From the sequence record NC_073061.1: DNA of 45,251 nt; one strand, given 5' to 3'. This stretch comes from Escherichia phage vB_EcoS-101114BS4. Shown here piece by piece: positions 1-45,251 of this stretch. The translations under genes were made by a program, and so were the position numbers. How positions within the stretch are numbered: the stretch's first letter is position 1; each line of letters begins with the position of its first letter. Below the pieces are notes generated by a model, which did not search any database, was not told the DNA's origin, and worked only from the letters and a program-made list of their open reading frames with translations.

Positions 1-127
1 GCCAGACGGCAGCATGTCCGCTATAGACCCGCGCTCGGTAATACTGAAATGAGCGCGACTATCCGTGATATGCTTATGCATAACCGCTTTGAGATAGGCG
101 GGCGAGTATTCTGCAATTACTTCGTGG
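1..127. repeat. Terminal direct repeat, identical to 45125..45251 (terminal redundancy or circular assembly overlap)
   Basis: Bases 1-127 (gccagacggcagcatgtccgctatag...ttcgtgg) recur exactly at the window end; the last CDS (44544..45176) runs into the repeat. Confidence 0.9.
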
Positions 128-173
128 CGCGTGCTTGGGCGCGCCATATCGGAAAACCAGTAGGGGCAATACG

Positions 174-461
174 ATGCTATACGATTTGATATTTTGGTTT
201 GGTTTGGGGTGTGCGTCACTCTTTGTTGTGGTGCTGGCGCTGTTGGTATGGCTATTCCTGGTATGGCCCGCGGTGGAAGCAGCCAGCATTACCCGCATGA
301 CGTTCAAGATATACAAGCGCCGAGGCATAACGGAACACCCGACCAGGTTGCGCATGTGGTGGCTATGGTATCGGGATATGATTGGCGGTCGAAGGTTTGA
401 GGCCATCCGGTCATCCGGGTGGGAATGGAAAGGCGTCGGCAAGTGGTCCATTTTCGATTAA
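174..461 (+). CDS. Small membrane protein, possibly lysis-associated
   Basis: ATG at 174 (MLYDLIFWFGLGCASLFVVVLALLVWLFLVW...); hydrophobic N-terminal helices; directly upstream of holin and endolysin. The overlapping minus ORF 74..451 is rejected. Confidence 0.5.
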   Translation: MLYDLIFWFGLGCASLFVVVLALLVWLFLVWPAVEAASITRMTFKIYKRRGITEHPTRLRMWWLWYRDMIGGRRFEAIRSSGWEWKGVGKWSIFD

Positions 462-478
462 ATATGCAAGCGTGATAT

Positions 479-513
479 AGTCCCAGTGAGCTAAAACTTA
501 CTGGGACTTTTTT
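479..513 (+). terminator. Intrinsic terminator-like hairpin abutting the holin start codon
   Basis: agtcccagt / actgggact 9-bp stem followed by tttttt, with ATG of the next gene at 514. Confidence 0.55.
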
Positions 514-804
514 ATGGATAAGCTAAACGAGTGGTTATTCGCCCTCGCGTGTCTTGCAGGTGGCTTCGTTGGCGCTCGCATTCACGGTGAGGCAACGAAA
601 GGGCCGCTAAATTTTGTGTTGTTTATCGTGGTCGGCTTCTTGTGCGCCGTGTTTGGGGCACCAGCTATTGCCGAGTGGTTTAATCTAACCGGACCGAGAA
701 CTGTCGCCGGTCTTGGCTTCGTAACGGCAATCTTCTGGATGCCGGTCGCCGCCAGAATCCGTGAAGCAATTTCCTCGTTCCGTCTGCCGGGGAATGCAAA
801 ATGA
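514..804 (+). CDS. Putative holin
   Basis: 95-aa protein with predicted transmembrane helices (LFALACLAGGFVG..., FVLFIVVGFLCAVFGAPAI...), charged C-terminus, just upstream of the endolysin. Confidence 0.55.
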   Translation: MDKLNEWLFALACLAGGFVGARIHGEATKGPLNFVLFIVVGFLCAVFGAPAIAEWFNLTGPRTVAGLGFVTAIFWMPVAARIREAISSFRLPGNAK

Positions 805-1040
805 TTATCGCCATCCTGTTATTAGTGATCGGGGCTTCGTCGCTGTATAACGTATACGCGCCATCCGTCCAGGATGGCATTTGCGGACGGGTGCTCTACC
901 TGCTTACAGCAATGACCTGTATTATTGGCCTGATGCAAACGGGGGACGTATCGAATACAGTCTGGTCCGTGCTAATCTGGCTATTCGCATTACGCACACT
1001 GCGTAATGCTGTTTTAAATGGGGTAAAACATGCGATTTAG
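801..1040 (+). CDS. Small membrane protein (second holin or antiholin candidate)
   Basis: ATGA overlap with the upstream stop; 79 aa with two hydrophobic helices; overlaps the endolysin start. Confidence 0.5.
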   Translation: MIIAILLLVIGASSLYNVYAPSVQDGICGRVLYLLTAMTCIIGLMQTGDVSNTVWSVLIWLFALRTLRNAVLNGVKHAI

Positions 1041-1521
1041 TGACAACGGTCTAAGATTTACGGCAGCGTGGGAGTCGTTCAGCCCAGTGCCGTATTTCGC
1101 GACTAAGAAGGAGCAGGCCCGCGGCTTGTACACCTGGGGCTACGGTCATACTGGCACTAATCCGCCACAGAGCATTACCCGCGCGGAAGCGCTGGAGCTA
1201 CTCAAGCGTGATGTGGCGTATGCCGAGAACTGGGTGAACAAGTACGCACACCCGAGCATCAATCAGGCGCAATTCGACGCGCTGGTGGATCTGGTAATCA
1301 ATGCCGGTCAAGGTCCGATCGTACCGGATAACATTGCCAATGACTTCGATGACGCGGTGCGCCTGGGTGATTGGGCCAAAGTCCGTGCTACGCTGCCGCA
1401 GTTCCGCAAGCAAGGCGGTGAAGTGCTCAAGGGCCTGGTACGTCGTGCAATCGGCAGACAGGCGCTATTCGATGGTAAGCAGTGGGACGTTGCCGAGAAA
1501 ATCGGTCGTAACGCGGCATAA
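1030..1521 (+). CDS. Endolysin, lysozyme-like (GH24-type)
   Basis: PVPYFATKKEQARGLYTWGYGHTG resembles the catalytic region of phage lambda/P21-type lysozymes as I recall them; 163 aa; sits in the lysis cluster. Confidence 0.75.
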   Translation: MRFSDNGLRFTAAWESFSPVPYFATKKEQARGLYTWGYGHTGTNPPQSITRAEALELLKRDVAYAENWVNKYAHPSINQAQFDALVDLVINAGQGPIVPDNIANDFDDAVRLGDWAKVRATLPQFRKQGGEVLKGLVRRAIGRQALFDGKQWDVAEKIGRNAA

Positions 1522-1537
1522 TAAGAGGAAACACAGT

Positions 1538-1705
1538 ATGTTAAAAAGTATTCTTGATCATAACGCGGACGCGCTTGCCGCACTGGCTAAAACGGAAGAC
1601 CCAGGCGCGCGCGCCATTATCGCGGACACTATCAGTCATGCGGGTGTCTTTGACGTGAAGCTGCCAAGCCCGCCACCGCCGGAAGAACCAGGCCCAGCGG
1701 CATAA
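1538..1705 (+). CDS. Small hypothetical protein with a proline-rich C-terminus
   Basis: ATG 1538, 55 aa (MLKSILDHNADALAALAKTEDPG...LPSPPPPEEPGPAA); no signal peptide or lipobox, so not called a spanin. Confidence 0.3.
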   Translation: MLKSILDHNADALAALAKTEDPGARAIIADTISHAGVFDVKLPSPPPPEEPGPAA

Positions 1706-1711
1706 ACACGA

Positions 1712-1736
1712 AGCCCGGTTAATTCCGGGCTTTTTA
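1712..1736 (+). terminator. Rho-independent terminator
   Basis: agcccgg-ttaatt-ccgggct hairpin followed by ttttt. Confidence 0.7.
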
Positions 1737-1740
1737 TTGC

Positions 1741-1780
1741 TTGACTTGCAACCAACATAGGGTCCATACTGCAACCAATC
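1741..1780 (+). promoter_or_regulatory. Sigma70-like promoter carrying two direct GCAACCAA motifs
   Basis: TTGACT (1741-1746), 17-18 bp spacer, CATACT; GCAACCAA at 1748 and 1771; 20 bp upstream of the ATG at 1799. Confidence 0.45.
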
Positions 1781-1798
1781 AACGAGAGGAGTAATACT

Positions 1799-2011
1799 AT
1801 GGAACCTGAATTTTTCTGCGCGATTATGTGCCGCACGTCTGCCACGCATTTGATTAACCCGGACTGGCGCTACGATGTTTTCCTGATTGATGGTCGATAT
1901 TACATCATGGACGAGTACGGGAACTGGGCTGAAGTGTACCGCTTCAGCGATACTATGCGTGTTTGGATGACAATTGACGGATTTAGCGCCGCGTTCACTG
2001 ATTCGGAGTAA
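1799..2011 (+). CDS. Hypothetical protein
   Basis: 70-aa ORF with GAGG RBS upstream. Confidence 0.5.
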   Translation: MEPEFFCAIMCRTSATHLINPDWRYDVFLIDGRYYIMDEYGNWAEVYRFSDTMRVWMTIDGFSAAFTDSE

Positions 2012-2159
2012 CACACTATGACACGTAATGATATTTGGGTACTGGCTATCTGGTCCACCGCAGCATTCATCGGTATGGCTATTTGCGAATTGTTATAGCC
2101 CGCCGCCATAGGGACCGTGGTATATTGTCTTCGGTCCCATAATCAGGAAGTAAATTAAT

Positions 2160-3302
2160 ATGCACCCGCAAACTAAAATTACCGACGAGCAATTGATCGC
2201 TGAATTGCAATCTGGCACTACCTCGAAAGATATTGCGAAGAAATACGGCCTTTCCCTTCGTAATGTCTATATGCGCAAAGCCCGCCTGTCGAAGAAAGGT
2301 ATTGGACACGGCAACGATGCTGTAATCCGTAAGCGCGTTGCCGATGGCTTCGGCGTTAAGCGTGTATCCGCCCTGGTGCGTGGCAATGGCGAAGAGGTCA
2401 TGTCCTGGGTCATCACCGAGCAGGACAAGGAGCGCCAACTTGAAGCAATGCGCGCCGTTGTCGAGGGTATGAACAGCGAAATCACACCGGCAGCACCAGT
2501 GAGCGCTCCGCCAGTCCCGATCCAGGCGCTTGACCTGCTTAACCTGTATACCGTGTCGGACTTCCACCTGGGAATGTTGGCATGGGGCGAGGAGACTGGC
2601 GAAGACTGGGATATGGCAATCGCCGAAGACCTTTTCTACCGCTGGTTTGTCGAAGCCTTCGCCCGCGCGCCGGACGCTGGCACTGCCGTAATCAATATCC
2701 TCGGTGATATGGCCCACTTTGACAGCCTCGACGCCGTTACGCCAGCCAGTGGTCACGTACTGGATGCCGATACCCGCTACCAGAAGTTGGTCCGCTACAT
2801 GATTCGCATGGTGCGCAACGTGGTTGAACTGGCGCTGCAAAAACACCATAAGGTCAAACTGCTAATCGTCCAGGGTAATCATGATGAGTCCGGTATGATT
2901 TGGCTGGCTGAAATGTTCAATACCCTGTACGAGAACGAGCCGCGCGTTGATGTGGACACGTCACCGGACGTATACAAAATGGTGCAGCACGGCAAGACAA
3001 CGCTGTTCTTCCACCACGGGCACAAAGCACGCTTTGACGCTATTGAGCCGGTCATGATTTCTAAATTCAGACAGGCTTTCGGGTCCAGTGAGTACAGCTA
3101 CGCGCACGTGGGCCACTTGCACCACCAGAAGATTGTCGAATCCCGTAACATGATTGTTGAACAGCACCGGACCCTTGCCGCGAAAGACGCATATGCAAGC
3201 CGTGGCGGTTGGATGTCCGGTCGCAGTGCAAACGTCATCACCTATAGCGCCAACTACGGCGAAGTAGCGCGCTTAACCATTAGCCCGGAAATGTTGAAAT
3301 GA
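2160..3302 (+). CDS. HTH domain fused to a calcineurin-like metallophosphoesterase
   Basis: N-terminal helix-turn-helix-like segment (TSKDIAKKYGLSLRNVYMRKARL); metallophosphoesterase motifs SDFH (DxH), GDMAH (GDxxH), GNHDE (GNHD), HHGH. Confidence 0.6.
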   Translation: MHPQTKITDEQLIAELQSGTTSKDIAKKYGLSLRNVYMRKARLSKKGIGHGNDAVIRKRVADGFGVKRVSALVRGNGEEVMSWVITEQDKERQLEAMRAVVEGMNSEITPAAPVSAPPVPIQALDLLNLYTVSDFHLGMLAWGEETGEDWDMAIAEDLFYRWFVEAFARAPDAGTAVINILGDMAHFDSLDAVTPASGHVLDADTRYQKLVRYMIRMVRNVVELALQKHHKVKLLIVQGNHDESGMIWLAEMFNTLYENEPRVDVDTSPDVYKMVQHGKTTLFFHHGHKARFDAIEPVMISKFRQAFGSSEYSYAHVGHLHHQKIVESRNMIVEQHRTLAAKDAYASRGGWMSGRSANVITYSANYGEVARLTISPEMLK

Positions 3303-3511
3303 TTAGACAAGTATTCATGAGCACGCAGGCCACCCGCCTGAAAGAGCTACGCAAACAGCTTGAAGGCTTGCGCCGATTCGAACGAACGGCAGCGGCAATA
3401 GGCATGACTATCAGTGAGCGGATCGAGATACTATCGCAAATACGCTACACAGAAGGCGCTATAAGCGAAGTAGAAAGCATGTTGACCAGATACTACGGTC
3501 GCGCCGTTTAA
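3299..3511 (+). CDS. Hypothetical protein
   Basis: 70-aa ORF overlapping the upstream stop (ATGA); start uncertain. Confidence 0.4.
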   Translation: MIRQVFMSTQATRLKELRKQLEGLRRFERTAAAIGMTISERIEILSQIRYTEGAISEVESMLTRYYGRAV

Positions 3512-3518
3512 TCCTCCC

Positions 3519-3544
3519 AGCCCGCCGATTTGGTGGGCTTTTTT
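3519..3544 (+). terminator. Rho-independent terminator
   Basis: agcccgcc-gattt-ggtgggct hairpin (one G-U pair) followed by tttttt. Confidence 0.65.
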
Positions 3545-3628
3545 GTGCCTGTTATAATCCCCCTTAGATGGCTGGGCCGTCTCCTATGTTGCCGATGGTC
3601 GGCGCATATGCATAAAAGGGCTTATATC

Positions 3629-4180
3629 ATGGCAGAAATCAAAGTTAAAGGCCGTCGTGCCAAACTGGACGGACGAGTAGCAGTTACCCCGCGCCGTAAA
3701 CCAGGCGAGCAAACAGAACACACCAATCTTGGACCCGAGATCGAATACGGCAAACGTCGTAAAGGCGGCAAATGTGGACGCCCGACCGACTACCGCACCG
3801 TGTATTGTGACCAGCTTCGTCGCTATTTTGCTGATGCCGTAGCCTGGCAGATCAACTACTCCGACAAGGGCGCTGCGCAAGTAATCCCTCACAACAAGAT
3901 GCCGACTCTCGGTCGCTTTGCCGCGGATATTGGCGTTGGCATCGCTTGCCTGTATCGCTGGGCGCGTGCACATGAGGAGTTTGCCGAAGCGATGGCGGAC
4001 GCTATGGAGTTGCAGAAAACTTTCCTGATGGAAGCTGGCGGCGTGACCATCGCGGCGGGCTTCGCAACGTTCCTGCTTAAAGCCAACCACGGCATTCGTG
4101 ACGATGCTCCGCTGGATGACGACGAAGATGATAACGGCGACGTCGTTGTCGAACCTACCGGCAAAGGCCAGGGTGAGTAA
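3629..4180 (+). CDS. Terminase small subunit
   Basis: 183-aa protein with acidic C-terminus (DDDEDDNGD) immediately upstream of and overlapping the large terminase; central HTH-like segment. Confidence 0.6.
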   Translation: MAEIKVKGRRAKLDGRVAVTPRRKPGEQTEHTNLGPEIEYGKRRKGGKCGRPTDYRTVYCDQLRRYFADAVAWQINYSDKGAAQVIPHNKMPTLGRFAADIGVGIACLYRWARAHEEFAEAMADAMELQKTFLMEAGGVTIAAGFATFLLKANHGIRDDAPLDDDEDDNGDVVVEPTGKGQGE

Positions 4181-5565
4181 TGCGTAACTATGCGGCAGAA
4201 CACCGCGCACTCGAACGCGCGATCGCAAAGCGCAACCGACCGCCACGCCCTACGCGCGTTGCGCAGGCCGTCCGCCTGTATCAGCCTGATTGCCTACCGC
4301 ACCAGGTGGAATTACTGCGCGACACTAAGACTAAAATCCTCGGCCTTTGCTCCGGCTTCGGTGGCGGAAAGTCATGGGTCGCGGCGCGTAAGGTCATCCA
4401 GCTTCTCACACTTAACCCCGGTCATGATGGCATCGTTACAGAACCGACTATTCCACTCCTGGTTAAAATCATGTACCCGGAGCTTGAGAAGGCATTCGAC
4501 GAGGCTGGATTCCGGTGGAAGTTCAACAAGCAAGACAAGATTTATAGCGTGCTGGTGAAAGGCAAATGGACCCGCGTTATTTGTGAGTCAATGGAGAACT
4601 ACACCCGCCTGATCGGGGTTAACGCCGCGTGGATTGTTGCCGATGAGTTCGACACCACTAAGCAAGACGTCGCTATGGCGGCATATCACAAATTGCTTGG
4701 TCGTCTGCGTGCGGGCCTGGTGCGCCAGTTCGTCATCGTATCCACGCCTGAAGGCTTCCGGGCGATGTACCAGATTTTCGAAGTGGAGAAGGATAGCCAG
4801 AAACGTTTGATCAGGGCGAAGACTACCGATAATCACCACTTACCGGCAGACTTTATCGACACGCTGCGGAGCCAGTACCCGGCAAACCTGATTGATGCAT
4901 ACCTGAACGGCCTGTTTGTCAACCTTACGTCTGGCGCGGTCTACAAGATGTTTAACCGCGAAGAGAACGCCAGCACCGAGGAAGTGCAACCGGATGATAC
5001 GCTGATTATCGGTATGGACTTTAACGTAACGAAAATGGCGGCGGTTGTGTACGTCAGACGGCAGCACACTACCGAGAACAAGGAGTTCCGCGACGAGATT
5101 CACGCAGTGGATGAATTCGTGGACCTGTTTGATACCCCGGCTATGATTGAGGCGATCGAGGAGCGCTACCCCGATCATTGTGCTGCCGGTCGGGTCGTCG
5201 TTTACCCGGATAGCAGTGGCAAGTCTCGTAAGACTGTTAACGCATCGTCGTCCGATATCGCGCAACTGGAAGACGCTGGCTTCGAGGTGGAGTATGACAG
5301 CGTCAACCCGCCTGTAAAAGACAGATTGATCGCGATGAATACGATGATGTGCAACTCGAAGGGCGTGCGCCAGTATTTTGTCAACCTGGATAAATGCCCT
5401 ACACTAGCGAAATGTCTGGAACAGCAGGTTTATGACCTGAAGAAAGGCGAGCCGGATAAAACCGCCGGTGTGGACCACATGAACGATGCCGCGGGCTACC
5501 CTGTTGCGCACCTGTTCCCAGTGATTCGACCTATCGCCGTTGTTCCAACTGTAGACTTCTACTAA
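4180..5565 (+). CDS. Terminase large subunit
   Basis: 461 aa; Walker A-like LGLCSGFGGGKSW near the N-terminus, acidic nuclease-type C-terminal half; canonical position before the portal. Confidence 0.85.
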   Translation: MRNYAAEHRALERAIAKRNRPPRPTRVAQAVRLYQPDCLPHQVELLRDTKTKILGLCSGFGGGKSWVAARKVIQLLTLNPGHDGIVTEPTIPLLVKIMYPELEKAFDEAGFRWKFNKQDKIYSVLVKGKWTRVICESMENYTRLIGVNAAWIVADEFDTTKQDVAMAAYHKLLGRLRAGLVRQFVIVSTPEGFRAMYQIFEVEKDSQKRLIRAKTTDNHHLPADFIDTLRSQYPANLIDAYLNGLFVNLTSGAVYKMFNREENASTEEVQPDDTLIIGMDFNVTKMAAVVYVRRQHTTENKEFRDEIHAVDEFVDLFDTPAMIEAIEERYPDHCAAGRVVVYPDSSGKSRKTVNASSSDIAQLEDAGFEVEYDSVNPPVKDRLIAMNTMMCNSKGVRQYFVNLDKCPTLAKCLEQQVYDLKKGEPDKTAGVDHMNDAAGYPVAHLFPVIRPIAVVPTVDFY

Positions 5566-5575
5566 GGAAACGACC

Positions 5576-7096
5576 ATGACCGTTAACGTTGACAACCAGC
5601 ACCCACTCTATGCGCGCATCGCGCAGGAGTGGAAAATGATCCGGGATTGCGTAGCGGGGGAGCGCGCCGTGAAGGCGTGCGGCCCCTTGTACCTGCCACA
5701 TCCCGCCAGTGGCGATAATACCGACCCGAAAGCACGGGCGCGATATAAGGCATATAAGCAACGCGCTGTATTCCTGAACGCCACCGCACGCACGCTTAAT
5801 GCGCTGTTAGGCGTCGCCTTCGCTAAGCCGGTAAGTCTGGACCTTTCCGGGGCGATGGCTGACCTGATTGATGACGTAGACGGCAGCGGAATGCCACTGC
5901 CGCAACTCCTGCGCGGTGCTATGTCGGAAGTGCTGCAATCGGGCCGCGCGGGCTTTATGGTGGACTACGACCGCCAGGCTAACTTTGATGAACTGGGTAA
6001 CGTAGTGCCGCAGACCGCCGCCGAGATGGCGACGCACCGCCCGCTTATCCGCCTGTATACGGCAGAACAGATCATCAACTGGCGGCAGACCCACGGGATT
6101 GACACGCTAATCGTGCTGAAGGAAACGGACGAAATCAGCACCGAAGACCCGGACGACTTTGCAAACCACGAAGTAACGATCTGGACTGAATTGCGCATGA
6201 TTAACGGCGCGGCACACGCCCGCCGCTGGTTTTACAACGCAGACACGTCCGAGGTGCAGATGGACTTGCCGCGTGGCTTCACCCGCACCGAGCTTGTGCC
6301 GCTGGTGGATGCTGCCGGTCGAGCGCTTACTCAACTGCCATTTTGCTGGTGCGGTGCGGTGGACAACAACGCAACGCCTGACGCCGCGCCGCTGGCGGAT
6401 ATTGCATCCATCAACATTAAGCACTACAACGCTGAGGCGGACGTTGCCGAGATCGCGCACATCGTGGGCCAGCCTACCCTTGTCGCCACGGGCTTGACTC
6501 AATCATGGGCCGACAAAAACCTGAAGGGTGGGATTGCTCTCGGCGCGACTAAGGGCGTTATCCTGGGCCAGAACATGGACGCTAAACTGATTCAGGCCGA
6601 GGAGCGCAACTTGTCTGTTGCACTTTGTGAGCGCCGCGAATTGCAGATGGCTAAACTGGGCGCGGCCCTGGTTGAGAAGGGGACTGCACCAAAGACGGCA
6701 ACGGAAGCGGCATACGATGCGCAGACTGACAATAGTATCCTGTCGCTCATTGCCGGTAACGTTGAGAAGGCTTTCAACCGTGCGCTGCAAATCGTCCAGC
6801 TATTCACGGGTGATACCGCGGACCAGCGCGTGACGCTGAACAAGTTCTACACCGAAATCACGGTTGACGCGCAGCTTATGACCGCAATGATGGCTGGTGT
6901 TCAGACCGGTACGGTCCGACTGGCTGACTTCATCAAGTGGATGATGGCGCAGGGCGTTATCGATGACTCGCAAACCGTAGAGCAGGTGGAAGACGAATTG
7001 CGAAATCAGAATCCATTGCCTCAAATGTCCCCTGATGCGGTAGAATCTACCGAAGAAGACCCGGACAAGGTAGCGGACAATGGCGAGAACAATTAA
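5576..7096 (+). CDS. Portal protein
   Basis: 506-aa ORF directly after the large terminase, acidic C-terminal tail; assigned by size and synteny. Confidence 0.7.
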   Translation: MTVNVDNQHPLYARIAQEWKMIRDCVAGERAVKACGPLYLPHPASGDNTDPKARARYKAYKQRAVFLNATARTLNALLGVAFAKPVSLDLSGAMADLIDDVDGSGMPLPQLLRGAMSEVLQSGRAGFMVDYDRQANFDELGNVVPQTAAEMATHRPLIRLYTAEQIINWRQTHGIDTLIVLKETDEISTEDPDDFANHEVTIWTELRMINGAAHARRWFYNADTSEVQMDLPRGFTRTELVPLVDAAGRALTQLPFCWCGAVDNNATPDAAPLADIASINIKHYNAEADVAEIAHIVGQPTLVATGLTQSWADKNLKGGIALGATKGVILGQNMDAKLIQAEERNLSVALCERRELQMAKLGAALVEKGTAPKTATEAAYDAQTDNSILSLIAGNVEKAFNRALQIVQLFTGDTADQRVTLNKFYTEITVDAQLMTAMMAGVQTGTVRLADFIKWMMAQGVIDDSQTVEQVEDELRNQNPLPQMSPDAVESTEEDPDKVADNGENN

Positions 7097-8183
7097 TCAA
7101 CATATGGCGGATCGCATGATTCGCCGTCACATCTTCACCCAGCGCCTGAGCAATGACCAGGCGCGGCGGGTGTTGGCTATGTGGGAGAAGTTCCGGCCCA
7201 CGTTACTTGGCAAGCTGACCGAGTTACTTGATGGCAAAAAGTCCATGAATAACAAGGCACTGACCACACTGTTAACGCAAATCGACAAGACCGTCAAAAC
7301 GGAACTGCGCACCGAGTTTAAGGCGCTGGCTGAAAGCCTTCAGGAGTTTGCCGACACCGAGGCTGATTATCTTGCCGATACATTAACGGCAGCGATCCAG
7401 CCTGCGGTAGCCGTACCGGCTGTTGAGGTTGTTGGCGTAGTGACTGGCGCGCAGATTGCAGCCACGGCTATGAAAAACCCGTTCCAGGGAAACACCATGA
7501 TGCAATGGCCTGATTCACTTTCTGAGTGGACCAGGACGCAGATCGGGAATCAGGTGCGCGCTGGATTCATCCAGGGCAAGCCGACTATGGAAATTATCGC
7601 GGACGTAAAGCGCGCTCTCGGCGGTCGTAGCGCGCAAGCTATCTCAAGTGTTGTTAAGTCCGCAGTAAACCACTATGCGGCGACCGCCCGCGAGTTAATG
7701 GTGAAAGCTAATGACGATATTCTCGAAGGTCGCCAATGGTTGGCTACATTGGATACGCACACATCACCAATGTGCCAGCTACGCGATCGCCTGTTTTATC
7801 CTGTTGACGTCACTCCCGACACCAAAGGAAAGCGCGGCGGGAAAGTGGTGGCTGGATCACAATATGGCGCTGGTCCGGGCAAGCTACATTATTGCTGCCG
7901 TTCGACGGAGACGTGGAAAGTTAAAGGCATGGAAGATTGGCCCAGTGGTAAGCGTCCGGCACTGAAGGCTGACGCGGGTCGATTGCTGAGTGAGCAGGTC
8001 GACGCGCAGACTGATTTCTTCTCATGGGTGCAGCGCCAGCCGCGCCATATTCTGGAGGAATTATATGGGGTGCAGCGCGCAGACCAGATTATGCGCGGCG
8101 TGAAAGTGCCGAAGATGTTCACCGATACCGGCGAACTAATGACTATCGCACAGCTTAAAAACCGGGGGTTATGGCGTGATTAA
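7080..8183 (+). CDS. Head morphogenesis (minor head) protein
   Basis: 367-aa ORF overlapping the portal 3' end; position typical of F/gp7-like head morphogenesis proteins. Confidence 0.55.
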   Translation: MARTINQHMADRMIRRHIFTQRLSNDQARRVLAMWEKFRPTLLGKLTELLDGKKSMNNKALTTLLTQIDKTVKTELRTEFKALAESLQEFADTEADYLADTLTAAIQPAVAVPAVEVVGVVTGAQIAATAMKNPFQGNTMMQWPDSLSEWTRTQIGNQVRAGFIQGKPTMEIIADVKRALGGRSAQAISSVVKSAVNHYAATARELMVKANDDILEGRQWLATLDTHTSPMCQLRDRLFYPVDVTPDTKGKRGGKVVAGSQYGAGPGKLHYCCRSTETWKVKGMEDWPSGKRPALKADAGRLLSEQVDAQTDFFSWVQRQPRHILEELYGVQRADQIMRGVKVPKMFTDTGELMTIAQLKNRGLWRD

Positions 8184-8484
8184 ATATGCAGCGATTGGAC
8201 TGGTTATCGGTCTGGCGGTTGGATTCTGGCAGGGTGATTCCTACCGCACTGGCGTTGTGGCGCAAGAAGCGCAAGAAGCGCAAGCGAAAGCCCAACGGCA
8301 GCAAACTAAGGTTGTTGAGGGGTCGGTGAAGGCTGAGCAGGCCCGCGACGTGGAATACCGGACTATCACGAAAGAGGTTGTAAAATATGTTACGCGTCCT
8401 AACCGTCCTGATTGTAGTTTTGATGCTGAGCGCGTGCGGATCAAGCAAAGCGCCATCGACGCCGCTAACCGAGTCGGTCTATAG
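8176..8484 (+). CDS. i-spanin (Rz-like)
   Basis: GTG start; N-terminal transmembrane anchor IKYAAIGLVIGLAVGFW then charged, coiled-coil-like periplasmic region; the lipoprotein gene is embedded out of frame in its 3' end. Confidence 0.6.
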   Translation: MIKYAAIGLVIGLAVGFWQGDSYRTGVVAQEAQEAQAKAQRQQTKVVEGSVKAEQARDVEYRTITKEVVKYVTRPNRPDCSFDAERVRIKQSAIDAANRVGL

Positions 8485-8617
8485 ACCGCCTTGCACCTTT
8501 GAGAATGCATCGGCAGATCCAGACGAAGACTTGCTGGTTGATGTTAAAAATATGGAATGCGGGGCTAAGCTAAGGGCGCAAGTGCTGGAGTTGCAGAAAA
8601 TAATTCGGGGGCCGTGA
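8387..8617 (+). CDS. o-spanin (Rz1-like outer membrane lipoprotein)
   Basis: MLRVLTVLIVVLMLSACGSS signal peptide with lipobox LSAC; starts inside the i-spanin gene in another frame. Confidence 0.65.
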   Translation: MLRVLTVLIVVLMLSACGSSKAPSTPLTESVYRPPCTFENASADPDEDLLVDVKNMECGAKLRAQVLELQKIIRGP

Positions 8618-8630
8618 TGGCCCCTTTTTT
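8607..8630. terminator. Terminator, possibly bidirectional, between convergent genes
   Basis: gggggcc-gtgat-ggcccc hairpin followed by tttttt on + and by a T-rich tract on -. Confidence 0.7.
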
Positions 8631-8635
8631 GTTAA

Positions 8636-9151
8636 TTACAAACGCATCGGCATGATAACTAAAAAGGCACCTCCTTTGAACAGCACGCGTGTTGCCTTGT
8701 CTACTCCCTGAAATTCCAGTTTTAAGCCCTCAAACTTATGGTCGAACAATTTAGCAATTTTGCAGGCGTCGGACAGGTATGCCCCTTTAAACCCGATAGC
8801 CTCCACTTTATTGCTGACGAAAGACGTAACTCTTCTCCAGTCTGGAAATCGTCCGTCTACAATCTCGATGGGTATGGTAGCTATTAATACGTCTTTACTA
8901 TCGAAGAACGCGGCGGAGGTGCCGTCTATGTTGCAGTATTCGAATTTAGTAGGTAAGCGGCCTTTAATTGATACTATTTTACTTTCACCTTCTGGTACAA
9001 CCGCAGACCCGCAGAACAAACGGTGACCGTCTGTAGCCACGATGTATCCTTTCTCGTCGAAAAATACACCATTTAGGAAGTATCGGACGTCATTAGTTGC
9101 GGCGCATATCGTAGCGGCTTTAAGATCGGCGTAGTTAACTTTAATCATTTT
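8636..9151 (-). CDS. Truncated DnaN (beta sliding clamp)-like protein
   Basis: Motifs DVRYFLNG, VATDGHRL, VDGRFPDWRRV and C-terminal VIMPMRL match what I recall of E. coli DnaN domain II and its C-terminus; start taken at MIKVNY (GAGG RBS), alternative start at 9190. Confidence 0.6.
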   Translation of the reverse strand, partial: KMIKVNYADLKAATICAATNDVRYFLNGVFFDEKGYIVATDGHRLFCGSAVVPEGESKIVSIKGRLPTKFEYCNIDGTSAAFFDSKDVLIATIPIEIVDGRFPDWRRVTSFVSNKVEAIGFKGAYLSDACKIAKLFDHKFEGLKLEFQGVDKATRVLFKGGAFLVIMPMRL

Positions 9152-9205
9152 AATTTCCTCGTGGTTATGTAGACGATAATTCGGGGCCATTACAGCCCCC
9201 TTTTG

Positions 9206-9970
9206 TTAGCGCGGAATACCGCAGATTTCGTTTAACGTCTTCACATCCAGCGCTACTGCCGTTGACTTCGGCTTGTCCGGGTATGGAATGAATTGTTCAA
9301 CTTCAGGCCACGCCGCGATCAGCTTCTTGTCAGTATTGTGCATATCCAGCACGCCGGTAACGGTTAGTTTGAACGCGTCATACTTCGCACGCAATTCACG
9401 GCGGGCCTTGTCGTTGTGGTCCAGGCGCTTGCAGAAATCATGCTCTGCCGGGTAGTCTACGCGACCGCGTGGTAGATATATCGGCAGCGCTTTTCCGTCC
9501 TCATCCACTTCACATACTGACGCGAGCATAATTTCCTCGTACCCCGGTACAATATCGCTAACGTCAGGCGCGAGCGTATTCATATATTTTTCTTCCCAGT
9601 ATCCGCGGTGCTGGCGGTAGCGGTATCCGTCGCCGCTCATATGCAGGGTACGGATGTTACCGCCTGCGTTGATTTCGAAAGTGGAGCAGTAAACGCGTCC
9701 AATGCCTTTCTGACGGTCTTTGTTATAGCTATACGTCGCCTCGTCGGTGTAAACGCTGACGCCGTACATCTGCGACTGGTTATCGCGGATTTCTGCGATA
9801 TATGCGCGTAGCTCGGCGAACGTGTGAATGCCTTCTGGCATACAGTCCAGCGTAATTGCGTACGCCAGGTCGCGAGAGGCCATCATGATTGATTTGGCTT
9901 CAGTCGCGATTTCGTGGTCGCGCAGGATGTTAGCCAGAATCTGGTTTTTAATGTCTTTTGTCAGTCTCAT
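9206..9970 (-). CDS. Hypothetical protein, co-transcribed with the DnaN-like gene
   Basis: 254-aa ORF starting MRLTKDIKNQ with GAGGA RBS; no motif recognised; antisense to the flanking structural genes. Confidence 0.6.
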   Translation of the reverse strand: MRLTKDIKNQILANILRDHEIATEAKSIMMASRDLAYAITLDCMPEGIHTFAELRAYIAEIRDNQSQMYGVSVYTDEATYSYNKDRQKGIGRVYCSTFEINAGGNIRTLHMSGDGYRYRQHRGYWEEKYMNTLAPDVSDIVPGYEEIMLASVCEVDEDGKALPIYLPRGRVDYPAEHDFCKRLDHNDKARRELRAKYDAFKLTVTGVLDMHNTDKKLIAAWPEVEQFIPYPDKPKSTAVALDVKTLNEICGIPR

Positions 9971-9990
9971 TTGTGTTTCCTCATTGTTGG

Positions 9991-10017
9991 TGTGCAACCA
10001 ATATAGTGCAACCAATA
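9991..10017. promoter_or_regulatory. Divergent control region with two direct TGCAACCAAT motifs
   Basis: TGCAACCAAT at 9993-10002 and 10008-10017, between the minus-strand start at 9970 and the scaffold start at 10120. Confidence 0.5.
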
Positions 10018-10119
10018 CCTGTATTGCAAGCGAATTTTGCGATTATTTTTATCGCTGATAATATTAAAGGCGTGAAGTCGAGCGGGTGGCCCGCTCTGCC
10101 ACGATCCCAGGGGGATAGC

Positions 10120-10824
10120 ATGGAAATTACTAAAGCAGAATATGACGCGTTGCCGGAAGGTATGAAGGCGCTTTTTGTTGCCAATGGCGACGGGTATAAA
10201 TCAACATTTATGTCCGCTGAGGAAGTACAGGCGGAAATCAAGGGTCTGAAAGACAACAACGCAAAGCTGGTGAGCGAGAAGAAAGCAGAAGCTGAACGCC
10301 GCGCCGAAGCCGAGCGCCTTGCGAAAGAGAAAGAGGAAGCCGCCGCGCGCAAAAATGGCGACCTCGAAGCGATCGATAAATCCTGGAAGGATAAGTTGGC
10401 AAAACACGAAGCTGACACATCGGGGAAAATCGAATCCTATCGCAAGCAGATCCACGACCTTACTATCGGCAGCGCTGCCAAAGACCTGGCATCGAAGCTA
10501 TTTGGTAAGAATGCTGGCATCATGCAACGCCACGTAATGGAGCGCCTCGCGCTGGAAGACGGTGAAGACGGCAGCTTGAAAGTGCGTGTCTTGCAGGATG
10601 GCAAACCGTCCGCGCTGACTATGGACGAGCTTGAAAAAGAGTTCCGTAATAACGCTGATTTTGCATCCGTCCTGGCTGGCACGCCCGCCGGTGGCGCTCC
10701 GAGCAAACCGACACAGGTTATCGAAGATGCGAAGTCTAAAATCACGATGGGCCATAGCTTCGGTATCACGGACCTGACGAAACAGGCAGGGGATATCATC
10801 GCTAAGATGGGCGACGACGAGTAA
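10120..10824 (+). CDS. Scaffolding protein (putative)
   Basis: 234 aa, charged and coiled-coil-rich (AEAERRAEAERLAKEKEEAAARK), directly upstream of the major capsid gene. Confidence 0.6.
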   Translation: MEITKAEYDALPEGMKALFVANGDGYKSTFMSAEEVQAEIKGLKDNNAKLVSEKKAEAERRAEAERLAKEKEEAAARKNGDLEAIDKSWKDKLAKHEADTSGKIESYRKQIHDLTIGSAAKDLASKLFGKNAGIMQRHVMERLALEDGEDGSLKVRVLQDGKPSALTMDELEKEFRNNADFASVLAGTPAGGAPSKPTQVIEDAKSKITMGHSFGITDLTKQAGDIIAKMGDDE

Positions 10825-10828
10825 GCAG

Positions 10829-10853
10829 ATCGCCCGCGAAAGCGGGCGATTTT
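10829..10853 (+). terminator. Terminator-like hairpin
   Basis: atcgcccgc-gaaa-gcgggcgat perfect hairpin followed by only ttt. Confidence 0.45.
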
Positions 10854-10921
10854 GCGAGCGCGTAAATCTAAGGTAACATTAACGTCACTGGGCGAATGCT
10901 CACAACTCAAAGGATTTCGAT

Positions 10922-12016
10922 ATGTCTTTAACAGTGTTCCAGCGTAAACTCGTTACCGCGGTTACGCAAATGATCCCCGACAACCTGAACGTGTTCAACG
11001 CTGCCGCTAATGGCGCTGTTGTTCTCGGTACAGGTGAAGTGCTGAAGGACGTTGTAGAAAAAATGTCCGTCGGCTTGATCGCCAACCTCGTTACTGACCG
11101 TAACGCATATGCGCCTGTTGGCACACCGGCAACCGCTAAAGTGCTGGCGCGTATGCTGACTAACTCGGTTAACCTCTCCGCGAAAGTGGGTCCGGTAGCA
11201 ATCACTAAGGCTATGATGGCTAAGATCGAAACCAACGTTAACAGCGTTGCGGCTGAGATTGCGGCACAGGCTACTCAAGCGATTATGCTGCATTACCTGA
11301 AAGCTGGTATCGGCGCAAGTAAAGCGGCGATCGAGAGCAACGCAGCGGCAGCATACACCCAACCGGCGCGCGTTGATGGCGTTGGCGGTCGTACCTTCCC
11401 TACCCTGGCAGACTTCCCGCTGGCGGCTTCTAAGTTCGGCGATCAGGCGTCTTTGATTAAGTCCTGGTTTATGGACGGCGTTACCTGGGCTAACTTCATT
11501 GCCTATCAGGCACTGCCTTCCGCTGAGCAGGTATTCGCGATCGGCGATCTGCAAGTAATGGGTGATGGCCTGGGCCGTCGTTTCATTATCTCCGATGCCG
11601 CTGCCGATGCTATGGGCGCTGGCAAAATGCTGGGTCTGGTCCCTGGCGCGGTTGCAGTTACCACCAACGGCCTCGATATGCTGGCGCAGGAAAAAGGCGG
11701 TAACGAGAACATCGAGCGCTGGTGGCAGGGTGAGTTCGACTTCAACGTGGCTGTTAAAGGCTACCGTCTGAAGGCGTCCGCTCGTACCCCGATCGAAGGC
11801 GTCCGCTCTTTTGCCCTGGGTGATATCACCACTAAGGACAACTGGGAACTGGATCAGGGCCAGGTAGACAACGCTCCGGCAACCGTCCAGGACGTTGGCG
11901 GCGAAAGCGATACTAAAGGCCGTCGTAAGGCGCAGACCGCACAGGCCGTGCCGACCCGTAACATCAAGGAAACGGCTGGCGTACTGGTTACGCTGACCGC
12001 GACCAGCGCGTCTTAA
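10922..12016 (+). CDS. Major capsid protein
   Basis: 364-aa ORF after the scaffold gene, followed by a strong terminator; assigned by size and synteny. Confidence 0.75.
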   Translation: MSLTVFQRKLVTAVTQMIPDNLNVFNAAANGAVVLGTGEVLKDVVEKMSVGLIANLVTDRNAYAPVGTPATAKVLARMLTNSVNLSAKVGPVAITKAMMAKIETNVNSVAAEIAAQATQAIMLHYLKAGIGASKAAIESNAAAAYTQPARVDGVGGRTFPTLADFPLAASKFGDQASLIKSWFMDGVTWANFIAYQALPSAEQVFAIGDLQVMGDGLGRRFIISDAAADAMGAGKMLGLVPGAVAVTTNGLDMLAQEKGGNENIERWWQGEFDFNVAVKGYRLKASARTPIEGVRSFALGDITTKDNWELDQGQVDNAPATVQDVGGESDTKGRRKAQTAQAVPTRNIKETAGVLVTLTATSAS

Positions 12017-12033
12017 TCGGCGCACATCCCAAA

Positions 12034-12059
12034 GGGGCGGGCTTATGCCCGCCTTTTTT
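12034..12059 (+). terminator. Rho-independent terminator
   Basis: ggggcgggc-ttat-gcccgcc hairpin followed by tttttt. Confidence 0.8.
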
Positions 12060-12074
12060 ATAGGAGCGAATAAA

Positions 12075-12575
12075 ATGTATGGCGACCCGCAAACCTTTAC
12101 TGATTATGCCGCAGCGCGTGGCGTTGAAATTACGCTGGGCGATGCAACGCGACACCTTACCATCGTTAATGACTTCCTCAACGGCCTCAACTGGATCGGC
12201 GAACAAGCCGACCAGACCGGAATCGACGCATGGCCCCGCATTAATTACCCGTCAGACGGTAAGCCGGTGCGAGACACGCTCACTGAAGTTGTGGCGGTAG
12301 TGCCTGCCGGGCAAATCGTAGACTTCGCATCAATCCCTGTTGCCGTTGAGCAAGCCGTTTACCGGCTGGCGCTGTTGGTGGCGGACGATATTGATATTTC
12401 TCCGATCGGCGGTGGCAAAGAGACTATCCGCGAAACGGTTGGCCCAATCACGATGGAGTATGACCCCGCTACAATCGGCGGATACGTGGCGTTCCCGTGG
12501 TGGGATGGCTTGCTGGGCTACTGGGTGAACGTAGACGGCAACGCTTCAGGTAACTTTGACGTATACAGGGGCTAA
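12075..12575 (+). CDS. Head-tail connector / head completion protein (putative)
   Basis: 166-aa ORF (MYGDPQTF...) first after the capsid terminator; assigned by synteny. Confidence 0.5.
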   Translation: MYGDPQTFTDYAAARGVEITLGDATRHLTIVNDFLNGLNWIGEQADQTGIDAWPRINYPSDGKPVRDTLTEVVAVVPAGQIVDFASIPVAVEQAVYRLALLVADDIDISPIGGGKETIRETVGPITMEYDPATIGGYVAFPWWDGLLGYWVNVDGNASGNFDVYRG

Positions 12576-12676
12576 TATGAATCCGGCTGTTATTGCAGCG
12601 TTGCTGGCAGCGCTGGCGACGAAAGAGAAAGAGGAAGAACCAGTACCGCCGGAAGCACCGGCGCGGGAGGAAGACG

Positions 12677-13030
12677 ATGGCGGGCTTTGACTACGCGGGC
12701 TTAAAGCGGAAAGTTAATCCGCTGATTAAAAAATTCGGCATGACAGTTACCGTGACGCGTCCCGGATCTGTTGACCGCGTTAACGGCGACGAAGTGGTAA
12801 TCCCGCCGACCTCGTTTGATATCATCGGACTGCGTGAGGAGTACAAGCCACGCGAGATCGACGGTACCCTGGTCATTGCCGGTGATGTTAAATTCTTATG
12901 CCAGGCGGTGGAGCAATTGCAGGTAGGCGATCTGGTTAACCTGAATAACACAGACTACCGGGTCGTTAATACTAACCCCCTGCAACCGGCGGGCACGACC
13001 ATGCTGTTTCAATTACAGCTAAGGGGCTAA
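12677..13030 (+). CDS. Head-tail joining protein (putative)
   Basis: ATG at 12677 (MAGFDYAGLKRK...), 117 aa; the K/R-rich upstream extension in the ORF track is treated as non-coding. Confidence 0.5.
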   Translation: MAGFDYAGLKRKVNPLIKKFGMTVTVTRPGSVDRVNGDEVVIPPTSFDIIGLREEYKPREIDGTLVIAGDVKFLCQAVEQLQVGDLVNLNNTDYRVVNTNPLQPAGTTMLFQLQLRG

Positions 13031-13031
13031 C

Positions 13032-13625
13032 GTGGCTGAGGTCTACTCGTTCGCCGCTACCATTGCAACATGGGTAGATAAGACGAAGGAGAACAACGAC
13101 AAGGCGGTGCGGGCGACCGGTATGCAAATACTCGGACGCCTGATTGAGATCTCCCCGGTGGGCGACCCCCGCCGGTGGAAGATTAACAAGGCTTACGCGA
13201 TGGCCCGCCAGCACGCGAACAAGGTGAACGCCGCACAGCGGCGCAAGAATGGCGGCAAACTGAAGCGCGGGCAGAAGAAGCACGCCAGTGTGCTCGTATC
13301 GTTCAAGACTAAAAACGGCAACGTCACGTTCCGCCAGCGTGGCTGGGCCGCGAAGAATTACACCGGCGGGCGCTTCCGGGGAAACTGGCAGGTGTCTTTC
13401 GACCGTCCGGCTGTTGGCGCTGTTGACCGAGTGGACAAGGCCGGAACGGCAACATTAGCCGCAGGGCGTGATGTGCTGGCGCATTATGATTCTGGCGAAT
13501 ATGGGTCGATCTGGTTTACTAACAATGTGCCGTATGCGCAGCGGCTTGAGTATGGCTGGAGTAAACAAGCGCCCGCGGGGATTGTTCGCGTCGTAGCGGC
13601 AGAAATCAATTCGAAGGTGAAATAA
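13032..13625 (+). CDS. Neck / tail completion protein (putative)
   Basis: GTG start, 197 aa, between connector genes and the major tail gene. Confidence 0.5.
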   Translation: MAEVYSFAATIATWVDKTKENNDKAVRATGMQILGRLIEISPVGDPRRWKINKAYAMARQHANKVNAAQRRKNGGKLKRGQKKHASVLVSFKTKNGNVTFRQRGWAAKNYTGGRFRGNWQVSFDRPAVGAVDRVDKAGTATLAAGRDVLAHYDSGEYGSIWFTNNVPYAQRLEYGWSKQAPAGIVRVVAAEINSKVK

Positions 13626-14047
13626 TGAGCAATACTCTAATCCGCAAGGCGCTTAACAGCGTAGTTGAAGAATTATCGGTAAGCCTGAGCACTAACCAGC
13701 GCCCGATCAAGGTTAACTGGGAGAACGTGAAGGGCGACCACGCTATCGGCAATGGCGTGTACCTGGAGCCGTACTTGCTTCCGGCACCGACCCAGTTTGT
13801 TGGCATTCAGCAGAAGGGCCGGATCTACGCAGGCGTGTATCAGGTTGCCGTAGTGTTCCCCGCGGGCACTGGCACACAGTATGCGAGCGAACTGGCGGAC
13901 GCCATCGCGACGTCAGACAAATGGCAGGGCGTCAAGATTACCGGCGCTACCTTCCAGCTTCAGGACGCGCCCTACACCAGTTCGGTGATTGAAGATATCG
14001 ACCGCGCCCGCATCGTGGTATCGGTCCTGTATAACTGTTGCGCCTGA
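13625..14047 (+). CDS. Tail terminator / tail completion protein (putative)
   Basis: 140-aa ORF overlapping the upstream stop (ATGA), immediately before the major tail protein gene. Confidence 0.5.
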   Translation: MSNTLIRKALNSVVEELSVSLSTNQRPIKVNWENVKGDHAIGNGVYLEPYLLPAPTQFVGIQQKGRIYAGVYQVAVVFPAGTGTQYASELADAIATSDKWQGVKITGATFQLQDAPYTSSVIEDIDRARIVVSVLYNCCA

Positions 14048-14108
14048 TTTGGCGCAATTCTGCGCGTGCTGTATCATTAATCCGTATATCTAAACAGGAG
14101 CTTTCATT

Positions 14109-14834
14109 ATGGGTTATCAACTTCCTAACGGGTCTAGCGTCCAGATTGGGTCCGTACTGGGCGACGGCATCGCTGTTACGGCAGCTACCAACGCCACCGC
14201 GTCGATCTCTGACCTCGCTACCGGTTGCGTTATTACCTGCGCGGAATCTCATGGTCTGGTTGTTGGTGATGTGGTTATGTTCACTAAAACCCCGTGGGTC
14301 CGTGCGCTAAACCGCGCGTTTATCGTTGGCGCAGTGTCTACCAACGATGTGACGCTGGCGCGCTTCGACTCCTCGGACGTCACCAAATATCCTACCGGTG
14401 CTTTTGCAGTAGGCACTCCGGGTGAAGTGGTGAAGGTGTCGAGCTTTATCGACTTCCCGTTTATCACCAACGTTGCCGTGTCGGGTGGCGACCAGCAGAC
14501 GACTACCTTCCAGCCGTTGCAGGTGAACACCGCGATCAGTCTGAACACCACGAAAAACCCGTTGGTCCAGACGTACACCTTCACCCACGACGAAGAAGAC
14601 CCGATCCGCCCTATCCTGGAAGACCTGGACGATACACAGAAAACCACTGTTATTAAGTTCACGAACCCAGCGGCAGCAAGCGGCAAAGGTGAGATCCGTA
14701 TTTACCCGGCAAAGGTATCTTTCCAGAAGATTCCATCCGCTGAAGTAAACAACGTGGAAACGGTACAATCCACTCTGACCATGCAGTCTGATATGGTTAT
14801 CTACCGTAAGGATCTGGTCGAGGCACTGTCTTGA
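14109..14834 (+). CDS. Major tail (tube) protein
   Basis: 241-aa ORF with AGGAG RBS, followed by a terminator and the chaperone/tape-measure genes. Confidence 0.7.
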   Translation: MGYQLPNGSSVQIGSVLGDGIAVTAATNATASISDLATGCVITCAESHGLVVGDVVMFTKTPWVRALNRAFIVGAVSTNDVTLARFDSSDVTKYPTGAFAVGTPGEVVKVSSFIDFPFITNVAVSGGDQQTTTFQPLQVNTAISLNTTKNPLVQTYTFTHDEEDPIRPILEDLDDTQKTTVIKFTNPAAASGKGEIRIYPAKVSFQKIPSAEVNNVETVQSTLTMQSDMVIYRKDLVEALS

Positions 14835-14864
14835 TTTGGTCGCTTAAATAGCGAGTGTTAATAT

Positions 14865-14887
14865 GGGGCCAGCACGGCCCCTTTTTT
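14865..14887 (+). terminator. Rho-independent terminator
   Basis: ggggcc-agcac-ggcccc hairpin followed by tttttt. Confidence 0.7.
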
Positions 14888-14903
14888 ATTGGAGAATATT
14901 ACA

Positions 14904-15266
14904 ATGGCTAAAGCACCACTCTTCACACTTGACCCTAAGCCGACCTTTAAGCTGCCGATTGAGATCCCGCGCCCTGGTGAGAACGAACCAGGCAAGATGA
15001 CGTTTACCGTCCGCCACCGCCCGATCGACGAGTTTTCGCAGACCATGCAGGACACCGAACGCAAGCTATCGGAATATGACGACAATGACCCTGACGGCTT
15101 TAACGTTATGGTTGAGGCCATCATGCACGTCGCTGAAGGCTGGAATCTGCCAGACCAATTTAACGCTGAGAACGTCCGCCGTCTGGTAGTCAACTACCCC
15201 CGTGCGTTCGGCGTGTTCCACACCTCGTACTACCTCGAATTGATGGGACTACGTGAAAAAAACTAA
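14904..15266 (+). CDS. Tail assembly chaperone (lambda G-like)
   Basis: 120-aa acidic protein (GGAGA RBS) between major tail and tape measure genes; ends next to a slippery heptamer. Confidence 0.7.
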   Translation: MAKAPLFTLDPKPTFKLPIEIPRPGENEPGKMTFTVRHRPIDEFSQTMQDTERKLSEYDDNDPDGFNVMVEAIMHVAEGWNLPDQFNAENVRRLVVNYPRAFGVFHTSYYLELMGLREKN

Positions 15267-15580
15267 TTGAGGCGGCGCGACGCTTTTATGGCCCGCCGCC
15301 ACCCTCCGAAGATGTAGCCGCAAGTTTATGGGGCGCGGCCCCCGAAGATGTTTGCCCGTCTGTTGCGCTATGGCCCGACAACGCGAAGATAGTCGCAGTC
15401 TTCACAGATTGCTCTACGCAATGGCGCACCGGATTCGGTGGGGCATACGGCATCGACTACGGAGTTCTGGAGTGGCTATTTAAGATGCACGGCATCGAAA
15501 ACGAGCAACGTGCATTTAAAGATATAAAGCTAATGGAACGGATCGCGCTTGACGAAATGGCGCAACAAAACCCCGCATAA
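14904..15580 (+). CDS. Tail assembly chaperone frameshift product (lambda GT-like), made by a -1 shift near 15257..15263
   Basis: The -1 frame stays open for about 105 codons after the slippery site (KKLIEAARRFYGPPPPSEDV...QQNPA) and stops at 15578-15580. Confidence 0.65.
15257..15263 (+). other. Programmed -1 ribosomal frameshift slippery heptamer A_AAA_AAC
   Basis: aaaaaac in X_XXY_YYZ register three codons before the chaperone stop; conserved G/GT architecture of tailed phages. Confidence 0.65.
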
Positions 15581-15583
15581 TGA

Positions 15584-15750
15584 AGCGGGACAAGCGGGAC
15601 GTCCCGATCTGTCCCGTTTTGCCCCGCCCCCTGTAAAACTGCATATCTACTCACTTTCATTGCATAAACTCAAAGCGGGACAAGCGGGACGTCCCGATCT
15701 GTCCCGCCCCCTAAATATGCATACCTATTCAGATTTCGTGCATAAAACAA
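15584..15750. repeat. Two tandem units of about 90 bp, each with GCGGGACAAGCGGGAC, the palindrome CGGGACGTCCCG and TGCATA motifs
   Basis: aagcgggacaagcgggacgtcccgatctgtcccg occurs at 15584 and 15674; palindromes at 15595-15606 and 15685-15696. Confidence 0.85.
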
Positions 15751-15907
15751 ACGGGACAGAAAGCGGGACAAACAAGGGGCGGGACAAAGCGGGACAGCAC
15801 CCCGTCCCCGTCAGTGCTGCCGCGGGTTTCAGCCGATCGGGACAGGCGGGACAACTCCCAGTCTTTCAGACTAGACGGGGGTCAATGGCCCCCCTCGTCT
15901 GAGACTG
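15750..15907. repeat. Copy A of a duplicated iteron-plus-hairpin element (copy B at 43319..43527)
   Basis: Four to six GCGGGACA direct repeats followed by the imperfect long hairpin cagtctttcagactagacgggggtcaatggcccccctcgtctgagactg (15859-15907). Confidence 0.85.
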
Positions 15908-15976
15908 AATAAGGTTTGTTTGAAATTCGCTGATACAATGTCAATCGGCAACTGCATAAAAAAAGGGGACTGCATA

Positions 15977-18622
15977 ATGGCAGATCAAGCAGCAGGCATC
16001 ACGCTAAAGGCGGATGTTGCACAAATCAGAACGGCGAATACGGTGCTGGACTCATTCGCGCAGAAGTCCGAAAACACCGAAAACAAGGTCAAGAAATTAA
16101 ACGACACCCTCGGCAACTCAAAAAAGGTGACGAGTGACGCCGCGGGCGGAATGGGGAAGCTGGCAACTGAATCGCAGCGGGCCGCCGATGGCATGACGAA
16201 GCAGGAGCGACTTGCCAACCGCTTAGGCATGTCGACCAAAAACCTGGGCTTCGCATCGCGTAACGCCGCATTTCAGTTACAAGATATCGCGGTCACGCTC
16301 GAGATGGGTATGCCGGTGCACCGCGTCATGATTCAGCAGCTACCGCAGTTAACCGGGGCATTCGGTGGACTGGGTAACACGCTGCGTTATGTTGCTGGCT
16401 TTCTCGGTCCGGTAGGGATCGGCCTTGCTGCGGTAACGGCAACGCTAGGCGTAGGCGTGGCTATTACGTCCCGCGCAGAAAACCAGGTAGCGGCGCTGAA
16501 TAAGACGCTGGCGCTATCCGGTAACATCTCGGGCCTCACCGCTAACCAGATCCTGGTGCTGTCGGAGAACGCCGAACGAATGGGCGGTTCATTCAGCAAG
16601 ACGCGTGACACAATTCAGGCGCTGGCGGCGGCAGGTGTGAAAGCGGGTGCTGACTTCGGCGCGCTGGCGAAAGTAGTGAACGACTTCGCGAAGGTGTCTA
16701 ATCAGCCGATCGCCGACGTGGTGGAGTCCATCTCCAAATTGTCCAACGACCCGGTGGGCGGCTTGCGCGCACTGGCGGACAAGTATCACGTCGTTACCGA
16801 GGCGCAGATCCAGCAGGTGCAGTCACTGGTTACGACGGGTCGCGAAACGGAAGCGGTTGCGCTGGCTAACAAAACCGCAGCGGCGTCGTTCACCAGCATG
16901 ACCAACGAGATCAAGTCCAACATGGGTACGCTTGAGCGGTCGATGAACGTCGTAACATCGGCAGCTAAATCTATGTGGGACGCCATCCTGGATGTGGGCC
17001 GCGCGCAGTCTTCGAATGAATCCGAGATGAAAGCGCGTGAATCATTGCAGCGCATGACCACGGCCTACTACGCTGAGATGAAAGCGGTCAACGCTGCCGG
17101 TGGGGTAATGACTGAGGCGCAGAAAGCACGAATTAACATGCTTTATAGCGAACTGGTTGCACAGGAAAAAGTAGTAGCGTCGCTTACCCTGCGCAACCGT
17201 GCGGAGCGTGACAACGCCAGCGCCGCGGACAAATCAGCGAAGGCGAACGAGGAGGCCAACCGCACCGCCCGCGACCGTGCCGCGTTCGAGAAGGAATTTG
17301 CCACCAACGCTAAGAAGCGCGCCGACGAGATCGCCCGCCTCAATTTGCTGAATAAGCGCGGTGTGATTAACGAGAAAGAACTGGCTGAGGCGGTGAAGCA
17401 GGTCAACGAGCGCTACAAAGACCCCGCACCGAAGAAGGCGGCAGCAATTCGCGTCGATGCCGGTGTTAAAATGCTGGAGGTCGCGCGGAGCGAACTGGCA
17501 CAGCTTAAGGAGTCCGGCAAGCAGATCGAGGCCAATGCCACAACGCAGACCCGCACGCAGCGCGCACAGGCCGCGTTGAATAAGCTGGTGGCGGATAATG
17601 AGCAGATGGTCGCAGCAAGCAAGGAGCGCACTCTAACGGCAGCAGAAAAGCAGCAAATGGCTGAGTTCGAGGCGGTTAAAGCGGTACGAGAGCAGATCGT
17701 CGAAGAAGCCAAATTGCTGGACGCGAAAGAGAAGCAGATCAAGGCACACGCCCAGGTCGAGGCATTCATCAAGAACCAGAATGCCGAGCTAAGGGCCACC
17801 GCTGCGGGCTATGCGCTTTCCACTCGCGAAGCGGCTAACCTGCGCGAAGAATTACAGCTAATTGACCGCCTTCAGCGTGTCGGGGCTAACGATACCGATA
17901 TCGACAACGCGGTGTCTAAACTGCGCGAAGTGCAGGAAGCACAGACCGGTGCTAACGCCTCGTTGTGGGATGGCTTCAGCCGCGGGCTTAAGGATAGCGT
18001 GGATGAAATGGGGAACGGCTACACGCAGATGACGTCACTCACAAAATTCACGTTCGGCGCTATGCAGGACACGATGAACGAGTTTTTCGAGACGGGCAAG
18101 CTGAACGCGAAGGATATGGTTAAGTCCATCCTGAGCGAGTTAATCAAGCTGGCTACCTCACAGGCGTTTAAGTCCATCGTTAGCGCTTTCGGTGGGGACG
18201 GCGGCAAAAACGGATTGTTCGGCGCTATCTTCTCTGGCCTTACTAAGAACGCGGACGGCGGAGCGTACGCAGGGGGCAATCTCGCGGCCTATTCGGGGCA
18301 AGTGGTAAGCCAGCCTACCTTTTTCAGTTATGGCGTTCAGGCGTTCGCTAAGGGCGCTGGATTGATGGGTGAGGCGGGGCCTGAGGCAATCATGCCACTG
18401 AAGCGCGGGCCGGATGGGAAACTGGGCGTTGCCGCTGCCGGTGCTGGTGGGGGTGGGATGATTGTAACAACCAACGTGAACATGGGTACCGGTAAGACGG
18501 ACACCAGTGTGAGCGGACCGGACCCACGCACCGCGCAGGCGTTCGGAAAGCAAATCACCGAGTCGGTCAAGGCCGAGATCGTGAAAGCGACGAAACCGGG
18601 TGGAGTACTTTACAAACGATGA
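15977..18622 (+). CDS. Tail tape measure protein
   Basis: About 880 aa, alpha-helical Ala/Gln/Glu-rich coiled-coil-like, Gly-rich C-terminal region; start chosen at ATG 15977 with AGGGGA RBS. Confidence 0.85.
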   Translation: MADQAAGITLKADVAQIRTANTVLDSFAQKSENTENKVKKLNDTLGNSKKVTSDAAGGMGKLATESQRAADGMTKQERLANRLGMSTKNLGFASRNAAFQLQDIAVTLEMGMPVHRVMIQQLPQLTGAFGGLGNTLRYVAGFLGPVGIGLAAVTATLGVGVAITSRAENQVAALNKTLALSGNISGLTANQILVLSENAERMGGSFSKTRDTIQALAAAGVKAGADFGALAKVVNDFAKVSNQPIADVVESISKLSNDPVGGLRALADKYHVVTEAQIQQVQSLVTTGRETEAVALANKTAAASFTSMTNEIKSNMGTLERSMNVVTSAAKSMWDAILDVGRAQSSNESEMKARESLQRMTTAYYAEMKAVNAAGGVMTEAQKARINMLYSELVAQEKVVASLTLRNRAERDNASAADKSAKANEEANRTARDRAAFEKEFATNAKKRADEIARLNLLNKRGVINEKELAEAVKQVNERYKDPAPKKAAAIRVDAGVKMLEVARSELAQLKESGKQIEANATTQTRTQRAQAALNKLVADNEQMVAASKERTLTAAEKQQMAEFEAVKAVREQIVEEAKLLDAKEKQIKAHAQVEAFIKNQNAELRATAAGYALSTREAANLREELQLIDRLQRVGANDTDIDNAVSKLREVQEAQTGANASLWDGFSRGLKDSVDEMGNGYTQMTSLTKFTFGAMQDTMNEFFETGKLNAKDMVKSILSELIKLATSQAFKSIVSAFGGDGGKNGLFGAIFSGLTKNADGGAYAGGNLAAYSGQVVSQPTFFSYGVQAFAKGAGLMGEAGPEAIMPLKRGPDGKLGVAAAGAGGGGMIVTTNVNMGTGKTDTSVSGPDPRTAQAFGKQITESVKAEIVKATKPGGVLYKR

Positions 18623-18629
18623 TAAAATG

Positions 18630-18657
18630 GCCCTCACATACAACGTGGGGGCTTTTT
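18630..18657 (+). terminator. Weak terminator-like hairpin after the tape measure gene
   Basis: gccctcac-atacaac-gtgggggc hairpin followed by ttttt, then ATG at 18659. Confidence 0.4.
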
Positions 18658-18658
18658 C

Positions 18659-19258
18659 ATGGCACAAGGTACAATCACACTAACGAACGGAAGTAAGACC
18701 GTCACGGGCGCGGGGGCGGCGTTCCTGAGCGAGATCGGGAAGGTCCGCGTATTTGCCCGCATCGACGGCAACGACTACACCGGCAAAATTGCAGCATTCA
18801 ACTCTGATACAGTCATCACCCTGGTGGATAACTGGGCCGGTCCGACAAAAGCCGGTGCAGCCTACGAGCTAATCGAAGCGCACGACCCGCGATCAAACGA
18901 ATGGCCCTATTACTGGCACATGCAATTGCAAGGTGGCGGCGACGTGCAGTTGGCTTTCCGGTCGGAGGAATTGCAATTCGGCAATGGCTACGGGCAGAAC
19001 ATCGCGGATGGCCCGAACGCCGAGACGAAACAGTTCCCCGTGCAATTCATCGGACTGACTACTGACAAGTGGTGCGACCCTAAACTGGTGTACAACTTCC
19101 TTCGCGGGCATTTCGTCAAGCCGTTTGTAGTCACCGCGCCTGATGGTGAAACAGGTTTATTCGTGGTCGAGCGTTCGAGCTTGTCGTACACTGACAACGG
19201 ACACTACACGGCAACGGTATCCGCCACCCTTAAGACTGCTATTGGATTTGTAAGATGA
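18659..19258 (+). CDS. Minor tail protein (lambda M position)
   Basis: 199-aa ORF directly after the tape measure gene; N-terminus MAQGTITLTNGSKTVTGAGAAF resembles the N-terminus of the fibre gene at 26136. Confidence 0.6.
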   Translation: MAQGTITLTNGSKTVTGAGAAFLSEIGKVRVFARIDGNDYTGKIAAFNSDTVITLVDNWAGPTKAGAAYELIEAHDPRSNEWPYYWHMQLQGGGDVQLAFRSEELQFGNGYGQNIADGPNAETKQFPVQFIGLTTDKWCDPKLVYNFLRGHFVKPFVVTAPDGETGLFVVERSSLSYTDNGHYTATVSATLKTAIGFVR

Positions 19259-20043
19259 ATAAACTCTATCGTGAGGCGACGCGCTTTGACCCATCGGGCC
19301 GCGTTCGCCTGATTCACATTGATGCGCAGGACGTGGAGCCGGGCGACGGCGCGATCGGCGCGGGCCACCATTATTTCCATTACTGCTTTATTCCGCACAC
19401 TGCCGAAGATATTGCTGCCGCTGGGGGTGACGAGGGCAAGCTAAAGCCAAAATCTATCTTCTTCGGCGGGCAGGAGTTCGAATTTTGGCCCTTCGATTTG
19501 TCTGGCCTCAACTTCTCCACATCAACGGCAGCAGAACCGCAGCTAACCATCGTCGATATTGGCGGGATTATCACCCGGCTGTCACTGAATCACGACCAGC
19601 TACTGGGCGCGAAGGTTGAAATCATCGACACGTTTGCGAAGTTCCTGGACAACGGGCCGGATCCAGACCCGACTCAGAAACGTGTCCAGGAGTTTTACAT
19701 CGACTCACAGGTCGGTCGCAATCCGGGCAAACAAATCACCTTCGCATTATCCTCACCCGCGGATATGGAGGGGCAAGTCGTCCCGCGCCGCCAAATCATG
19801 AATATGTGCGAATGGGCGCTCAACGGGAAGTATGCCAGCGGGGACGGGTGCACGTGGAACCTTGCACAACCAGGCATCAAGTATTATGACGAACGCGGTA
19901 ATGAAGTCATCGCGATGGAGATGGACCGGTGCGGCGGCTGTTTGTCCGACTGTTATCTTCGATTCGGACAAGGGCTTGCAGATCCGAAAGCGGCGGTACT
20001 GGATTACGGCGGCTTTCCGGGGTCCAGATTAATTAAGGGGTAG
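19255..20043 (+). CDS. Minor tail protein L-like
   Basis: 262 aa; C-terminal cysteine cluster (CEWALNG...DGCTWN...MDRCGGCLSDC) as in lambda gpL; synteny M-L-K-I-J. Confidence 0.65.
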   Translation: MNKLYREATRFDPSGRVRLIHIDAQDVEPGDGAIGAGHHYFHYCFIPHTAEDIAAAGGDEGKLKPKSIFFGGQEFEFWPFDLSGLNFSTSTAAEPQLTIVDIGGIITRLSLNHDQLLGAKVEIIDTFAKFLDNGPDPDPTQKRVQEFYIDSQVGRNPGKQITFALSSPADMEGQVVPRRQIMNMCEWALNGKYASGDGCTWNLAQPGIKYYDERGNEVIAMEMDRCGGCLSDCYLRFGQGLADPKAAVLDYGGFPGSRLIKG

Positions 20044-20045
20044 TC

Positions 20046-20786
20046 ATGTTAACGAAAAAGGTTAAGAGCGATATCGCCGCACACGTTGCGGCATGTCTGC
20101 CGGAAGAAGCGTGTGGCCTGGTTGTCATGGTGGGTCGTAAGCAAGTATTCATCCCGTGCCTGAACGTATTCGAAGACCCTACCGGCGCGCGCTCGCGTAA
20201 GGACGCGTTTACAATTAGTGATATGGCATGGATGGACGCCGAGGATATTGGTGACGTCGTGCGCGTAGTCCACTCACATCCAGGCCAGCGGGAGTTAACC
20301 CCGTCATTGGGCGACGTTAACGGATGCAACGGCAGCGGCATTGTGTGGACCATCGCCAATGAGTATGGCGACTTTATCGAGATCGACCCGGAAGACCCGC
20401 CGCTGGTAGGTCGCCGATTTGTTCTCGGAATTACGGATTGCTATGGCCTCGTCATGGACTGGCACAAAAAACAGGGCGTGATTCTGCCTGACTTCCGCGT
20501 GCCGTATAACTGGTGGGAAATGGGCGAAAGCCTGTACATGGATAACTGGTATGATGCGGGATTCAGGGAGTGCGAGGAGAATACACCGGGGGCAATGGTC
20601 ATCATGCAGATTAGCGCGCCAGTGCCTAACCATGCTGGGATCTTCCTTCCGGGCAACCAACTACTACACCATATCTACGGCAGCTTGTCGAGCGTGGTCC
20701 CCTTCCGGGCAGGATTTTTCCGCGACAATGTGGTTAAATGGGTGCGTCATAAAGACTTACCTGGGGATATTACAGAATGGCAATGA
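20046..20786 (+). CDS. Tail tip assembly protein K-like (MPN/JAMM plus NlpC/P60-like)
   Basis: VVRVVHSHPGQRELTPSLGD (JAMM-type HSHP motif) and a downstream Cys/His region; 246 aa; synteny. Confidence 0.75.
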   Translation: MLTKKVKSDIAAHVAACLPEEACGLVVMVGRKQVFIPCLNVFEDPTGARSRKDAFTISDMAWMDAEDIGDVVRVVHSHPGQRELTPSLGDVNGCNGSGIVWTIANEYGDFIEIDPEDPPLVGRRFVLGITDCYGLVMDWHKKQGVILPDFRVPYNWWEMGESLYMDNWYDAGFRECEENTPGAMVIMQISAPVPNHAGIFLPGNQLLHHIYGSLSSVVPFRAGFFRDNVVKWVRHKDLPGDITEWQ

Positions 20787-21394
20787 CCACATTTAAATTG
20801 TACGGCGTCTTAGGACGTCGTTTTGGTAAAGTGCATAAGCTGGACTGTTTCACACCTGGCGAGGGTATCACCGGCCTATGCGTGAAGTTACCAGGCTTAC
20901 AGGACTTTCTAATGTCGGCCCACCTGAACAGCATGATGTTCAAGGTGCGCAAGGGCAAGCACACAATGACCAGCTACGACGAGTTGGGCGAGTTCCACGG
21001 CGACCGCGTAGTTACCATCGCGCCAGTCATGACTGGTGCTAAAAGCGGACTTGGACAATTGCTGGCGGGCGTAGCTATCGTGGTGGCGTCGTTCTATACC
21101 GGTGGGCTTGCCGCTGCCGCTTTCGGTGCTTCCGCTGCGACCGCTGCCGCTATTGGAACGGCGACGTTTTCGTTCGGTATGTCGCTTGCGCTGGGCGGCG
21201 CTATGCAATTGCTGTCACCGCAGCCGAAAGGATTGCAGACACGGCAGGACGTGGATAACAAGGCGTCGTATGCGTTTGGCGGGCCTGTAAACACGACCGC
21301 GCAAGGTACGGCACTTGGTGTATTATGGGGCGAGCGTGAGATCGGCGGCGCTATTATTTCAGCCGGAATTGTAACCGAGGATTTGAACGAATGA
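20777..21394 (+). CDS. Tail assembly protein I-like
   Basis: 205-aa ORF with Gly/Ala-rich hydrophobic C-terminal half, between the K-like and J-like genes. Confidence 0.6.
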   Translation: MAMTTFKLYGVLGRRFGKVHKLDCFTPGEGITGLCVKLPGLQDFLMSAHLNSMMFKVRKGKHTMTSYDELGEFHGDRVVTIAPVMTGAKSGLGQLLAGVAIVVASFYTGGLAAAAFGASAATAAAIGTATFSFGMSLALGGAMQLLSPQPKGLQTRQDVDNKASYAFGGPVNTTAQGTALGVLWGEREIGGAIISAGIVTEDLNE

Positions 21395-24300
21395 CGATTG
21401 TATACGACGTCACGGGTCATAAAGGCGGCGGTGGCAAACAGCACACCCCACAGGAGACGCCTGATAGCCTGCATTCGCTGGCTAAAATCCGCATCTTGCT
21501 CGCACTGGGCGAGGGCGAATTTGAAGGCATTCCCGACCCTAACGAATTACGGCAGCGTGTATACCTGGACGGCACACCGATCCAGAACGCCGACCTGTCG
21601 GATAACTTCCCCGGCGCGCGTGTGGAGTTCCGCCCCGGCACGCAGCACCAGGATGTGATTCACGGTTTTTCAGCGGTGGAAAGCGAGCAAACAGTAGGCG
21701 TAAAACTGGAGAACGGCGCGCCGTGGGTGCGCCAGATTTCGGACACCAGTTTGGACGCCGTGCGCATTCGAATCGGTATTCCGGCCCTGTACACCAACGA
21801 AGATAATGGCGACCTGGTGGGCGGGCGCATCGACTATAAAATCGTTGTGTATACCGACAATGCTGATCCGCGGGAGTTTACATTCGCTGCCGTTGGTAAA
21901 ACAATGTCGCTGTATGAGCGCGATCACCGAATCGAATTACCGCCGAACGTTAACACCGGCTGGCGCGTGGAGGTGCACCGCACAACGGCAGACTCCACAT
22001 CGGCAAAAGTGGTCAACGATATTCAGGTACAATCCATTACTGAGATTATCGACGCCCGCCTGCGATACCCGCTAACCGCGCTGTTGTTCGTGGAGTTCGA
22101 TGCTAAGGCGTTCCAGAACATCCCGCGTGTGTCCATCAAGTGCAAAGGCCGCAAAGTGCTGGTGCCGAACAACTACGACCCGATTAATCATACCTATTCT
22201 GGTGACTGGGACGGCACATTTAAACGCGCCTGGACGGATAACCCTGCGTGGCACTGGTACGATATTTGTATTACTGAGCGCTTCGGCCTCGGTCGTCGTG
22301 TCAAGCCACAAATGCTAAACCGTTACGCACTCTACCAGATTTCGCAGCGCTGCGATCAGATGGTCAGTGACGGCAACGGCGGTCAGGAAATCCGATTTAA
22401 GAATGATATGTACATTCAGTCGCAGACCGACGCCTGGACCGTGCTGAAGGATTTAGCGGCTATCTTTGCGGGCATGACCTGGTGGGGCAACCAGATGTTG
22501 AATATCGTCAGTGACCAGCCTGTCGCAGCGGTATCGCATACTATCACCAACGCCTCGGTCATTGATGGTCGATTCGACTACGCATCGGGAAGCCAGAAAA
22601 CTCGGTATTCCACGTTCTCGGTAGCCTACGGCAACCCGAAGAACCACTATGATGACGCCATCGCAACGGGTCAACGTGTCGAACTGGTGCGCCGCCATAA
22701 GATTAACCGCCTTGATATCACGGCGATCGGCTGTACGCGAGAATCTGAAGCGCAACGCCGCGGGCACTGGGCGCTAATCTCCAACCAGCTTGACCAGCAA
22801 GTCAGCTTTAAGGTTGGCATGGAGGGGTTATTCTTTATTCCGGGGAGCGTAGTCGCGATCGCAGATACTAACATTTCTGGCGGCTTCGAGACACGCGGCG
22901 GACGCCTGTTGTCAGATCCAGGCACGCGCACCGTGCTGAACACGGACAGCGAAATCACGTTCCGCCCTGGTGATAAATTCCTGGTGCGCACCGATAGCGG
23001 TAATGTGGAGACTCGCGAGATTGCCAGCGTCAACGGCAACCAGGTCACGCTAAAAACCGCACTGGACTCCGACCCGATTCCCGATCAGCCGTTTTGCGTT
23101 GATGGCGATGATATCCAGTTGCAGAAGTTCCGCATCACAGACCTGGAATATGACGACGCTACCAGCACTTTTTCGGTGCGCGGGATTGAGTACAACGATA
23201 GCAAATATGATGCCGTTGATAATGGCGCGCGTCTTGATCCGGGTATCTTCACTCAAGTGCCGGACGGCGTGATGAAGGGGCCAGAATCCGTTACTATCAC
23301 CCCGTCGCAGATTTCATCGCAAGGCCAGCTAATCACCAACGTAGATATTGTTTTTCCGCCGGTGAAGGATGCCGTTGTGTACGAAATCCAGTGGCGACGT
23401 ACCAGCTTGCAGAATCTGGAAGTACAGTGGGGCAACGACTGGGTTAACATCCCCCGCACGGCGTCGAACGGCGCGCACATCCCGAACGTGTTTTCTGGTA
23501 ACTACCAGGCACGCGTCCGCGCTATCGGTATGGGCGAGATTTCAGCCCCGTGGGTGTCATCCGAAATCACGCCGGTCGAGGGCCGTCTTGGCGGGCTAAA
23601 CGCGCCAATCATTACCAACGCGATTTCGGGCCTTCATCAAATTTTGTGGAAGTGGAATCACAACAACGCCGCGACGGATATTTCGTATACCGAGCTTGAA
23701 GTGCGCAAGCTGGGTGAGACTGAATGGAAATTCTTGACCAACGTCCCATATCCGGGGTCAGACTATGCGCAAACGTCGCTGGAATTCGGGATCTACCAGC
23801 AGTTGCGCGCACGCGTAGCGGATAAAATCGGCAACCTGTCGGACTGGTCAGACCCGTTTGACGGTCAGGTGAGTGACAAAGTTGACGAGTACATGCAGGG
23901 GCTTGATGACGAGTTCTTGACTTCCGAGGACGGTAAACACTTCCAGGAAGCAATCGACACCATTCCACAAGGCATTTACGAGGCCATGCTCACCGACGCG
24001 CAGCAGTTGTTTAACGCCCGCTCCGAGTATCAAGGGATTTATGCGGAAATCAAGGTGGCGTACAACGTTGCGGTGGACGCAAACGAGGCCGTAGCGCAAC
24101 TGGAAACGCTGATCGGCACGCGCCTTGACGATGCGGAAGCGTCAATCCACACGTTGCAGACTGCGCAAAGCACGCACGAACAAGCGTTCGCCCAGTATCA
24201 ACAAACTGTTGCCGCTAAGTTCGGGGAACAGGAAGCTGCCATCCAGCAGGTACAAACGGCAACGGCAGACGTAGCGGGCGCGCTGGCTGAGTATAAGACC

Positions 24301-24837
24301 CAGGTAGCGGCACAGTTCGGTCAGCAGTCCGCAGCGATCGAGCAGAAGATGACGTCTTCGTTTAACCATGCTGGCGGTAGCGCCACCTACAGCCTTAAAG
24401 CTGGCGTGACGTATAACGGGGCTTACTATGATGCCGGTATGCAGCTTTCCGTTGTGGCGGAAGGTGGCGCGGTTAAATCTCGCATCGCGTTCAAGGCGGA
24501 CCAGTTCTACATCATGCACCCGTCGAATGGGTCGCTTTCGTCCGCGTTTATCGTCGACGGCGGTCAGGTGTACATTGACACGGCGCGCATCAAGAATGCG
24601 TCCATCAACTTCGCACAGATCACGGACACGCTGCAATCCAATAACTGGAATCCGGGTAACAGCGGCTGGCGAATCGCGAAGGATGGCGGGGCGGAGTTCA
24701 ACAACGTAACGGTACGCGGCAACTTGTTCGCGACTACGGGTAATTTCGGATTCTCCGGCGGGTCCGTTACGATCGACGCAACGGGCGTCAACGTGCCATT
24801 ACCTGGAGGGGGAAGGGTTAAAGTCGGGACGTGGTAA
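21391..24837 (+). CDS. Central tail fibre / host specificity protein J-like
   Basis: 1148-aa ORF at the J position of a lambda-like tail tip module. Confidence 0.8.
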   Translation: MTIVYDVTGHKGGGGKQHTPQETPDSLHSLAKIRILLALGEGEFEGIPDPNELRQRVYLDGTPIQNADLSDNFPGARVEFRPGTQHQDVIHGFSAVESEQTVGVKLENGAPWVRQISDTSLDAVRIRIGIPALYTNEDNGDLVGGRIDYKIVVYTDNADPREFTFAAVGKTMSLYERDHRIELPPNVNTGWRVEVHRTTADSTSAKVVNDIQVQSITEIIDARLRYPLTALLFVEFDAKAFQNIPRVSIKCKGRKVLVPNNYDPINHTYSGDWDGTFKRAWTDNPAWHWYDICITERFGLGRRVKPQMLNRYALYQISQRCDQMVSDGNGGQEIRFKNDMYIQSQTDAWTVLKDLAAIFAGMTWWGNQMLNIVSDQPVAAVSHTITNASVIDGRFDYASGSQKTRYSTFSVAYGNPKNHYDDAIATGQRVELVRRHKINRLDITAIGCTRESEAQRRGHWALISNQLDQQVSFKVGMEGLFFIPGSVVAIADTNISGGFETRGGRLLSDPGTRTVLNTDSEITFRPGDKFLVRTDSGNVETREIASVNGNQVTLKTALDSDPIPDQPFCVDGDDIQLQKFRITDLEYDDATSTFSVRGIEYNDSKYDAVDNGARLDPGIFTQVPDGVMKGPESVTITPSQISSQGQLITNVDIVFPPVKDAVVYEIQWRRTSLQNLEVQWGNDWVNIPRTASNGAHIPNVFSGNYQARVRAIGMGEISAPWVSSEITPVEGRLGGLNAPIITNAISGLHQILWKWNHNNAATDISYTELEVRKLGETEWKFLTNVPYPGSDYAQTSLEFGIYQQLRARVADKIGNLSDWSDPFDGQVSDKVDEYMQGLDDEFLTSEDGKHFQEAIDTIPQGIYEAMLTDAQQLFNARSEYQGIYAEIKVAYNVAVDANEAVAQLETLIGTRLDDAEASIHTLQTAQSTHEQAFAQYQQTVAAKFGEQEAAIQQVQTATADVAGALAEYKTQVAAQFGQQSAAIEQKMTSSFNHAGGSATYSLKAGVTYNGAYYDAGMQLSVVAEGGAVKSRIAFKADQFYIMHPSNGSLSSAFIVDGGQVYIDTARIKNASINFAQITDTLQSNNWNPGNSGWRIAKDGGAEFNNVTVRGNLFATTGNFGFSGGSVTIDATGVNVPLPGGGRVKVGTW

Positions 24838-24844
24838 ATGAGAA

Positions 24845-24866
24845 GGGGCCATCCGGCCCCTTTTTT
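24845..24866. terminator. Terminator (bidirectional) between convergent J-like and RBP-like genes
   Basis: ggggcc-atcc-ggcccc hairpin followed by tttttt; nearly identical sequence recurs at 27669..27690. Confidence 0.75.
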
Positions 24867-25830
24867 AATACATGTTAGGTATGACGAGTAACGGGGTTGG
24901 GACGGCTATGTTGCGGTTAGGCATCTGGAATTGCTGCCGTGAGTAGTTACCGATTACGCGATTACGCGCCGCACTAACCACGTTGCCCGCCATGCGTATC
25001 CCGTTCATTCGAACGTGGTTGTAGCCGCTGTTGTTCTCAATGAGCGCGCCGGTATATGAAAGCTGTACGAGGCTATTACCGATATTCTGACCGCCGGTGC
25101 CGATATTAATTACCGAATTGAGCACAAACGGCTTGTTAACGGTCGAGAACGTGACCTGCCCCTGGTTGTTCGTCATGGTGATACCAGTCCCCGGTGATGG
25201 AGGCGTATTGTTGAAGATAACCAGATCCAAGTCCACTTCGGCCCCGACGTCATCAATCCCGCCATAAGACGAATTGCGGACGATGATACTACTACCATCG
25301 AAGCCTACCGATACGTTGCCATTATCCCAGCGCGCGAACGGGATACCGCCCACAGGCAAAGGCATACTACCGTTCACGTGCACGCGCTGCGCGTAGCGGC
25401 AGGTCATTAACCGGGACACGTTGGAAATCGCGGTGAAGTCTGTCGAGTTCGCCACCAGTAAGCCCGCATTGCGTGACCCCACCGGCAGCACTTCCATAAT
25501 TATACCAGCCCATTGCGGGAGGCCGCTGTATGCGTTATGCGCGTCCGCGCCTCGAAGGATAATTCCACTATCCCCGTTGCGCTGTACCGACGTCACGTAG
25601 AACGGGTCGGGGAGAACCAGCGTCTGGTCGAACACCTCAAGCACTTCTACCGGGCGCGTGAGTGCAACGACAAGGTCCGACCCTGGTGTTAGCGGGGTAT
25701 TAATGGTCAGCGTCTTGTCGGACTGGCAGCGCTGATCAAACGTAGTGCAGTATGACGGAGCGCGCAAACCGGCAGTTATCTCCATAATCGGTCGTCCGTC
25801 GTTGTAGTCGATGAGTATTCCAGCGCCCAT
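24865..25830 (-). CDS. Putative receptor-binding protein (tail tip RBP)
   Basis: 321-aa Asn/Gly/Ser/Thr-rich protein antisense to and directly downstream of the J-like gene; start at MGAGILIDY with GGAG RBS; function inferred from position and composition only. Confidence 0.4.
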   Translation of the reverse strand: MGAGILIDYNDGRPIMEITAGLRAPSYCTTFDQRCQSDKTLTINTPLTPGSDLVVALTRPVEVLEVFDQTLVLPDPFYVTSVQRNGDSGIILRGADAHNAYSGLPQWAGIIMEVLPVGSRNAGLLVANSTDFTAISNVSRLMTCRYAQRVHVNGSMPLPVGGIPFARWDNGNVSVGFDGSSIIVRNSSYGGIDDVGAEVDLDLVIFNNTPPSPGTGITMTNNQGQVTFSTVNKPFVLNSVINIGTGGQNIGNSLVQLSYTGALIENNSGYNHVRMNGIRMAGNVVSAARNRVIGNYSRQQFQMPNRNIAVPTPLLVIPNMY

Positions 25831-25832
25831 TA

Positions 25833-26054
25833 TTACCACTCCCGTGATTTAACAGATACAGTGCCTGAGAAATTGCCGTCGCTATCGGCAGATAGGCCCG
25901 TGAAGCGCATGTCCACGTCCCCGGCAGGGACTTTTTGCCCGTCAACGTAGCGTAACATGCAGCTACCGTAAGCAACCGTAATGCAATCGCCGTTGTTGCG
26001 TTCTACAGCACAACCGGACAAAAGGACCGCACAAATCATAATTAAAGTTTTCAT
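25833..26054 (-). CDS. Small lipoprotein, candidate superinfection-exclusion protein (Cor/Llp-like by context)
   Basis: MKTLIMICAVLLSGCAV signal peptide with lipobox LSGC; 73 aa; immediately upstream of and overlapping the RBP-like gene. Confidence 0.55.
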   Translation of the reverse strand: MKTLIMICAVLLSGCAVERNNGDCITVAYGSCMLRYVDGQKVPAGDVDMRFTGLSADSDGNFSGTVSVKSREW

Positions 26055-26135
26055 GTTATCATCTCCTATATTTGGTTGAGTTTTAGTATTGCACCGCTCA
26101 ATCAAGAATGCAACCAATTTTAAGAGGATTCAGCT
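26055..26135. promoter_or_regulatory. Divergent control region between the lipoprotein and lateral fibre genes, with a TGCAACCAAT motif
   Basis: GCAACCAA at 26110-26117 and a degenerate copy (ttggttga) at 26073; 18 bp upstream of the ATG at 26136. Confidence 0.45.
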
Positions 26136-27662
26136 ATGGCAGCGGGTACTATCTTATTAACCAATAACAGCCGGTCGGTAACGGGGACCGGTACGACGTT
26201 TTCGGCGTTCAAAGCCGGTGATTTCCTTTCTGTCGTAGTGGGGCAAGTCCCCTACACTATCGCGGTTGAATCTATCGAAAGCAACACCGGGCTTACTTTG
26301 GTGCTGCCGTTTGACGGCCCAACGGCATCCGGCCTCGCATGGGATGGCGTTGCGCGCGATACCATGTCGCTGGCAACGATGGGCGTAACAGTCCAGGCAC
26401 AGAAAGCACTGCGTATGCTTATTGCGGACGAGAACAACTGGCGTGCAATCTTCGGCGACGCTGAAGAAATCACAGTTACGTTACCGAACGGCACAGTGAT
26501 GCAGGGTATGTCGTGGGGCTACCTGTCGCAGCTAATGAAGCAGATCGACCCGGTGGAAATGCTCAACCTGCAACAACAAGCCGCCGCATCTGAGGTCGCA
26601 GCGAAAGGATACCGCGACGAGGCCGAAGGCTTCAAGAACGATACTAATACCATCAAGACGCAAACCAACCAGATTAAGACTGATACGCAGGCGATCCACG
26701 ACGCCACCAATACGATCAAGACGCAAACCGACCAGATTAAGACCGATACGCAGGCCATCAAGGACCAGACCAACCAGATTAAGACTGACACTGGCGTTAT
26801 TCGAGATCAGGCCAACACGGCGAAGACTGACGCACAAGCGGCCCGAGATGCAGCGCAGGGATACCGCGACGAAGCCGAAGGCTTCAAAAACTCAATCGAC
26901 CCCACTAAGTTCATGCAGAAGTCGCAGAACCTGGCGGACGTTGCCGACAAGTACGCCGCGCGCAACATTCTGGGGGTGGGCGATGACAGTATCGTTAAAC
27001 ACGCAACATTACGCCTGAACGGTGGCGAATCATTAACATTCAATGAAGTGGAGGCTAACGGCTTAATTCTATCAAACGCCTCGATGGGAATCGACAATTG
27101 GGTAGGCTTCACCATGCATAAATGGTACGCCGACTGGACACGCGCAGGAATTGTGCGTGCGGGTGACACCCACGTGTCAGACTACCGCATCCACGTGTGG
27201 AAGAATGGGGCTACTGAGGCGCTATTCCGCTTCCTGCCGGACGGGCGTCTGATTCAGGGTAACAGCGGCAACCCATCGTCGGCGGAGTTTCAGAAAGCAC
27301 CGCTATCAGACCGGGACGTGAAGAAAGAAATCCAATACACGGACGGCGCGGAAAGTTACAACCGAGTACGGCAATGGCTACCAGCAATGTTTAAGTATAA
27401 GGAGTCGGACGTACAGCGTTACGGCCTTATCGCGCAGGACCTGGCCATGATTGACCCGGAATATGTGCACTTGCTGCCAGGACACGGAATCTACGAGGAC
27501 GTTGTTGTTGGCGTGGACGAGGAAGGGAACGAGATTGTCGAGCAAAAGGAGATCGGATACACCGACGATGTGCTGTCGCTTGACAGTAACGTGCTGTTGA
27601 TGGATCTATGCGCCGCCTTCGTTCACCTGTTGCAGAAAGTAGAAAAGCTGGAAGGTAAGTAA
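26136..27662 (+). CDS. Lateral tail fibre with C-terminal intramolecular chaperone-like domain
   Basis: 508 aa; shaft repeats (TNTIKTQTNQIKTDTQAI); C-terminal segment with SDRDVKKEIQYTD...YGLIAQDL resembles the autoproteolytic chaperone domain of phage fibres and endosialidases. Confidence 0.65.
   Translation: MAAGTILLTNNSRSVTGTGTTFSAFKAGDFLSVVVGQVPYTIAVESIESNTGLTLVLPFDGPTASGLAWDGVARDTMSLATMGVTVQAQKALRMLIADENNWRAIFGDAEEITVTLPNGTVMQGMSWGYLSQLMKQIDPVEMLNLQQQAAASEVAAKGYRDEAEGFKNDTNTIKTQTNQIKTDTQAIHDATNTIKTQTDQIKTDTQAIKDQTNQIKTDTGVIRDQANTAKTDAQAARDAAQGYRDEAEGFKNSIDPTKFMQKSQNLADVADKYAARNILGVGDDSIVKHATLRLNGGESLTFNEVEANGLILSNASMGIDNWVGFTMHKWYADWTRAGIVRAGDTHVSDYRIHVWKNGATEALFRFLPDGRLIQGNSGNPSSAEFQKAPLSDRDVKKEIQYTDGAESYNRVRQWLPAMFKYKESDVQRYGLIAQDLAMIDPEYVHLLPGHGIYEDVVVGVDEEGNEIVEQKEIGYTDDVLSLDSNVLLMDLCAAFVHLLQKVEKLEGK
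26608..26892 (+). repeat. In-frame tandem repeats inside the fibre gene
   Basis: 63-bp unit (accatcaagacgcaaaccaaccagattaagactgatacgcaggcg...) repeated about 2.6 times, flanked by two copies of ggataccgcgacga(g/a)gccgaaggcttcaa. Confidence 0.8.
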
Positions 27663-27668
27663 TGAGAA

Positions 27669-27690
27669 GGGGCCATACGGCCCCTTTTTT
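27669..27690. terminator. Terminator (bidirectional) between the fibre gene and the end of the leftward operon
   Basis: ggggcc-atac-ggcccc hairpin followed by tttttt. Confidence 0.75.
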
Positions 27691-28264
27691 AGTTTGAGTT
27701 TTCCCAGTCCATTTTGCGCCGTACTAACGGGCTTTCGTAATATTCCTTGCCCTCCACTTCCACCAGAGGCCAGTCGTTGACAATCACGTATGGTTCCGCA
27801 ATATCCTCAATCACGCCGTGTGCGCTATGTTGCCCGAACGATACGCCCACCAGGATAACACCGGCAACCCGACGGGTGAGATACTCGCGAGCGCAACGCG
27901 CCTCTACCAGTCCGCGACGGATGCCGCTGGTGGCTTTGACCTCGTAGGTCCAGACGGCATCAATCATGTGCTCACGGAAGTCGGGGCCGGACTTAACCTT
28001 GCGTTTACCGACCATGATAATATCGCCGCGGTCGATAGTATTGGCGCTAAACAGGCCGGTACGCATAAGCAAGCCTTGCGGGATACAACTACGCCCGCCT
28101 GCCTGCCCTTCAAGGTACATGCCAGCAAACATCTCGCCCAGCACACCGACAAGTCGGCTTTGCTTGCACGCGTCAGACTTTAATCGCCACTGGTCAAACT
28201 CGACGCTCGCCAACATTGCCGCTATGTGGAATTGTTTACCGGTTATTTCGTATTCGCCGTACAT
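27689..28264 (-). CDS. Hypothetical protein, possible PD-(D/E)xK-type nuclease
   Basis: 191 aa; segment GPDF...IDAVWTYEVK is compatible with a PD-(D/E)xK core but is weak evidence. Confidence 0.45.
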   Translation of the reverse strand: MYGEYEITGKQFHIAAMLASVEFDQWRLKSDACKQSRLVGVLGEMFAGMYLEGQAGGRSCIPQGLLMRTGLFSANTIDRGDIIMVGKRKVKSGPDFREHMIDAVWTYEVKATSGIRRGLVEARCAREYLTRRVAGVILVGVSFGQHSAHGVIEDIAEPYVIVNDWPLVEVEGKEYYESPLVRRKMDWENSN

Positions 28265-28306
28265 TGTGAAGCCCTCATTGCTGCGGGCCGAAGCCCGCTA
28301 TTAGAA

Positions 28307-28900
28307 TTATTTAAGTGCGCTAGTCACCAGTGTTTTTTCCATATTGCGGAAGTCTTCCGGCGTCATGAGTATTTTGGACCCATCCTCGCCAGTGAGCACT
28401 ACCATAGGCTGGACTTCTTGATCTGCCACACCGAAATTGGCAGCTTTAACCGTCTTTCCGAACGAGGCCACCGTATCCTCGGCAACGCGCATTGCACTGT
28501 TATACGCATTAATCTCGCCATCCAGGCGCACGGACAGGTCCGAAGGCTTGAACGCGCCGCCGGTCTTGATAGGCCAACCTTTGAGGCTGTCGAATTGCGC
28601 TGCCGTTGTATCGATCTGAATCTCGTCATGCACGGTCATGTAAGACTCGCCCAGCAAAGCGGAATACGCAACCAGATCAACAATATTGTCTTCCTGGTGC
28701 TTACGGTGCTGGCGCACCAGCTTCAGGCAGATCAGGAAGGTCCAGGCTTCTTGCTCGGTAAGGTCGCGACCGGTAAGCGCGTTAAACACGGCAGCGATTT
28801 GCTTCGCGCTGCGTTCTTCTTTCGCGTTGTCATAGCCGTTTTCTTTCCCGCGCTGTTCCATAGTGGTGGCGGCGTTCTTGCAGTATTCAAATGCTTTCAT
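28307..28900 (-). CDS. Hypothetical phage protein
   Basis: 197 aa with AAGGAAA RBS; the N-terminal 85 aa resemble a widespread phage family of unknown function (not verified). Confidence 0.55.
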   Translation of the reverse strand: MKAFEYCKNAATTMEQRGKENGYDNAKEERSAKQIAAVFNALTGRDLTEQEAWTFLICLKLVRQHRKHQEDNIVDLVAYSALLGESYMTVHDEIQIDTTAAQFDSLKGWPIKTGGAFKPSDLSVRLDGEINAYNSAMRVAEDTVASFGKTVKAANFGVADQEVQPMVVLTGEDGSKILMTPEDFRNMEKTLVTSALK

Positions 28901-28950
28901 GATGTTTTCCTTTTAGTGGGGGCCGGATTGCCCCGACGCGTTAACTATAG

Positions 28951-28972
28951 TGCAACCAACCTATTGGTTGCA
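28951..28972. promoter_or_regulatory. Perfect palindrome TGCAACCAA-CCTA-TTGGTTGCA (candidate operator)
   Basis: 9-bp inverted arms with a 4-bp spacer, overlapping the stop codon of the HAD gene and 50 bp upstream of the next start. Confidence 0.6.
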
Positions 28973-29431
28973 AGTAAATTTTGCTACGTTTATAGAATAA
29001 ATTTTCGGGACCAGATCGCCGCACGCGCGACGGATGGCTTCGATATTCTTCGGGCAGTCTTCAATGATGACCAGTTCGGACACGTCCGCATAGCACACCA
29101 TTTTGAACACCGCGCACGCCTTAAACTCTGGCGGCGGGGTGTCATCCAGCATGTGGCGCATAAACAACCGGCCCACCGGGAAGATCTCCAGTTGCTCGGC
29201 GGTGGTGTCCCAACATTCGCGCTGCCGGTTTGTCAGATACGCGATCTCGAAGCCTTGCTCTTTGTACATGCGCAACAGCGGCAGCATATCCATGTTAAGG
29301 TCTTCGCGTACGTGTGCTTTGTGCCACTTCGCCCAAAAGGTTGATTTGGTTTTTATGCCGGGCACCAGGTCAGCACGCGCATCACTTGAACCATTAATAA
29401 CGCCATCCAGATCACAAATCAGTAGTTTCAT
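28961..29431 (-). CDS. HAD-superfamily phosphatase, 5'(3')-deoxyribonucleotidase-like
   Basis: N-terminal HAD motif I LICDLDGVI; 156 aa. Confidence 0.55.
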   Translation of the reverse strand: MKLLICDLDGVINGSSDARADLVPGIKTKSTFWAKWHKAHVREDLNMDMLPLLRMYKEQGFEIAYLTNRQRECWDTTAEQLEIFPVGRLFMRHMLDDTPPPEFKACAVFKMVCYADVSELVIIEDCPKNIEAIRRACGDLVPKIYSINVAKFTCNQ

Positions 29432-29652
29432 TTTAAGCTCTCAATAAGGGTGTGTCGGGCGCTTCGCGCAGTAAAGGAGTTGCATACGAAGTGGCAACGT
29501 TTGGTTATGACAAGCCAACCGGTAAGGTCCAGGCCCATGATGGATTCGGGTCGGGATACACGCATCACGCGGTCGCGGCGCGGGTCAATGGAGAAGTCCC
29601 GTTGCATTTGGTCCACTACCGCGGGGTCGCGGTCAACGACTAAGATATTCAT
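29428..29652 (-). CDS. Hypothetical protein
   Basis: 74-aa ORF with GAGAGAG RBS, translationally coupled (ATGA overlap) to the downstream gene. Confidence 0.5.
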   Translation of the reverse strand: MNILVVDRDPAVVDQMQRDFSIDPRRDRVMRVSRPESIMGLDLTGWLVITKRCHFVCNSFTARSARHTLIESLK

Positions 29653-30118
29653 GTAGTTCTCTCTCGCTCATTATTTCAATTTGTGCGCTGCCGTTTGGCG
29701 GCGCTTCATCAAATATTATCAATTGCTGGCACTTGTTATTGCTCGGCCCAACTTCGCCGGTCACAGCATGGATGAATCGCACACGCCAGTCCAGAAGAAT
29801 TATCATATTGGCAGTCTTCCGGGCCAGCTTCGCCCACTTCGTTGACGTGTCCTGATTCAGTAGCATGACAGTACGGCGTCCGTGCGCAGCGCACTCGACC
29901 CACGGCAGCGGATCGGAGTACGGCGGATTGCACCACTTCCACCCTTTCAACTCTGACCAGTCCGCCTCAAGCGCGCTATGCTCCGCCGTGAAGTAGCGCG
30001 GTAGCAGGTGATTGGTGTCGCTTGCCGCCATATCGTAACGGAATCGGTATTTCTTACGAAGCGGTTTAAATAAAGCTGGCGGCGTACGCCAGCTATCTTT
30101 TTGCTCACTCTTCGTCAT
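29633..30118 (-). CDS. DNA N6-adenine methyltransferase, phage Dam-like
   Basis: WCNPPYS (motif IV N-PP-Y) and upstream WRTPPALFKPL, about 160 aa, consistent with the short phage Dam family; start chosen at the ATG at 30118. Confidence 0.6.
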   Translation of the reverse strand: MTKSEQKDSWRTPPALFKPLRKKYRFRYDMAASDTNHLLPRYFTAEHSALEADWSELKGWKWCNPPYSDPLPWVECAAHGRRTVMLLNQDTSTKWAKLARKTANMIILLDWRVRFIHAVTGEVGPSNNKCQQLIIFDEAPPNGSAQIEIMSERELHEYLSR

Positions 30119-30569
30119 TCTGCGGGTCCAGTGCGTATAGGGCAATCTTTTCGTATTTGCCGACTATGCGATGCACGCGCTTTGCGTCCTCTTCACTACG
30201 TGGGCGCGCATCCGGGTAGTAGCTACCCGTCTGAGTATTGTGCCACGCCACAAGCACCAAATCTTTACGATCAACCTTAGACTGTCTACCTTTAGGTCGC
30301 ACGTACTCCTCCGCACGTTTGCAATGTTCCCGCAGCCCTTCGGCAGTGATGCGGTTTAGCGCAACGCTGGTTGTGTATCCGGTGCGCTGCATAATCCCCA
30401 TCAATTCGAAAAGCAGTTCGAAGCGTTCCTCTAACTCCCGGCGCACTTTCTTCTCTCCTTCATATAGCGCCTGGTTGGTGTCCGCCAGCGCGTTCGCGCG
30501 TTCGGCCTGTTCACGGGCTTCGAGGCATTGCGCGGCCCAGTATGCTTTTTCTTCTTGTAAAATTTTCAT
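30105..30569 (-). CDS. Hypothetical coiled-coil protein
   Basis: ATG at 30569 (MKILQEEKAYWAAQ...) with GGAG RBS; the GTG at 30611 lies inside the terminator hairpin and is rejected. Confidence 0.55.
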   Translation of the reverse strand: MKILQEEKAYWAAQCLEAREQAERANALADTNQALYEGEKKVRRELEERFELLFELMGIMQRTGYTTSVALNRITAEGLREHCKRAEEYVRPKGRQSKVDRKDLVLVAWHNTQTGSYYPDARPRSEEDAKRVHRIVGKYEKIALYALDPQNDEE

Positions 30570-30588
30570 CGTGTTGTCTCCAGGTATT

Positions 30589-30613
30589 AAAAAGGGCGTC
30601 CAACCGGACACCC
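30589..30613 (-). terminator. Internal intrinsic terminator in the leftward operon
   Basis: On the minus strand: gggugucc-gguu-ggacgccc hairpin (one G-U pair) followed by uuuuu. Confidence 0.55.
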
Positions 30614-30623
30614 TTAAGATAAT

Positions 30624-30648
30624 GCAACCAATCTAATTACGCAACCAA
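30624..30648. promoter_or_regulatory. Pair of direct GCAACCAAT motifs
   Basis: GCAACCAA at 30624 and 30641 (17-bp spacing) between the stop of gene 30650..30973 and the internal terminator. Confidence 0.5.
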
Positions 30649-30649
30649 T

Positions 30650-30973
30650 TTATTCATAAAAATTCGGGTCGCGCGCTACATCTACCAGATAAAGGTTGCT
30701 CATTCGGTTGCCGTAGTGCCCTGGCGTGCGCTGGCGACACACAACTGCGAAGCCTGGAGGGATTGTATTGCCGGTTTCGATAATCCACGCCACGCGCGCG
30801 CCAGACAGCTTCTTGCCGTTGCATTCGATACGCGTACCGCCATCGGCAGTGTTAAGGTTGCCAATCTTGCAGCCGGTGGACTTCAGACGGATGACGCCGG
30901 TCTTACTGTCGTAGGTGAATAGTTGGTTAGTCATTGCGACCGAAAAATCGATGGCTTCGAATGTAGTGTTCAT
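30650..30973 (-). CDS. Hypothetical protein
   Basis: 107-aa ORF with GAGGA RBS; a C-terminal H..N..N pattern is too weak to call an HNH nuclease. Confidence 0.5.
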   Translation of the reverse strand: MNTTFEAIDFSVAMTNQLFTYDSKTGVIRLKSTGCKIGNLNTADGGTRIECNGKKLSGARVAWIIETGNTIPPGFAVVCRQRTPGHYGNRMSNLYLVDVARDPNFYE

Positions 30974-31665
30974 TTTAAATTTTCCTCATTGACTGCTATT
31001 GCGAAGCCGCGCGGAGTGAGCGACCGGATTAATTTGGTGCGGGCAGATTTGCCACCGAGGCGACTATACTGCTTCGAGTACCCTTTTTCAACGAATACCG
31101 GCTTTTTCTCCGGCATACGAAAGCCATTGCCAGTCCATAAACAGGTCAGCTTTGGGTATGAATCGCGGTCGTTGATGTATTCCGGGAACAACGGATGTAC
31201 GTCATCCTCCGGCAGATAGCCGCCATATTCCCACGGATCAAACGAGTGGTCTGGCTTGCGCCACTGGGTGGATAGCACACTGCGCGGATTCTCAATCATA
31301 TATGGCACTTCAAAGAAGTCACCCAGGTAAGCGGCAATCTTCGCGGTGCGCACTGCCTTAAGCTGAAAGGCGGGGTCTTTCGCACGCTTGCACGGGAAAG
31401 CTGGCGCACCGCTCACCGCCAGATCCGTACACGGCGGAAACGCGTAGATAATATCCGGCGTGCCGAAATCGCCATTCATCGCGCGGTCCACGAAGTCCAG
31501 ATCGATAAACTCGTTACGATAGCGGATACCGCGACCATAAATCCGGTAGTCAAGGTAAGACCCGTGATCGGCTTCCGAGTAGTTGAAACAGTAGCATTTA
31601 TGCCCCATCTCGGCAGCGCGCTCTATCATCAAGCCGCTGCCGTCAAATAATGACCAGATAATCAC
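30970..31665 (-). CDS. Compact C5-cytosine methyltransferase-like protein
   Basis: GTG start with AGAAGG RBS; motif I SLFDGSG, motif IV FPPCTD (catalytic Cys), motif VI-like ENP; only 231 aa, leaving little room for a target-recognition domain. Confidence 0.55.
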   Translation of the reverse strand: MIIWSLFDGSGLMIERAAEMGHKCYCFNYSEADHGSYLDYRIYGRGIRYRNEFIDLDFVDRAMNGDFGTPDIIYAFPPCTDLAVSGAPAFPCKRAKDPAFQLKAVRTAKIAAYLGDFFEVPYMIENPRSVLSTQWRKPDHSFDPWEYGGYLPEDDVHPLFPEYINDRDSYPKLTCLWTGNGFRMPEKKPVFVEKGYSKQYSRLGGKSARTKLIRSLTPRGFAIAVNEENLK

Positions 31666-33086
31666 TTGCGCACCTTCTTAGCTTTCATGTATTCCATCAA
31701 GTCGTCCTGGATGTCGCGCTTACCATCGCGGCGGTCCGCCACCAGTTCGTCCAGTGTCCCGCGTGCCTGGATAATATAGACGAATACCGGTCGAGGGTGC
31801 CCGGCTTGCATCTGGCGAACTGGCCCGATACGCTCCACGATCTGCGCAAAGTGCTCATAGTTCCACGTATCCGAGAAGATAGCCAGGTGATGACCGCCGT
31901 CCTGCAAGTTAAGGCCGTGACCAGCCGATGCCGGGTGTGCGAACATGATGGGAATCTCGCCCCTGTTCCACGCTTCCATATCCTTATTGCCCTGCTTACC
32001 CTTACCCATCGCAACGCCGTGGGGAAACTTCTTCTTCAGACGTGCCAGGTCGTGCTTGTACTGGTACGCAACGAGCAACGGCGCTCCGTTCAACTCCTCT
32101 ACGATACTTTCCAGCGCGTCCAGCTTGGCGTCGTGAATCTTCTCCCACTCGTCGGTCCGCTCTCCGTCTTCGTCCACCTTATACACGGCACCGGATGCAA
32201 GCTGAAGGCACTTGATGGTCTTAGCCGCAGCGTTCGCCGCTTCCACTGTTCCGCTTTCCAGTTCGGCAAATAGCTCACTCTCAAACTGGTCATAAATCTT
32301 GCGGGCTTTCTTCGGCAGGTCCACGACAACCGGCGTGTAGATTGGCTTGTCACATCCGAAGTATTCAGCCGCGTCCACGGTAAGGGATACATCGGACAGG
32401 CGCTGTTGGATCTCCTTCTCGGAGTTCTTTAGCGGGGCGTGCTGCATAGTGAAGCTGCCTGGCTTAACAGGCTTGCTAATAAACCAGCGATCGGTGAATG
32501 CCTTATAGCTACTGCCGAGTCGTTCGCCACCGTCGACAAACCACGTCTGGCCCCATAGGTCTTTCAGTCCGTTTGGTGCTGGTGTGCCGGTCAGGTTAAT
32601 CCAGCGCCTGACGTGCTTATGTGCGATCGCCGCCAGTGCGCGTGCGCGCTTACTGCCTTGCTTGCTGCGATAGCCTTTCAGCTTAGTGGATTCATCGGCA
32701 ACAACGACCGTAAAAGGCCACTCGTCGCCGCAATACTCGACAAGCCACTCAACAACATCGTAGTTGACACAAACCACGTTAGCGTTGCTCTCAAGCGCCG
32801 CAATGCGGTCCTTCTCTGGCCCGGTGCCGTCTACTACCAGCAGGGCGGGGAATCTCCATTTTTCTTGTTCCGGGGGCCACGTACCGGACGCAACGCGCAG
32901 CGGGGCCAGCACCAGTACGCGGTCCTCCTGGTTGGACAGGATGCCAGTCTGGAACATTTTGTTTAGCGCCCACATAGTCGCGCCGGTTTTACCGGACCCC
33001 ATTGTCGCCCAAATATTGCAGCGCTCATGCTTGAGAATAAACGCGGTTATCAATTTCTGATATTCGCGACGTCGGAATCGTGCCAT
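31662..33086 (-). CDS. SNF2/DEAD-like ATP-dependent helicase
   Basis: Walker A ATMGSGKTG, DExx box VVADESTKL, NLTGTPAPN; 474 aa from the ATG at 33086. Confidence 0.75.
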   Translation of the reverse strand: MARFRRREYQKLITAFILKHERCNIWATMGSGKTGATMWALNKMFQTGILSNQEDRVLVLAPLRVASGTWPPEQEKWRFPALLVVDGTGPEKDRIAALESNANVVCVNYDVVEWLVEYCGDEWPFTVVVADESTKLKGYRSKQGSKRARALAAIAHKHVRRWINLTGTPAPNGLKDLWGQTWFVDGGERLGSSYKAFTDRWFISKPVKPGSFTMQHAPLKNSEKEIQQRLSDVSLTVDAAEYFGCDKPIYTPVVVDLPKKARKIYDQFESELFAELESGTVEAANAAAKTIKCLQLASGAVYKVDEDGERTDEWEKIHDAKLDALESIVEELNGAPLLVAYQYKHDLARLKKKFPHGVAMGKGKQGNKDMEAWNRGEIPIMFAHPASAGHGLNLQDGGHHLAIFSDTWNYEHFAQIVERIGPVRQMQAGHPRPVFVYIIQARGTLDELVADRRDGKRDIQDDLMEYMKAKKVRK

Positions 33087-33090
33087 ATCT

Positions 33091-33309
33091 TTATTCCGCC
33101 TTTTTCCAGACTTCGGTTTCACTGTTCCAATTCCTCTTTGTGGCGTCGTAGTTGGTGGCGTGTCCAATGTGCACACCGGTCGCGCGGAAGCTCTTAAACT
33201 TCTGCCAGCACACTGTCAACGGCAGCGGGTAATTCATGCCTGCGATAAACCATACGCGATCGCCAGGTTTGCACTCGCCCAGCTTGGTGAGTCGGTAATG
33301 TTCTTTCAT
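33091..33309 (-). CDS. Hypothetical protein
   Basis: About 72 aa; start at the third in-frame Met for RBS spacing. Confidence 0.45.
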   Translation of the reverse strand: MKEHYRLTKLGECKPGDRVWFIAGMNYPLPLTVCWQKFKSFRATGVHIGHATNYDATKRNWNSETEVWKKAE

Positions 33310-33351
33310 CGTCATGCCTCCAAAAATGGCGGGACAAGCCCGCCGTATTGA

Positions 33352-33525
33352 TTATTCTTGTTCTGCGCGATAGCGGCGCTGCCGTTCACGTTCTTTCTTA
33401 TTGCGGCACGATTTGCACTCGGCCCGATGCCCGTCTGGACTGCGCGCAGTCTTTCCGGTGTATTTGTGGAACTGGGATAGCGGCTTGATGCAGCCGCAGT
33501 TACTGCAACGTTTTTCTTCAATCAT
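33352..33525 (-). CDS. Zinc-ribbon protein
   Basis: 57 aa with CSNCGC...CKSC (two CxxC pairs); GAGGA RBS. Confidence 0.5.
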   Translation of the reverse strand: MIEEKRCSNCGCIKPLSQFHKYTGKTARSPDGHRAECKSCRNKKERERQRRYRAEQE

Positions 33526-33565
33526 TTCTAAAATCCTCGATAGGGCTAACCGGCACACTATACCG

Positions 33566-33844
33566 CTACGCGACCAATTCAGCAACCAATAAATCGCAGT
33601 CGGCTATGTTGTCAATAACGCGAACGTCAGCACCGCGGCGGGCCATTCGCTCATGTTCTAGCACCTGGTGCGGCTTCGGTTTTCCGCCGGGGCGCTTCAC
33701 TTCGACGAATACTATGATGCCGTTGATGATAATAATCAGGTCGGGCGCACCTGCGCGCCCCTCCCATGCCAGTTTACGGCAGAATCCGCCGACCTCTTTC
33801 ACCCGTCGCATCAGGTGACTTTGTATCTTGCCTTCGGGTGTCAT
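33566..33844 (-). CDS. VRR-NUC domain nuclease
   Basis: APDLIIIINGIIVFVEVKRPGGK carries the PD-(D/E)xK signature in the VRR-NUC arrangement; 92 aa. Confidence 0.7.
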   Translation of the reverse strand: MTPEGKIQSHLMRRVKEVGGFCRKLAWEGRAGAPDLIIIINGIIVFVEVKRPGGKPKPHQVLEHERMARRGADVRVIDNIADCDLLVAELVA

Positions 33845-34032
33845 TTGGTTTGCAACTCCACGTTACGCAGACGGAGGTCTACCGGTATGTCCGATCGCCC
33901 GGTTAGCGCCAGCGCCAGGTTTTCAGGCGTGACAAGTGCCGTGATGGTCTTGCCACGTTCCAGTCTAAGGACGATGCGAATCTCGTCATCGTCCGTCGCG
34001 CCAGCGCGCATTATGCTTAATTCTGCTTTCAT
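33841..34032 (-). CDS. Hypothetical protein
   Basis: 63 aa from the ATG at 34032 (MKAELSIMRAG...) with AGGAAG RBS. Confidence 0.45.
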   Translation of the reverse strand: MKAELSIMRAGATDDDEIRIVLRLERGKTITALVTPENLALALTGRSDIPVDLRLRNVELQTK

Positions 34033-34036
34033 AATC

Positions 34037-36328
34037 TTACTTCCTATACCGATACATGATGTCGCCTTCGGCGGCAAGTGGGAAACCTTTCGCCCATATA
34101 GGCAGGTCACACATCAGCGCGCAAAGCTCCTCGGTCGTGTAATCGTCGGTGTCCGGCACTTCGGTGATCAATTCATCGTGCACTGACAGGACGATTTCAT
34201 AGCCCGCAGCTTCAACACCAGGCATGGACCATGCGAGAATATCGCGGCACAACGCCTGTACGATGTTCTCCGTAAGTTTGCCGCCGTAGGTATACTGGAA
34301 TCCCCACTGGCGCGTCGTCTGATTCTCGCCCTGATATTTGATGCGGGTACTGGTGCGCTTCTTGCCGGTGTCTTCGTCAATCTCGGTAGTGACAGACAGC
34401 GCGATTCCGGGGTAGCTCATGATTCGCCCTGACGGCAACTCAACCTTCAGCCACCAGCCCGCGGCGTTCGGGTCGTCGCGTTCCTCGTCAAAGGTGGGGT
34501 CGTGCTTCGCCTTCGTGCGCACAATCTTGAGCGCTTTCTTGCCATCCGGGCGAACGTTCGCGCCAGCCCAGTATGCCTTACCTGGATTGCGTATCGCACA
34601 TAACACCGCCTCCTCAAGCTCGGCCCAAAAGGCTACGGTCTTCGGGTGAGATTCACGCCACATACGTTTGATCGCGTCGCAGGTCAACCACACGTTTTTA
34701 GGCAGTATGTAAGTCGGGCGCTCGTCTTTCTTGCCGGGCTTCGGCGGGCGCTTCGCTTCGTTGATGCGGGCAAACTCATAACCGCGTTTAGCCGCCGCCC
34801 AAATATGATCGGGGAATGTTCCCTTCATGACGTCAGCCATTGCGTACAGGTCGAGGCCCAGGTTTTTAGCAAACTGCAAGAACGCCGCGACGCCGCCACC
34901 ATAGCCCAGTCCCAATTCACACGCCTTACCAATCTGGCGTAGGTCTTTGCGGTTGGCTTTGATGTAGTCCGGGTCAAGGCCAAACATCTTACCGGCAGTT
35001 TCACAATAGATATCGCGTCCGGCCTTAAACACCATAAGCGCGGTTTTCTCGCCAGCGATCCAGGCAAGGCCACGCCCTTCCACGTTGGAGTAGTCCGCTA
35101 CAACAAACTTCTTGCCATTAGCCGGGATAATGCACCCGCGAACGGTCGAGGCGGTTAGCTTCGATATGTCATACGCCCAGTGCGCGGTCCCGCGTAACAG
35201 GGAGTTGATGCCGTTGGTGAGCATGTGCGACCGTACCCAAAACGAGACGTCGCTCTCACCTTCGCGGCGCTTAATCTTCCCTTCGTGGTCATCACTGTAC
35301 TCGCCACGTGCCAGGTTTTGAGGCTGAAAGCCTTTACCGGCCCAGCGTAGTGTGCGCTTTGCCCCACCATACTGAAGACAACCACGGCGGCGACCATCGG
35401 CAGAAAGACCATTGACGAGCGGATTGTATTTAGTCGATGCCGTTGATGACGCGCCGAGGCGCATTTCAATAAGCACTTTGCCCTCGTCGGGGAAGTCTGG
35501 ATCTTCCAGCAAGTCATTCAGCGTGGATTTCTGCGCGTTGTGAATGGTGAACGCCGGGGCAATATCACGCAGGATTGGCAGGAAGTCATTACCGGTCAGT
35601 TTACCGCCGAACAGTTCCCAGGCTTCTTCCTTCAATTCTTCTTTGTGCACCTGCACCGCCTTGATCGCGGCGTTCGCCAGGTCAACGTCCACATAGAAGC
35701 CACGGTCGTTAATCAACTGGTCGATACGCAGGATTTCATCTTCCTTTGGTGAGTTGCCCCAGTCCGGTATTCGCCAGTAGACTTCACGCATTGCGATAAT
35801 ATCTAGCGCGGCATAGCGCAGGAATTTAGCCCATTCTTCAGGGTGAGTCTCGCGCGTGTAGCGGCGGATTTTGTAGGTCTTAGGGGTCGGCTTACAAAAT
35901 CGCTTAATCAGCGCCTTGCCTGCCTTATCCTTCGCGTGCTCTGCGTCAACGCCCAGCACCTGGCATTGCATATCGAGGCCACCCGGCAGCGCGTGACGAA
36001 AGGCCATAATCATCGTATCTTCGATCTGGCTTACCGGCAGGTCGATGCCCCACTTTTCACGGATAACCAAGCGGTCAAACAGGAGGCCGTTAGCCATCAC
36101 TATTTTTGCTTTCTTGCGGGTTACCTGGCGTAGCGCCTTGCGCAGTTCACGCGGCATCGTGGGGGATTCAGTGGCGTCCCATGTCTGCACGCGGCCCTCG
36201 TCGATGGCGTAGGTGCAAATCATAATCTCGGTGGATGGGTGTTCTGCATAGGCATACGCACCTGCTTTCTTCAGGTCCACCCCGCTATATGTCTCGGTGT
36301 CAAGAAACAGGCGTTCGAAGTCTTTCAT
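34037..36328 (-). CDS. DNA polymerase I (family A) with 3'-5' exonuclease domain
   Basis: Exo motifs LFLDTETYSG, YAALDI; polymerase motifs DYSNVEGRGLAWIAG (A), RQIGKACELGLGYGGG (B), VLSVHDELITEV (C); 763 aa. Confidence 0.9.
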   Translation of the reverse strand: MKDFERLFLDTETYSGVDLKKAGAYAYAEHPSTEIMICTYAIDEGRVQTWDATESPTMPRELRKALRQVTRKKAKIVMANGLLFDRLVIREKWGIDLPVSQIEDTMIMAFRHALPGGLDMQCQVLGVDAEHAKDKAGKALIKRFCKPTPKTYKIRRYTRETHPEEWAKFLRYAALDIIAMREVYWRIPDWGNSPKEDEILRIDQLINDRGFYVDVDLANAAIKAVQVHKEELKEEAWELFGGKLTGNDFLPILRDIAPAFTIHNAQKSTLNDLLEDPDFPDEGKVLIEMRLGASSTASTKYNPLVNGLSADGRRRGCLQYGGAKRTLRWAGKGFQPQNLARGEYSDDHEGKIKRREGESDVSFWVRSHMLTNGINSLLRGTAHWAYDISKLTASTVRGCIIPANGKKFVVADYSNVEGRGLAWIAGEKTALMVFKAGRDIYCETAGKMFGLDPDYIKANRKDLRQIGKACELGLGYGGGVAAFLQFAKNLGLDLYAMADVMKGTFPDHIWAAAKRGYEFARINEAKRPPKPGKKDERPTYILPKNVWLTCDAIKRMWRESHPKTVAFWAELEEAVLCAIRNPGKAYWAGANVRPDGKKALKIVRTKAKHDPTFDEERDDPNAAGWWLKVELPSGRIMSYPGIALSVTTEIDEDTGKKRTSTRIKYQGENQTTRQWGFQYTYGGKLTENIVQALCRDILAWSMPGVEAAGYEIVLSVHDELITEVPDTDDYTTEELCALMCDLPIWAKGFPLAAEGDIMYRYRK

Positions 36329-36495
36329 TGCTTTATCCTCACTACTGCGTCAGCGCTGCCGATCATGGAGAAGATACCATCCGACAAGGCAATCTCTTCG
36401 CCGTTGTTGCGAATCTCGGCAACGGTAAAATACTCGCCCAGCAATTTGGACCATACACGCATTCCGACTTTTACTTCACTGGCTTTAATACGCAT
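36325..36495 (-). CDS. Small hypothetical protein translationally coupled to the polymerase gene
   Basis: About 56 aa (MRIKASEVKVGMRVWSKLLGEYFTVAEIRNNGEE...); its stop overlaps the polymerase ATG (ATGA). Confidence 0.35.
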   Translation of the reverse strand: MRIKASEVKVGMRVWSKLLGEYFTVAEIRNNGEEIALSDGIFSMIGSADAVVRIKQ

Positions 36496-36510
36496 TTTCA
36501 TTGTCCTAAT

Positions 36511-36534
36511 AAAAAGCCCGCAATAAGCGGGCTT
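36511..36534 (-). terminator. Internal intrinsic terminator between the SSB-like and polymerase genes
   Basis: On the minus strand: gcccgc-uuauu-gcgggc hairpin followed by uuuuu. Confidence 0.6.
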
Positions 36535-36552
36535 GAATAGTGGGCTTTGCCC

Positions 36553-37341
36553 TTAACGGCGGCGACGTTTACGTGGTGCTTCGTCTTCGTCGTCGTCGTC
36601 CTCATCTTCGTCATCGCGGGACTTGCGACGCTTGCGAGGTTTTTCGTCTTCCTCGTCTTCGTCATCGTCATCACGACGCTTGGATTTCTTGGACTTGCGC
36701 GGCTTATCATCTTCGTCATCGTCATCACGACGTTTGGACTTCTTAGCCTTGCGCGGTGCTTCATCTTCGTCATCGTCGCCCAGGTCGTCATCGGAACAAG
36801 AAGACCCGCCGCCACCGAAGGAGTCACCATCGTCACGGAAGCGAAGACCCATCAAGCCAGCACCAAGACCTTTACCGTTGGTGTTGTTCCACGCCCAAAT
36901 ATCCAGGGACACGTTGCAATAACAACCGGAATAGATTTCCTGGCCTTCGATCTCGTCGCCGTCGATGGTCAGACCCTGTTCGGTCTGCTTCTCGCCCAGT
37001 GACGTTTGAATGTTAGGCTGTTTGAACGATTTGGCGTTGATGTACAACATGCCTTCGAATTCTTCGGTTACTTCGTCGCGCTCGTCGCCGTCACGAACTG
37101 CGCATTCCTTAGAATCCTGGGCGTAGTGGCGGTCCATCCACTTATCGGCGTTCTTCTCGGATTTCAGCTTATCGGTAAGCACTGCGCGCGCTGCCGCTTC
37201 CACTTTGTCCACCTGCGGATCTTCTTTATCAAGAAGAATCACGGCACGGTATGCCGGTTTTTGTCCATCCTGTTTAGGGGTATCACGTTCCCAAATTTTC
37301 AGGAAGCATACGCGTACATTTTTCAGGTTGACTTTAGCCAT
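36553..37341 (-). CDS. Putative ssDNA-binding protein with a highly charged repetitive C-terminal tail
   Basis: Start MAKVNLKNVRV with GAGGA RBS; position between nuclease and polymerase as in conserved phage replication modules; C-terminal 80 aa are alternating acidic and basic repeats. Confidence 0.45.
   Translation of the reverse strand: MAKVNLKNVRVCFLKIWERDTPKQDGQKPAYRAVILLDKEDPQVDKVEAAARAVLTDKLKSEKNADKWMDRHYAQDSKECAVRDGDERDEVTEEFEGMLYINAKSFKQPNIQTSLGEKQTEQGLTIDGDEIEGQEIYSGCYCNVSLDIWAWNNTNGKGLGAGLMGLRFRDDGDSFGGGGSSCSDDDLGDDDEDEAPRKAKKSKRRDDDDEDDKPRKSKKSKRRDDDDEDEEDEKPRKRRKSRDDEDEDDDDEDEAPRKRRRR
36575..36790 (-). repeat. In-frame tandem repeats encoding the charged tail of the SSB-like protein
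   Basis: About 57-bp unit repeated about three times (...atcttcgtcatcgtcatcacgacg(c/t)ttgga(t/c)ttcttgg...) giving DDDDEDxKPRKxKKSKRR repeats. Confidence 0.75.
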
Positions 37342-37395
37342 TTTCATTTCCTCATTTCGCATGTATCGGGGTTATTGTGAGCCACCCCGTTCGGC

Positions 37396-37419
37396 TTGGT
37401 TGCTAATTTACTTGGTTGC
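37396..37419. promoter_or_regulatory. Pair of direct TTGGTTGC motifs (reverse orientation of GCAACCAA)
   Basis: cttggttgc at 37395-37403 and 37411-37419 in the gap between genes 37430..37672 and 36553..37341. Confidence 0.5.
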
Positions 37420-37429
37420 GCCTAAGCGG

Positions 37430-37672
37430 TCAAGCACTTTTATTAAAAAGATTTCGTGTCACGTAGTTGGTGGCGTTCTCGATCCAGCTTAACGGCGGGC
37501 GGTCGATGTGCTTCTCAACCCAGTCGACGGCGACGTCGCTATATCCGTCGTCCAGCCAGCGGGATGGATGGCGAATCATCCAGGCCAACATTAACACGCC
37601 TTGCACGCAATGCAGGATAAATCCCAGCGCGCCGAGCATAATCATCAATACGAATGCGAATACCTTATTCAT
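37430..37672 (-). CDS. Small membrane protein
   Basis: 80 aa with N-terminal hydrophobic helices (VFAFVLMIMLGALGFILHCVQGVLMLAWMI). Confidence 0.5.
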   Translation of the reverse strand: MNKVFAFVLMIMLGALGFILHCVQGVLMLAWMIRHPSRWLDDGYSDVAVDWVEKHIDRPPLSWIENATNYVTRNLFNKSA

Positions 37673-39095
37673 TGCTTAAGTCCTCGTCAGTAGCTTCAGA
37701 CCACGCGGGGCGCGGGTCGTCGATTGGTGCCAATACCGGTTTAGCCGGTGCGCGCGTGATTTTATCACACAATTTAGCCCACACTTTCGGTTTCTCGTCC
37801 TTCAATACCTTCTCGGCATCGGTAGGACTGAGCAATGTTTCTTTGTACATTACATCGCGCTTGATCCGGGCCTTCGTGAAGATTTCAATCACTTCGCTCT
37901 CATCCGCCCACTTGCGATTACCTTCCTTACCGGCAACCATCTTGAGGCCCAGCGATTCGCCATCACCCGCCATCACCGCCTTGAATACTGCGGACTCGAT
38001 AGCCTTGATGTGCTGACGCATTGCGTCGAGGCCTTCGTATGCATTACGCAGTTCCGCCGCGCTCATAGCGCCTGGTGCCGCCTCCTTTTTGCCACGCTTC
38101 GCACGTCGTGCCGCTTTCCGGGCTTCGCGGGTCATATTGCGGTCGTGGTTGGCGCATTCTTCCTCTGTCGCCACGCTCACGTCGTCGCCCAGGTCTTCGT
38201 CGGTTGCCGTTGGTGGGGTCATCGTGTCGATGGCGGCCTTAGCGCGGGCACTACACTGATCCGCAAATCGGCACCACTGACAGGCGTCAACGCTCGGTCG
38301 GAAGTCGGCACGGGTAAGTCCCTTCTTGCCTCGGGAATACGCGTCCAGTGCCGCGACCGCTCGCTTGGACGCAAACTTAGCGAATATCTCCAGCGCTTCC
38401 ACTGTAATATCCCACTCCGACGCCCCGCCGCAATACGGCTGGAAGATTACCAGGCGAACGGTCGTAATGTCGTACATGGTTTGCAGCTTGCGCAGCAGGC
38501 CCAGCGCGTACAACATAAGCTGTTTGTTTTCTTTCGCCTCGACCTTATGTCGCCCGGTCTTCAGGTCGCCAACAATAAGCATGTACGTGCCGTCGGTCTT
38601 CTTCATGACCATGACCATATCGGCAGTGCCAAACGTCTTCACCCTGTTGCCGTCTATCTCGAAGCCAGGGTGCAAGATGCGGGTGAGATCGGCGCGCATT
38701 TCAAGCTGGACAAACTCCGCCACTTCAAGGAGCGGTCGCCAGTGGTCGATGTACGCGTCACACTGTTTCACCATATCGTCGTTGACCAGTACGCCGCCTT
38801 TCGGTGCTTTCGGGTGCGCCTTTACCGGCCCCTTACCTTCGTTCTCAACGTAACACCCTTTGTACGTCTTCGCGGATAGCTTCTTCTCTCCGGCAATGAT
38901 GCGGTTTAGCACGACTTCTGATACGGTGTGCATACTCGTACCGTTAATCGCAGCTTGCCCGGATTCGTTCGGGATACCTTTTTCGACTACCAGGGCGGCG
39001 GGGCACCCCATCCATTTTTTAGATCCCGATGGCCCGAGTAATGAGTGTTCGGTATTGCTACCGGATTGCGTTTTGCGCTTTGGTTTAATAGCCAT
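37665..39095 (-). CDS. Cas4/RecB-like PD-(D/E)xK exonuclease with iron-sulfur cysteine cluster
   Basis: N-terminal Cys (WMGCPA), IVGDLKTGRHK and QLMLYALGL nuclease motifs, then CQWCRFADQC (CxxCx5C); 476 aa. Confidence 0.6.
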   Translation of the reverse strand: MAIKPKRKTQSGSNTEHSLLGPSGSKKWMGCPAALVVEKGIPNESGQAAINGTSMHTVSEVVLNRIIAGEKKLSAKTYKGCYVENEGKGPVKAHPKAPKGGVLVNDDMVKQCDAYIDHWRPLLEVAEFVQLEMRADLTRILHPGFEIDGNRVKTFGTADMVMVMKKTDGTYMLIVGDLKTGRHKVEAKENKQLMLYALGLLRKLQTMYDITTVRLVIFQPYCGGASEWDITVEALEIFAKFASKRAVAALDAYSRGKKGLTRADFRPSVDACQWCRFADQCSARAKAAIDTMTPPTATDEDLGDDVSVATEEECANHDRNMTREARKAARRAKRGKKEAAPGAMSAAELRNAYEGLDAMRQHIKAIESAVFKAVMAGDGESLGLKMVAGKEGNRKWADESEVIEIFTKARIKRDVMYKETLLSPTDAEKVLKDEKPKVWAKLCDKITRAPAKPVLAPIDDPRPAWSEATDEDLSNE

Positions 39096-39280
39096 TATTC
39101 CACCCTTGTAAACTGGACAATTACATATTTACAGATATTAGCCATTCCCGCCTGTTCGACACGGCGGTGCACTTCATGCTGCGCATCTATCCAGCACATC
39201 GAGGCGTCATGGTTAACAACCATAAAAGAGAAGTGGTCGTTTGTTTTGTGGCAAGTTGCCAGCACGAAGAATTTAGCCAT
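39095..39280 (-). CDS. Hypothetical protein
   Basis: 61 aa from ATG 39280 (MAKFFVLATCH...), overlapping the upstream stop (TAATG). Confidence 0.4.
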   Translation of the reverse strand: MAKFFVLATCHKTNDHFSFMVVNHDASMCWIDAQHEVHRRVEQAGMANICKYVIVQFTRVE

Positions 39281-39531
39281 TATTTCGTCTCCCAACGGTC
39301 AATTACTTTTTCCTCCGACGATACGGCAAAGCGAACATATTCCAGATTGGAGTCCGCCCAAATATAGAAGTCGGGGTTAGTAAATGTGGTGCGCTTAATT
39401 TGCGCGGGGTTATCGCGGCGTTTATCTATTACGGCAACGCGTGATTTAAAGTTGCCGGTACGTTCGAATAGCCAATAATAAGGGCGCTGGTCGCGTGAAT
39501 CCACCGCCTCGATTAGCGTGAAGCGTGCCAT
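39280..39531 (-). CDS. Hypothetical protein
   Basis: 83-aa ORF (MARFTLIEAVDSRDQRPYYW...) with GAGGA RBS. Confidence 0.5.
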   Translation of the reverse strand: MARFTLIEAVDSRDQRPYYWLFERTGNFKSRVAVIDKRRDNPAQIKRTTFTNPDFYIWADSNLEYVRFAVSSEEKVIDRWETK

Positions 39532-39544
39532 TGTCTCGTCCTCT

Positions 39545-39571
39545 AAAAATAGGCCCGCAGATTAGCGGGCC
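39545..39571 (-). terminator. Internal intrinsic terminator in the leftward operon
   Basis: On the minus strand: ggcccgc-uaaucu-gcgggcc hairpin followed by uauuuuu. Confidence 0.6.
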
Positions 39572-39579
39572 GGATAATA

Positions 39580-39705
39580 TTAATCTTCACCGCCGAGTTG
39601 TCTATAAACCTCGTCCGGGTCGTCGCCTCTTTCTTCGCAGAAGGCGGTGAATGCCGCCCAATTTTCTGCTATGAAATCGAGCGTGATTCTCATTTCATAG
39701 TCCAT
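39580..39705 (-). CDS. Small acidic hypothetical protein
   Basis: 40-aa ORF (MDYEMRITLDFIAENWAAF...) below the ORF-track size cutoff, ending at the internal terminator. Confidence 0.3.
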   Translation of the reverse strand: MDYEMRITLDFIAENWAAFTAFCEERGDDPDEVYRQLGGED

Positions 39706-39709
39706 TATA

Positions 39710-40228
39710 TTAATCTTCTAATTCGAAATAAGTTTCGACGATTGCTTTTAATTCCTGGTGGAACTCTTCCACGTCGTCATCTTCCAGCTTGGCAACGGAT
39801 TTAATTTCGAATTCTTCCAGCAGGTCGTCAAATTCGTCGTTTGCGTCGTCGTCATCACCGCCAGCAATAATAGCGGCATACTGCTTGATTTCGTCGCGCA
39901 TCTCTTTCAGCGGATCGGCATCTTTCTTGCCTTTACCTTTCGCCGGTGCTTTCTTAGATTTCGCCGGGGCTTCTTCTTCGTCGTCCGCGTCGTCTTCTTC
40001 TACGGCTTCTTTCTTAGCCTTGCCCTTTGCTGGCGCTTTTTTGGTCTTAGCCGGTGCTTCGTCTTCAGCGTCGTCATCTTCGACTACTTCTTCTTTTGCC
40101 TTGCCCTTAGCCGGGGCTTTCTTCGCTTCCTGTTTACCAACGGCAGCGCCAGCAGTTTCATAATGCTTAGCGATGGTTTCCAGTGCTACTACGCCGCGTG
40201 TGATCAGGTTTACGATTTGCTCAAACAT
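39710..40228 (-). CDS. Lys/Ala/Glu-rich repeat protein (histone H1-like composition), first gene of the leftward operon
   Basis: ATG 40228 (MFEQIVNL) with GGAG RBS; repeats EAPAKTKKAPAKGKAKKE; the upstream in-frame ORF extension is treated as 5' leader. Confidence 0.55.
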   Translation of the reverse strand: MFEQIVNLITRGVVALETIAKHYETAGAAVGKQEAKKAPAKGKAKEEVVEDDDAEDEAPAKTKKAPAKGKAKKEAVEEDDADDEEEAPAKSKKAPAKGKGKKDADPLKEMRDEIKQYAAIIAGGDDDDANDEFDDLLEEFEIKSVAKLEDDDVEEFHQELKAIVETYFELED

Positions 40229-40424
40229 TGTATATCTCCGATTGGTTAAGTTTAGGTGTCGGCAGTCAACTTCGTCGGTGGCCTTAACATAGTGCCAGGT
40301 TACGCGTTCTCCCTTTCGGGTAGTGGACCTGGTTATATAATCACGGTTGGGAATCCTGACACTTCGATCCGGCCCCTGCGTTGCCCCTCTCCAGTTTGCG
40401 TCCTGCATCCTGTCGACGGAGTGA

Positions 40425-40454
40425 ATAATAGATTGGTTGCAGGTGGGGTGTCAA
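40425..40454 (-). promoter_or_regulatory. Candidate sigma70 promoter for the leftward operon
   Basis: On the minus strand: TTGACA, 18 bp spacer, TATTAT; the spacer contains TGCAACCAAT; leader of about 190 nt to the ATG at 40228. Confidence 0.5.
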
Positions 40455-40465
40455 CAACTAATTTC

Positions 40466-40524
40466 AAAAAAAAAAAAGCGCCGAGGCAAAATGCGACGGC
40501 GCTAACCAATAAGAGACAATGAGA
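40466..40524 (-). ncRNA. Candidate small RNA unit (promoter, about 60 nt, intrinsic terminator)
   Basis: Minus-strand TTGAAA-N17-AATAAT (40532-40560) followed by hairpin gcgccg...cggcgc and a U12 tract (40466-40502); the transcript would contain ugucucuuauugguua. Confidence 0.3.
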
Positions 40525-40573
40525 CGTGATTATTATTACACGCGTGCGCGCCCGTTTCAATATACAAAAGGAG

Positions 40574-40602
40574 TTGACACCCTGCAATTTTAGGTGTAGT
40601 TT
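40574..40602 (+). promoter_or_regulatory. Candidate sigma70 promoter for the rightward operon
   Basis: TTGACA (40574-40579), 17 bp spacer, TAGTTT (weak -10), 30 bp upstream of the ATG at 40634. Confidence 0.4.
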
Positions 40603-40633
40603 CGTTGGTCATTAACCAATAGGAGACAGAACA

Positions 40634-40963
40634 ATGCATATCAACGACGCTATCGAAATGTTAACTAAGACCGTAAGCGGTGAGACAAGCCGGTCCTGGG
40701 CTTATACCGATGCCGTTGGTGCGGCGTTATTTGAAATCGAACGCCTGCGCAGTGTCGAAAAAGAATTGCGCGCCAAGCTGGAATTACTCAACGGTACGGC
40801 AGCAAGCAAGCTGCAAAAACACAATGAAGAAATGGAAGAATACAAAAAGCAGGTTATCCGTTTACGCGACGAGGGCAAGTCCTGGGCGATGATTGCCGAG
40901 TTGACCGGAATTAATCAGAGCACCGTGCGCTCCTGGGTACGCAATAATAAAACTTCTAAGTAA
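40634..40963 (+). CDS. Putative transcriptional regulator with C-terminal HTH
   Basis: 109 aa; C-terminal SWAMIAELTGINQSTVRSWVRN is HTH-like; first gene of the rightward unit. Confidence 0.5.
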   Translation: MHINDAIEMLTKTVSGETSRSWAYTDAVGAALFEIERLRSVEKELRAKLELLNGTAASKLQKHNEEMEEYKKQVIRLRDEGKSWAMIAELTGINQSTVRSWVRNNKTSK

Positions 40964-40973
40964 GGCAACGGCA

Positions 40974-43238
40974 ATGAGCTTAATTAAATTCGCAGTAACA
41001 AGACCCGCTAAAAAAGGCGAAAAAGCCAGGGCGGAAAACTTCGAGATGACCACTGATGAGTTTTTCGAATTTATCAATGATGCGAAAGAAATCTCCTCGG
41101 TGCACATCAACAAGACTGAAGATAAAGCCGAGTATGCGCGCCGCAAGCGTAAGGCCGATGGCATCGTGGCCTATACCAATGATGGGTTACGCCGCAAGAC
41201 CAGTGCGGTCGACCGCTCGATCCTGTTCTTCGATATTGACCGCACCGACACCCGCACATTACGCCGCTGCCGTAAAGCGTTCACCGACGCTGGTCTGGAG
41301 CATGTATTCCACACCACGACCGGCGACCGTCACCCACTGAAAGGCGGCACACGTTGCGCCCGTTTCCTGGTGCTCACTGACAAGCCTGTACCGGCTGAAG
41401 ACCTGGGCCGCGTCCAGTATGCGCTATTAGACCAACTGGGCCTGTCAGATGTGGACTTCGACGATTGTACGAAAGACACCAACCGCCTTATGTACCTGCC
41501 TCACCAGCAGTCTGTCATAAAGTGCCACTACGGAAAGCGCGCCCGTGTCCGTCGTCTGCTTCGCCTGGCTGACAAGCTGGGAGTGGAGAAAGAGGAAGTG
41601 CGCCGCGAACTGACCCAGGGCGCCGATGGCGTGGCGGACGGCATTCTGGATTGGTGCTTCCAGGCTGGCTTTGAACCACTGTCATCCGGTCGCGGTTATG
41701 AAGTGCCTTGCCCGAACGAGCACCTGCATAGCGGCGGCGGGTCGACGGCTATCATGGTTAAGGATGGCGAGATCCGTTTCAAGTGTATGCACACCGGCAA
41801 CGAATGCTGTTCCGAACTGAATAAACACCAGCACCTGGCGCTGCGTCTGATCGGCATCCCGGACCACTTGAACGTTGAACCGCACAACATGTCACGCAAG
41901 CAAATCGCCGCCATCCTTCCGGGACTGGACGACGAGGAAGTGGAATCATGCTATGAACATATTGTTGATGCGGTCGGCGACGGCGACGAGTACGGCGAAT
42001 GCACCGACGCTGACCTGGACAACGAACCTGTTGCACTATTCAGTAAGCACGACCCGATCATCGAAGGCCTGGTCAACTTCAAATCGACCTGGTATCTTGC
42101 CGGTGAGTCGAACATTGGTAAGTCGTTCTACGTGCTGGGCCAGATGGCGTCCGTATCTGCCGGTATTCCGTTTGGTGGCGCGAAGGTCGTCCAGTCGCAT
42201 TGCTTCTATTTCGACGCGGAAGGTGGCGAAGCCTCCAACCAGCGTAAGGAAGCACTGCAGATTAAATACGAGCACGACCTCGACAAGCTGCACATTATCG
42301 ACCTGCAATCACGCGGCTGGGATATTACCAGCAAGTCAGGCTTGCGCGAGGTTATCAGCTTTATCAACCGCACCGCTAACGGGGAGCCGGTTGGCCTGGT
42401 GGCCTTCGACTCACTCAACCAGACTGTAGCGCTGCGGTCCGCTGATGCCAAACCGTTCGACGAGAACAACGCCAGCGATATGGGCGAAGTGGTCAAGGCG
42501 CTGAAGGCCATTGCGGAAAATACAGGCGGCAGTGCGGGCGTCATCCATCACCCGGCTAAGGGTGCAAACGGCAGCAGATCCCCACGCGGGTCCGGCGCGC
42601 TTCATGGTGCTGTCGATTCTGCGTTCTTCCTGGAACAGCCGGACGATAATCAGCCAGGCCAACTCAACCTGTATCACGAAAAATCCCGTAACGGCATCAA
42701 GCAAGCGCCGCGTGGCTTCGTCCTGCTCAAATGCAAGGTGAAGGTGGATCTCCGTAAGTCCGAGGCGTTCGAAGCCCACCAGTCCACCAGCACCGGTCCG
42801 GACTTCGGCGATGTGGTTGCCGGTTGGGACGTCAAGCCAATTGCATCCACGCCACGCGACGAGACTCTCTACCTCGTACCGGTCGCCCTGGCACCGTTCG
42901 CTGTCGAACAGGCTAAGGCCGCAGGCAAGGCCGCAGTTAAGGAAGAGAACACCGCCGGACCGCGCAACGAAAAAGAGAAGGTGCTTTATGCGGCACTGGA
43001 AAAACTGATGGAAGATAACCCGGACCATACTGGATTCAGTAAATCGGCAATTGTCCGCCAGGCTGGACTCGCGAAAGGCGGAACATCGACGAAGGCAATC
43101 GACGATATGGTGGAGCGCGGCGTGCTCGGTTTTTATACAGATCCACACACCGGGGCCATCTATGGGTCGTCGAATCTGGTCATCAAATCGGATATCCCAA
43201 TCACGCTTTCGGCGACCGATGATGACCTGAAAGATTAA
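40974..43238 (+). CDS. Primase-helicase (primase/polymerase N-domain, zinc-binding region, P-loop helicase)
   Basis: 754 aa; ILFFDIDRTD, cysteine-rich CPNEHLH...FKCMHTGNECC, Walker A GESNIGKS, Walker B-like LVAFDSL. Confidence 0.7.
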   Translation: MSLIKFAVTRPAKKGEKARAENFEMTTDEFFEFINDAKEISSVHINKTEDKAEYARRKRKADGIVAYTNDGLRRKTSAVDRSILFFDIDRTDTRTLRRCRKAFTDAGLEHVFHTTTGDRHPLKGGTRCARFLVLTDKPVPAEDLGRVQYALLDQLGLSDVDFDDCTKDTNRLMYLPHQQSVIKCHYGKRARVRRLLRLADKLGVEKEEVRRELTQGADGVADGILDWCFQAGFEPLSSGRGYEVPCPNEHLHSGGGSTAIMVKDGEIRFKCMHTGNECCSELNKHQHLALRLIGIPDHLNVEPHNMSRKQIAAILPGLDDEEVESCYEHIVDAVGDGDEYGECTDADLDNEPVALFSKHDPIIEGLVNFKSTWYLAGESNIGKSFYVLGQMASVSAGIPFGGAKVVQSHCFYFDAEGGEASNQRKEALQIKYEHDLDKLHIIDLQSRGWDITSKSGLREVISFINRTANGEPVGLVAFDSLNQTVALRSADAKPFDENNASDMGEVVKALKAIAENTGGSAGVIHHPAKGANGSRSPRGSGALHGAVDSAFFLEQPDDNQPGQLNLYHEKSRNGIKQAPRGFVLLKCKVKVDLRKSEAFEAHQSTSTGPDFGDVVAGWDVKPIASTPRDETLYLVPVALAPFAVEQAKAAGKAAVKEENTAGPRNEKEKVLYAALEKLMEDNPDHTGFSKSAIVRQAGLAKGGTSTKAIDDMVERGVLGFYTDPHTGAIYGSSNLVIKSDIPITLSATDDDLKD

Positions 43239-43318
43239 TTTTTGCGCGCATTGGTTGCCAAATTGAGTGTTTTTAGCTGGTCGCATTGGTTGCCGTGTAG
43301 TGTAAATATAGTGAATAG

Positions 43319-43527
43319 TTATGCAGTTTTATTGCATAAAGTAAGCGGGACAAAAAGCGGGACAGACAGGGGGCGGGACAAAGCGGGACAGCACCCCTGT
43401 CCCGCCCCGGATGGCGCGGCTTGCAGGGGGGCGGGACAGGCGGGACAAACCCCAGTCTTTCAGACTAGACGGGGGTCAGTTGGCCCCCCTCGTCTGAGAC
43501 TGCATAAAATCCGGGATTGCATAATGT
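43319..43527. repeat. Copy B of the duplicated iteron-plus-hairpin element, flanked by inverted TGCATAA motifs
   Basis: Six GCGGGACA repeats (43345-43450), hairpin cagtctttcagactagacgggggtcagttggcccccctcgtctgagactg (43453-43502), ttatgcag at the left and ctgcataa at the right edge. Confidence 0.85.
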
Positions 43528-43718
43528 ACGGCAGCATGATGTGAATTGCTGTCGTCGACGAACTAGGCAACCAATGCGAGTTGCAAAATGGAGAGTGAAA
43601 AATGCAGTTTGCAGTTACAGCGGATAGGGATCGGCTTTTTCATACGCATGATTAATATTGGTTGCAATCAGCCTGGCACCTTGCTAGATTGGTTGCTCAC
43701 CAACATGAGGACTGAACA

Positions 43719-44045
43719 ATGAGAGCATTAATCTGGAATTACTCACTGGCAATGGCGGCGGCACAAGAAGCGGCGGAGTTCGCCGGTGAAGGGGCGGAAG
43801 CGGTCGAAAGACTAGCGGCAGCGTGGTCCGTTGTTCGCTTCGCGCAGCAGGCCATCGCCTGGATGCTTGAGCGCCGCTTCGACACGATGGCGGAGATCCA
43901 GCCGTTGGCGAACGCTATCCAGGACTACGCGCTTGCATTTGCCCGTGAGCGCCTGGCGTATCGCTTCGGTATTGGCGATAAGGCAGTGACAAACGTCGCC
44001 AGGATTAAAGCCCAGCGCGAACTATTCGCCCAGCTTGCGAAATAA
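43719..44045 (+). CDS. Hypothetical protein
   Basis: 108-aa Ala-rich ORF with GAGGA RBS. Confidence 0.5.
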   Translation: MRALIWNYSLAMAAAQEAAEFAGEGAEAVERLAAAWSVVRFAQQAIAWMLERRFDTMAEIQPLANAIQDYALAFARERLAYRFGIGDKAVTNVARIKAQRELFAQLAK

Positions 44046-44054
44046 GGGGCTAAA

Positions 44055-44324
44055 ATGAGCCGTAGGCGAGCTAAACAGCTTTCTTGGCACATTCCCCTGC
44101 ATTGCATACGAATATGGGCTAAGAACGCGATTGAGGGCGATTCCGTGTACTGGTGCTATCGCGATGACGTGAAGCCACTAACGCAGACTCGCTACTTGCA
44201 CCAGTTCGCAGCACAACATGATTTCTATGTGCGGACTTCCTTGCAACCAATGGGAATACGTATTACATTACGCCGGAAGCCCGCCGTTGAGCGGGTAGGC
44301 AAACACTGGAGACTGAGCAAATGA
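44055..44324 (+). CDS. Hypothetical protein
   Basis: 89-aa basic ORF; contains a GCAACCAA motif at 44243. Confidence 0.45.
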   Translation: MSRRRAKQLSWHIPLHCIRIWAKNAIEGDSVYWCYRDDVKPLTQTRYLHQFAAQHDFYVRTSLQPMGIRITLRRKPAVERVGKHWRLSK

Positions 44325-44530
44325 CGCCAATGCAAATAACGCTAATGGACGGCTTCTTACAAGGTAATATCGACCTGGACAGCTGCCGCGACTCCTACAC
44401 CTATTACGGCATCGCTACGGTATGCGACGGCGACAGCAAAACTGCCGACGAGGTCGACGAAAGCGAATGCGACCACAACCCGCAAGATGAAATCATCGTG
44501 TGCGACAAGTGCGGCACGGTTAAACTTTAA
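44321..44530 (+). CDS. Small cysteine-rich (zinc-ribbon-like) protein
   Basis: 69 aa with CDGD...ECDHN...CDKCG; ATGA overlap with the upstream stop. Confidence 0.45.
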   Translation: MTPMQITLMDGFLQGNIDLDSCRDSYTYYGIATVCDGDSKTADEVDESECDHNPQDEIIVCDKCGTVKL

Positions 44531-44543
44531 GGAGACTGAGAAA

Positions 44544-45176
44544 ATGAAATTACTATTCCGCCGTAACTCAGATGGCTATATCCTGAAGCCGATCCAGACC
44601 TTATCGAACTGGGTACGCCTCCACCACGTTGCAAGCGATAAAGTCTGGTGGGCGACTAAGGCAAAGCTGCCGGAGTACTACGAAATCCTCACACACGATA
44701 TCGAGCGCGGCGATGTGCTGCGGGATATTCGCGACGGGCAATTGTGGGTCGTGGAATACACCTACCGGCACGGCCTGCGTATGACGTCCCGCAAGGATGG
44801 CGTAGCGGGCAACATGGTCAAGGGCATGACGTACTTCGGGCTAATCAACTACGAACGAGTGGGCCGCAAGTACAGCCTGCGTGCCCGCCAGCCACATGAG
44901 CGAGCGAACGCCATAGCTGACGTCGTCAACCGCGTAACGCGTGAGGTGGCGCAGAAGATGAGCGTTGAGTTCCGCAAATCCCAGCCAGCGTATGCGACCT
45001 ACGACGCCCGCCAGGTGCAGGCCAGACTTAACAAGGCCACGCATGAGATAATTAATCACGTTGATGCCGTGACGAATGCGCAGCGCATGGCCCGCGAATA
45101 CGGCGTAGGATTCATCCGTGTCGAGCCAGACGGCAGCATGTCCGCTATAGACCCGCGCTCGGTAATACTGAAATGA
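44544..45176 (+). CDS. Hypothetical protein
   Basis: 210 aa from ATG 44544 (MKLLFRRNSDGY...) with AAGGAG RBS; its 3' end lies in the terminal repeat. Confidence 0.55.
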   Translation: MKLLFRRNSDGYILKPIQTLSNWVRLHHVASDKVWWATKAKLPEYYEILTHDIERGDVLRDIRDGQLWVVEYTYRHGLRMTSRKDGVAGNMVKGMTYFGLINYERVGRKYSLRARQPHERANAIADVVNRVTREVAQKMSVEFRKSQPAYATYDARQVQARLNKATHEIINHVDAVTNAQRMAREYGVGFIRVEPDGSMSAIDPRSVILK

Positions 45177-45251
45177 GCGCGACTATCCGTGATATGCTTA
45201 TGCATAACCGCTTTGAGATAGGCGGGCGAGTATTCTGCAATTACTTCGTGG
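45125..45251. repeat. Terminal direct repeat, second copy (identical to 1..127)
   Basis: Exact 127-bp match to the window start. Confidence 0.9.

What the first reader, a model, noticed from the sequence alone, without database searches (positions are those of the whole stretch)
30970..31665. Unusually compact C5-cytosine methyltransferase-like protein
The protein has motif I (SLFDGSG), the catalytic PC motif (FPPCTD) and an ENV-like motif (ENP) in the canonical order and spacing, but is only 231 aa with a GTG start. Characterised DNA C5-methyltransferases that I know are around 300 aa or more because of the target-recognition domain. A catalytic core with a minimal recognition domain suggests relaxed or novel specificity, action on an unusual substrate (single-stranded DNA or nucleotides), or a non-methylating function derived from the fold. 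It is co-operonic with a Dam-like enzyme and a HAD nucleotidase.
Basis: partly seen in the sequence, partly recalled or inferred. Interest (0 to 1): 0.65.

Follow-up and report, generated by a model that had tools for sequence, protein, structure and literature searches.

The report
Compact phage Dcm-like cytosine methyltransferase
The 231-residue gene is a real but already annotated member of a very large family of unusually small phage DNA cytosine-5 methyltransferases; a relative has been shown to make 5-methylcytosine, so the finding is ordinary except that nobody has shown how so small an enzyme chooses its DNA site.

Summary
It carries the motifs FDGSG, FPPCTD and ENP. The window is a Dhillonvirus coliphage genome. 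Near-identical proteins (97-99.6%) in public records are already annotated as C-5 or 'Dcm-like' cytosine methyltransferase.

The protein belongs to PHROG 757 (E 1e-81). This compact family (about 225-250 aa) turns up in 1508 phage records and more than 2800 protein clusters. The gene is under strong purifying selection (dN/dS about 0.03).

The protein is 53% identical over its full length to the Dcm of phage KarlJaspers. That Dcm's near-twin from phage K42 was shown by LC-MS to put 5mC on retron Ec86 msDNA and to trigger that defence. Its mutated residues C82, E128 and K175 correspond to C79, E125 and K172 here.

So compactness is a family trait, not an anomaly, and a non-methylating role is unlikely. 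Sequence specificity remains open: CCWGG is assumed in the literature, not measured. So does the way a conserved 50-residue insert plus a 16-residue variable loop stands in for a recognition domain. Verdict: already known, low interest.

The parts
30970..31665 (-). Compact DNA cytosine-5 methyltransferase gene (231 aa, GTG start), PHROG 757 / 'Dcm-like' phage family
31633..31653 (-). Motif I, SLFDGSG (residues 5-11), SAM-binding glycine loop after strand beta-1
   Evidence: F7, G9, S10 and G11 are invariant in 38 relatives. Pfam PF00145 aligns positions 4-94 of its model to this N-terminal half in relatives. hhalign pairs it with DLFAGIGG of E. coli Dcm.
31423..31440 (-). Motif IV, FPPCTD (residues 76-81) with the catalytic cysteine C79
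   Evidence: C79 is invariant in 72 diverse relatives. It aligns with C82 of KarlJaspers/K42 Dcm, one of the residues mutated in the inactive Dcm-mut.
31285..31293 (-). Motif VI, ENP (residues 125-127), counterpart of the ENV motif; E125 would protonate cytosine N3
   Evidence: E125 and P127 are invariant and N126 is over 90% conserved. E125 aligns with E128 of K42 Dcm.
31108..31257 (-). Conserved family-specific segment (residues 137-186) in the place of a classical target-recognition domain; contains K172, T174 and W177
   Evidence: It is as conserved as the catalytic blocks across 72 diverse sequences (mean top-residue frequency 0.58-0.68 against 0.64-0.65). K172 aligns with K175 of K42 Dcm. 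Its role in DNA binding is inferred.
31060..31107 (-). Variable loop (residues 187-202), the only hypervariable stretch after motif VI; candidate specificity loop
   Evidence: Mean top-residue frequency 0.34 and lower pLDDT of 73-81. Two main types exist, GYS (this protein) and NPGW (KarlJaspers/K42). Its role is inferred.
31000..31059 (-). C-terminal conserved block LGGKSARTKLIRSLTPRGFA (residues 203-222), probable motif X helix closing the SAM pocket
   Evidence: It is the most conserved block among close relatives (0.90). Helices are predicted at 208-214 and 219-229. The resemblance to motif X (GNxVxxP, or RSWSVP in DNMT3A) is recalled from memory and was not tested.
31662..33176 (-). Upstream SNF2-type DNA helicase gene, translationally coupled to the methyltransferase (4-nt overlap)
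   Evidence: PF00176 1.2e-10 and PHROG 62 6e-156. Coordinates.
30650..30973 (-). Downstream HNH-like (homing endonuclease-like) ORF abutting the methyltransferase stop codon
   Evidence: PHROG 99 3.5e-15. Annotated 'putative HNH/homing endonuclease' in phages jat and GeorgBuechner.
29633..30145 (-). Dam-like N6-adenine methyltransferase in the same gene block
   Evidence: PF05869 1.3e-36 and PHROG 111 2e-55.
28961..29431 (-). HAD-superfamily phosphatase (polynucleotide kinase/phosphatase-like) in the same gene block
   Evidence: PHROG 415 2e-36 and a weak PF03767 match. The DLDGV motif is visible in the translation.

Best explanation
The gene encodes an active, stand-alone ('orphan') SAM-dependent DNA cytosine-5 methyltransferase of the compact phage family PHROG 757, the family labelled 'Dcm-like'. 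It is made from the replication-gene operon, translationally coupled to the SNF2 helicase. It uses the standard C5 mechanism: C79 attacks C6 of a flipped-out cytosine, E125 protonates N3, and the methyl group comes from SAM held by the FDGSG loop. The product is 5-methylcytosine in replicating phage DNA, and incidentally in host DNA. Instead of a 100-200-residue recognition domain, the protein has a conserved 50-residue segment plus a 16-residue variable loop, an arrangement most like the small-TRD DNMT3 catalytic domain. The likely benefit is protection from host type II restriction. The cost is that such methylation can be sensed by retron Eco1/Ec86. The recognition sequence is not established. 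CCWGG is the leading candidate. Shown here: the ORF, motifs, fold, family membership, purifying selection and homology to the tested enzyme. Shown elsewhere: 5mC formation by a 53%-identical homologue. Inferred: activity of this particular protein, its target site, the anti-restriction role and the DNA-reading role of residues 137-202.
Against: The window protein itself has no Pfam or NCBIfam hit at E<=1. Neither it nor the family profiles match any solved C5-MTase by sequence. No activity data exist for this protein or for any Dhillonvirus orthologue. CCWGG specificity was assumed from the name 'Dcm' in the retron study. msDNA from dcm+ MG1655 carrying an empty vector had low 5mC. That is odd if a CCWGG enzyme is sufficient, and it leaves room for a different site. 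The variable loop is GYS-type here but NPGW-type in the tested enzyme. K176 of the tested enzyme is L173 here. The motif II position is N28 here but D in over 90% of distant relatives.
Confidence: 0.8

Rival explanations
1. It is an active DNA C5-methyltransferase, but its specificity is not CCWGG. The site could be shorter or relaxed (two or three bases), a different motif set by the GYS-type loop, or a preference for hairpin or single-stranded DNA.
For: There is essentially no classical TRD; only a 16-residue variable loop follows motif VI. The loop type differs from that of the tested K42/KarlJaspers enzyme. In the retron study the host Dcm of MG1655 did not give high msDNA 5mC whereas the phage enzyme did. 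The closest structures are DNMT3A/B, which read only CpG.
Against: Segment 137-186 is conserved across hosts and phage families, which argues for one shared mode of DNA reading. Relaxed methylation that creates R-5mC would expose the phage to McrBC/Mrr in the K-12 hosts on which relatives are propagated (established knowledge). Mutating either C of the msDNA CCTGG abolished defence.
Confidence: 0.25
2. It transfers a group other than methyl (for example carboxymethyl from Cx-SAM), or starts a hypermodification pathway.
Confidence: 0.03
3. It is an RNA (tRNA) m5C methyltransferase of the DNMT2 type, or an inactive DNA-binding relic.
Against: DNMT2 scores below the DNA enzymes. The catalytic residues are invariant and dN/dS is 0.03. 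The homologue methylates DNA.
Confidence: 0.03

Closest known systems
Phage K42 / KarlJaspers (Bas06) Dcm, the retron Ec86/Eco1 trigger (Wang et al., bioRxiv 10.1101/2023.08.16.553469; published per PMC13158370 as Cell Rep 2024;43:114857)
   Same: Same family and architecture: 236 vs 231 aa, 53% identity end to end, and identical spacing of the catalytic Cys, Glu and Lys. Both are orphan enzymes in small virulent coliphages that also carry a Dam-like gene.
   Different: Different phage group (Drexlerviridae, genus Hanrivervirus, vs Dhillonvirus). The variable loop is NPGW-type vs GYS-type. K176 corresponds to L173 here. The window gene is directly coupled to the helicase gene. Only the K42 enzyme has been tested.
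Dhillonvirus orthologues already in GenBank (phages jat, GeorgBuechner, Oekolampad, WFI and others)
   Same: 97-99.6% protein identity and the same gene order of helicase, MTase, HNH, then Dam. They are annotated 'C-5 cytosine-specific DNA methylase' or 'Dcm-like C5 cytosine methyltransferase'.
   Different: Nothing of substance. Some records call it hypothetical or start it 15 nt upstream.
Mammalian DNMT3A/DNMT3B catalytic domain
   Different: Only 12-16% identity. The DNMT3 domain is about 50 residues longer after motif VI, works as a DNMT3L-assisted oligomer, and carries PWWP/ADD domains. No evolutionary link was tested.
E. coli Dcm (CCWGG) and classical type II C5-methyltransferases (M.HhaI, M.HaeIII; Pfam PF00145)
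   Same: Same fold and the same catalytic motifs I, IV and VI. Possibly the same target site as Dcm.
   Different: 231 aa against 472 (Dcm) or about 330. There is no large TRD. hhalign of the family profile against Dcm aligns only motif I (probability 0.3%). The window protein does not reach the Pfam threshold. 'Dcm-like' is a functional label, not orthology.

Membership tests
PHROG 757 compact phage DNA methyltransferase family | Significant full-length match to the family profile | tested here: met
   E 1.2e-81; residues 1-229 on profile positions 15-218 of 247.
PHROG 757 compact phage DNA methyltransferase family | Family-typical length of about 225-250 aa with conserved C-terminal blocks (YPKxTxxW, LGGKS..TK.IRSLTPRGF) | tested here: met
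   (median 234 aa among fetched members of 200 aa or more).
DNA cytosine-5 methyltransferases (Pfam PF00145 / C5-MTase superfamily) | Class I SAM-MTase fold closest to C5-MTases | tested here: met
DNA cytosine-5 methyltransferases (Pfam PF00145 / C5-MTase superfamily) | Motif I FxGxG, motif IV PC with catalytic Cys, and motif VI ENV, in that order | tested here: met
   FDGSG 7-11, PPC 77-79 and ENP 125-127. C79 and E125 are invariant in 72 relatives. V is replaced by P in motif VI.
DNA cytosine-5 methyltransferases (Pfam PF00145 / C5-MTase superfamily) | Score above the Pfam gathering threshold | tested here: not met
   The window protein has no hit at E<=1. 25 of 38 relatives hit weakly, a few above the cutoff (28.5, 25.4 and 24.7 bits against 22), and only over motifs I-IV.
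DNA cytosine-5 methyltransferases (Pfam PF00145 / C5-MTase superfamily) | Motifs VIII (QxRxR), IX and X in the C-terminal half | tested here: inconclusive
   QWR at 134-136 and RSLTPRGFA at 214-222 look like motifs VIII and X by eye. No profile alignment covered this half, and residue-level structural alignments were not available.
DNA cytosine-5 methyltransferases (Pfam PF00145 / C5-MTase superfamily) | Large variable target-recognition domain between motifs VIII and IX | tested here: not met
   Only 104 residues follow motif VI. The segment is conserved apart from a 16-residue loop.
DNA cytosine-5 methyltransferases (Pfam PF00145 / C5-MTase superfamily) | Catalyses 5-methylcytosine formation in DNA | not testable with these tools
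   Shown for the 53%-identical K42 enzyme by LC-MS, not for this protein.
E. coli Dcm orthologues (CCWGG-specific) | Sequence orthology to Dcm, including its TRD | tested here: not met
   hhalign probability 0.3%, with only motif I aligned; 231 vs 472 aa.
E. coli Dcm orthologues (CCWGG-specific) | Methylates the inner C of CCWGG | not testable with these tools
   The retron paper assumes this. Its support is indirect: mutations of the msDNA CCTGG abolish defence.
Restriction-modification system methylase | Adjacent cognate restriction endonuclease | tested here: not met
   The neighbours are a helicase, an HNH homing-type ORF, Dam and a HAD phosphatase. No REase was seen in four other contexts.

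The most novel reading that the evidence does not exclude
PHROG 757 may be the smallest natural DNA C5-methyltransferase architecture. In this reading, a conserved 50-residue insert plus one short variable loop, perhaps working through DNMT3-like dimerisation, reads the DNA in place of a TRD. The GYS-loop subgroup, which includes this Dhillonvirus enzyme, would then have a specificity different from the CCWGG assumed for the NPGW-loop K42 enzyme. If so, the family would offer a minimal 5mC writer tunable through its loop, and it would explain why the BASEL study found no simple link between phage methyltransferase genes and restriction resistance.
Probability: 0.2. Interest if true: 0.5.

Novelty: already known. 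Interest (0 to 1): 0.22.

Why it matters
As a gene call it adds nothing. Orthologues are annotated in dozens of Dhillonvirus genomes, and a family member has been characterised as a 5mC-forming enzyme and as the trigger of retron Eco1.

The residual value is this. A roughly 230-residue DNA C5-methyltransferase present in about 3% of sequenced phages still has no measured recognition sequence, no solved structure and no explanation of how it reads DNA without a recognition domain.

Settling that would inform three things: predictions of phage sensitivity to restriction and to retrons, the interpretation of phage methylomes, and the design of small 5mC writers.

Tried and rejected
- **Sequence searches of solved structures.** Searches with the protein and with two family profiles found no C5-MTase, only chance hits at E>0.2: an FGE-like stretch of ToxD, and SDR Rossmann folds.
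- **hhalign of the family profile against E. coli Dcm.** Only motif I aligned, so motifs VIII-X could not be mapped by profile.
- **NCBIfam.** No hit.
- **Longer relatives (317-453 aa).** I scanned them for fused domains and found no Pfam domain. BFVD shows two giant helicase-containing proteins with a similar domain, which I did not follow up.
- **A helicase link.** I considered a functional MTase-helicase link because of the 4-nt overlap. Other phage groups place the gene among unrelated early genes, so the adjacency looks lineage-specific.
- **Motif statistics.** CCWGG is not avoided (O/E 0.92), which is compatible with several readings and not decisive.
- **Erwinia jumbo phages with CCWGG methylation (PMC11780129).** Host methylases confound the result, and family membership of their MTases is unknown.
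- **Not obtainable.** The afdb50 fold library was unavailable. The genome scan with the diverse alignment failed for lack of conserved words. The Cell Reports version of the retron paper is not held.

Full report
**Observation**

The window is a complete Dhillonvirus-type coliphage genome. The 3.2 kb around the finding is 99.6% identical to Escherichia phage vB_EcoS-CHD5UKE2 and matches 159 phage records.

The ORF at 30970-31665 on the minus strand is real: 231 aa with a GTG start. An in-frame TAA lies 15 nt upstream with no start codon between, so the GTG is the only start that keeps motif I (sequence). The GTG overlaps the stop codon of the upstream SNF2-type helicase gene by four bases (GTGA), and a GAAGG Shine-Dalgarno-like element precedes it. 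That points to translational coupling.

- SLFDGSG, residues 5-11
- FPPCTD, residues 76-81 (31423-31440)
- ENP, residues 125-127 (31285-31293)

The gene lies in a single minus-strand block. In order it holds DNA polymerase A, a VRR-NUC nuclease, the SNF2 helicase, this gene, an HNH-like ORF, an unknown ORF, a Dam-like methylase (PF05869, 1e-36) and a HAD phosphatase. The only good terminator-like hairpin on that strand lies upstream of the helicase, at about 33330. The 'co-operonic' statement is therefore reasonable.

**Is it more than chance?**

Yes. Against the Dhillonvirus orthologues in phages jat and GeorgBuechner, the gene shows 45-56 synonymous but only 6-7 non-synonymous differences (dN/dS 0.03).

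A search of 5.8 billion proteins returned 2882 relatives, nearly all 225-250 aa. A profile search of 1.84 billion cluster representatives gave 1930 clusters at E<=1e-3 and 180 at E<=1e-30. tblastn found the protein in 1508 of 50,697 phage records. These include Drexlerviridae, Dhillonvirus, Klebsiella siphoviruses, RB49-like and rV5-like myoviruses, and Vibrio and Arthrobacter phages.

C79, E125 and P127 are invariant in 72 diverse relatives. F7, G9, S10 and G11 are invariant in the closer set.

**What it is**

By sequence the protein is far from classical enzymes:
- It has no Pfam or NCBIfam hit at E<=1.
- Neither it nor two family profiles match any solved structure.
- It does match PHROG 757, 'DNA methyltransferase', at 1.2e-81.
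- 25 of 38 relatives touch Pfam PF00145, a few above the gathering score, always over model positions 4-94, which cover motifs I-IV.

**Link to an experimentally tested enzyme**

A preprint identified a 711-bp 'Dcm-like' gene of phage K42 as the trigger of retron Ec86 (bioRxiv 10.1101/2023.08.16.553469; a later review, PMC13158370, cites the published version as Cell Rep 2024;43:114857). K42 is 95.4% identical to BASEL phage KarlJaspers. The findings were:
- All four escaper phages carried dcm-disrupting mutations.
- Expressing Dcm raised 5mC in purified msDNA by LC-MS.
- A C82A/E128A/K175A/K176A mutant did not.

I fetched KarlJaspers (MZ501090). Its bas06_0055 is a 711-bp 'Dcm-like C5 cytosine methyltransferase'. 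The window protein aligns with it end to end at 53% identity (E 1e-84). C82, E128, K175 and K176 fall on C79, E125, K172 and L173. The family therefore has a member with demonstrated DNA C5-methylating activity.

**The compactness**

It is a family trait. Median length is 234 aa, against 324 positions in the Pfam model and 472 aa for E. coli Dcm. Only 104 residues follow motif VI.

In classical enzymes the region after motif VIII is a hypervariable recognition domain. Here residues 137-186 are as conserved as the catalytic blocks across 72 diverse sequences. Only residues 187-202 vary, and pLDDT dips there. That loop comes in two main forms. The GYS form is found here and in most close relatives. 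The NPGW form is found in KarlJaspers/K42.

I infer, but cannot show, two things. The conserved segment would provide generic DNA and flipped-base contacts. The short loop, possibly with oligomerisation as in DNMT3, would provide whatever specificity exists.

**Specificity**

The literature calls the enzyme Dcm-like and assumes CCWGG. The evidence is indirect. Changing either C of the msDNA CCTGG abolishes defence. On the other hand, msDNA from dcm+ MG1655 without the phage enzyme had little 5mC, which is not what a simple identity with host Dcm specificity predicts.

Two points favour a CCWGG-type or at least pyrimidine-5mC site:
- K42 Dcm was not toxic in MG1655 lacking the retron.
- Dhillonvirus relatives are propagated on K-12. 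K-12 carries McrBC, which cuts R-5mC DNA but not C-5mC-WGG (established knowledge).

The genome holds 150 CCWGG sites with no avoidance (O/E 0.92). This is compatible with protection by methylation but is not decisive. I rate CCWGG as the leading candidate only.

**Biological role**

No restriction enzyme accompanies the gene, either here or in the four other contexts I examined:
- a T1-like contig
- RB49/JEP8-like myoviruses, where it sits among early genes near Alt-type ADP-ribosyltransferases
- an rV5-like contig with a Lar restriction-alleviation gene nearby
- an Oxalobacter prophage with a second methylase, an SSB and a CI-like repressor

A pattern scan of one genome per species found only 14 loci, mostly in metagenome-assembled genomes. 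The family is therefore essentially phage-borne.

This fits an orphan protective methylase. The known cost is that retron Eco1 senses the methylation. The BASEL paper notes that no simple pattern links phage methyltransferase genes to restriction resistance (PMC8594841), so the protective role remains an inference.

**Comparison with the known, and novelty**

Orthologues 97-99.6% identical are already deposited and annotated as 'C-5 cytosine-specific DNA methylase' or 'Dcm-like C5 cytosine methyltransferase'. The protein is a member of PHROG 757 and of the C5-methyltransferase fold superfamily.

It is not an orthologue of E. coli Dcm (hhalign probability 0.3%). It does not meet the Pfam threshold and it lacks a classical TRD.

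It is already known. What is not known is the recognition sequence and the structural basis of DNA reading in this minimal architecture. Interest is low (0.22). There is a modest chance (about 0.2) that the GYS-loop subgroup has a specificity of its own.

Noticed in passing
window, whole genome: CTAG is strongly depleted (11 observed vs about 60 expected from a Markov model). CCCGGG is absent (0 vs 7.2), GAATTC is low (4 vs 11), and GATC and GGCC have O/E of about 0.7. This is a palindrome-avoidance pattern alongside two phage methylases.
   Followed up: no
window 30105-30611 (-): This 168-aa ORF matches PHROG 10530, labelled 'DNA ligase', at 9e-88. It has no Pfam domain and is far too small for a ligase, so the label looks wrong. 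Most GenBank records call it hypothetical.
   Followed up: no
window 28961-29431 (-): The 'HAD nucleotidase' is a 156-aa HAD phosphatase (DLDGV motif) that matches PHROG 415, 'polynucleotide kinase'. It looks like the phosphatase part of a Pnk-type end-healing enzyme without the kinase domain.
   Followed up: partly
window 30650-30973 (-) and the stretch to 30611: An HNH-like ORF abuts the methylase stop codon. Many relatives (Oekolampad, WFI, jat, GeorgBuechner) carry an extra ORF of about 243 bp between it and the next gene that this window lacks. This is indel variation around a putative homing endonuclease.
   Followed up: partly
BFVD entries A0A6J5SE15 (1397 aa) and A0A6J5NPY6 (1126 aa): Two giant uncultured-phage proteins, one annotated 'Helicase/UvrB, N-terminal' and one uncharacterised, contain a domain structurally similar to this compact methylase (TM 0.60-0.67, 21-27% identity). 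This is reminiscent of the helicase-methylase gene overlap in the window.
   Followed up: no
L009 3947-5073 (Oxalobacter formigenes prophage-like region): A family member lies directly next to a second small DNA methyltransferase (PHROG 954), followed by an SSB and a CI-like repressor. This paired orphan-methylase arrangement recalls the Dcm-like plus Dam-like pair in the window.
   Followed up: partly
family alignments A1/A2, position 28 of the window protein: The residue after strand beta-2 (motif II, expected to bind the SAM ribose) is Asn in the window protein and in all 38 close relatives, but Asp in over 90% of more distant family members.
   Followed up: no
window 28307-28900 (-): This 197-aa ORF has a DUF6378 domain (4e-09) and matches PHROGs labelled 'phosphofructokinase'. 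That label is probably also mis-propagated.
   Followed up: no

What the first reader, a model, noticed from the sequence alone, without database searches (positions are those of the whole stretch)
31662..39095. Replication module combining a Cas4-like iron-sulfur nuclease, SSB-like protein, family-A polymerase, VRR-NUC nuclease and SNF2-type helicase
This gene set and order resemble a conserved phage replication and recombination module. The Cas4-like protein has the four-cysteine iron-sulfur arrangement (one N-terminal Cys plus CxxCx5C). Three distinct PD-(D/E)xK-type nucleases are predicted in one genome (37665, 33566 and possibly 27689).
Basis: partly seen in the sequence, partly recalled or inferred. 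Interest (0 to 1): 0.4.

Follow-up and report, generated by a model that had tools for sequence, protein, structure and literature searches.

The report
Known Dhillonvirus phage replication-recombination gene module
This is the standard DNA replication and recombination gene block of a well-known group of E. coli phages (genus Dhillonvirus), correctly read by the first stage but already annotated and partly studied, so it is ordinary.

Summary
On the minus strand of 31662-39095 lie, in order, five genes. They encode a DUF2800 RecB/Cas4-like PD-(D/E)xK nuclease, an Enc34/T7-gp2.5-type ssDNA-binding protein, a family-A DNA polymerase, a VRR-NUC nuclease and an SNF2-type helicase. Each is supported by profile or solved-structure matches. 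The nuclease has C31 plus C272-x2-C275-x5-C281. These four cysteines are 98-100% conserved in 151 diverse relatives; its five other cysteines are not. The "possible" third nuclease (27689-28264) has no sequence-family match, but its predicted structure matches PD-(D/E)xK nucleases.

None of this is new. The region is 98.5% identical to Escherichia phage vB_EcoS_WFI and matches 159 phage records, many already annotated this way. The same five genes are collinear in phage Chi, Xanthomonas phage AhaSv, Salmonella phage SE1 and a streptococcal prophage. The literature already describes the module. The Dhillonvirus ortholog of the nuclease (Bas14 B14T) triggers retron type IX. The SSB of SECphi4, a phage closely related to the window, triggers Retron-Eco8.

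Caveats:
- "Cas4-like" holds by fold and motifs only, not by the Pfam Cas4 family.
- Fe-S versus zinc occupancy cannot be tested here.
- The helicase probably starts at 33086, not 33176.

Verdict: already known, low interest.

The parts
37665..39095 (-). 476-aa DUF2800 nuclease of the RecB/Cas4/AdnA type. It has a PD-(D/E)xK core (E132, D159, D177-L-K179, Q192xxxY196) and a four-Cys 'staple' (C31, C272, C275, C281). A disordered linker (~295-345) leads to a conserved, folded C-terminal domain (~345-470) of unknown fold. It is the ortholog of Bas14 B14T.
37430..37672 (-). 80-aa hypothetical protein with a hydrophobic N-terminus. Its start overlaps the nuclease stop by 8 nt.
   Evidence: phrog_11211, unknown function; no Pfam match; annotated in relatives.
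36553..37362 (-). Enc34/T7 gp2.5-type ssDNA-binding and annealing protein (DUF2815 OB fold, aa ~8-200). The usual acidic tail is followed by a ~69-aa extension of alternating acidic and basic repeats that ends in RKRRRR. The start codon is ambiguous: Bas83 annotates the MAKVN start, 21 nt downstream.
   Evidence: Pfam PF10991, 111 bits; phrog_112; PDB 4klk, 4jg2, 5odj; tail alignment; tail composition 30 acidic and 28 basic of 69; 54-nt tandem repeat at 36656-36777.
36514..36534 (-). Terminator-like GC-rich hairpin with a T-run, just after the SSB gene. Probably an attenuator within the operon.
   Evidence: Consensus scan only. The WFI record annotates terminators in this span.
36325..36501 (-). 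58-aa hypothetical protein. Its stop overlaps the polymerase start (ATGA).
   Evidence: phrog_10102, unknown function; annotated in relatives.
34037..36328 (-). 763-aa family-A DNA polymerase with an N-terminal 3'-5' exonuclease-like region: DTE at 10-12, NGLLFD at 80, YAALD at 172. Polymerase motifs A (412), B (464) and C (717) are present. Leu sits at the position of E. coli Pol I Phe762.
   Evidence: Pfam, 59.3 bits; phrog_17; Taq and Klenow alignments; motif scan; weak NCBIfam hit of aa 35-247 to the DpoZ exonuclease region.
33841..34032 (-). 63-aa hypothetical protein between the polymerase and VRR-NUC genes. The longest ORF, to 34110, overlaps the polymerase; relatives annotate the 192-nt version.
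   Evidence: ORF list; annotations in Bas83 and Bas15.
33566..33844 (-). 92-aa stand-alone VRR-NUC nuclease (D35, E47-V-K49), probably a dimeric Holliday-junction or branch resolvase.
   Evidence: PDB 4qbn E 3e-22 and 4qbo E 1e-13; phrog_93 and phrog_5702 'Holliday junction resolvase'; Pfam 22.6 bits, just below cut-off; motifs.
33352..33525 (-). 57-aa zinc-ribbon protein (CxxC ... CxxC), annotated as a Lar-like restriction alleviation protein in Bas83.
   Evidence: phrog_5558; Bas83 annotation; no Pfam match.
33091..33315 (-). 74-aa hypothetical protein immediately upstream of the helicase.
   Evidence: phrog_9291, unknown function.
31662..33086 (-). 474-aa SNF2-type (SF2) helicase/translocase with Walker A GSGKT (30) and a DEST box (131). 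Its stop overlaps the start of the Dcm-like methyltransferase.
   Evidence: Pfam SNF2-rel_dom, 41.4 bits; phrog_62, 522 bits; PDB Snf2, Rad54-like and 1z63; start codon.
40634..40963 (+). 109-aa helix-turn-helix protein, divergently transcribed. It is the first gene of the primase-helicase operon (equivalent to HK578 gp45).
   Evidence: Pfam HTH_23 and HTH_28; same arrangement in Chi, AhaSv, SE1 and RcMaeve; HK578 OLD escapers.
40974..43238 (+). 754-aa replicative primase-helicase (AAA_25/RecA-type NTPase at aa 357-531). It lies outside the finding's span but belongs to the replication module.
   Evidence: Pfam AAA_25; phrog_3228 'replicative helicase-primase', 1132 bits; 44% identity to the SE1 gene in the syntenic position.
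27689..28264 (-). 191-aa protein restricted to Dhillonvirus, with a predicted PD-(D/E)xK (restriction-endonuclease-like) fold. It is the last gene of the leftward operon and is not part of the conserved module in other phages.

Best explanation
The window is a Dhillonvirus (HK578-like E. coli siphophage) genome. Positions 31662-39095 are the core of its early and middle leftward operon for DNA replication and recombination.

Shown here: the five proteins belong to the stated families, carry intact catalytic motifs, and keep this order in very distant phages.

Inferred mechanism, by analogy with T7, lambda Red and AddAB/AdnAB:
1. The divergently transcribed HTH protein and primase-helicase (40634-43238) open and prime the DNA.
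2. The family-A polymerase, with its proofreading region, synthesises DNA.
3. The gp2.5-type SSB coats single-stranded DNA and anneals complementary strands.
4. The DUF2800 nuclease, stapled by a four-Cys metal site, resects DNA ends 5' to 3' and hands 3' tails to the SSB. This supports recombination-dependent replication, concatemer formation and repair of cut genomes.
5. The VRR-NUC dimer resolves Holliday junctions and branches before packaging.
6. The SNF2 ATPase translocates on dsDNA to remodel forks or migrate branches.

The nuclease is dispensable for plaque formation in a close relative, so it is an accessory recombination or repair factor, not a core replisome part.
For: Identity of the phage: 98.5% identity to phage vB_EcoS_WFI, and 159 phage records match, almost all Escherichia or Dhillonvirus. 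Bas83 and Bas15 annotate the same genes as exonuclease, ssDNA binding and annealing protein, DNA polymerase, endonuclease and DNA helicase.

Families and motifs.

Nuclease: catalytic residues and the four Cys are invariant in 75-151 diverse relatives. The fold is closest to the end-resection nucleases AdnA, Dna2, AddA/B, RecE and Cas4.

Synteny: the five genes are collinear at 25-69% amino-acid identity in Chi, AhaSv, SE1 and Javan528. The three-gene core (nuclease, SSB, polymerase) is kept in Staphylococcus phi7401PVL and Achromobacter 83-24. 1416 of 50,697 phage records hold a DUF2800 homolog.

Literature:
- The Enc34 replication module is listed as primase, transcription factor, polymerase, VRR-NUC and helicase, and its ORF6 is shown to be an SSB (PMC5686142).
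- The 'duf2800-gp2.5-polA module' is described, lacking a separate ssb gene (PMC8093625).
- Bas14 B14T D177A/K179A abolishes retron IX triggering, and truncation escapers are viable (bioRxiv 10.64898/2026.07.14.737667).
- SECphi4 SSB binds the retron-Eco8 msdDNA (PMC13402713).
- Cas4 and AddB with this Cys pattern are 5'-3' exonucleases (PMC3466216).
Against: No biochemistry exists for any protein of this phage. Polarity of the nuclease, metal content, junction resolution and the SNF2 substrate are all inferred from relatives that share 10-35% identity.

The B14T authors state that its role in the phage life cycle is unknown.

The SSB tail ends in a basic run (RKRRRR), not the acidic terminus that gp2.5 uses to contact its polymerase and helicase. 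Coupling may therefore differ from T7.

The conserved C-terminal domain of the nuclease has no known relative, so part of its function is unexplained.
Confidence: 0.85

Rival explanations
1. The four conserved cysteines of the nuclease hold a structural zinc ion, not an iron-sulfur cluster. The protein would then be a 'zinc-stapled' RecB-like nuclease and the iron-sulfur label would be wrong.
Against: The exact spacing C-x(n)-C-x2-C-x5-C is the one used by AddB, Dna2, Exo5 and Cas4. These bind Fe-S clusters (PMC5704561) and are also top structural neighbours. Metal in a structural-genomics crystal can reflect aerobic purification.
Confidence: 0.2
2. The DUF2800 nuclease works mainly against the host or its defences, for example by degrading host DNA or defence nucleic acids. 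On this reading it is not a recombination exonuclease paired with the SSB.
For: It is dispensable for plaque formation in Bas14, and its catalytic activity is what retron IX senses. Against Bas83 its protein sequence is more diverged (92% aa identity) than the polymerase or helicase (99.7-99.8%). That pattern is often seen in arms-race genes.
Against: It is tightly linked to a gp2.5-type annealing protein and a polymerase across phyla, with no separate ssb gene. This is the classic exonuclease plus annealase pairing. Its fold neighbours are end-resection enzymes. Against Bas15 it is not more diverged than its neighbours.
Confidence: 0.12
3. The 191-aa protein (27689-28264) only keeps a PD-(D/E)xK-like fold and is not an active nuclease. 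It could be, for example, a DNA-binding or inhibitor protein. The genome would then have two such nucleases, not three.
Against: A helix Glu (E44), two Asp (D81, D102) and an E108-V-K110 triad are invariant down to 54% identity. They fall on the predicted helix and strands where the motif is expected.
Confidence: 0.3
4. The gene cluster is only a co-transcribed set of unrelated early genes, and its order carries no functional meaning.
For: Small unrelated ORFs, methyltransferases and an HNH gene are interspersed or adjacent. Terminator-like hairpins subdivide the operon.
Against: The same five genes occur in the same order in phages of different families and host phyla, at 22-40% identity.
Confidence: 0.03

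Closest known systems
Replication modules of other Dhillonvirus phages (HK578, vB_EcoS_WFI, TheodorHerzl/Bas14, PaulFeyerabend/Bas15, Haito/Bas83, SECphi4/18)
   Same: Same genes in the same order, at 90-98.5% nucleotide identity. They are already annotated as exonuclease or PD-(D/E)XK nuclease, SSB, DNA polymerase I, VRR-NUC or endonuclease, and DNA helicase. B14T numbering (D177, K179) is identical.
   Different: Only small sequence differences: indels in the nuclease linker (465-476 aa) and in the SSB repeat tail (263-269 aa).
Chi / Enc34 ('Nazgul-like', Casjensviridae) replication module: gp2 primase, gp3 regulator, gp6 exonuclease, gp7 Gp2.5-like SSB, gp8 polymerase, gp9 endonuclease, gp10 helicase
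   Same: Identical architecture, including the divergent regulator plus primase arm. All five window proteins find their counterparts collinearly. Enc34 ORF6 has been shown to be an SSB.
   Different: Only 25-33% amino-acid identity. The Chi SSB ends in a plain acidic tail. The Chi module abuts the terminase genes, whereas here it abuts methyltransferases. The primase-helicase is not detectably similar by tblastn.
duf2800-gp2.5-polA module of Firmicutes phages and prophages (e.g. Staphylococcus phi7401PVL, Streptococcus Javan528)
   Same: The nuclease, SSB and polymerase core is in the same order. Javan528 also has VRR-NUC followed by an SNF2 helicase.
   Different: These are temperate phages. 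The primase lies between the polymerase and VRR-NUC (Javan528), or a VirE-type helicase is used (phi7401PVL). Identity is 22-40%.
Fe-S 'staple' RecB-family nucleases: AddB, AdnA, Dna2, Exo5, Cas4, ACE1
   Same: Same PD-(D/E)xK core with a QxxxY motif and the C...CxxCx5C pattern. They are the best structural neighbours.
   Different: The window protein is stand-alone, with no fused helicase. It has no CRISPR or Argonaute context and gives no hit to the Pfam Cas4 model. It carries an extra conserved C-terminal domain with no known relative.
T7 gp2.5 / gp5 / gp6 / gp3 / gp4 system and lambda Red (Exo + Beta)
   Same: The functional logic matches: a 5'-3' exonuclease with an annealing SSB, a family-A polymerase, a junction-resolving endonuclease and a primase-helicase.
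   Different: The nuclease and resolvase belong to different families (T7 gp6 is FEN-like and gp3 is endonuclease I). T7 has no SNF2 ATPase. The SSB tail here is not purely acidic.

Membership tests
DUF2800 (PF10926) phage RecB-like nucleases | Full-length match to the Pfam model above its gathering score | tested here: met
   226.7 bits against a cut-off of 21, covering model positions 1-368 of 368. 10,095 cluster representatives reach E<=0.001.
RecB/Cas4-type PD-(D/E)xK nucleases | Catalytic E, D, (D/E)xK and QxxxY motifs in place and conserved | tested here: met
   E132, D159, D177, K179, Q192 and Y196 are invariant in 75 sequences and 99-100% conserved in 151. D177A/K179A inactivates the Bas14 ortholog in vivo.
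Fe-S 'staple' nucleases (AddB, Dna2, Exo5, Cas4) | One N-terminal Cys plus C-x2-C-x5-C after the nuclease core | tested here: met
   C31, C272, C275 and C281 are 98-100% conserved, whereas the other five Cys are not.
Fe-S 'staple' nucleases (AddB, Dna2, Exo5, Cas4) | An iron-sulfur cluster is actually bound | not testable with these tools
   Needs purified protein. The zinc-containing relative 3L0A shows that the motif alone is not proof.
Cas4 family proper (Pfam Cas_Cas4, CRISPR-associated or solo Cas4) | Match to the Cas4 sequence model and/or a CRISPR-cas neighbourhood | tested here: not met
Enc34 / T7 gp2.5-type SSB (PF10991, DUF2815) | Match to the family model and to solved members | tested here: met
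   111.1 bits against a cut-off of 26. PDB 4klk E 5e-13 and 5odj E 5e-10.
Enc34 / T7 gp2.5-type SSB (PF10991, DUF2815) | An acidic segment forms the extreme C-terminus | tested here: not met
   The acidic stretch (SDDDLGDDDEDE) is present where the Chi and Staphylococcus proteins end. It is followed by 69 residues of alternating acidic and basic repeats ending in RKRRRR.
Family A DNA polymerases | Pfam DNA_pol_A above cut-off, and motifs A (DxSxxE), B (RxxxKxxxxxxxYG) and C (HDE) | tested here: met
   59.3 bits against 34.3. Motifs at 412, 464 and 717, aligned to Taq D610, R659/K663/Y671 and D785/E786.
Family A DNA polymerases | 3'-5' proofreading domain (Exo I DxE, Exo II NxxxFD, Exo III YxxxD) | tested here: inconclusive
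   The sequence patterns are present at 10, 80 and 172, and there is a weak hit to the DpoZ N-terminal region (E 8.5e-6). No Pfam exonuclease model is matched.
VRR-NUC (PF08774) | Match to the family, and a catalytic D ... ExK | tested here: met
   Pfam scores 22.6 bits, just under the 23.8 cut-off. The full-length match to the solved VRR-NUC proteins 4qbn (E 3e-22) and 4qbo (E 1e-13) settles it. D35 and E47-V-K49 are present.
VRR-NUC (PF08774) | Dimeric Holliday-junction resolvase activity, as in the bacterial and viral members | not testable with these tools
   Inferred from relatives only (from my own knowledge of Pennell et al. 2014 on 4qbn and 4qbo, not read here).
SNF2-type SF2 ATPases | SNF2-related N-lobe with Walker A and DExx, plus a helicase C-lobe | tested here: met
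   SNF2-rel_dom 41.4 bits against 24.9. Helicase_C is only 18.8 against 23.5. However, 1z63 (SsoRad54-like) aligns over residues 29-462, and phrog_62 scores 522 bits. GSGKT at 30 and DEST at 131.
PD-(D/E)xK fold (191-aa protein, 27689-28264) | Restriction-endonuclease-like fold with conserved acidic and Lys residues | tested here: met
Conserved phage module (DUF2800, DUF2815, PolA, VRR-NUC, SNF2) | The same genes in the same order in unrelated phages | tested here: met
   Collinear in Chi, AhaSv, SE1 and Javan528, and partial in phi7401PVL and 83-24 (annotations). The sample was 9 loci, not a census.

The most novel reading that the evidence does not exclude
The DUF2800 nuclease is a two-domain protein. 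After a disordered linker it carries a C-terminal domain of about 125 aa (aa ~345-470). The model predicts this domain with pLDDT 92-98, and K385, G389, G392, R394, W396, P424, D460 and R462 are at least 90% conserved across 151 relatives. It has no detectable relative among solved structures. [quoted passage not shown] This domain could dock the nuclease onto the SSB or replisome. In Dhillonviruses the SSB has an unusual acid/base repeat tail, which might be its partner. The domain could also be what defence systems read. That would define a new exonuclease-annealase coupling element common to more than a thousand phages.
Probability: 0.25. Interest if true: 0.35.

Novelty: already known. Interest (0 to 1): 0.1.

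Why it matters
It matters little as a discovery. The module is a textbook-style phage replication and recombination cassette that is already annotated in near-identical genomes and described in several papers.

Its practical relevance is that two of its proteins are known alarm signals for bacterial retron defences. The nuclease triggers retron type IX and the SSB triggers Retron-Eco8. A correct annotation therefore helps predict which defences this phage will trip.

Three things remain open. The first is the metal in the four-Cys site. The second is the role of the conserved C-terminal domain of the nuclease. The third is the function of the genus-specific 191-aa nuclease-fold protein.

Tried and rejected
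3. The search for related loci with the 75-sequence DUF2800 alignment failed because no conserved stretch was long enough. I used tblastn against annotated phage records instead.
4. NCBIfam gave no equivalog-level hit for any module protein. PADLOC gave only generic SNF2 and PD-(D/E)xK similarities (DpdE, ZorD, DrmD, DruK), far too weak for membership. A defence-system reading was rejected.
5. A literature search combining VRR-NUC, SNF2, polymerase, phage and Cas4 returned nothing. Narrower searches worked.
6. I considered whether the long GTG-start helicase ORF (504 aa) was real. I rejected it in favour of the ATG at 33086. That start sits 4 nt after the upstream stop with a purine-rich stretch before it, and relatives annotate it.
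7. Model coordinates are not exposed to scripts. The Cys-Cys geometry of the predicted metal site could not be measured.

Full report
**What is there**

The window is a Dhillonvirus-type E. coli siphophage genome.
- Region 31662-39095 is 98.5% identical over its full length to Escherichia phage vB_EcoS_WFI. It matches 159 phage records, nearly all Escherichia or Dhillonvirus.
- GC skew and the ORF map show one long leftward (minus-strand) operon from about 40400 down to 27689.
- Gene ends are tightly packed or overlapping. Examples are nuclease stop with next start, the small ORF with the polymerase start, the upstream ORF with VRR-NUC, and helicase stop with the methyltransferase start.
- A strong sigma-70-like site lies at 40454-40425. 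Three terminator-like hairpins lie within the operon at 39571-39552, 36534-36514 and 33344-33328. These are consensus matches only.

**Checking the five assignments**

- Nuclease, 37665-39095: Pfam DUF2800 226.7 bits over the whole model, plus PDDEXK_1; phrog_69 'exonuclease'.
- SSB, 36553-37362: Enc34_ssDNA-bd 111 bits. It matches the solved DUF2815 and Enc34 SSB structures 4klk, 4jg2 and 5odj.
- Polymerase, 34037-36328: DNA_pol_A 59.3 bits. It aligns to Taq and Klenow through motifs A and B, and again at motif C. DYSNVE is at 412, RQIGKACELGLGYG at 464 and HDE at 717. Exo I, II and III-like patterns are at 10, 80 and 172.
- VRR-NUC, 33566-33844: Pfam scores 22.6 bits, just below the 23.8 cut-off. 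The protein aligns end to end with the solved VRR-NUC nucleases 4qbn (E 3e-22) and 4qbo (E 1e-13), and it carries D35 and E47-V-K49.
- Helicase, 31662-33176: SNF2-rel_dom 41.4 bits; phrog_62 522 bits; Snf2 and Rad54-like structures; GSGKT and DEST boxes. The real start is most likely the ATG at 33086 (474 aa). It sits 4 nt after the stop of the upstream 74-aa gene, and relatives annotate it.

**The four-cysteine claim**

- The nuclease has nine cysteines. C31 and C272-QW-C275-RFADQ-C281 form the stated pattern.
- I aligned it with 150 cluster representatives from a search of 1.84 billion proteins, at roughly 30-70% identity (10,095 hits at E<=0.001).
- C31, C272, C275 and C281 are conserved in 98-100% of them, and the other five cysteines are not.
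- E132, D159, D177, K179, Q192 and Y196 are invariant.
- An AlphaFold model built on 75 sequences has mean pLDDT 90.5.
- So 'Cas4-like' is right for fold and motifs. The Pfam Cas4 model is not matched, however, and the closest folds are end-resection nucleases.
- The cysteine pattern is that of the AddB/Cas4 'iron staple' (PMC3466216; PMC5704561).
- The same paper shows that the four-Cys relative 3L0A holds zinc. Iron-sulfur content therefore stays an inference.

**The third nuclease**

- The 191-aa product of 27689-28264 has no Pfam, NCBIfam or PDB sequence match. It has only seven homologs, and the named and long-contig ones are Dhillonvirus-like.
- Its model has pLDDT 82.
- E44 lies on a helix. 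D81 and D102 lie at strand starts. E108-V-K110 lies on a strand. All are invariant.
Activity is untested.
- This protein is absent from the syntenic loci of other phage groups, so it is not part of the conserved module.

**The module is conserved and already described**

- tblastn of the window proteins against fetched loci finds nuclease, SSB, polymerase, VRR-NUC and SNF2 helicase in the same order in four phages:
  - phage Chi, at 25-33% identity;
  - Xanthomonas AhaSv, at 26-41%;
  - Salmonella SE1, at 37-69%;
  - Streptococcus Javan528, at 24-40%, with a primase inserted.
- The nuclease, SSB and polymerase core is also kept in Staphylococcus phi7401PVL and Achromobacter 83-24.
- In Chi, AhaSv, SE1 and RcMaeve a regulator plus primase arm is transcribed divergently. 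The same holds here, with the HTH protein at 40634-40963 and the primase-helicase at 40974-43238.
- 1416 of 50,697 phage records encode a DUF2800 homolog.
- Published descriptions:
  - The Enc34 paper lists this module and proves the DUF2815 protein is an SSB (PMC5686142).
  - A 2021 survey names the 'duf2800-gp2.5-polA module' and notes the lack of a separate ssb gene (PMC8093625).
  - DUF2800 was classed as RecB-like in 2012 (PMC3424549).

**Experimental knowledge on close relatives**

- The window nuclease gene is 92% identical in nucleotides, and equal in length, to that of TheodorHerzl/Bas14.
- A July 2026 preprint shows that Bas14_0045 (B14T) triggers the type IX retron Sen3. D177A/K179A abolishes triggering. 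Escapers with truncations are viable. The nuclease is therefore active in vivo and non-essential for plaque formation.
- The SSB of SECphi4 binds the Retron-Eco8 msdDNA (PMC13402713). SECphi4's nuclease gene is 91.7% identical in nucleotides to the window's.
- HK578 escapers of the P2 OLD protein map to the primase-helicase, to its operon promoter, and to a small gene next to the exonuclease and SSB genes.

**Most likely mechanism**

This section is inferred, apart from family membership and motifs.
1. The primase-helicase unwinds and primes the DNA.
2. The family-A polymerase copies it.
3. The gp2.5-type SSB protects and anneals single strands.
4. The stapled RecB-like nuclease resects ends 5' to 3' to feed the SSB. 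This drives recombination-dependent replication, concatemer formation and break repair.
5. The VRR-NUC dimer resolves junctions before packaging.
6. The SNF2 ATPase remodels forks or migrates branches.

**Differences worth noting**

- The SSB keeps the acidic stretch where the Chi and Staphylococcus proteins end. It then continues for 69 residues of acid/base repeats ending in RKRRRR. These are encoded by a 54-nt tandem repeat. SE1 has a shorter version that ends in acidic residues.
- The nuclease has a well-predicted, conserved C-terminal domain with no known relative. [quoted passage not shown]

**Verdict**

Interest is low.

Noticed in passing
window 29428-29652 (-): A 74-aa ORF lies between the Dam methyltransferase (29633-30145) and the HAD phosphatase/PNK-like gene (28961-29431). 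Its size and position match Ksap1, the Dhillonvirus protein that directly activates the NLR-like defence protein KpAvs2 (PMC11564622). Sequence homology to SECphi18 Ksap1 was not tested.
   Followed up: partly
window 36553-36760 (-), tandem repeat at 36656-36777: The SSB C-terminus is a 69-aa polyampholyte: 30 acidic and 28 basic residues in blocks such as DDDDEDDKPRKSKKSKRR, ending in RKRRRR. It is built from a 54-nt tandem repeat and is appended after the canonical acidic tail. Salmonella phage SE1 has a shorter version that ends in acidic residues. The function is unknown.
   Followed up: partly
window 39710-40408 (-), tandem repeat at 39916-40123: The first gene of the leftward operon encodes a 232-aa protein (phrog_3127, unknown function). 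It has 29-aa repeats that alternate KKAPAKGKAK-type basic blocks with acidic blocks, encoded by an 87-nt tandem repeat. The best sigma-70-like site in the region (40454-40425, 11 of 12 matches) lies just upstream, and a strong terminator-like hairpin (39571-39552) lies downstream.
   Followed up: no
window 37665-38060 (-), nuclease aa ~345-470: The C-terminal third of the DUF2800 nuclease is predicted as a folded domain (pLDDT 92-98). It is conserved (K385, G389, G392, R394, W396, P424, D460, R462 at 90% or more) and has no PDB relative by sequence, profile or whole-model fold search. [quoted passage not shown]
   Followed up: partly
window 34037-36328 (-), polymerase aa 464-477: Motif B reads RQIGKACELGLGYG. 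The residue aligned with E. coli Pol I Phe762 / Taq Phe667 is therefore Leu. About 240 residues separate motifs B and C, against about 115 in Taq, which suggests an insertion in the fingers or palm region.
   Followed up: no
window 30105-30611 (-): This 168-aa protein falls in phrog_10530, labelled 'DNA ligase', and Bas83 annotates it that way. It has no Pfam or NCBIfam support and is far too small for a ligase, so the label looks unreliable.
   Followed up: partly
window 28307-31665 (-): Downstream of the helicase the operon continues with five more genes: a Dcm-like methyltransferase (30970-31665, FPPC motif, phrog_757), an HNH or homing endonuclease (30650-30973, per relatives), a Dam methyltransferase (29633-30145, Pfam Dam 126 bits), a HAD phosphatase (28961-29431) and a DUF6378 protein (28307-28900).
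   Followed up: partly
L001 (Haito_Bas83) compared with window 37665-39095: Against Bas83 the nuclease is clearly more diverged (92.2% aa) than the flanking polymerase (99.7%), helicase (99.8%) and primase-helicase (98.8%). Against Bas15 all are similar, at 94-97%. This looks like local mosaicism or recombination at the nuclease gene, which is a known retron trigger.
   Followed up: no
window 26136-27662 (+): The adjacent tail fibre protein (508 aa) contains a run of near-identical heptad-like repeats (TNTIKTQTNQIKTDTQAI...) and ends convergently, 27 nt from the 191-aa nuclease-fold gene.
   Followed up: no

What the first reader, a model, noticed from the sequence alone, without database searches (positions are those of the whole stretch)
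36553..40228. Two proteins with long alternating acidic and basic repeat tails
The SSB-like protein ends in about 80 residues of DDDDEDxKPRKxKKSKRR-type repeats, and the first gene of the leftward operon (39710..40228) carries EDEAPAKTKKAPAKGKAKKE-type repeats with a similar EDEAP.K.KK signature. Both repeats are encoded by tandem DNA repeats. Such zwitterionic low-complexity tails could mimic DNA or histone-like proteins, or drive condensate formation.
Basis: seen in the sequence. Interest (0 to 1): 0.5.

Follow-up and report, generated by a model that had tools for sequence, protein, structure and literature searches.

The report
Charged repeat tails in phage replication proteins
Two replication-module proteins of this E. 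coli phage (a Dhillonvirus) carry real, selectively maintained stretches of alternating acidic and basic blocks that grow and shrink by whole repeat units; in the single-stranded-DNA-binding protein this is an undescribed variant of the usual short acidic tail, interesting but not a new kind of system.

Summary
The window is a Dhillonvirus (99% identical to phage vB_EcoS_WFI here).

**SSB gene (36553..37341, minus strand)**
- It is a T7 gp2.5/Enc34-type SSB and the ortholog of the SECphi4 SSB that triggers Retron-Eco8.
- Its last 79 residues are four units of "acidic block, (A/K)P, basic block", predicted disordered.
- Charge is far more segregated than in shuffles (kappa 0.59, z=10).
- dN/dS is as low in the tail (0.06) as in the folded domain (0.05).
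- Unit number is 1 in Jersey- and Kagunaviruses, 2-4 in Dhillonviruses and up to 11 in distant homologs.
- About 90% of family representatives instead keep the classical short, purely acidic tail.

**Second protein (39710..40228, minus strand)**
- The repeats are an internal 76-residue linker, not a tail. It joins a conserved N-terminal helix to a confident, very acidic three-helix domain.
- Linker length runs from 23 to 87 residues among relatives.
- It belongs to an uncharacterised family that leads the duf2800-gp2.5-polA module in many phages.

The shared "EDEAP" signature is no more than composition predicts.

Extra finding: an S/T-D-D/E-D-L motif occurs at the start of the SSB tail and at the C-termini of the primase-helicase and the exonuclease.

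Mechanism is inferred only: an elaborated gp2.5-type tail and a charged tether.

The parts
36553..37341 (-). SSB / annealing protein gene (262 aa), T7 gp2.5 / Enc34 ORF6 type
   Evidence: Pfam PF10991 E=6e-32 and phrog_112 E=1e-53. Foldseek of the AF2 model: 4klk E=6.5e-13, Enc34 5odl E=2e-12, T7 gp2.5 1je5 E=9e-7. Ortholog of the SECphi4 SSB QJI52528.1.
36814..37341 (-). OB-fold domain (residues 1-176)
   Evidence: AF2 pLDDT is above 90 for residues 1-170. dN/dS is 0.049 among 18 Dhillonviruses.
36781..36798 (-). Proximal acidic motif C-S-D-D-D-L (residues 182-187) at the start of the tail
   Evidence: It corresponds to the family-wide A-S-x-D-D-F/L-x-D stretch after the OB fold. The same motif lies at the C-termini of the primase-helicase and the exonuclease.
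36556..36792 (-). Polyampholyte tail, residues 184-262. Four acid/base units: 36727..36792, 36673..36726, 36616..36672, 36556..36615. It ends PRKRRRR.
   Evidence: Kappa 0.59, z=10.4, net charge -10. AF2 pLDDT about 50 with no secondary structure. dN/dS 0.061. Whole-unit indels among relatives.
36656..36777 (-). Tandem DNA repeat, period 54 nt, 2.3 copies
   Evidence: Tandem Repeats Finder, 88% matches, score 188.
36514..36534 (-). Intrinsic terminator-like hairpin after the SSB gene
   Evidence: 8-bp stem followed by a T run. Annotated as a terminator in phage WFI.
39710..40228 (-). 'Gene B' (172 aa), the first gene of the leftward early operon. Member of phrog_3127, function unknown.
   Evidence: phrog_3127 E=6e-50. 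153 phage records encode it. The upstream in-frame extension is interrupted or absent in relatives, so the start is at 40228.
40154..40228 (-). Conserved N-terminal helix (residues 1-25)
   Evidence: Invariant M1, L8, R11, V14, A15, E17, I19 and A20 across subfamilies. AF2 helix at residues 2-23, low confidence. dN/dS 0.11.
39917..40144 (-). Disordered alternating-charge linker (residues 29-104). Units: 40058..40126, 39971..40057, 39917..39970.
   Evidence: AF2 pLDDT below 50 for residues 23-101. Kappa 0.48, z=6.2, net charge -1. Length 23-87 aa in 101 Dhillon-type cluster representatives. dN/dS 0.15.
39916..40123 (-). Tandem DNA repeat, period 87 nt, 2.5 copies
   Evidence: Tandem Repeats Finder, 75% matches, score 210.
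39713..39916 (-). C-terminal three-helix domain (residues 105-172), net charge -20
   Evidence: AF2 pLDDT about 90, with helices at 106-123, 127-139 and 150-168. dN/dS 0.04. hhalign to the C-domains of phrog_408/5053 proteins: probability 76%, E=2.4e-5.
40425..40454 (-). Sigma-70-type promoter (TTGACA, 18-nt spacer, TATTAT; 11 of 12 matches) driving the leftward operon
   Evidence: Promoters are annotated at the equivalent place in HK578.
39552..39571 (-). Strong intrinsic terminator-like hairpin after gene B and the 41-aa ORF
   Evidence: Seven G-C pairs followed by a T run. Annotated as a terminator in WFI.
43209..43235 (+). C-terminal SATDDDLKD of the primase-helicase (the same motif as at the start of the SSB tail)
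   Evidence: Conserved as ...[ST]x[DE]DLE at the C-terminus in L004, L023, L027, L028 and L031.
37668..37697 (-). C-terminal EATDEDLSNE of the DUF2800 exonuclease. A second, internal copy, TATDEDLGDD, lies at 38181..38210.
   Evidence: Conserved as ...[ST][DE][DE]DL[AE] at the C-terminus in L004, L023, L027, L028, L031 and L036.

Best explanation
**Shown**
- Both features are translated, disordered, strongly charge-segregated segments (blocky polyampholytes). They sit in two proteins of the phage's duf2800-gp2.5-polA replication/recombination module.
- They expand and contract by in-frame gain and loss of whole repeat units, and they are under purifying selection.
- The SSB is a T7 gp2.5/Enc34-type OB-fold protein. 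The family's usual short acidic C-terminal tail is replaced here by 1 to 11 units of 'acidic block, (A/K)P, basic block'. This phage has four.
- The tail stays net negative. It begins with a conserved S-D-D-D-L motif that also ends the primase-helicase and the exonuclease.
- Gene B has a conserved N-terminal helix and a conserved acidic three-helix domain, joined by a linker whose length is free but whose charge character is kept.

**Inferred**
- The S-D-D-D-L motif and the acidic blocks do what the gp2.5 and Enc34 tails do. They would occupy the protein's own DNA-binding groove and so enforce ssDNA selectivity. They would also dock onto a common partner of the SSB, helicase-primase and exonuclease, most likely the family-A DNA polymerase, as in T7.
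- The interspersed basic blocks would add reversible electrostatic contacts to neighbouring tails and to DNA. That would raise cooperativity and multivalency on ssDNA, with strength tuned by copy number.
- In gene B the linker would act as an extended, flexible charged tether, comparable to the TonB/TolA spacers. It would set the reach between whatever the N-helix and the C-domain bind.
For: **SSB identity**
- Pfam and PHROG matches, PDB sequence matches and fold matches.
- Orthology to the SECphi4 SSB, which triggers Retron-Eco8 (bioRxiv 10.1101/2022.08.27.505566).

**Disorder and blockiness**
- AF2 confidence profiles and kappa against shuffles.

**Selection**
- dN/dS is 0.061 for the tail against 0.049 for the OB fold, and 0.149 for the linker against 0.040 for the C-domain.
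- 98% of 117 zwitterionic tails are net negative, mean charge -10.8.
- The alternation persists in homologs of only 27-35% identity.

**Copy-number series**
- One unit in Jerseyvirus and Kagunavirus.
- Two to four units in 18 Dhillonviruses, with deletions at unit boundaries.
- Up to 11 basic blocks elsewhere.

**Derived state**
- With an OB-only query free of word bias, 134 of 149 family representatives have tails without any basic block.

**Shared motif**
- It occurs 4 times in the window against 0.04 expected, and it is conserved at the homologs' C-termini.

**Gene B architecture and synteny**
-, with the profile comparison.

**Tail function in relatives**
- PMC5686142 reports that removing the Enc34 tail allows dsDNA binding, and that the T7 tail binds the polymerase and the helicase.
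Against: - No experiment or complex prediction bears on what the basic blocks or the linker do.
- The tail ends in PRKRRRR, not in the acidic-plus-aromatic tip that T7 gp2.5 needs, so the T7 analogy may fail at the tip.
- Copy number varies from 2 to 4 among viable laboratory phages, so the extra units are individually dispensable.
- One database genome (22664B1) has the tail frameshifted by a 2-nt insertion. If that is real, the tail is not essential.
- dN/dS in low-complexity, gapped alignments is rough, and the 153 pairs are not independent.
- The partner of the S-D-D-D-L motif is unknown.
- The gene B C-domain has no significant PDB match, so its role is open.
Confidence: 0.5

Rival explanations
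1. Condensate scaffolds. The SSB tail and the gene B linker are multivalent blocky polyampholytes. By complex coacervation with each other and with ssDNA they would assemble a membrane-less replication/recombination compartment in the infected cell.
For: - Kappa is very high (0.59 and 0.48), a sequence property associated with self-coacervation (general polymer-physics knowledge).
- E. coli SSB forms condensates through its disordered linker and acidic tip (PMC7584906).
- Both proteins are early and are probably abundant. Gene B lies directly behind an 11/12 consensus promoter and upstream of a terminator.
- Charged-tail SSBs and charged-linker gene B homologs co-occur in seven divergent lineages.
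Against: - Nothing here tests phase behaviour.
- One-unit tails (Jerseyvirus, Kagunavirus) have low valency.
- Gene B-like proteins also occur beside classical acid-tailed SSBs in PBC1, LP.1 and Javan389, so the pairing is not specific.
- There is no correlation between SSB unit number and gene B linker length among 18 Dhillonviruses.
Confidence: 0.2
2. Tolerated slippage products. The repeats are low-complexity DNA that expands by replication slippage or unequal recombination. The protein only needs a hydrophilic appendage or spacer; the alternating pattern itself has no function.
For: - Copy-number polymorphism among near-identical phages.
- The gene B linker can shrink to 23 residues with no acidic block (P0097).
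- A frameshifted SSB tail exists in database entries (P0125, P0130).
- Unit 2 of 22664B1 is an exact copy of unit 1, which points to recent unequal exchange.
Against: - dN/dS of aligned tail codons is 0.06, as low as in the folded domain.
- The alternation, the (A/K)P junction and the net negative charge are kept across homologs of only 27-35% identity.
- All relatives examined keep at least one unit in the SSB and at least one basic block in gene B.
Confidence: 0.12
3. Gene B is an early host-takeover or anti-defence protein. Its strongly acidic three-helix domain would act as a DNA mimic (like Ocr, Gam or gp5.9), and the K/A/P blocks would be a histone-H1-like DNA or RNA anchor.
For: - It is the first gene behind the strongest early promoter.
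- The C-domain has net charge -20 in 68 residues.
- It sits upstream of an exonuclease/annealase pair, as gam sits relative to bet and exo in lambda (own knowledge).
- A published study notes that its Dhillonvirus isolate (phage #34) encodes no clear functional equivalent of T7 gp5.9 (PMC13434337).
Against: - The homologous C-domains in PBC1, LP.1, Javan389 and BD26P4 are close to neutral, from +2 to -4 by hand count from the sequences. Acidity is therefore not a family property.
- The gene is locked in synteny with the replication module across phyla rather than sitting in a variable accessory region.
- There are no significant matches to PDB structures, Pfam families or NCBIfam families.
Confidence: 0.15

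Closest known systems
Bacteriophage T7 gp2.5 and Enterobacter phage Enc34 ORF6 (Pfam PF10991, T7-type SSB / annealing proteins)
   Same: The OB-fold variant matches in sequence and in predicted fold. The gene sits in the same duf2800-gp2.5-polA module (PMC8093625). The C-terminal segment is disordered and net negative, and it begins with the family's acidic-hydrophobic motif.
   Different: The characterised members have short (about 20-30 aa), purely acidic tails; T7 gp2.5 ends in Phe and Enc34 ORF6 in Val. Here the tail is 79 aa, 35% Lys/Arg, built of four tandem acid/base units, and ends in PRKRRRR. Only about 10% of family representatives have any basic block.
SECphi4 SSB (QJI52528.1), the trigger of Retron-Eco8
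   Same: It is the direct ortholog, in the same gene order and the same genus.
   Different: It has three tail units instead of four. The published work displayed only residues 1-186 and did not analyse the tail (bioRxiv 10.1101/2022.08.27.505566).
E. coli SSB: OB fold, intrinsically disordered linker, acidic tip (DDDIPF)
   Same: The logic is modular: a DNA-binding core plus a disordered C-terminal region that controls cooperativity, partner binding and condensation (PMC7584906). Some distant homologs of the window's SSB carry the alternating repeats followed by a DDDDLPF-type tip.
   Different: It is a different OB-fold family, a tetramer, with a Gly/Gln/Pro-rich uncharged linker. The window's tail has no IPF tip.
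phrog_3127, with phrog_408/5053/3709/18562 (uncharacterised small proteins upstream of DUF2800 exonucleases)
   Same: Gene B matches phrog_3127 (E=6e-50). It shares the architecture and the slot in the module with PBC1_027, the Vibrio LP.1 'coil' protein, Javan389_0014 and BD26P4_00047. The architecture is an N-terminal helix, a charged linker and a C-terminal helical domain.
   Different: In the Dhillonvirus version the linker is a tandem-repeat polyampholyte and the C-domain is unusually acidic. No member has a known function.
TonB (Glu-Pro/Lys-Pro) and TolA domain II charged spacers
   Same: All are alternating-charge, Pro/Ala/Lys/Glu-rich segments that join two functional ends. One source named a gene B homolog 'TonB', and BD26P4_00047 weakly matches TolA.
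   Different: The resemblance is compositional only. There is no homology, no membrane anchor and a cytoplasmic context.

Membership tests
T7-type SSB (Pfam PF10991 Enc34_ssDNA-bd / DUF2815) | Sequence match above the curated Pfam threshold | tested here: met
   111.1 bits against a cut-off of 26, E=6.2e-32, residues 10-200. phrog_112 E=1.3e-53.
T7-type SSB (Pfam PF10991 Enc34_ssDNA-bd / DUF2815) | OB-fold variant like the solved members | tested here: met
   AF2 model with pLDDT above 90 for residues 1-170. Foldseek: 4klk E=6.5e-13, 5odl (Enc34 with ssDNA) E=2.1e-12, 1je5 (T7 gp2.5) E=8.7e-7.
T7-type SSB (Pfam PF10991 Enc34_ssDNA-bd / DUF2815) | Conserved aromatic residues that stack on ssDNA (T7 Y158 and the Enc34 aromatic stacks) | tested here: inconclusive
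   Y137 and G139 are invariant in the alignment of 46 homologs, within the IYSGCY stretch. A residue-by-residue superposition on 5odl or 1je5 was not made.
T7-type SSB (Pfam PF10991 Enc34_ssDNA-bd / DUF2815) | Placement in a duf2800-gp2.5-polA gene module with no other ssb gene nearby | tested here: met
   DUF2800 at 37665..39095, SSB at 36553..37341 and family-A polymerase at 34037..36328, all on the minus strand. The module is described in PMC8093625.
T7-type SSB (Pfam PF10991 Enc34_ssDNA-bd / DUF2815) | Short, purely acidic C-terminal tail ending in a hydrophobic or aromatic residue | tested here: not met
   The tail is 79 aa, with 35% K/R and 48% D/E, and ends in RRRR. 134 of 149 family representatives do have the classical tail. 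The fold and domain place the protein in the family, but its tail departs from this feature.
T7-type SSB (Pfam PF10991 Enc34_ssDNA-bd / DUF2815) | Preferential ssDNA binding and strand annealing | not testable with these tools
   This needs biochemistry. The SECphi4 ortholog activates Retron-Eco8, the system reported to sense phage SSB by binding of its msDNA (PMC13402713).
Bacterial SSB-Ct tip (DDDIPF) clients | C-terminal D-D-D-I/L-P-F motif | tested here: not met
   It is absent from the window's SSB. It is present in distant homologs P0196 (DDDDDLPF) and P0237 (DDDEIPF).
phrog_3127 (gene B family) | Full-length profile match, conserved N-helix and C-domain, and first position in the operon divergent from the HTH/primase-helicase genes | tested here: met
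   E=6.3e-50 over profile positions 1-178. Alignment A1 gives the invariant residues. Synteny is seen in L004, L027, L028, L031 and L037.
DNA-mimic proteins (Ocr, Gam, gp5.9 type) | Homology or fold similarity to a known mimic, or a surface charge array that matches the DNA backbone | tested here: not met
   No PDB fold match with E below 0.2 and no significant Pfam or NCBIfam match. Only the bulk acidity fits (net -20). Surface geometry was not analysed.
Histone-H1-like / 'PAKKA' basic-repeat DNA-binding tails | Lys/Ala/Pro-rich repeats shown to bind DNA | not testable with these tools
   The AKKAPAKGKAKK blocks fit by composition. They alternate with acidic blocks, so the linker's net charge is about 0.
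Blocky-polyampholyte condensate scaffolds | High fraction of charged residues with strong charge segregation | tested here: met
   Fraction of charged residues 0.84 with kappa 0.59 (SSB tail), and 0.54 with kappa 0.48 (linker). Both exceed all 1000 shuffles.
Blocky-polyampholyte condensate scaffolds | Demixing in vitro or foci in vivo that depend on the charge pattern | not testable with these tools
   This needs experiments.

The most novel reading that the evidence does not exclude
In Dhillonviruses, Guernseyvirinae and related phages, the replisome and recombination proteins would be organised by two electrostatic devices.

The first is a shared S/T-D-D/E-D-L docking motif on the SSB, the primase-helicase and the exonuclease.

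The second is a pair of copy-number-tunable polyampholyte regions, the SSB tail and the gene B linker. Together with ssDNA they would co-assemble a condensate-like phage replication/recombination factory.

Repeat number would then be an evolvable dial for the material properties of that assembly, and possibly for how visible the SSB is to SSB-sensing defences such as Retron-Eco8, Hachiman or Sir2-HerA.
Probability: 0.12. Interest if true: 0.7.

Novelty: new variant of a known kind. Interest (0 to 1): 0.4.

Why it matters
T7-type SSBs are a textbook case of an acidic C-terminal tail that gates DNA binding and recruits the polymerase and the helicase. A sizeable natural subgroup replaces that tail with tandem acid/base units, from 1 to 11 copies. 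This includes easily grown E. coli phages of the BASEL and SECphi collections.

That gives a ready-made series for asking how charge patterning and valency in a disordered tail tune SSB cooperativity, annealing and partner recruitment. It could also show how they affect recognition by the growing list of defence systems that sense phage SSBs.

The shared S/T-D-D/E-D-L motif suggests a testable hub interaction in a replisome that has not been studied biochemically.

Gene B marks a widespread, unstudied accessory protein of the duf2800-gp2.5-polA module.

None of this is a new kind of system, and charged low-complexity regions in phage proteins are common.

Tried and rejected
1. **Common origin or gene conversion between the two repeat arrays.** Rejected. 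The shared EDEAP peptide and the DNA similarity are what composition and codon usage predict.
2. **The 232-aa extended ORF (start at 40408) for gene B.** Rejected. The extension carries stops or frameshifts, or is missing, in 8 of 21 relatives, while the GGAG-ATG at 40228 is conserved.
3. **A structured RNA in the roughly 190-nt leader.** No signal. The fold z-score is -0.73, and no Rfam family matches anywhere in the window.
4. **Function for gene B from fold or profile searches.**
   - The PDB gave nothing significant.
   - BFVD gave only uncharacterised phage proteins.
   - Pfam and NCBIfam gave only low-complexity noise.
   - The weak lambda Red-beta C-domain and Sak hits (E=0.65 to 9) are not evidence.
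   - The afdb50 library was unavailable.
5. **An acidic gene B C-domain paired with a basic-tipped SSB tail, as a binding pair.** Dropped. L039 has an acid-tipped SSB with an acidic C-domain, and the supporting cases are essentially one clade.
6. **Matched lysine/arginine usage between the two regions within a genome.** This does not hold by inspection. The window's tail mixes K and R, while its linker uses K only.
7. **The profile search for distant gene B relatives.** It returned only the two subfamilies already known.
8. **A locus scan with the diverse OB-fold alignment.** It failed for lack of a conserved stretch.
9. **Published triggers in Dhillonviruses.** HK578 gp43, the P2 OLD escaper, is the 83-aa neighbour and not gene B. 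The gene behind the Retron-Eco7 trigger in phage98 could not be identified from the text.

Full report
**What the window is.** The region 36400..40700 is 99% identical to Escherichia phage vB_EcoS_WFI. It matches 175 phage records, nearly all Dhillonvirus (HK578-like E. coli siphophages). The finding spans the leftward early operon. Its parts, in order, are:
- a promoter at 40454..40425;
- 'gene B' at 39710..40228;
- a 41-aa ORF and then a terminator;
- 83-aa and 66-aa ORFs;
- a DUF2800 PD-(D/E)XK exonuclease at 37665..39095;
- an 80-aa ORF;
- the SSB at 36553..37341 and then a terminator;
- a 58-aa ORF;
- a family-A DNA polymerase at 34037..36328.

An HTH protein and a primase-helicase are transcribed divergently. 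This is the duf2800-gp2.5-polA module described in PMC8093625.

**Checking the observation.** Tandem Repeats Finder reports a 54-nt period (2.3 copies, 88% matches) at 36656..36777. It also reports an 87-nt period (2.5 copies, 75% matches) at 39916..40123.

The SSB's last 79 residues (184-262) read as four units:
- DDDLGDDDEDEAPRKAKKSKRR
- DDDDEDDKPRKSKKSKRR
- DDDDEDEEDEKPRKRRKSR
- DDEDEDDDDEDEAPRKRRRR

Gene B residues 29-104 read AKKAPAKGKAKEEVVEDDDAEDE / APAKTKKAPAKGKAKKEAVEEDDADDEEE / APAKSKKAPAKGKGKKDA.

Charge segregation is extreme. Kappa is 0.59 (z=10.4) for the tail and 0.48 (z=6.2) for the linker, and no shuffle out of 1000 reached either value. The features are therefore real and non-random. 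Because they occur in more than 150 independently sequenced phages, they are not assembly artefacts.

- Gene B does not carry a tail. The repeats form a linker between a conserved N-terminal helix and a conserved C-terminal domain.
- The 'similar EDEAP.K.KK signature' is not evidence of relatedness. The longest shared peptide (5 residues) has P=0.10 under full shuffling and P=0.36 when the charge pattern is kept. The best DNA local alignment scores no better than synonymous re-coding of the same peptides (P=0.43).

**The SSB.**
- It matches Pfam PF10991 (Enc34_ssDNA-bd) at 111 bits against a cut-off of 26, and phrog_112 'Gp2.5-like'.
- By sequence it matches the solved DUF2815 proteins and Enc34 ORF6.
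- An AlphaFold2 model has pLDDT above 90 for residues 1-170 and about 50, with no secondary structure, for the tail.
- Foldseek finds 4klk (E=6.5e-13), Enc34 ORF6 with ssDNA (E=2e-12) and T7 gp2.5 (E=9e-7).
- It is the ortholog of SECphi4 QJI52528.1. That protein was shown to trigger Retron-Eco8 and was described as structurally homologous to T7 gp2.5. Only residues 1-186 were shown there, so the tail was not analysed (bioRxiv 10.1101/2022.08.27.505566).
- An SSB from another Dhillonvirus isolate (phage #34) also triggers type III Sir2-HerA (PMC13434337).

**How unusual the tail is.**
- The characterised family members have short, purely acidic tails. In Enc34 ORF6, 16 of the last 29 residues are D or E, and removing the tail lets the protein bind dsDNA. 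The T7 tail binds the polymerase and the primase-helicase (PMC5686142).
- My full-length search returned over a hundred cluster representatives with 2-11 acid/base units, even at 27-35% identity. That search is biased towards low-complexity words.
- I therefore repeated it with the OB domain alone, using HMMER over 1.8 billion representatives. Of 149 scorable hits, 134 have no basic block (median tail 26 aa, acidic, hydrophobic end). Fifteen have at least one.
- The polyampholyte tail is therefore a derived minority state of the family, concentrated among the window's nearest relatives.
- It comes in two flavours. One ends in an Arg/Lys run (Dhillonvirus, Guernseyvirinae). The other ends in a classical acidic tip (…RSRDDDDVA, …DDDDDLPF).
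- 98% of 117 such tails are net negative, with a mean charge of -10.8.

**Copy-number series.**
- Jerseyvirus Ent2 and Kagunavirus K1ind3 have one unit (…DDLEDDEEDEAPRRERRRR).
- The Serratia phage Otaku and the 40-kb metagenomic group have three.
- Among 18 Dhillonvirus genomes, one has two units, five have three (including SECphi4 and HK578) and twelve have four. The gaps fall at unit boundaries.
- Aligned tail codons have dN/dS 0.061, against 0.049 for the OB fold. The frame is therefore translated and the residues are constrained, even though whole units come and go.
- One record, vB_EcoS-22664B1, has a 2-nt insertion at the start of the tail that shifts the frame. I cannot tell whether this is a sequencing error or a viable variant.

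**A shared motif.**
- The tail begins …SSCSDDDLGDD. This corresponds to the family-wide A-S-x-D-D-F/L-x-D stretch after the OB fold.
- The primase-helicase ends …SATDDDLKD. The exonuclease ends …EATDEDLSNE and also contains TATDEDLGDD internally.
- The pattern [STAC][ST]D[DE]D[LFI] occurs exactly these four times in all ORFs of at least 60 aa in the six frames, against 0.04 expected.
- I defined the pattern after seeing it. However, the C-termini of the primase-helicase and exonuclease homologs in the 40-kb group, Jerseyvirus, Kagunavirus and Otaku also end in [ST]x[DE]DL[EA], as does the L036 exonuclease.
- In T7, the acidic tail of gp2.5 is implicated in binding the polymerase and the primase-helicase (PMC5686142). 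That the gp4 tail also binds the polymerase is my own knowledge. By analogy I infer a common docking motif here, with the polymerase as the most likely partner. This is inference only.

**Gene B.**
- It matches phrog_3127, of unknown function.
- Homologs share an N-terminal helix (invariant M1, L8, R11, V14, A15, E17, I19, A20) and a C-terminal domain.
- The linker ranges from 23 to 87 residues in 101 Dhillon-type cluster representatives. It has 0-3 acidic and 1-5 basic blocks and a net charge near zero.
- AlphaFold2 gives a confident three-helix bundle for residues 106-168 (pLDDT about 90), disorder for residues 23-101, and a low-confidence N-helix.
- dN/dS is 0.11 for the N-helix, 0.15 for the linker and 0.04 for the C-domain.
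- There is no significant PDB fold match. BFVD returns only uncharacterised phage proteins: eiAU gp46, St162, the MB78 13.88-kDa protein and PBC1_027.

**Gene B in other phages.**
- A homolog is the first gene after the divergent HTH/primase-helicase unit and lies upstream of DUF2800, DUF2815 and PolA. This holds in the 40-kb group, Jerseyvirus, Kagunavirus, Otaku and L037.
- In the same slot, several other phages carry proteins of the same architecture: an N-helix, a charged E/K/A/P linker and a C-terminal helical domain. They are Bacillus phage PBC1, Vibrio phage LP.1, Streptococcus phage Javan389, Phocaeicola phage BD26P4, L038 and L039. The four named phages' proteins belong to phrog_408/5053/3709/18562.
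- A profile-profile comparison of the C-domains gives probability 76% and E=2.4e-5 in the expected register.
- Gene B is therefore the Dhillonvirus form of a widespread, unstudied accessory protein of this module.
- A charged linker of free length is a family trait. The tandem-repeat polyampholyte form and the very acidic C-domain (net -20) are clade-specific.

**Mechanism.**
- What is shown: the identity, disorder, charge pattern, selection, copy-number dynamics and synteny of both features.
- What is inferred for the SSB: the tail is an elaborated gp2.5-type tail. The proximal S-D-D-D-L motif and the acidic blocks would compete with DNA for the OB groove and dock partners. The basic blocks would add reversible tail-tail and tail-DNA contacts that raise cooperativity and valency.
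- What is inferred for gene B: the linker is an extended charged tether.
- Rivals: condensate scaffolding (compatible but untested; E. coli SSB is a precedent, PMC7584906), neutral slippage products (contradicted by dN/dS and by the deep conservation of the pattern), and gene B as a DNA mimic or anti-defence protein. The last fits its position and acidity. It does not fit the near-neutral homologous domains in other phages or the tight synteny with replication genes.

**Novelty and score.** Both genes are present and annotated in many genomes, as 'hypothetical' or as SSB, and the SSB ortholog has been used experimentally. I found no paper that describes the alternating tail, the shared motif or the gene B family. 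I rate this a new variant of a known kind, of moderate interest (0.4). It offers a clean, testable natural series for tail charge-patterning in a textbook protein family. It does not offer a new type of system.

Noticed in passing
43209..43235 (+), 37668..37697 (-), 38181..38210 (-), 36781..36798 (-): The acidic motif [ST]-D-[DE]-D-L occurs four times in the window against 0.04 expected. It lies at the C-terminus of the primase-helicase, at the C-terminus and internally in the DUF2800 exonuclease, and at the start of the SSB tail. It is conserved at the same C-termini in divergent relatives. It may be a common docking motif, like the T7 gp2.5 and gp4 tails.
   Followed up: partly
15585..15852 and 43345..43446: There are two dense clusters of the heptamer GCGGGAC: 9 copies in one and 7 in the other, mostly in one orientation. 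The window holds 23 copies in all against 9 expected. One cluster is in an apparently non-coding stretch before the 900-aa ORF at 15920. The other is just downstream of the primase-helicase gene. They look like binding sites for a regulator, or iterons.
   Followed up: partly
39758..40249 (+) and 36547..37002 (+); L003 4699..5193: The repeat-coding DNA leaves long open frames on the opposite strand (163 aa and 151 aa). In phage Haito_Bas83 the antisense ORF (Bas83_0052) is annotated instead of gene B, although an intact 173-aa gene B is present. This is probably a mis-call.
   Followed up: yes
L032 (vB_EcoS-22664B1), equivalent to window ~36785: A 2-nt insertion (GGGCGACGCGATG against GGGCGACGATG) shifts the SSB tail into another frame, so the annotated protein ends …KGKAHYSSPLIAGFLLGQ. 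That record's unit 2 is also an exact copy of unit 1. This is either a sequencing error or a natural tail-less variant. P0130 shows the same kind of shift.
   Followed up: partly
40229..40424 (-): A leader of about 190 nt lies between the consensus promoter and the gene B start codon. Most of it is missing in some relatives (L003, L007, L010, L012) and it is frameshifted in others. Several records nevertheless annotate a 207-239-aa extended protein, for example SECphi4 QJI52533.1 and Opt212. There is no RNA-structure signal (z=-0.73) and no Rfam match.
   Followed up: yes
40634..40963 (+): The 109-aa protein divergent from gene B has only helix-turn-helix Pfam matches (HTH_23/28, Sigma70_r4_2). 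In public records it is variously named 'DNA recombination nuclease inhibitor gamma', 'transposase' or 'resolvase'. These names look like propagated annotation errors.
   Followed up: partly
39280..39531 (-): This 83-aa ORF (phrog_4965) is the ortholog of HK578_043. A single-nucleotide deletion in it lets HK578 escape the P2 OLD defence (bioRxiv 10.64898/2026.07.10.737580). It is therefore dispensable and linked to what OLD senses.
   Followed up: partly
26632..26773 (+): Another in-frame-sized tandem repeat (period 63 nt, 2.3 copies, 81% matches, with a nested 21-nt period) lies in the structural-gene half of the genome. It was not examined.
   Followed up: no
L038 6308..6835 and 8001..8879; L039 4050..4487 and 7534..8439: In two unrelated metagenomic phages the SSB has 5-8 acid/base repeats followed by a classical acidic tip (…DDDDDLPF, …DDDMA). 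The gene B-like protein of the same genome carries blocks in a similar style (EDEKPAKKKAPEKKAPAKK; DEAPRGRGRPPKE). The recurrence is suggestive but was not tested statistically.
   Followed up: partly
L027 7676..10774 and 11368..13833: In Jerseyvirus vB_SenS-Ent2 the polymerase and the helicase of the same module are annotated as interrupted by inteins. HNH endonuclease genes sit between module genes in L004, L036 and L039. The module seems to be a hotspot for selfish elements.
   Followed up: no

What the first reader, a model, noticed from the sequence alone, without database searches (positions are those of the whole stretch)
40230..40636. Conserved TTAACCAATNGGAGA translation-initiation context at the first genes of both divergent operons
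The sequences before ATG 40634 (ttaaccaataggagacagaacaATG), before ATG 40228 on the minus strand (ttaaccaatcggagatatacaATG) and at 40503 (taaccaataagagacaATG, opening only a 23-codon ORF) share AACCAAT fused to the Shine-Dalgarno region. The half-motif overlaps the recurrent GCAACCAA element, so one factor might couple transcriptional and translational control. The leftward operon also has a leader of about 190 nt.
Basis: seen in the sequence. Interest (0 to 1): 0.45.

Follow-up and report, generated by a model that had tools for sequence, protein, structure and literature searches.

The report
Phage control hub hiding small RNA
Three look-alike sequences between two back-to-back operons of an E. 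coli phage are best read as two real ribosome-binding sites plus the gene for a predicted 60-base regulatory RNA that could pair with both; the same region also holds a folded RNA leader, apparently undescribed, that several phage families share.

Summary
The window is a Dhillonvirus, 99.9% identical to Escherichia phage vB_EcoS_WFI. The three TTAACCAATNGGAGA-like sites are real: 3 found against 0.14 expected.

- **Sites L and R.** L (40235-40249, minus) and R (40612-40626, plus) are true initiation regions of the first genes of the divergent operons.
- **Site S.** S (40502-40516) is not a gene start. Its 24-codon ORF is frame-shifted among relatives. It lies inside a small minus-strand unit made of a near-consensus promoter, 24 unpaired bases, and a hairpin followed by U12. 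In 27 distinct relatives the promoter hexamers and 22 of 23 seed bases are invariant, and one clade carries compensatory changes in the hairpin.
- **Predicted pairing.** The ~58-nt RNA is complementary to both initiation regions. R ranks 1st and L 6th of 61.
- **DNA-level signal.** The AACCAA core of R also belongs to a palindrome, TTGGT-N5-ACCAA (3 copies, 0.01 expected), related to GCAACCAAT. That motif occurs 20 times, next to promoter-like sequences, in both orientations.
- **Leader.** The 190-nt leftward leader is a ~165-nt structured RNA with strong covariation and no Rfam match. It occurs in at least four phage lineages.

No expression data exist, so the sRNA and its targets remain predictions.

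The parts
40235..40249 (-). Site L: TTAACCAATCGGAGA, the Shine-Dalgarno region of the first leftward gene. The gene is the homologue of WFI gp59 (CDS 39710-40228, 172 aa), with its ATG at 40228.
   Evidence: Invariant in most relatives. Changed to TTAACTAAACGGAGA in the Ioannina/L012 clade.
40257..40422 (-). Structured 5' leader RNA of the leftward operon. It has 7 helices and 37 base pairs: P1 closes the domain, P2 is a hairpin with an AGGAY loop, and P4-P6 are invariant.
   Evidence: Covariance model R1 scores 177 bits here and finds one copy in each of 31 loci. 95.8% of cells are paired, and 17 of 37 pairs show compensatory changes. No Rfam hit.
40425..40454 (-). P(left): TTGACA-18-TATTAT, with GCAACCAAT (40432-40440) in the spacer.
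   Evidence: (11 of 12 consensus matches). Annotated as a promoter at the equivalent place in HK578. 21 of 30 positions invariant.
40466..40502 (-). Intrinsic terminator of the candidate sRNA: hairpin 40478-40502 followed by a U12 run (40466-40477). The T-run also lies at about -45 to -57 of P(left).
   Evidence: Fold gives -16.7 kcal/mol, z = -3.1. In the L012/L052/Ioannina clade, two base pairs change on both sides and one changes to G-U. The other four substitutions fall in unpaired positions.
40468..40527 (-). Candidate small RNA of about 56-60 nt. The predicted start is at 40525-40527 and the 3' end lies in the U-run. The 5' 24 nt are unpaired, with seed 5'-GUCUCAUUGUCUCUUAUUGGUUAG.
   Evidence: seed 22 of 23 invariant; start region 1 of 6 invariant. 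Complementarity to R and L.
40502..40516 (+). Site S: CTAACCAATAAGAGA. It is the antisense of the sRNA seed, not a translation start.
   Evidence: The ORF is frame-shifted among relatives. Opt212 carries a 5-nt duplication inside it.
40532..40560 (-). P(s): TTGAAA-17-TGtAATAAT, an extended -10 promoter for the candidate sRNA.
   Evidence: 10 of 12 matches, plus TG. -10 invariant at 6 of 6 and -35 at 5 of 6 positions in 27 distinct sequences. Annotated as a promoter in HK578.
40574..40602 (+). P(right): TTGACA-17-TAGTTT.
   Evidence: Read from the sequence. -35 invariant at 6 of 6 and -10 at 5 of 6 positions. HK578 annotates a plus-strand promoter at this place. Not listed by the consensus scan, because the -10 matches only 3 of 6.
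40605..40619 (.). Palindrome TTGGT-N5-ACCAA around the predicted start of the rightward transcript. It has the position expected of an operator.
   Evidence: 3 copies in the window against 0.01 expected. The other two (9987-10001, 43689-43703) also lie just after a -10 hexamer. Arms conserved in relatives.
40612..40626 (+). Site R: TTAACCAATAGGAGA, the Shine-Dalgarno region of the first rightward gene. The gene is the gp60 homologue (CDS 40634-40963, 109 aa), with a C-terminal helix-turn-helix.
   Evidence: Pfam HTH_23, HTH_28 and Sigma70_r4_2. Best predicted partner of the seed in the whole window and among 61 initiation regions.

Best explanation
The three sites are not one translational signal. 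They are three parts of a compact early control region of a Dhillonvirus.

**What each site is**
- L and R are the ribosome-binding regions of the first genes of the two divergent operons.
- S is the template, read on the other strand, of a ~58-nt small RNA.

**The small RNA unit**
- Host RNA polymerase would start at a near-consensus extended -10 promoter (40560..40532, minus strand).
- It would transcribe 24 unstructured bases, 5'-GUCUCAUUGUCUCUUAUUGGUUAG.
- It would stop at a strong hairpin followed by U12 (40502..40466).

**Proposed action**
- The unstructured 5' part is complementary to UAACCAAU(n)RGAGA. It can therefore pair across the Shine-Dalgarno sequence of the rightward mRNA: 17-18 contiguous pairs in this phage, covering almost the whole short leader.
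- It can also pair with the leftward mRNA: 8 + 7 pairs around one mismatch.
- Pairing would block 30S binding and damp or shut off the two operon-first genes. This is the way P22 sar and P1 c4 RNAs block the ant ribosome-binding site, except that here the RNA acts in trans on two targets.

**A separate DNA-level signal**
- The AACCAA core of R also belongs to a palindrome at the transcription start. The palindrome is related to the genome-wide, promoter-associated GCAACCAAT motif and is presumably bound by a phage protein.

**Shown and inferred**
- Shown: the sequence features, their conservation, and the complementarity.
- Inferred: that the RNA is made, that it pairs in vivo, and that pairing represses.
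For: **A transcription unit**
- Promoter TTGAAA-17-TGtAATAAT. HK578's depositors annotated a promoter at the same place.
- The RNA folds as 24 unpaired nt plus a terminator hairpin, -16.7 kcal/mol, z = -3.1.

**Conservation signature in 27 distinct sequences**
- -10 hexamer 6 of 6 invariant, -35 hexamer 5 of 6, seed 22 of 23.
- The 6 nt around the predicted start are variable (1 of 6 invariant).
- The true initiation region R is the least conserved segment (4 of 17).

**Hairpin**
- In the L012/L052/Ioannina clade, 7 substitutions include two double compensatory changes and one G-U change. None breaks a pair.

**Not coding**
- Frame-shifting indels lie in otherwise conserved sequence.

**Complementarity**
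- R is the best non-self site in all 18,086 windows scanned on both strands: -25.2 kcal/mol against a mean of -9.8, sd 3.3.
- Among 61 annotated initiation regions, R ranks 1st (-23.9, 18 contiguous pairs) and L ranks 6th (-18.7); mean -12.4, sd 4.0.
- Dinucleotide-preserving shuffles of the seed match the real values with p = 0.001 for R, 0.006 for L, and 0.014-0.02 for the R versions of relatives. Jointly they do so in 0-1 of 3000 shuffles.

**Independence from R**
- The unit is kept intact in HK578-type phages, whose rightward gene and leader are different.
Against: - No expression data of any kind.
- Outside the WFI clade, R keeps only UAACCAA plus patches (energies -14 to -21).
- L is not exceptional among initiation regions (rank 6 of 61).
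- A CU-rich RNA pairs with any Shine-Dalgarno sequence.
- There is no clean covariation. In the one clade where both the seed and L changed, the predicted energy falls from -18.3 to -13.3.
- The AACCAA of R is independently explained by a conserved DNA palindrome.
- The unit is confined to one genus. Guernseyvirinae phages with a homologous primase lack it, so there is no independent evolutionary replicate.
They are not independent of it.
Confidence: 0.4

Rival explanations
1. DNA operator sites only. L, S and R are weak or half-site versions of the GCAACCAAT / TTGGT-N5-ACCAA motif, bound by a phage DNA-binding protein. A candidate is the small helix-turn-helix protein encoded by the first rightward gene. 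Each site lies in or downstream of one of the three promoters, so the protein represses or tunes all three. The nearness to the Shine-Dalgarno sequences follows from short leaders.
For: - GCAACCAA occurs 20 times against 2.0 expected, inside or next to sigma70-like promoter sequences and in both orientations.
- Its 9-mer is 98.9% identical at orthologous sites in two relatives, against 85.9% for the flanks.
- The palindrome at R has two sister copies just after -10 hexamers.
- ACCAA sits at -18 to -22 from the ATG of six genes, five of them just downstream of a -10-like hexamer.
- gp60 has an HTH_23 / Sigma70_r4_2-like domain.
Against: - L, S and R all lack the GC that 15 of the other 16 AACCAAT copies carry.
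- L and S have no second arm.
- L lies about 170-180 nt (about 33 nt in phages without the leader RNA) downstream of the nearest predicted start, not at it.
- This reading does not explain why 23 contiguous bases of S are invariant.
- It does not explain why S resembles a Shine-Dalgarno plus ATG, or why S is flanked by a promoter and a terminator.
Confidence: 0.25
2. Shared ancestry without a shared factor. The phage has spread a promoter-leader-start cassette by duplication, and L, R and S are diverged copies. S would be a decayed start region now constrained for another reason, for example as part of a small RNA with host targets, or of a promoter/terminator insulator for P(left).
For: - Two clearly paralogous cassettes exist: TAkATTGGTTGC-a/t-CACCAAC-ATGAGGA...ACAATGAGA at 10015..9985 (minus) and 43683-43720 (plus).
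- S reads like a shortened version (ACCAAT-AAGAG-ACAATGAGAC).
- The U-run of the terminator sits where an UP element of P(left) would be.
Against: - S is the most conserved segment of the whole intergenic region, more so than the working start regions. It therefore has a present function in its own right.
- The joint complementarity to both neighbouring start regions is unlikely for an unrelated seed.
Confidence: 0.17
3. AACCAAT next to the Shine-Dalgarno sequence is an RNA-level translational signal at all three sites. It would be an enhancer like the T7 gene 10 epsilon sequence, or the site of a translational repressor protein. The same factor might also read GCAACCAA in DNA.
For: - The motif lies 1 nt from the Shine-Dalgarno sequence at L and R.
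- ACCAA is enriched at -18 to -22 of seven or so starts.
- From my own knowledge: L's GGAGATATACAATG is almost the T7 gene 10 ribosome-binding site, and both begin with UUAAC.
Against: - Site S has no detectable plus-strand promoter and no conserved reading frame, so it is not an mRNA start region.
- GCAACCAAT works in both orientations, so it cannot be an mRNA signal.
- Only UUAAC of the 9-nt epsilon sequence UUAACUUUA is shared (sequence recalled from my own knowledge).
- The T after AACCAA and the Shine-Dalgarno part of R are not conserved.
Confidence: 0.08
4. The 24-codon ORF at 40519-40593 is a real micro-protein gene, and S is its ribosome-binding site.
For: - An ORF of 19-26 codons is open in every relative examined.
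- In 17 of 22 sequences two indels cancel, so the ORF ends at the same stop.
Against: - The middle of the ORF is read in different frames in different phages while the nucleotides stay the same (MRRDYYYTRARPFQY against MRRELLLHACAPVSI).
- The conserved nucleotides are the hexamers of two promoters.
- The Shine-Dalgarno sequence is weak (AAGAG) and no promoter lies upstream.
Confidence: 0.03

Closest known systems
P22 sar RNA and P1/P7 c4 RNA (phage antisense RNAs that block the ant ribosome-binding site; reviewed in PMC12197685)
   Same: - A short phage RNA with its own promoter and terminator.
- Its single-stranded part pairs across the Shine-Dalgarno region of a phage regulatory gene and blocks translation.
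   Different: - sar is made from the strand opposite its target and overlaps it. c4 is processed from the same transcript as its target.
- Here the RNA gene overlaps neither target. It would act in trans on two mRNAs transcribed in opposite directions, with imperfect pairing.
- Those phages are temperate. This one shows no lysogeny module.
Trans-encoded base-pairing sRNAs of phages and prophages (lambda PreS, bioRxiv 10.1101/2024.10.31.621285; DicF, AgvB, lambda OOP, PMC12197685)
   Same: - About 60 nt, with an unstructured seed followed by a Rho-independent terminator with a long U tail.
- This is the typical architecture of an Hfq-binding sRNA.
   Different: - The characterised examples mostly act on host mRNAs or host sRNAs.
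- Here the predicted targets are the phage's own early operons.
- No Rfam family matches.
Mycobacteriophage L5 stoperators and the 21-nt intergenic repeats of T1-like phage TLS (PMC11447400)
   Same: A short motif repeated about 20 times in intergenic regions of a phage genome, next to promoter-like sequences, and conserved in relatives. This describes GCAACCAAT.
   Different: - L5 stoperators and the TLS repeats lie in the direction of transcription. GCAACCAAT occurs in both orientations and as palindromes.
- Its binding protein is unknown.
- L, S and R lack the GC of the consensus.
T7 gene 10 leader / epsilon translational enhancer (own knowledge)
   Same: UUAAC a few bases upstream of GGAGAUAUACA-AUG. 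The L start region is nearly the T7 gene 10 ribosome-binding site.
   Different: Only 5 of the 9 epsilon bases are shared, so the proposed pairing with 16S rRNA helix 17 is not kept.
HK022 putL/putR antiterminator RNAs (PMC9378689), as a comparison for the leader RNA
   Same: A structured RNA placed directly downstream of an early phage promoter, at the head of a long operon with internal terminators.
   Different: - put is about 70 nt with two stem-loops. This RNA is about 165 nt with seven helices and a multi-way junction.
- Relatives that lost the RNA keep the same downstream terminator.

Membership tests
Trans-encoded base-pairing sRNA (Hfq-type architecture) | Own promoter | tested here: met
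   TTGAAA-17-TGtAATAAT. Hexamers invariant in 27 distinct sequences. This rests on consensus and conservation only; no start site has been mapped.
Trans-encoded base-pairing sRNA (Hfq-type architecture) | Rho-independent terminator with a U tail at the 3' end | tested here: met
   Hairpin of -16.7 kcal/mol plus U12. Compensatory changes in one clade.
Trans-encoded base-pairing sRNA (Hfq-type architecture) | Conserved single-stranded seed complementary to target mRNAs near the ribosome-binding site | tested here: met
   Seed unpaired and 22 of 23 invariant. R ranks 1st and L 6th of 61. Shuffle p = 0.001 and 0.006.
Trans-encoded base-pairing sRNA (Hfq-type architecture) | Seed and target co-vary | tested here: inconclusive
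   Seed and L are invariant in most phages. In the one clade where both differ, predicted pairing weakens (-18.3 to -13.3).
Trans-encoded base-pairing sRNA (Hfq-type architecture) | Transcript detected; Hfq or ProQ binding; regulation of targets | not testable with these tools
   No transcriptome of a Dhillonvirus was found in the literature searches.
Any described RNA family (Rfam 15) | Covariance-model match | tested here: not met
   Nothing significant in 39500-41200. The best overlapping hit has E = 0.5 and scores far below its gathering threshold.
Cis-antisense RNA (P22 sar, lambda OOP type) | Gene overlaps its target on the opposite strand | tested here: not met
   The unit (40468-40527) lies between the predicted starts of the two mRNAs (about 40418 leftward, about 40609 rightward) and overlaps neither.
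GCAACCAAT promoter-associated motif family | Full 9-mer consensus, including GC | tested here: not met
   L, S and R read TTAACCAAT, CTAACCAAT and TTAACCAAT. 15 of the 16 other AACCAAT copies are preceded by GC.
GCAACCAAT promoter-associated motif family | Position in or directly beside a promoter; palindromic partner | tested here: inconclusive
   Met for R, which has the palindrome TTGGT-N5-ACCAA just after the -10. Not met for L and S, which have no partner arm and do not lie at a start.
Epsilon-type translational enhancer (T7 gene 10) | Complementarity to 16S rRNA nt 458-466 (UUAACUUUA) | tested here: not met
   Comparison with the epsilon sequence as I recall it. Only UUAAC is shared by UUAACCAAU.
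Protein-coding micro-ORF | Reading frame and amino-acid sequence conserved | tested here: not met
   Indels shift the frame between relatives while the nucleotides stay conserved.
HK022 put RNA (for the leader RNA) | About 70 nt, two stem-loops | tested here: not met
   165 model positions, 7 helices and 2 branch points. put architecture taken from PMC9378689.
HK022 put RNA (for the leader RNA) | Lies directly downstream of an early promoter | tested here: met
   In about 12 distinct contexts, a -10 hexamer ends 6-9 nt before the element.
HK022 put RNA (for the leader RNA) | Needed to read through downstream terminators | tested here: inconclusive
   Phages that lost the RNA keep the same terminator and gene order. 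This gives no support, but it is not a functional test.

The most novel reading that the evidence does not exclude
A virulent coliphage controls both of its divergent early operons with a 58-nt trans-acting RNA encoded between their promoters. That RNA reads in mRNA the same AACCAA-containing sequence that a phage protein reads in DNA. Next to it, the leftward operon opens with a new class of about 165-nt structured RNA that travels with its promoter as a module. This RNA heads unrelated early genes in at least four lineages of enterobacterial siphophages. It would act on the transcript or the transcribing polymerase, or be released as a stand-alone RNA, for example one directed against a host defence.
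Probability: 0.25. Interest if true: 0.8.

Novelty: new variant of a known kind. Interest (0 to 1): 0.55.

Why it matters
- **A testable circuit.** Regulation of virulent siphophages of E. coli is almost unknown beyond gene lists. A recent paper on T1-like phages lists the function of their intergenic repeats as an open question (PMC11447400). This 400-bp hub offers a concrete circuit to test: three predicted host-type promoters, a promoter-associated DNA motif, and a candidate small RNA with two predicted targets a few dozen bases away.
- **An unusual kind of phage sRNA.** If the RNA is real, it would be a phage sRNA acting in trans on the phage's own early genes. Few such cases are known.
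- **A new structured RNA candidate.** The leader RNA has strong covariation, 45 invariant bases and no Rfam family. It occurs only in virulent phages: 170 of 50,697 phage records and none of 5,426 complete E. coli genomes. This is the kind of candidate that has led to new riboswitches, ribozymes or polymerase-binding RNAs.
- **Annotation.** Several public records call ORFs across these RNAs, for example SO-1 gp46, the 245-aa Ioannina ORF, and CHD5UKE2_040.

Tried and rejected
- **Micro-ORF at S.** Rejected because the frame is not conserved.
- **Known RNA families.** Rfam at permissive thresholds found nothing, either on the window region or on six other loci carrying the leader RNA.
- **Leader RNA as a put RNA.** Rejected on size and architecture.
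- **Leader RNA as the antiterminator for the leftward operon.** I compared phages with and without it. The terminator after gp59/gp58 is the same in both, so this gives no support.
- **Leader RNA as a regulator of one gene family.** Rejected. The genes that follow it are 12 unrelated small proteins.
- **Leader RNA as coding.** One sense frame is open in several lineages. The Drexlerviridae copies have stops in all three frames, and the lineages differ by 1- and 2-nt indels.
- **Independent replicate of the sRNA in distant relatives.** Guernseyvirinae phages TS33, SenTO17 and phiEap-2 have a homologous primase and a divergent promoter region, but no such unit. Ioannina belongs to the already sampled L012 clade.
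- **Second seed module.** The 9-mer GAGACAATG also lies at the start of the next gene downstream of the terminator (39529-39537). It is not enriched in the window, so this carries little weight.
- **The 'repeat_region' annotated in phage welsh.** It is the coding KAPAKGK repeat of the gp59 homologue, not a regulatory repeat.
- **Literature.** Searches for the motif string, for Dhillonvirus transcription and for structured RNAs of Drexlerviridae found nothing specific.
- **Host targets of the seed.** These could not be searched. The E. coli collection accepts only BLAST queries of 30 bases or more, at E-values that would require about 18 perfect matches.
- **Collection scans for the leader core.** Scans of bacterial genomes and metagenomes gave only phage-like contigs, plus three chance hits in coding sequence: L058 and L071 and L060.
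Full report
**Identity of the window.** The region 39600-41200 is 99.9% identical to Escherichia phage vB_EcoS_WFI and 85-91% identical to about 130 other Dhillonvirus genomes, including HK578, EP23, SSL-2009a and Sodalis phage SO-1. The finding lies in the intergenic region between two divergent operons.
- The leftward operon starts with a 172-aa protein of unknown function (phrog_3127). It continues with a PD-(D/E)XK exonuclease, a DUF2815 protein and the DNA polymerase.
- The rightward operon starts with a 109-aa protein with a C-terminal helix-turn-helix (HTH_23, HTH_28, Sigma70_r4_2). The primase-helicase follows.

**Check of the observation.** TTAACCAATNGGAGA with up to two mismatches occurs three times in 45 kb against 0.14 expected. 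GCAACCAA occurs 20 times against 2.0 expected, and AACCAAT 19 times against 5.3. The leftward promoter TTGACA-18-TATTAT (40454..40425) lies about 190 nt upstream of ATG 40228.

**Orthologous regions.** I aligned the region from 27 distinct Dhillonvirus sequences taken from IMG/VR, metagenomes and GenBank.
- Site L is invariant, except in the Ioannina/L012 clade.
- Site S is invariant, apart from a 1-nt deletion in that clade and a 5-nt duplication in Opt212.
- Site R keeps TTAACCAA, but the next base is C in all phages outside the WFI clade, and the Shine-Dalgarno part varies.
- HK578-type phages have a different N-terminus and leader for the rightward gene, with no AACCAA.
- The near-identity of R with S and L is therefore partly specific to this clade.

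**What site S is.** S is not a gene start.
- The ORF behind it is read in different frames in different phages while the nucleotides stay the same.
- No plus-strand promoter is found upstream.
- On the minus strand, S lies between a near-consensus promoter and a hairpin. The promoter is TTGAAA-17-TGtAATAAT (40560..40532), which HK578's depositors also annotated. The hairpin is followed by twelve U.
- The 66-nt transcript folds as 24 unpaired bases plus the hairpin: -16.7 kcal/mol, z = -3.1.
- The conservation profile fits a transcription unit. The -10 is invariant at 6 of 6 positions, the -35 at 5 of 6, and the 23 bases from just after the start to the hairpin at 22 of 23. The six bases around the predicted start are variable and carry indels.
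- In the L012/L052/Ioannina clade the hairpin carries seven substitutions. Two pairs change on both sides, one changes to G-U, and four substitutions fall in unpaired positions.
- S is thus the best conserved stretch of the whole intergenic region, better than the working start region R (4 of 17 invariant).

**Why S looks like L and R.** The unpaired 5' part of the predicted RNA, GUCUCAUUGUCUCUUAUUGGUUAG, is the complement of S. It is therefore nearly the complement of L and R.
- In a scan of the whole window on both strands, the best non-self partner is R: -25.2 kcal/mol against a mean of -9.8, sd 3.3.
- Among the 61 annotated start regions of WFI, R ranks first (18 contiguous pairs, -23.9) and L sixth (-18.7); mean -12.4, sd 4.0.
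- Dinucleotide-preserving shuffles of the seed reach these values with p = 0.001 for R and 0.006 for L. For the R versions of relatives, p is 0.014-0.02. Jointly they do so in at most 1 of 3000 shuffles.
- In relatives the energies are -14 to -21 for R and -18.3 for L.
What is independent of that similarity is the promoter-terminator unit around S and its conservation.
- The most economical reading is a trans-acting small RNA that occludes the Shine-Dalgarno sequences of the two neighbouring operon-first genes.
- I put the existence of the RNA at about 0.7, and the full model, with L and/or R as targets, at about 0.4.

**The DNA-level layer.** The AACCAA core is also part of a DNA signal.
- GCAACCAAT copies lie in promoter spacers, directly after -10 hexamers, or supply a TTGCAA -35. 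They occur in both orientations relative to transcription, often in pairs, and once as a perfect palindrome.
- The 9-mer is 98.9% identical at orthologous places in phages welsh and SO-1, against 85.9% for the flanks. Each genome has 20-22 copies.
- R is part of TTGGT-N5-ACCAA (40605-40619). That pattern has three copies against 0.01 expected. In R and in the copy at 43689-43703 it begins a few bases after a -10 hexamer; in the copy at 9987-10001 the left arm overlaps the -10 of the minus-strand promoter.
- ACCAA lies at -18 to -22 from the ATG of six of 61 genes, each the first gene after an intergenic gap. For five of them, this is explained by an operator-like site at the transcription start combined with a 20-25-nt leader.
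- L is the exception, as it is far from any start. L, S and R all lack the GC of the consensus.
- The closest published parallels are the unexplained 21-nt intergenic repeats of T1-like phage TLS and the L5 stoperators (PMC11447400).

**The 190-nt leader.** Most of it (40422..40257, minus strand) is a conserved structured RNA.
- BLAST finds it in about 135 Dhillonvirus records and about 35 records of other phages. These include Drexlerviridae of the Tempevirinae (tunus, slyngel, PHB17, swan01), BUCT618-like phages, and sortkaff/HeidiAbel/KA2-1-like phages.
- It is absent from 5,426 complete E. coli genomes.
- Several Dhillonvirus lineages have lost it but keep both of its ends.
- A hand-built structure has seven helices and 37 pairs. 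On a MAFFT alignment of 15 sequences, 91.4% of cells are paired, against 29-49% when the 3' partners are slid.
- On the model-based alignment of 31 hits (24 distinct), 95.8% of cells are paired. 17 pairs show compensatory changes, and the covariation score is 0.358 against 0.117 in shuffles, with 0 of 500 shuffles reaching it. That alignment is fitted to the model, so the MAFFT figure is the more conservative one.
- Helices P1, P2, P3, P7 and P8 co-vary. The 45-nt arm P4-P6 is invariant in all lineages.
- In every context, a sigma70-like -10 ends 6-9 nt before the element and a Shine-Dalgarno plus ATG follows 20-45 nt after it. The genes that follow are 12 unrelated small proteins.
- The element therefore travels with its promoter as a module.
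- It is not coding: the Drexlerviridae copies have stops in all frames, and the lineages differ by 1-2-nt indels.
- It matches no Rfam family.
- It is not a put RNA by size or architecture.
- Loss of the element is not accompanied by loss of the downstream terminator.
- Its function is open. My best guess is a cis-acting 5' domain that affects the transcript or the polymerase. The alternative is a processed stand-alone RNA.

**Comparison with known systems.** The predicted RNA works like P22 sar and P1/P7 c4, which block a phage ribosome-binding site by antisense pairing (PMC12197685). It is not a member of the cis-antisense class, because its gene overlaps neither target. Its architecture is that of trans-encoded Hfq-type sRNAs such as lambda PreS. 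A translational enhancer of the T7 epsilon type is not supported.

**Verdict.** The most likely account has three parts.
- Two real start regions (L and R).
- A predicted small RNA gene whose seed mirrors them (S).
- A separate promoter-associated DNA motif that shares the AACCAA core.

No transcript or binding data exist for any part of this region; only sequence, conservation and predicted pairing are shown.

Noticed in passing
window 40257-40422 (minus strand); also L039:1488-1653(-), L041:1454-1616(-), L042:1488-1652(-), L043:3000-3163(-): A structured RNA of about 165 nt directly after an early promoter. It is shared by Dhillonvirus, Drexlerviridae (Tempevirinae) and at least two other groups of enterobacterial siphophages. 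It has 37 base pairs, 17 with compensatory changes, a 45-nt invariant arm, no Rfam match, and is followed by unrelated genes.
   Followed up: yes
window 1748-1779, 9994-10016, 26110-26118, 28952-28971, 30624-30649, 33570-33590, 37396-37419, 43251-43293, 43567-43575, 43658-43696, 44243-44251: GCAACCAAT motif, 20 copies (2 expected), mostly in pairs and in either orientation. The copies lie inside or beside sigma70-like promoter sequences and are more conserved than their flanks in relatives. It looks like the operator or promoter element of an unidentified phage regulator.
   Followed up: partly
window 43330-43450 and 15550-15900: Clusters of GCGGGACA-type direct and inverted repeats. They correspond to 'region A' and 'region B' annotated in Sodalis phage SO-1 as a 'possible ...' feature (note cut off in the table). 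One cluster lies directly after the primase-helicase gene.
   Followed up: no
window 39552-39571 (minus strand) and orthologues in L001-L013, L075: In the terminator hairpin after the first leftward genes, the loop appears as AGATTA in some phages and as its reverse complement TAATCT in others, with identical stems. The palindromic hairpin seems to have flipped.
   Followed up: no
window 39577-39604 with 39552-39571, and 30588-30650 (minus strand): Promoter-like sequences whose predicted start falls directly on a terminator hairpin. The cases are TAGACA-16-TAATAT before the 39571 hairpin, and TTGCGT-17-TATCTT, built from two ATTGGTTGC copies, before the 30615 hairpin. Their meaning is unclear.
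   Followed up: no
window 40538-40554: The spacer of the sRNA promoter is almost invariant (11 of 17) and contains 13 alternating pyrimidine/purine bases, CACGCGTGCGCGC, including an MluI palindrome. A promoter spacer is not normally this constrained.
   Followed up: no
window 40526-40531 and 40561-40573 (relatives): Two indel hot spots flank the sRNA promoter and tend to cancel: +1 at one goes with -1 at the other in most sequences. This keeps the distance between S and P(right). It could reflect phylogeny or a spacing constraint.
   Followed up: no
window 39710-40228 (minus strand): The first leftward protein is built of acidic stretches alternating with KAPAKGK repeats. It varies from 142 to 179 aa among relatives. 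Some records call it, and others call the rightward HTH gene, 'nuclease inhibitor gamma', so the public annotation is inconsistent.
   Followed up: no
L048, L050, L059 (upstream of the leader RNA); L039:1454-1500: In an unrelated 41-kb phage lineage, the promoter of the leader RNA has TGTTGGTTGCAA as its -35 region, the same TTGGTTGC core as in this phage. In tunus, the TLS-type 21-nt repeat ATAGCACTTTTTGTTAAAA occupies that place.
   Followed up: no
window 40226-40249 (minus strand): The start region of the first leftward gene, GGAGATATACAATG, is almost identical to the T7 gene 10 ribosome-binding site used in pET vectors (own knowledge; not tested).
   Followed up: no

What the first reader, a model, noticed from the sequence alone, without database searches (positions are those of the whole stretch)
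40466..40560. Candidate small antisense RNA unit in the divergent control region
On the minus strand a good promoter (TTGAAA-N17-AATAAT) is followed about 30-60 nt later by a hairpin and a run of twelve U residues, a self-contained unit too short to encode a protein. The predicted RNA contains ugucucuuauugguua, which is complementary (16 of 16 positions with one G-U pair) to the translation-initiation region uaaccaauaggagaca of the first rightward gene (40612-40627), and partly to the region uaaccaaucggagaua preceding the first leftward gene. The RNA is templated by a duplicate copy of that RBS context at 40503-40518. This could be a trans-acting antisense regulator of early-gene translation, or a terminator that insulates the leftward promoter.
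Basis: inference. Interest (0 to 1): 0.7.

Follow-up and report, generated by a model that had tools for sequence, protein, structure and literature searches.

The report
Conserved small RNA gene between phage promoters
This HK578-like (Dhillonvirus) coliphage carries, between its two divergent early operons, a mini-gene conserved across the genus (strong promoter, about 56-nt RNA, terminator) whose RNA could pair with the ribosome-binding sites of the first early genes; the unit looks real, but its regulatory role is plausible rather than proven.

Summary
On the minus strand, TTGAAA-17-(TG)AATAAT (40560..40532) is followed by a 23-nt unstructured stretch, a GC-rich hairpin (40478-40502) and U12 (40466-40477). 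The 16-mer box occurs three times in 45 kb, all in this intergenic region. The rightward copy is at 40613-40628, not 40612-40627.

The window is a Dhillonvirus. All 35 sequences examined (25 distinct) carry the unit. Both promoter hexamers and the 23 transcribed nucleotides are nearly invariant, while the stretch between the -10 hexamer and the predicted start, the gap between the two -35 hexamers and the paralogous rightward leader vary freely. One clade shows two compensatory stem changes plus an A-U to G-U change that pairs only on the minus strand. A short minus-strand RNA is therefore well supported.

The trans-antisense role is only partly supported. Pairing with the rightward initiation region is the best non-self site in the genome (-23 kcal/mol), but 16/16 is specific to this sublineage, there is no seed-target covariation, and HK578-type phages lack that target. 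DNA-level operator or insulator readings remain open.

In passing: the adjacent leftward promoter is followed at once by an undescribed, covariation-supported ~160-nt structured leader RNA (40257-40417) shared by several phage genera.

The parts
40555..40560 (-). P1 -35 hexamer TTGAAA
   Evidence: Consensus scan. One variable column (TTGAAC in a single phage) among 19 distinct relatives. Annotated as a promoter in the HK578 GenBank record.
40538..40554 (-). P1 17-bp spacer. It contains the extended -10 TG (40540..40539) and a 14-nt strictly alternating purine-pyrimidine tract, ACACGCGTGCGCGC (40538-40551 on the plus strand).
   Evidence: It is unusually conserved for a spacer (4 of 17 columns vary), and the base substitutions seen keep the alternation.
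40532..40537 (-). P1 -10 hexamer AATAAT
   Evidence: Invariant in all relatives.
40526..40531 (-). Stretch between the -10 hexamer and the predicted transcription start (near 40525)
   Evidence: 5 of 6 columns vary, including 1-nt length changes, and conservation resumes exactly at GTCTC. The start site is inferred, not measured.
40503..40525 (-). Unstructured 5' 'seed' of the predicted RNA, GUCUCAUUGUCUCUUAUUGGUUA. It is the antisense of the duplicated initiation-region box at 40503-40518.
   Evidence: Unpaired in the MFE and centroid folds. 1 of 23 columns varies across the genus. Box duplication shown.
40478..40502 (-). Terminator hairpin: 6+3 bp, plus an A-U closing pair 40503/40477, with a 2x2 internal loop and a UUU loop
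   Evidence: 100% of cells paired, 2 compensatory pairs, and an A-U to G-U change that works only on the minus strand. Variation is otherwise confined to the internal loop. Annotated as a terminator in phage CS16.
40466..40477 (-). U12 tail of the terminator
   Evidence: Length varies from 8 to 13 among relatives.
40613..40628 (+). Candidate target 1: initiation region UAACCAAUAGGAGACA of the first rightward gene (start codon 40634; 109-aa HTH protein, followed by primase-helicase)
   Evidence: It lies within a few nt of the predicted 5' end of the PR transcript.
40233..40248 (-). Candidate target 2: initiation region UAACCAAUCGGAGAUA of the first leftward gene (true start codon at 40228)
   Evidence: Cofold ddG -15.1 against -8.0 +/- 2.4 for shuffled seeds.
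40425..40454 (-). P2, the leftward early promoter TTGACA-18-TATTAT. It starts 12 nt after the U tract.
   Evidence: 11 of 12 matches. Annotated in HK578. Its -35 region GTTGACACCC is an inverted copy of that of PR.
40574..40602 (+). PR, the rightward early promoter TTGACA-17-TAGTTT, back to back with P1 (13 bp between the two -35 hexamers)
   Evidence: Read from the sequence. Annotated in HK578. The -35 hexamer is invariant.
40257..40417 (-). Context, not part of the small RNA: a ~160-nt structured leader RNA at the 5' end of the P2 transcript
   Evidence: Covariance-model hit of 145 bits. 93.6% of cells paired and 20 of 41 pairs compensatory.

Best explanation
The unit is an independent small-RNA gene. 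Host sigma-70 RNA polymerase starts at P1 (near 40525) and stops at the hairpin-U12 terminator, giving an RNA of about 55-60 nt. That RNA has an unstructured 23-nt 5' end and a terminator hairpin with a poly-U tail, the usual build of an enterobacterial base-pairing sRNA.

The 5' end is the antisense of a duplicated copy of the early-gene translation-initiation region. The proposal is that it pairs in trans with the Shine-Dalgarno regions of the first rightward gene (HTH protein, then primase-helicase) and the first leftward gene, and lowers their translation. Because the RNA gene is replicated with the genome, this would give dose-dependent negative feedback or shut-off of early functions.

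Shown: the anatomy, genus-wide conservation, stem covariation and the complementarity.
Inferred: transcription itself, the exact RNA ends, pairing in vivo and the regulatory outcome.
For: - P1 is near consensus with an extended -10.
- Its hexamers are invariant, while the stretch between the -10 hexamer and the start and the gap between the two -35 hexamers vary.
- Conservation restarts at the predicted start site. The 23-nt seed has 1 variable column, against 28 of 31 in the paralogous PR leader in the same genomes.
- The stem keeps 100% pairing, with two compensatory pairs and an A-U to G-U change that would be a C-A mismatch on the other strand.
- The seed is single-stranded in the fold.
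- The 16-mer box occurs only in this control region.
- The rightward initiation region is the best non-self duplex site in the whole genome on both strands (-23.1 kcal/mol).
- Cofolding with the PR mRNA 5' end gives ddG -23.5, against -7.6 +/- 2.4 for shuffled seeds. The leftward initiation region gives -15.1, against -8.0 +/- 2.4.
- Phages with the 109-aa-type gene keep -16 to -19 kcal/mol, reached by 0-6 of 300 shuffles.
- No minus-strand genes lie upstream for the terminator to serve.
- The plus-strand mini-ORF is read in two different frames among relatives, so it is not coding.
Against: - There is no expression data. No Dhillonvirus transcriptome was found.
- The seed is invariant while the targets vary, with no compensatory change.
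- The 16/16 match is limited to this sublineage.
- HK578 and CHD5UKE2 have an unrelated rightward leader with non-significant pairing (-12.4 and -14.9).
- Random genomic sites come within 1-3 kcal/mol of the best site in a simple duplex scan. The leftward initiation region is only in about the top 1%.
- The box carries A where all real initiation regions have G, which gives weaker G-U pairs.
- One metagenomic lineage has a 15-bp P1 spacer.
- The AACCAAT core recurs four times in the region, and the rightward copy is half of a palindrome at the PR start site. A DNA-binding-site explanation is therefore viable.
Confidence: 0.4

Rival explanations
1. DNA-level control region with an insulating mini-transcript. 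The three boxes (core AACCAAT, also present in the P2 spacer) are operators or half-sites for a phage regulator, for example the HTH protein encoded by the first rightward gene. P1 is a real promoter whose product has no trans function. Its terminator only stops P1 transcription from running over P2 and from adding a 5' extension to the structured leader RNA that must start at the P2 transcript's 5' end.
For: - AACCAAT occurs at 40241-40247 (-), 40432-40438 (-), 40504-40510 (+) and 40614-40620 (+).
- The rightward copy is part of the palindrome TTGGT-cattA-ACCAA (40605-40619) across the predicted PR start.
- The first rightward gene encodes an HTH_23 / sigma-70-region-4-like protein in both gene variants.
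- The P1 spacer is conserved far more than a spacer needs to be.
- P2 starts 12 nt after the U tract and launches a 5'-terminal structured RNA.
- Other phages place a terminator directly before the promoter of that leader RNA.
Against: - The similarity among the three boxes extends through the Shine-Dalgarno part (GGAGA[CT]A), which suggests an RNA-level origin.
- Only one copy is palindromic.
- The middle copy lies at +8 to +23 of P1, an odd operator position.
- This reading does not explain why the whole 23-nt transcribed stretch, including the second GUCUC, is invariant while the other copies drift.
Confidence: 0.25
2. The small RNA is made and acts in trans, but on something other than the phage early initiation regions. 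Candidates are a conserved host mRNA, or titration of Hfq through its long U tail. The resemblance to the phage initiation regions would then reflect only its evolutionary origin by duplication.
For: - The seed is invariant across the genus while the proposed phage targets vary or are replaced. That pattern is what a constant host target would produce.
- The architecture fits Hfq-type sRNAs.
Against: - No host target could be searched with the tools available.
- No homologue of the unit exists in 5,426 E. coli genomes.
- Complementarity to the phage initiation regions remains well above shuffled controls in most relatives.
Confidence: 0.12
3. Leader and attenuator. P1 is a second promoter of the leftward operon. 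Its transcripts normally stop at the terminator, as with the lambda PR'-tR' 6S RNA, and read through only when a phage or host antitermination factor acts.
For: - P1 and P2 are tandem and have the same orientation as the leftward operon.
- A constitutive short transcript in front of a regulated operon has the lambda late-promoter precedent (established knowledge).
Against: - The terminator is strong: -16.7 kcal/mol and U8-13 in all relatives.
- A near-consensus P2 sits immediately downstream, so read-through is not needed.
- No Q-like or N-like gene was identified.
- Read-through would add a 5' extension to the structured leader RNA.
Confidence: 0.07
4. Replication element. The conserved block (A tract, GC hairpin, box, AT-rich -10, alternating GC tract) is part of the origin next to the primase-helicase gene. 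The P1 transcript would then activate or prime replication, as was once proposed for lambda oop RNA.
For: - It is adjacent to the helicase-primase operon.
- The cumulative GC-skew minimum falls at about 40.5 kb.
- The DNA is strongly conserved even in the promoter spacer.
Against: - The skew switch coincides with the switch in transcription strand, so it is uninformative.
- No iteron array is present.
- The coordinates of that deletion are not given.
- The stem change that pairs only on the minus strand points to selection on RNA.
Confidence: 0.08

Closest known systems
P1/P7 c4 antisense RNA (and, similarly, the P4 CI RNA)
   Same: A phage-encoded small RNA acts in trans on the ribosome-binding region of a phage mRNA through short sequences that are duplicated copies of the target (review PMC12197685; other details from established knowledge).
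   Different: - c4 and CI are processed out of the same transcript that carries their targets, and they control lysogenic immunity in temperate elements.
- This unit has its own promoter and terminator, is divergent from one proposed target operon, and sits in a virulent phage.
- There is no sequence or structure match to any Rfam family.
Lambda OOP RNA and P22 sar RNA
   Same: These are short (about 70-80 nt), self-contained promoter-to-terminator units inside a phage control or replication region, made by host RNA polymerase and acting as antisense RNAs.
   Different: - They are cis-antisense: they overlap their target gene and are perfectly complementary to it.
- This unit overlaps no gene and no predicted mRNA. 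Its complementarity comes from a paralogous copy 110 bp away.
Plasmid countertranscript copy-control RNAs (pMV158 RNAII with CopG; R1 CopA)
   Same: A small, constitutively made RNA with a terminator hairpin targets the initiation region of a replication operon whose first gene is a small DNA-binding regulator. Repression therefore scales with gene dosage.
   Different: - The plasmid RNAs are encoded antisense within the rep leader itself.
- This RNA would act from a separate locus and on two divergent operons.
- The function here is untested.
Enterobacterial Hfq-dependent trans-acting sRNAs
   Same: Own sigma-70 promoter, single-stranded 5' seed, AU-rich stretch before a GC-rich terminator hairpin, long U tail, and imperfect pairing at the Shine-Dalgarno region.
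   Different: Hfq binding is untested, the gene is carried by a phage, and there is no homologue in E. coli genomes.
Lambda PR'-tR' 6S RNA
   Same: A short constitutive transcript ends at a strong terminator just upstream of an operon in the same orientation.
   Different: Lambda has no second promoter after the terminator and uses Q antitermination. Here P2 follows immediately, and no Q-like factor is known.

Membership tests
Sigma-70 promoter | -35 and -10 hexamers close to TTGACA/TATAAT with a 16-18 bp spacer | tested here: met
   TTGAAA-17-AATAAT with TG, 10 of 12 matches.
Sigma-70 promoter | Hexamers conserved relative to flanking bases | tested here: met
   The -10 hexamer has 0 of 6 and the -35 hexamer 1 of 6 variable columns. 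The stretch between -10 and the start has 5 of 6, and the upstream flank 7 of 13.
Sigma-70 promoter | Initiation of transcription in vivo or in vitro | not testable with these tools
   No transcriptome of any Dhillonvirus was found.
Intrinsic (Rho-independent) terminator | GC-rich hairpin immediately followed by a U tract | tested here: met
   -16.7 kcal/mol hairpin followed by U12. U8-13 in relatives.
Intrinsic (Rho-independent) terminator | Stem maintained by compensatory change on the transcribed strand | tested here: met
   10 of 10 pairs kept in all 4 variant types, with 2 compensatory pairs and 1 A-U to G-U change that pairs only on the minus strand. All of these come from a single divergent clade, so the support is modest (25 of 500 shuffles reach the observed value).
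Trans-acting base-pairing sRNA (Hfq-type architecture) | Independent transcription unit with a single-stranded seed and a terminator with poly-U | tested here: met
   No upstream minus-strand genes.
Trans-acting base-pairing sRNA (Hfq-type architecture) | Seed complementarity of at least 7 nt to the target initiation region, above background | tested here: met
   Rightward initiation region -23.1 kcal/mol, the best non-self site. ddG -23.5 against -7.6 +/- 2.4. 17 of 19 relatives reach -16 to -23.
Trans-acting base-pairing sRNA (Hfq-type architecture) | Co-variation of seed and target across relatives | tested here: not met
   The seed is invariant and the targets vary without compensation. 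Two phages lack the rightward target.
Trans-acting base-pairing sRNA (Hfq-type architecture) | Detected transcript, Hfq binding and a regulatory effect | not testable with these tools
   Needs a northern blot or RIL-seq, and reporter assays.
Cis-antisense phage RNAs (lambda OOP, P22 sar) | Transcribed opposite to, and overlapping, the regulated gene or mRNA | tested here: not met
   The unit (40466-40525) lies more than 80 bp upstream of the predicted PR start and overlaps no conserved ORF.
P1/P7 c4 RNA | Sequence and structure homology to c4 | tested here: not met
   No Rfam family reaches its gathering score. At E<=10 only chance terminator-type matches appear.
P1/P7 c4 RNA | Pairing segments are duplicates of the target's ribosome-binding region | tested here: met
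   Direct repeat D1 and inverted repeats I1 and I2.
P1/P7 c4 RNA | Processed from the transcript that also carries its targets | tested here: not met
   Own promoter and terminator, and divergent from PR. The processing requirement itself comes from established knowledge.
HK022 put RNA (considered for the neighbouring leader RNA, 40257-40417) | About 70 nt, two stem-loops, immediately downstream of an early promoter, binds RNA polymerase (PMC9378689) | tested here: inconclusive
   The promoter-proximal position is met in every genus. Size and fold differ: about 160 nt and 9 helices. Polymerase binding is not testable here.

The most novel reading that the evidence does not exclude
A strictly virulent siphophage genus uses an invariant, trans-encoded 'anti-initiation-region' small RNA. 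The RNA arose by duplicating the early-gene leader. It acts as a gene-dosage sensor that throttles translation of both divergent early operons (replication and recombination), making it a phage counterpart of plasmid countertranscript copy control. It sits beside a second, undescribed promoter-proximal structured RNA, so the early control region would be largely RNA-based.
Probability: 0.25. Interest if true: 0.65.

Novelty: new member of a known kind. Interest (0 to 1): 0.45.

Why it matters
Regulatory small RNAs are well documented in temperate phages (OOP, sar, c4, CI) but rarely in virulent ones. Dhillonviruses are common laboratory and therapy-candidate coliphages (HK578, SECphi4, several BASEL phages). 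In the records inspected this control region carries at most consensus promoter or terminator calls, or spurious 'hypothetical protein' ORFs.

If the RNA represses the HTH/primase-helicase operon and the leftward early operon, it would explain how a phage that relies on host polymerase limits early expression. It would also give a simple handle for engineering, through seed mutations. Separately, defining the P1, P2 and PR layout corrects misannotated start codons. It also frames a published observation that deleting part of this promoter region changes sensitivity to the OLD defence system.

Tried and rejected
1. Protein-coding reading of the plus-strand mini-ORF that starts at ATG 40519. It stays open in all relatives but is read in two different frames (YYYTRARPFQY against LLLHACAPVSI), because no frame of the GC-rich spacer has a stop codon. 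It is not coding.
2. Known RNA families. There are no Rfam hits at gathering thresholds in the whole window, and only chance terminator-like matches at E<=10.
3. Host origin or mimicry. The unit has no match in 5,426 complete E. coli genomes.
4. Homologous units in outgroups.
   - Cornellvirus Shemara has a 145-bp divergent region without the unit.
   - Phage Hrm2 and the Guernseyvirinae have a different conserved minus-strand hairpin/terminator region that cannot be aligned with this one.
5. A plus-strand terminator reading. The hairpin is preceded by A12 and not followed by T's on the plus strand, so it is unidirectional.
6. GC skew as origin evidence. The minimum falls at the control region but is confounded by the switch in transcription strand.
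7. A third target. GAGACAAUG at the start of the gene at 39531 is complementary to the seed, but the ddG (-14.8) is only about 2 sd from shuffled seeds, and GGAGAC-type Shine-Dalgarno sequences are common in this genome.
8. Host-target prediction. This was not feasible, because short-seed searches cannot pass the E-value limits in the 28-Gb collection.

Full report
**Identity and layout.** The window is essentially a complete genome of a Dhillonvirus, an HK578-like virulent siphophage of E. coli. The 411-bp control region is 99.8% identical to phage vB_EcoS-101114B2 and matches 191 phage records. Long plus-strand ORFs run from about 0.5 to 24.8 kb and from 40.6 kb to the end, and long minus-strand ORFs run from about 24.9 to 40.2 kb. 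Positions 40229-40633 are therefore the divergent early control region.
- The first rightward gene (40634) encodes a 109-aa HTH_23 / sigma-70-region-4-like protein and is followed by a 754-aa primase-helicase.
- The first leftward gene really starts at 40228. The longer ORF from 40408 is an artefact.

**Check of the observation.** All elements are present.
- Minus-strand promoter: TTGAAA-17-AATAAT with an extended -10 TG, at 40560..40532.
- Downstream RNA: GUCUCAUUGUCUCUUAUUGGUUA, then a hairpin with 6+3 GC-rich pairs, an A-U closing pair, a 2x2 internal loop and a UUU loop, then U12. MFE is -16.7 kcal/mol, z = -2.9, and the 5' part is unpaired.
- Box: the 16-mer occurs three times in the genome with up to 3 mismatches, where 0.21 are expected.
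- Just 12 nt after the U tract comes a second, near-consensus leftward promoter, P2 (TTGACA-18-TATTAT, 40454..40425).
- The rightward promoter PR (TTGACA-17-TAGTTT, 40574-40602) is back to back with P1.
- P2 and PR share the 10-mer GTTGACACCC in inverted orientation, so the region looks like an old inverted duplication.
- The HK578 GenBank record independently annotates these three promoters. The CS16 record annotates the hairpin as a terminator. Both annotations are consensus predictions only.

**Comparative evidence that the unit is real.** I collected the region from annotated phages, IMG/VR and metagenomes: 35 sequences, 25 distinct. Variation is distributed exactly as a promoter-RNA-terminator gene predicts.

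| Segment | Variable columns |
|---|---|
| P1 -10 hexamer | 0 of 6 |
| P1 -35 hexamer | 1 of 6 |
| Between -10 and predicted start | 5 of 6 (with length changes) |
| Between the two -35 hexamers | 7 of 13 |
| 23-nt transcribed seed | 1 of 23 (a 1-nt deletion in one clade) |
| Paralogous PR leader, same genomes | 28 of 31 |

- Conservation resumes precisely at GTCTC, about 7 nt after the -10 hexamer.
- Within the hairpin, most changes fall in the internal loop.
- In the LM40P1 clade the stem carries G-C to U-A and G-C to C-G compensatory changes, plus an A-U to G-U change that would be a C-A mismatch on the plus strand. All these stem changes come from that one divergent clade, and 25 of 500 shuffles reach the same covariation score, so this support is modest.
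- The U tract varies from 8 to 13.
- No minus-strand genes lie to the right, so the terminator can only serve P1.
- Caveats: one metagenomic lineage has a 15-bp spacer, and no transcriptome exists for any Dhillonvirus.

I put the probability that a short minus-strand RNA is made at about 0.8.

**Does it act as an antisense regulator?**

In favour:
- A duplex scan of both strands of the genome ranks the rightward initiation region as the best non-self site (-23.1 kcal/mol).
- Full-length cofolding gives ddG -23.5 kcal/mol, against -7.6 +/- 2.4 for shuffled seeds. The leftward initiation region gives -15.1, against -8.0 +/- 2.4.
- The rightward target lies at the very 5' end of the predicted PR mRNA and covers the Shine-Dalgarno sequence.
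- The RNA has the canonical build of an enterobacterial base-pairing sRNA.

Against:
- Unrelated sites come within 1-3 kcal/mol in the simple scan, and the leftward site is only in about the top 1%.
- The perfect 16/16 match is peculiar to this sublineage. Most relatives have TAACCAAC[ACT]G... and reach -16 to -19 kcal/mol, still reached by only 0-6 of 300 shuffles.
- HK578 and CHD5UKE2 carry a different first rightward gene and leader, with non-significant pairing (-12.4 and -14.9).
- The seed never changes while the targets drift, so there is no covariation.

An invariant seed with drifting phage targets fits three situations: a multi-target seed, a constant host target, or a DNA-level constraint.

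**DNA-level rival.**
- The AACCAAT core occurs four times in 400 bp.
- The rightward copy is half of a palindrome, TTGGT-cattA-ACCAA, across the PR start.
- An HTH protein is encoded right there.
- The P1 spacer is oddly conserved. It is a 14-nt strictly alternating purine-pyrimidine tract whose base substitutions preserve the alternation.

A regulator binding these sites, with the terminator only insulating P2, is a serious alternative. I rank this reading second, the trans-antisense reading first (0.4), and the attenuator, host-target and origin or primer readings below them.

**Comparison with known systems.** It works most like P1/P7 c4 and P4 CI, which are trans-acting RNAs whose pairing segments are duplicates of the target ribosome-binding region (PMC12197685). 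It also resembles plasmid countertranscripts that throttle a cop-rep operon. It is not a member of those families.
- It has no Rfam match.
- It has its own promoter and terminator rather than being processed from the target transcript.
- It does not overlap its targets, unlike OOP, sar or the plasmid countertranscripts.
- It has no homologue in 5,426 E. coli genomes.
- It is absent from the nearest outgroups.

**Found in passing: a structured leader RNA.** P2 is followed at once by a ~160-nt structured RNA (40257-40417, minus strand).
- BLAST showed this segment is shared, in unannotated DNA, with phages outside Dhillonvirus: Drexlerviridae (tunus, slyngel, KMI8, 'Pseudomonas' phage Motto), Murrayvirus Lumpael, HeidiAbel_Bas97, Serratia MQ-4 and Enterobacter Arya.
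- Some Dhillonviruses have a 14-nt hairpin in its place.
- A hand-built nine-helix model gives covariance-model hits of 141-190 bits in 27 of 31 sources searched.
- 93.6% of cells are paired and 20 of 41 pairs carry compensatory changes. None of 500 shuffles reaches the observed paired fraction or covariation score, and slid controls give 32-42% paired.
- In every genus examined it starts a few nt after a sigma-70 promoter, and it precedes unrelated genes.
- Its 5' hairpin shows a CsrA-SELEX-like ACARGGAUG loop.
- It has no Rfam match even at E<=10.
- It is absent from E. coli genomes. Among 100,044 species genomes it matches only one 42.8-kb contig in a metagenome-assembled genome.
- Its position recalls HK022 putL (PMC9378689), but its size and fold differ.

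This element is probably the more novel object in the region. It also matters for the finding, because the terminator of the small unit keeps P1 transcripts from adding a 5' extension to it.

**Verdict.** The small transcription unit is very likely genuine and is new as a family. The antisense mechanism is the best single explanation but is unproven (about 0.4). Novelty: a new member of a known kind, phage trans-antisense sRNAs. Interest is moderate.

Noticed in passing
window 40257-40417 (minus strand): A ~160-nt structured RNA begins a few nt after the predicted P2 start. It has nine helices, 93.6% of cells paired and 20 of 41 pairs with compensatory changes. It is present in about 170 phage records: most Dhillonviruses, several Drexlerviridae, Murrayvirus, HeidiAbel_Bas97, Serratia MQ-4 and Enterobacter Arya. 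It always directly follows a sigma-70 promoter and precedes unrelated genes. It has no Rfam match, is absent from E. coli genomes and is virtually absent from 100,044 species genomes. Its 5' hairpin loop matches the CsrA-binding motif ACARGGAUG. Possible roles are put-like antitermination, 5'-end protection or CsrA binding.
   Followed up: yes
window 40261-40413, against loci L004, L006, L007 and L008 (about 1490-1505): The leader RNA behaves as a mosaic cassette. Sloth, YD-2008.s, JLBYU37, CHD5UKE2 and LM40P1 lack the ~150-bp element; the first four have a 14-nt hairpin (CGGGCGGTATGCCC) in its place. Naturally occurring phages with and without the leader therefore exist for comparison.
   Followed up: partly
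window 40538-40551: The P1 spacer is a 14-nt perfectly alternating purine-pyrimidine tract (ACACGCGTGCGCGC) containing the palindromes ACGCGT and GCGCGC. It is conserved far more than a spacer usually is, and the base substitutions seen among relatives keep the alternation. It may be a Z-DNA or supercoiling-sensitive element, or a protein-binding site.
   Followed up: partly
window 40605-40619: The palindrome TTGGT-CATTA-ACCAA spans the predicted PR start and overlaps the rightward box. It is conserved in phages with the 109-aa HTH gene and replaced, together with the gene, in HK578-type phages. It is a candidate autoregulatory operator.
   Followed up: partly
window 40446-40455 and 40573-40582: P2 and PR share the 10-mer GTTGACACCC in inverted orientation, and their leaders share the initiation-region box. 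The divergent early promoters therefore look like an inverted duplication.
   Followed up: no
window 39710-40408 (minus strand); locus L009 960-1679: The mechanical 232-aa ORF, and the CDS annotated in phage SD276, extend the first leftward gene upstream across the leader RNA. The Shine-Dalgarno-supported start is at 40228 (172 aa). Several GenBank records also call small 'hypothetical proteins' inside the non-coding control region.
   Followed up: partly
window 39710-40228 (minus strand): The first leftward gene encodes a 172-aa low-complexity protein. It has repeated KKAPAKGKAKKE-like basic blocks alternating with long acidic runs, and no Pfam family above threshold.
   Followed up: no
L097 (Escherichia phage Hrm2) 1433-1682; loci L131-L134: A distantly related phage (primase-helicase 34% identical) has a minus-strand promoter (1682..1653) and terminator (1453..1433) bracketing about 215 nt in its own divergent control region. 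This stretch contains a second copy of the rightward gene's initiation-region box with the Shine-Dalgarno sequence spoiled (AAACAGTAGATAT against AAACAGGAGATAT; 0.01 expected). Part of the region, including the terminator, is conserved in 388 Jerseyvirus, Kagunavirus and other records, mostly in unannotated DNA. This may be an analogous RNA unit.
   Followed up: partly
window 39552-39571 (minus strand): A terminator-like hairpin (GGCCCGC-n6-GCGGGCC followed by UAUUUUU) lies inside the leftward operon and is conserved in all relatives, with loop variation. It is followed by an initiation region, GAGGACGAGACAAUG, whose GAGACAAUG is complementary to the small RNA's CAUUGUCUC.
   Followed up: partly
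Literature: bioRxiv 10.64898/2026.07.10.737580: [quoted passage not shown] That is this control region, but coordinates are not given in the text.
   Followed up: partly
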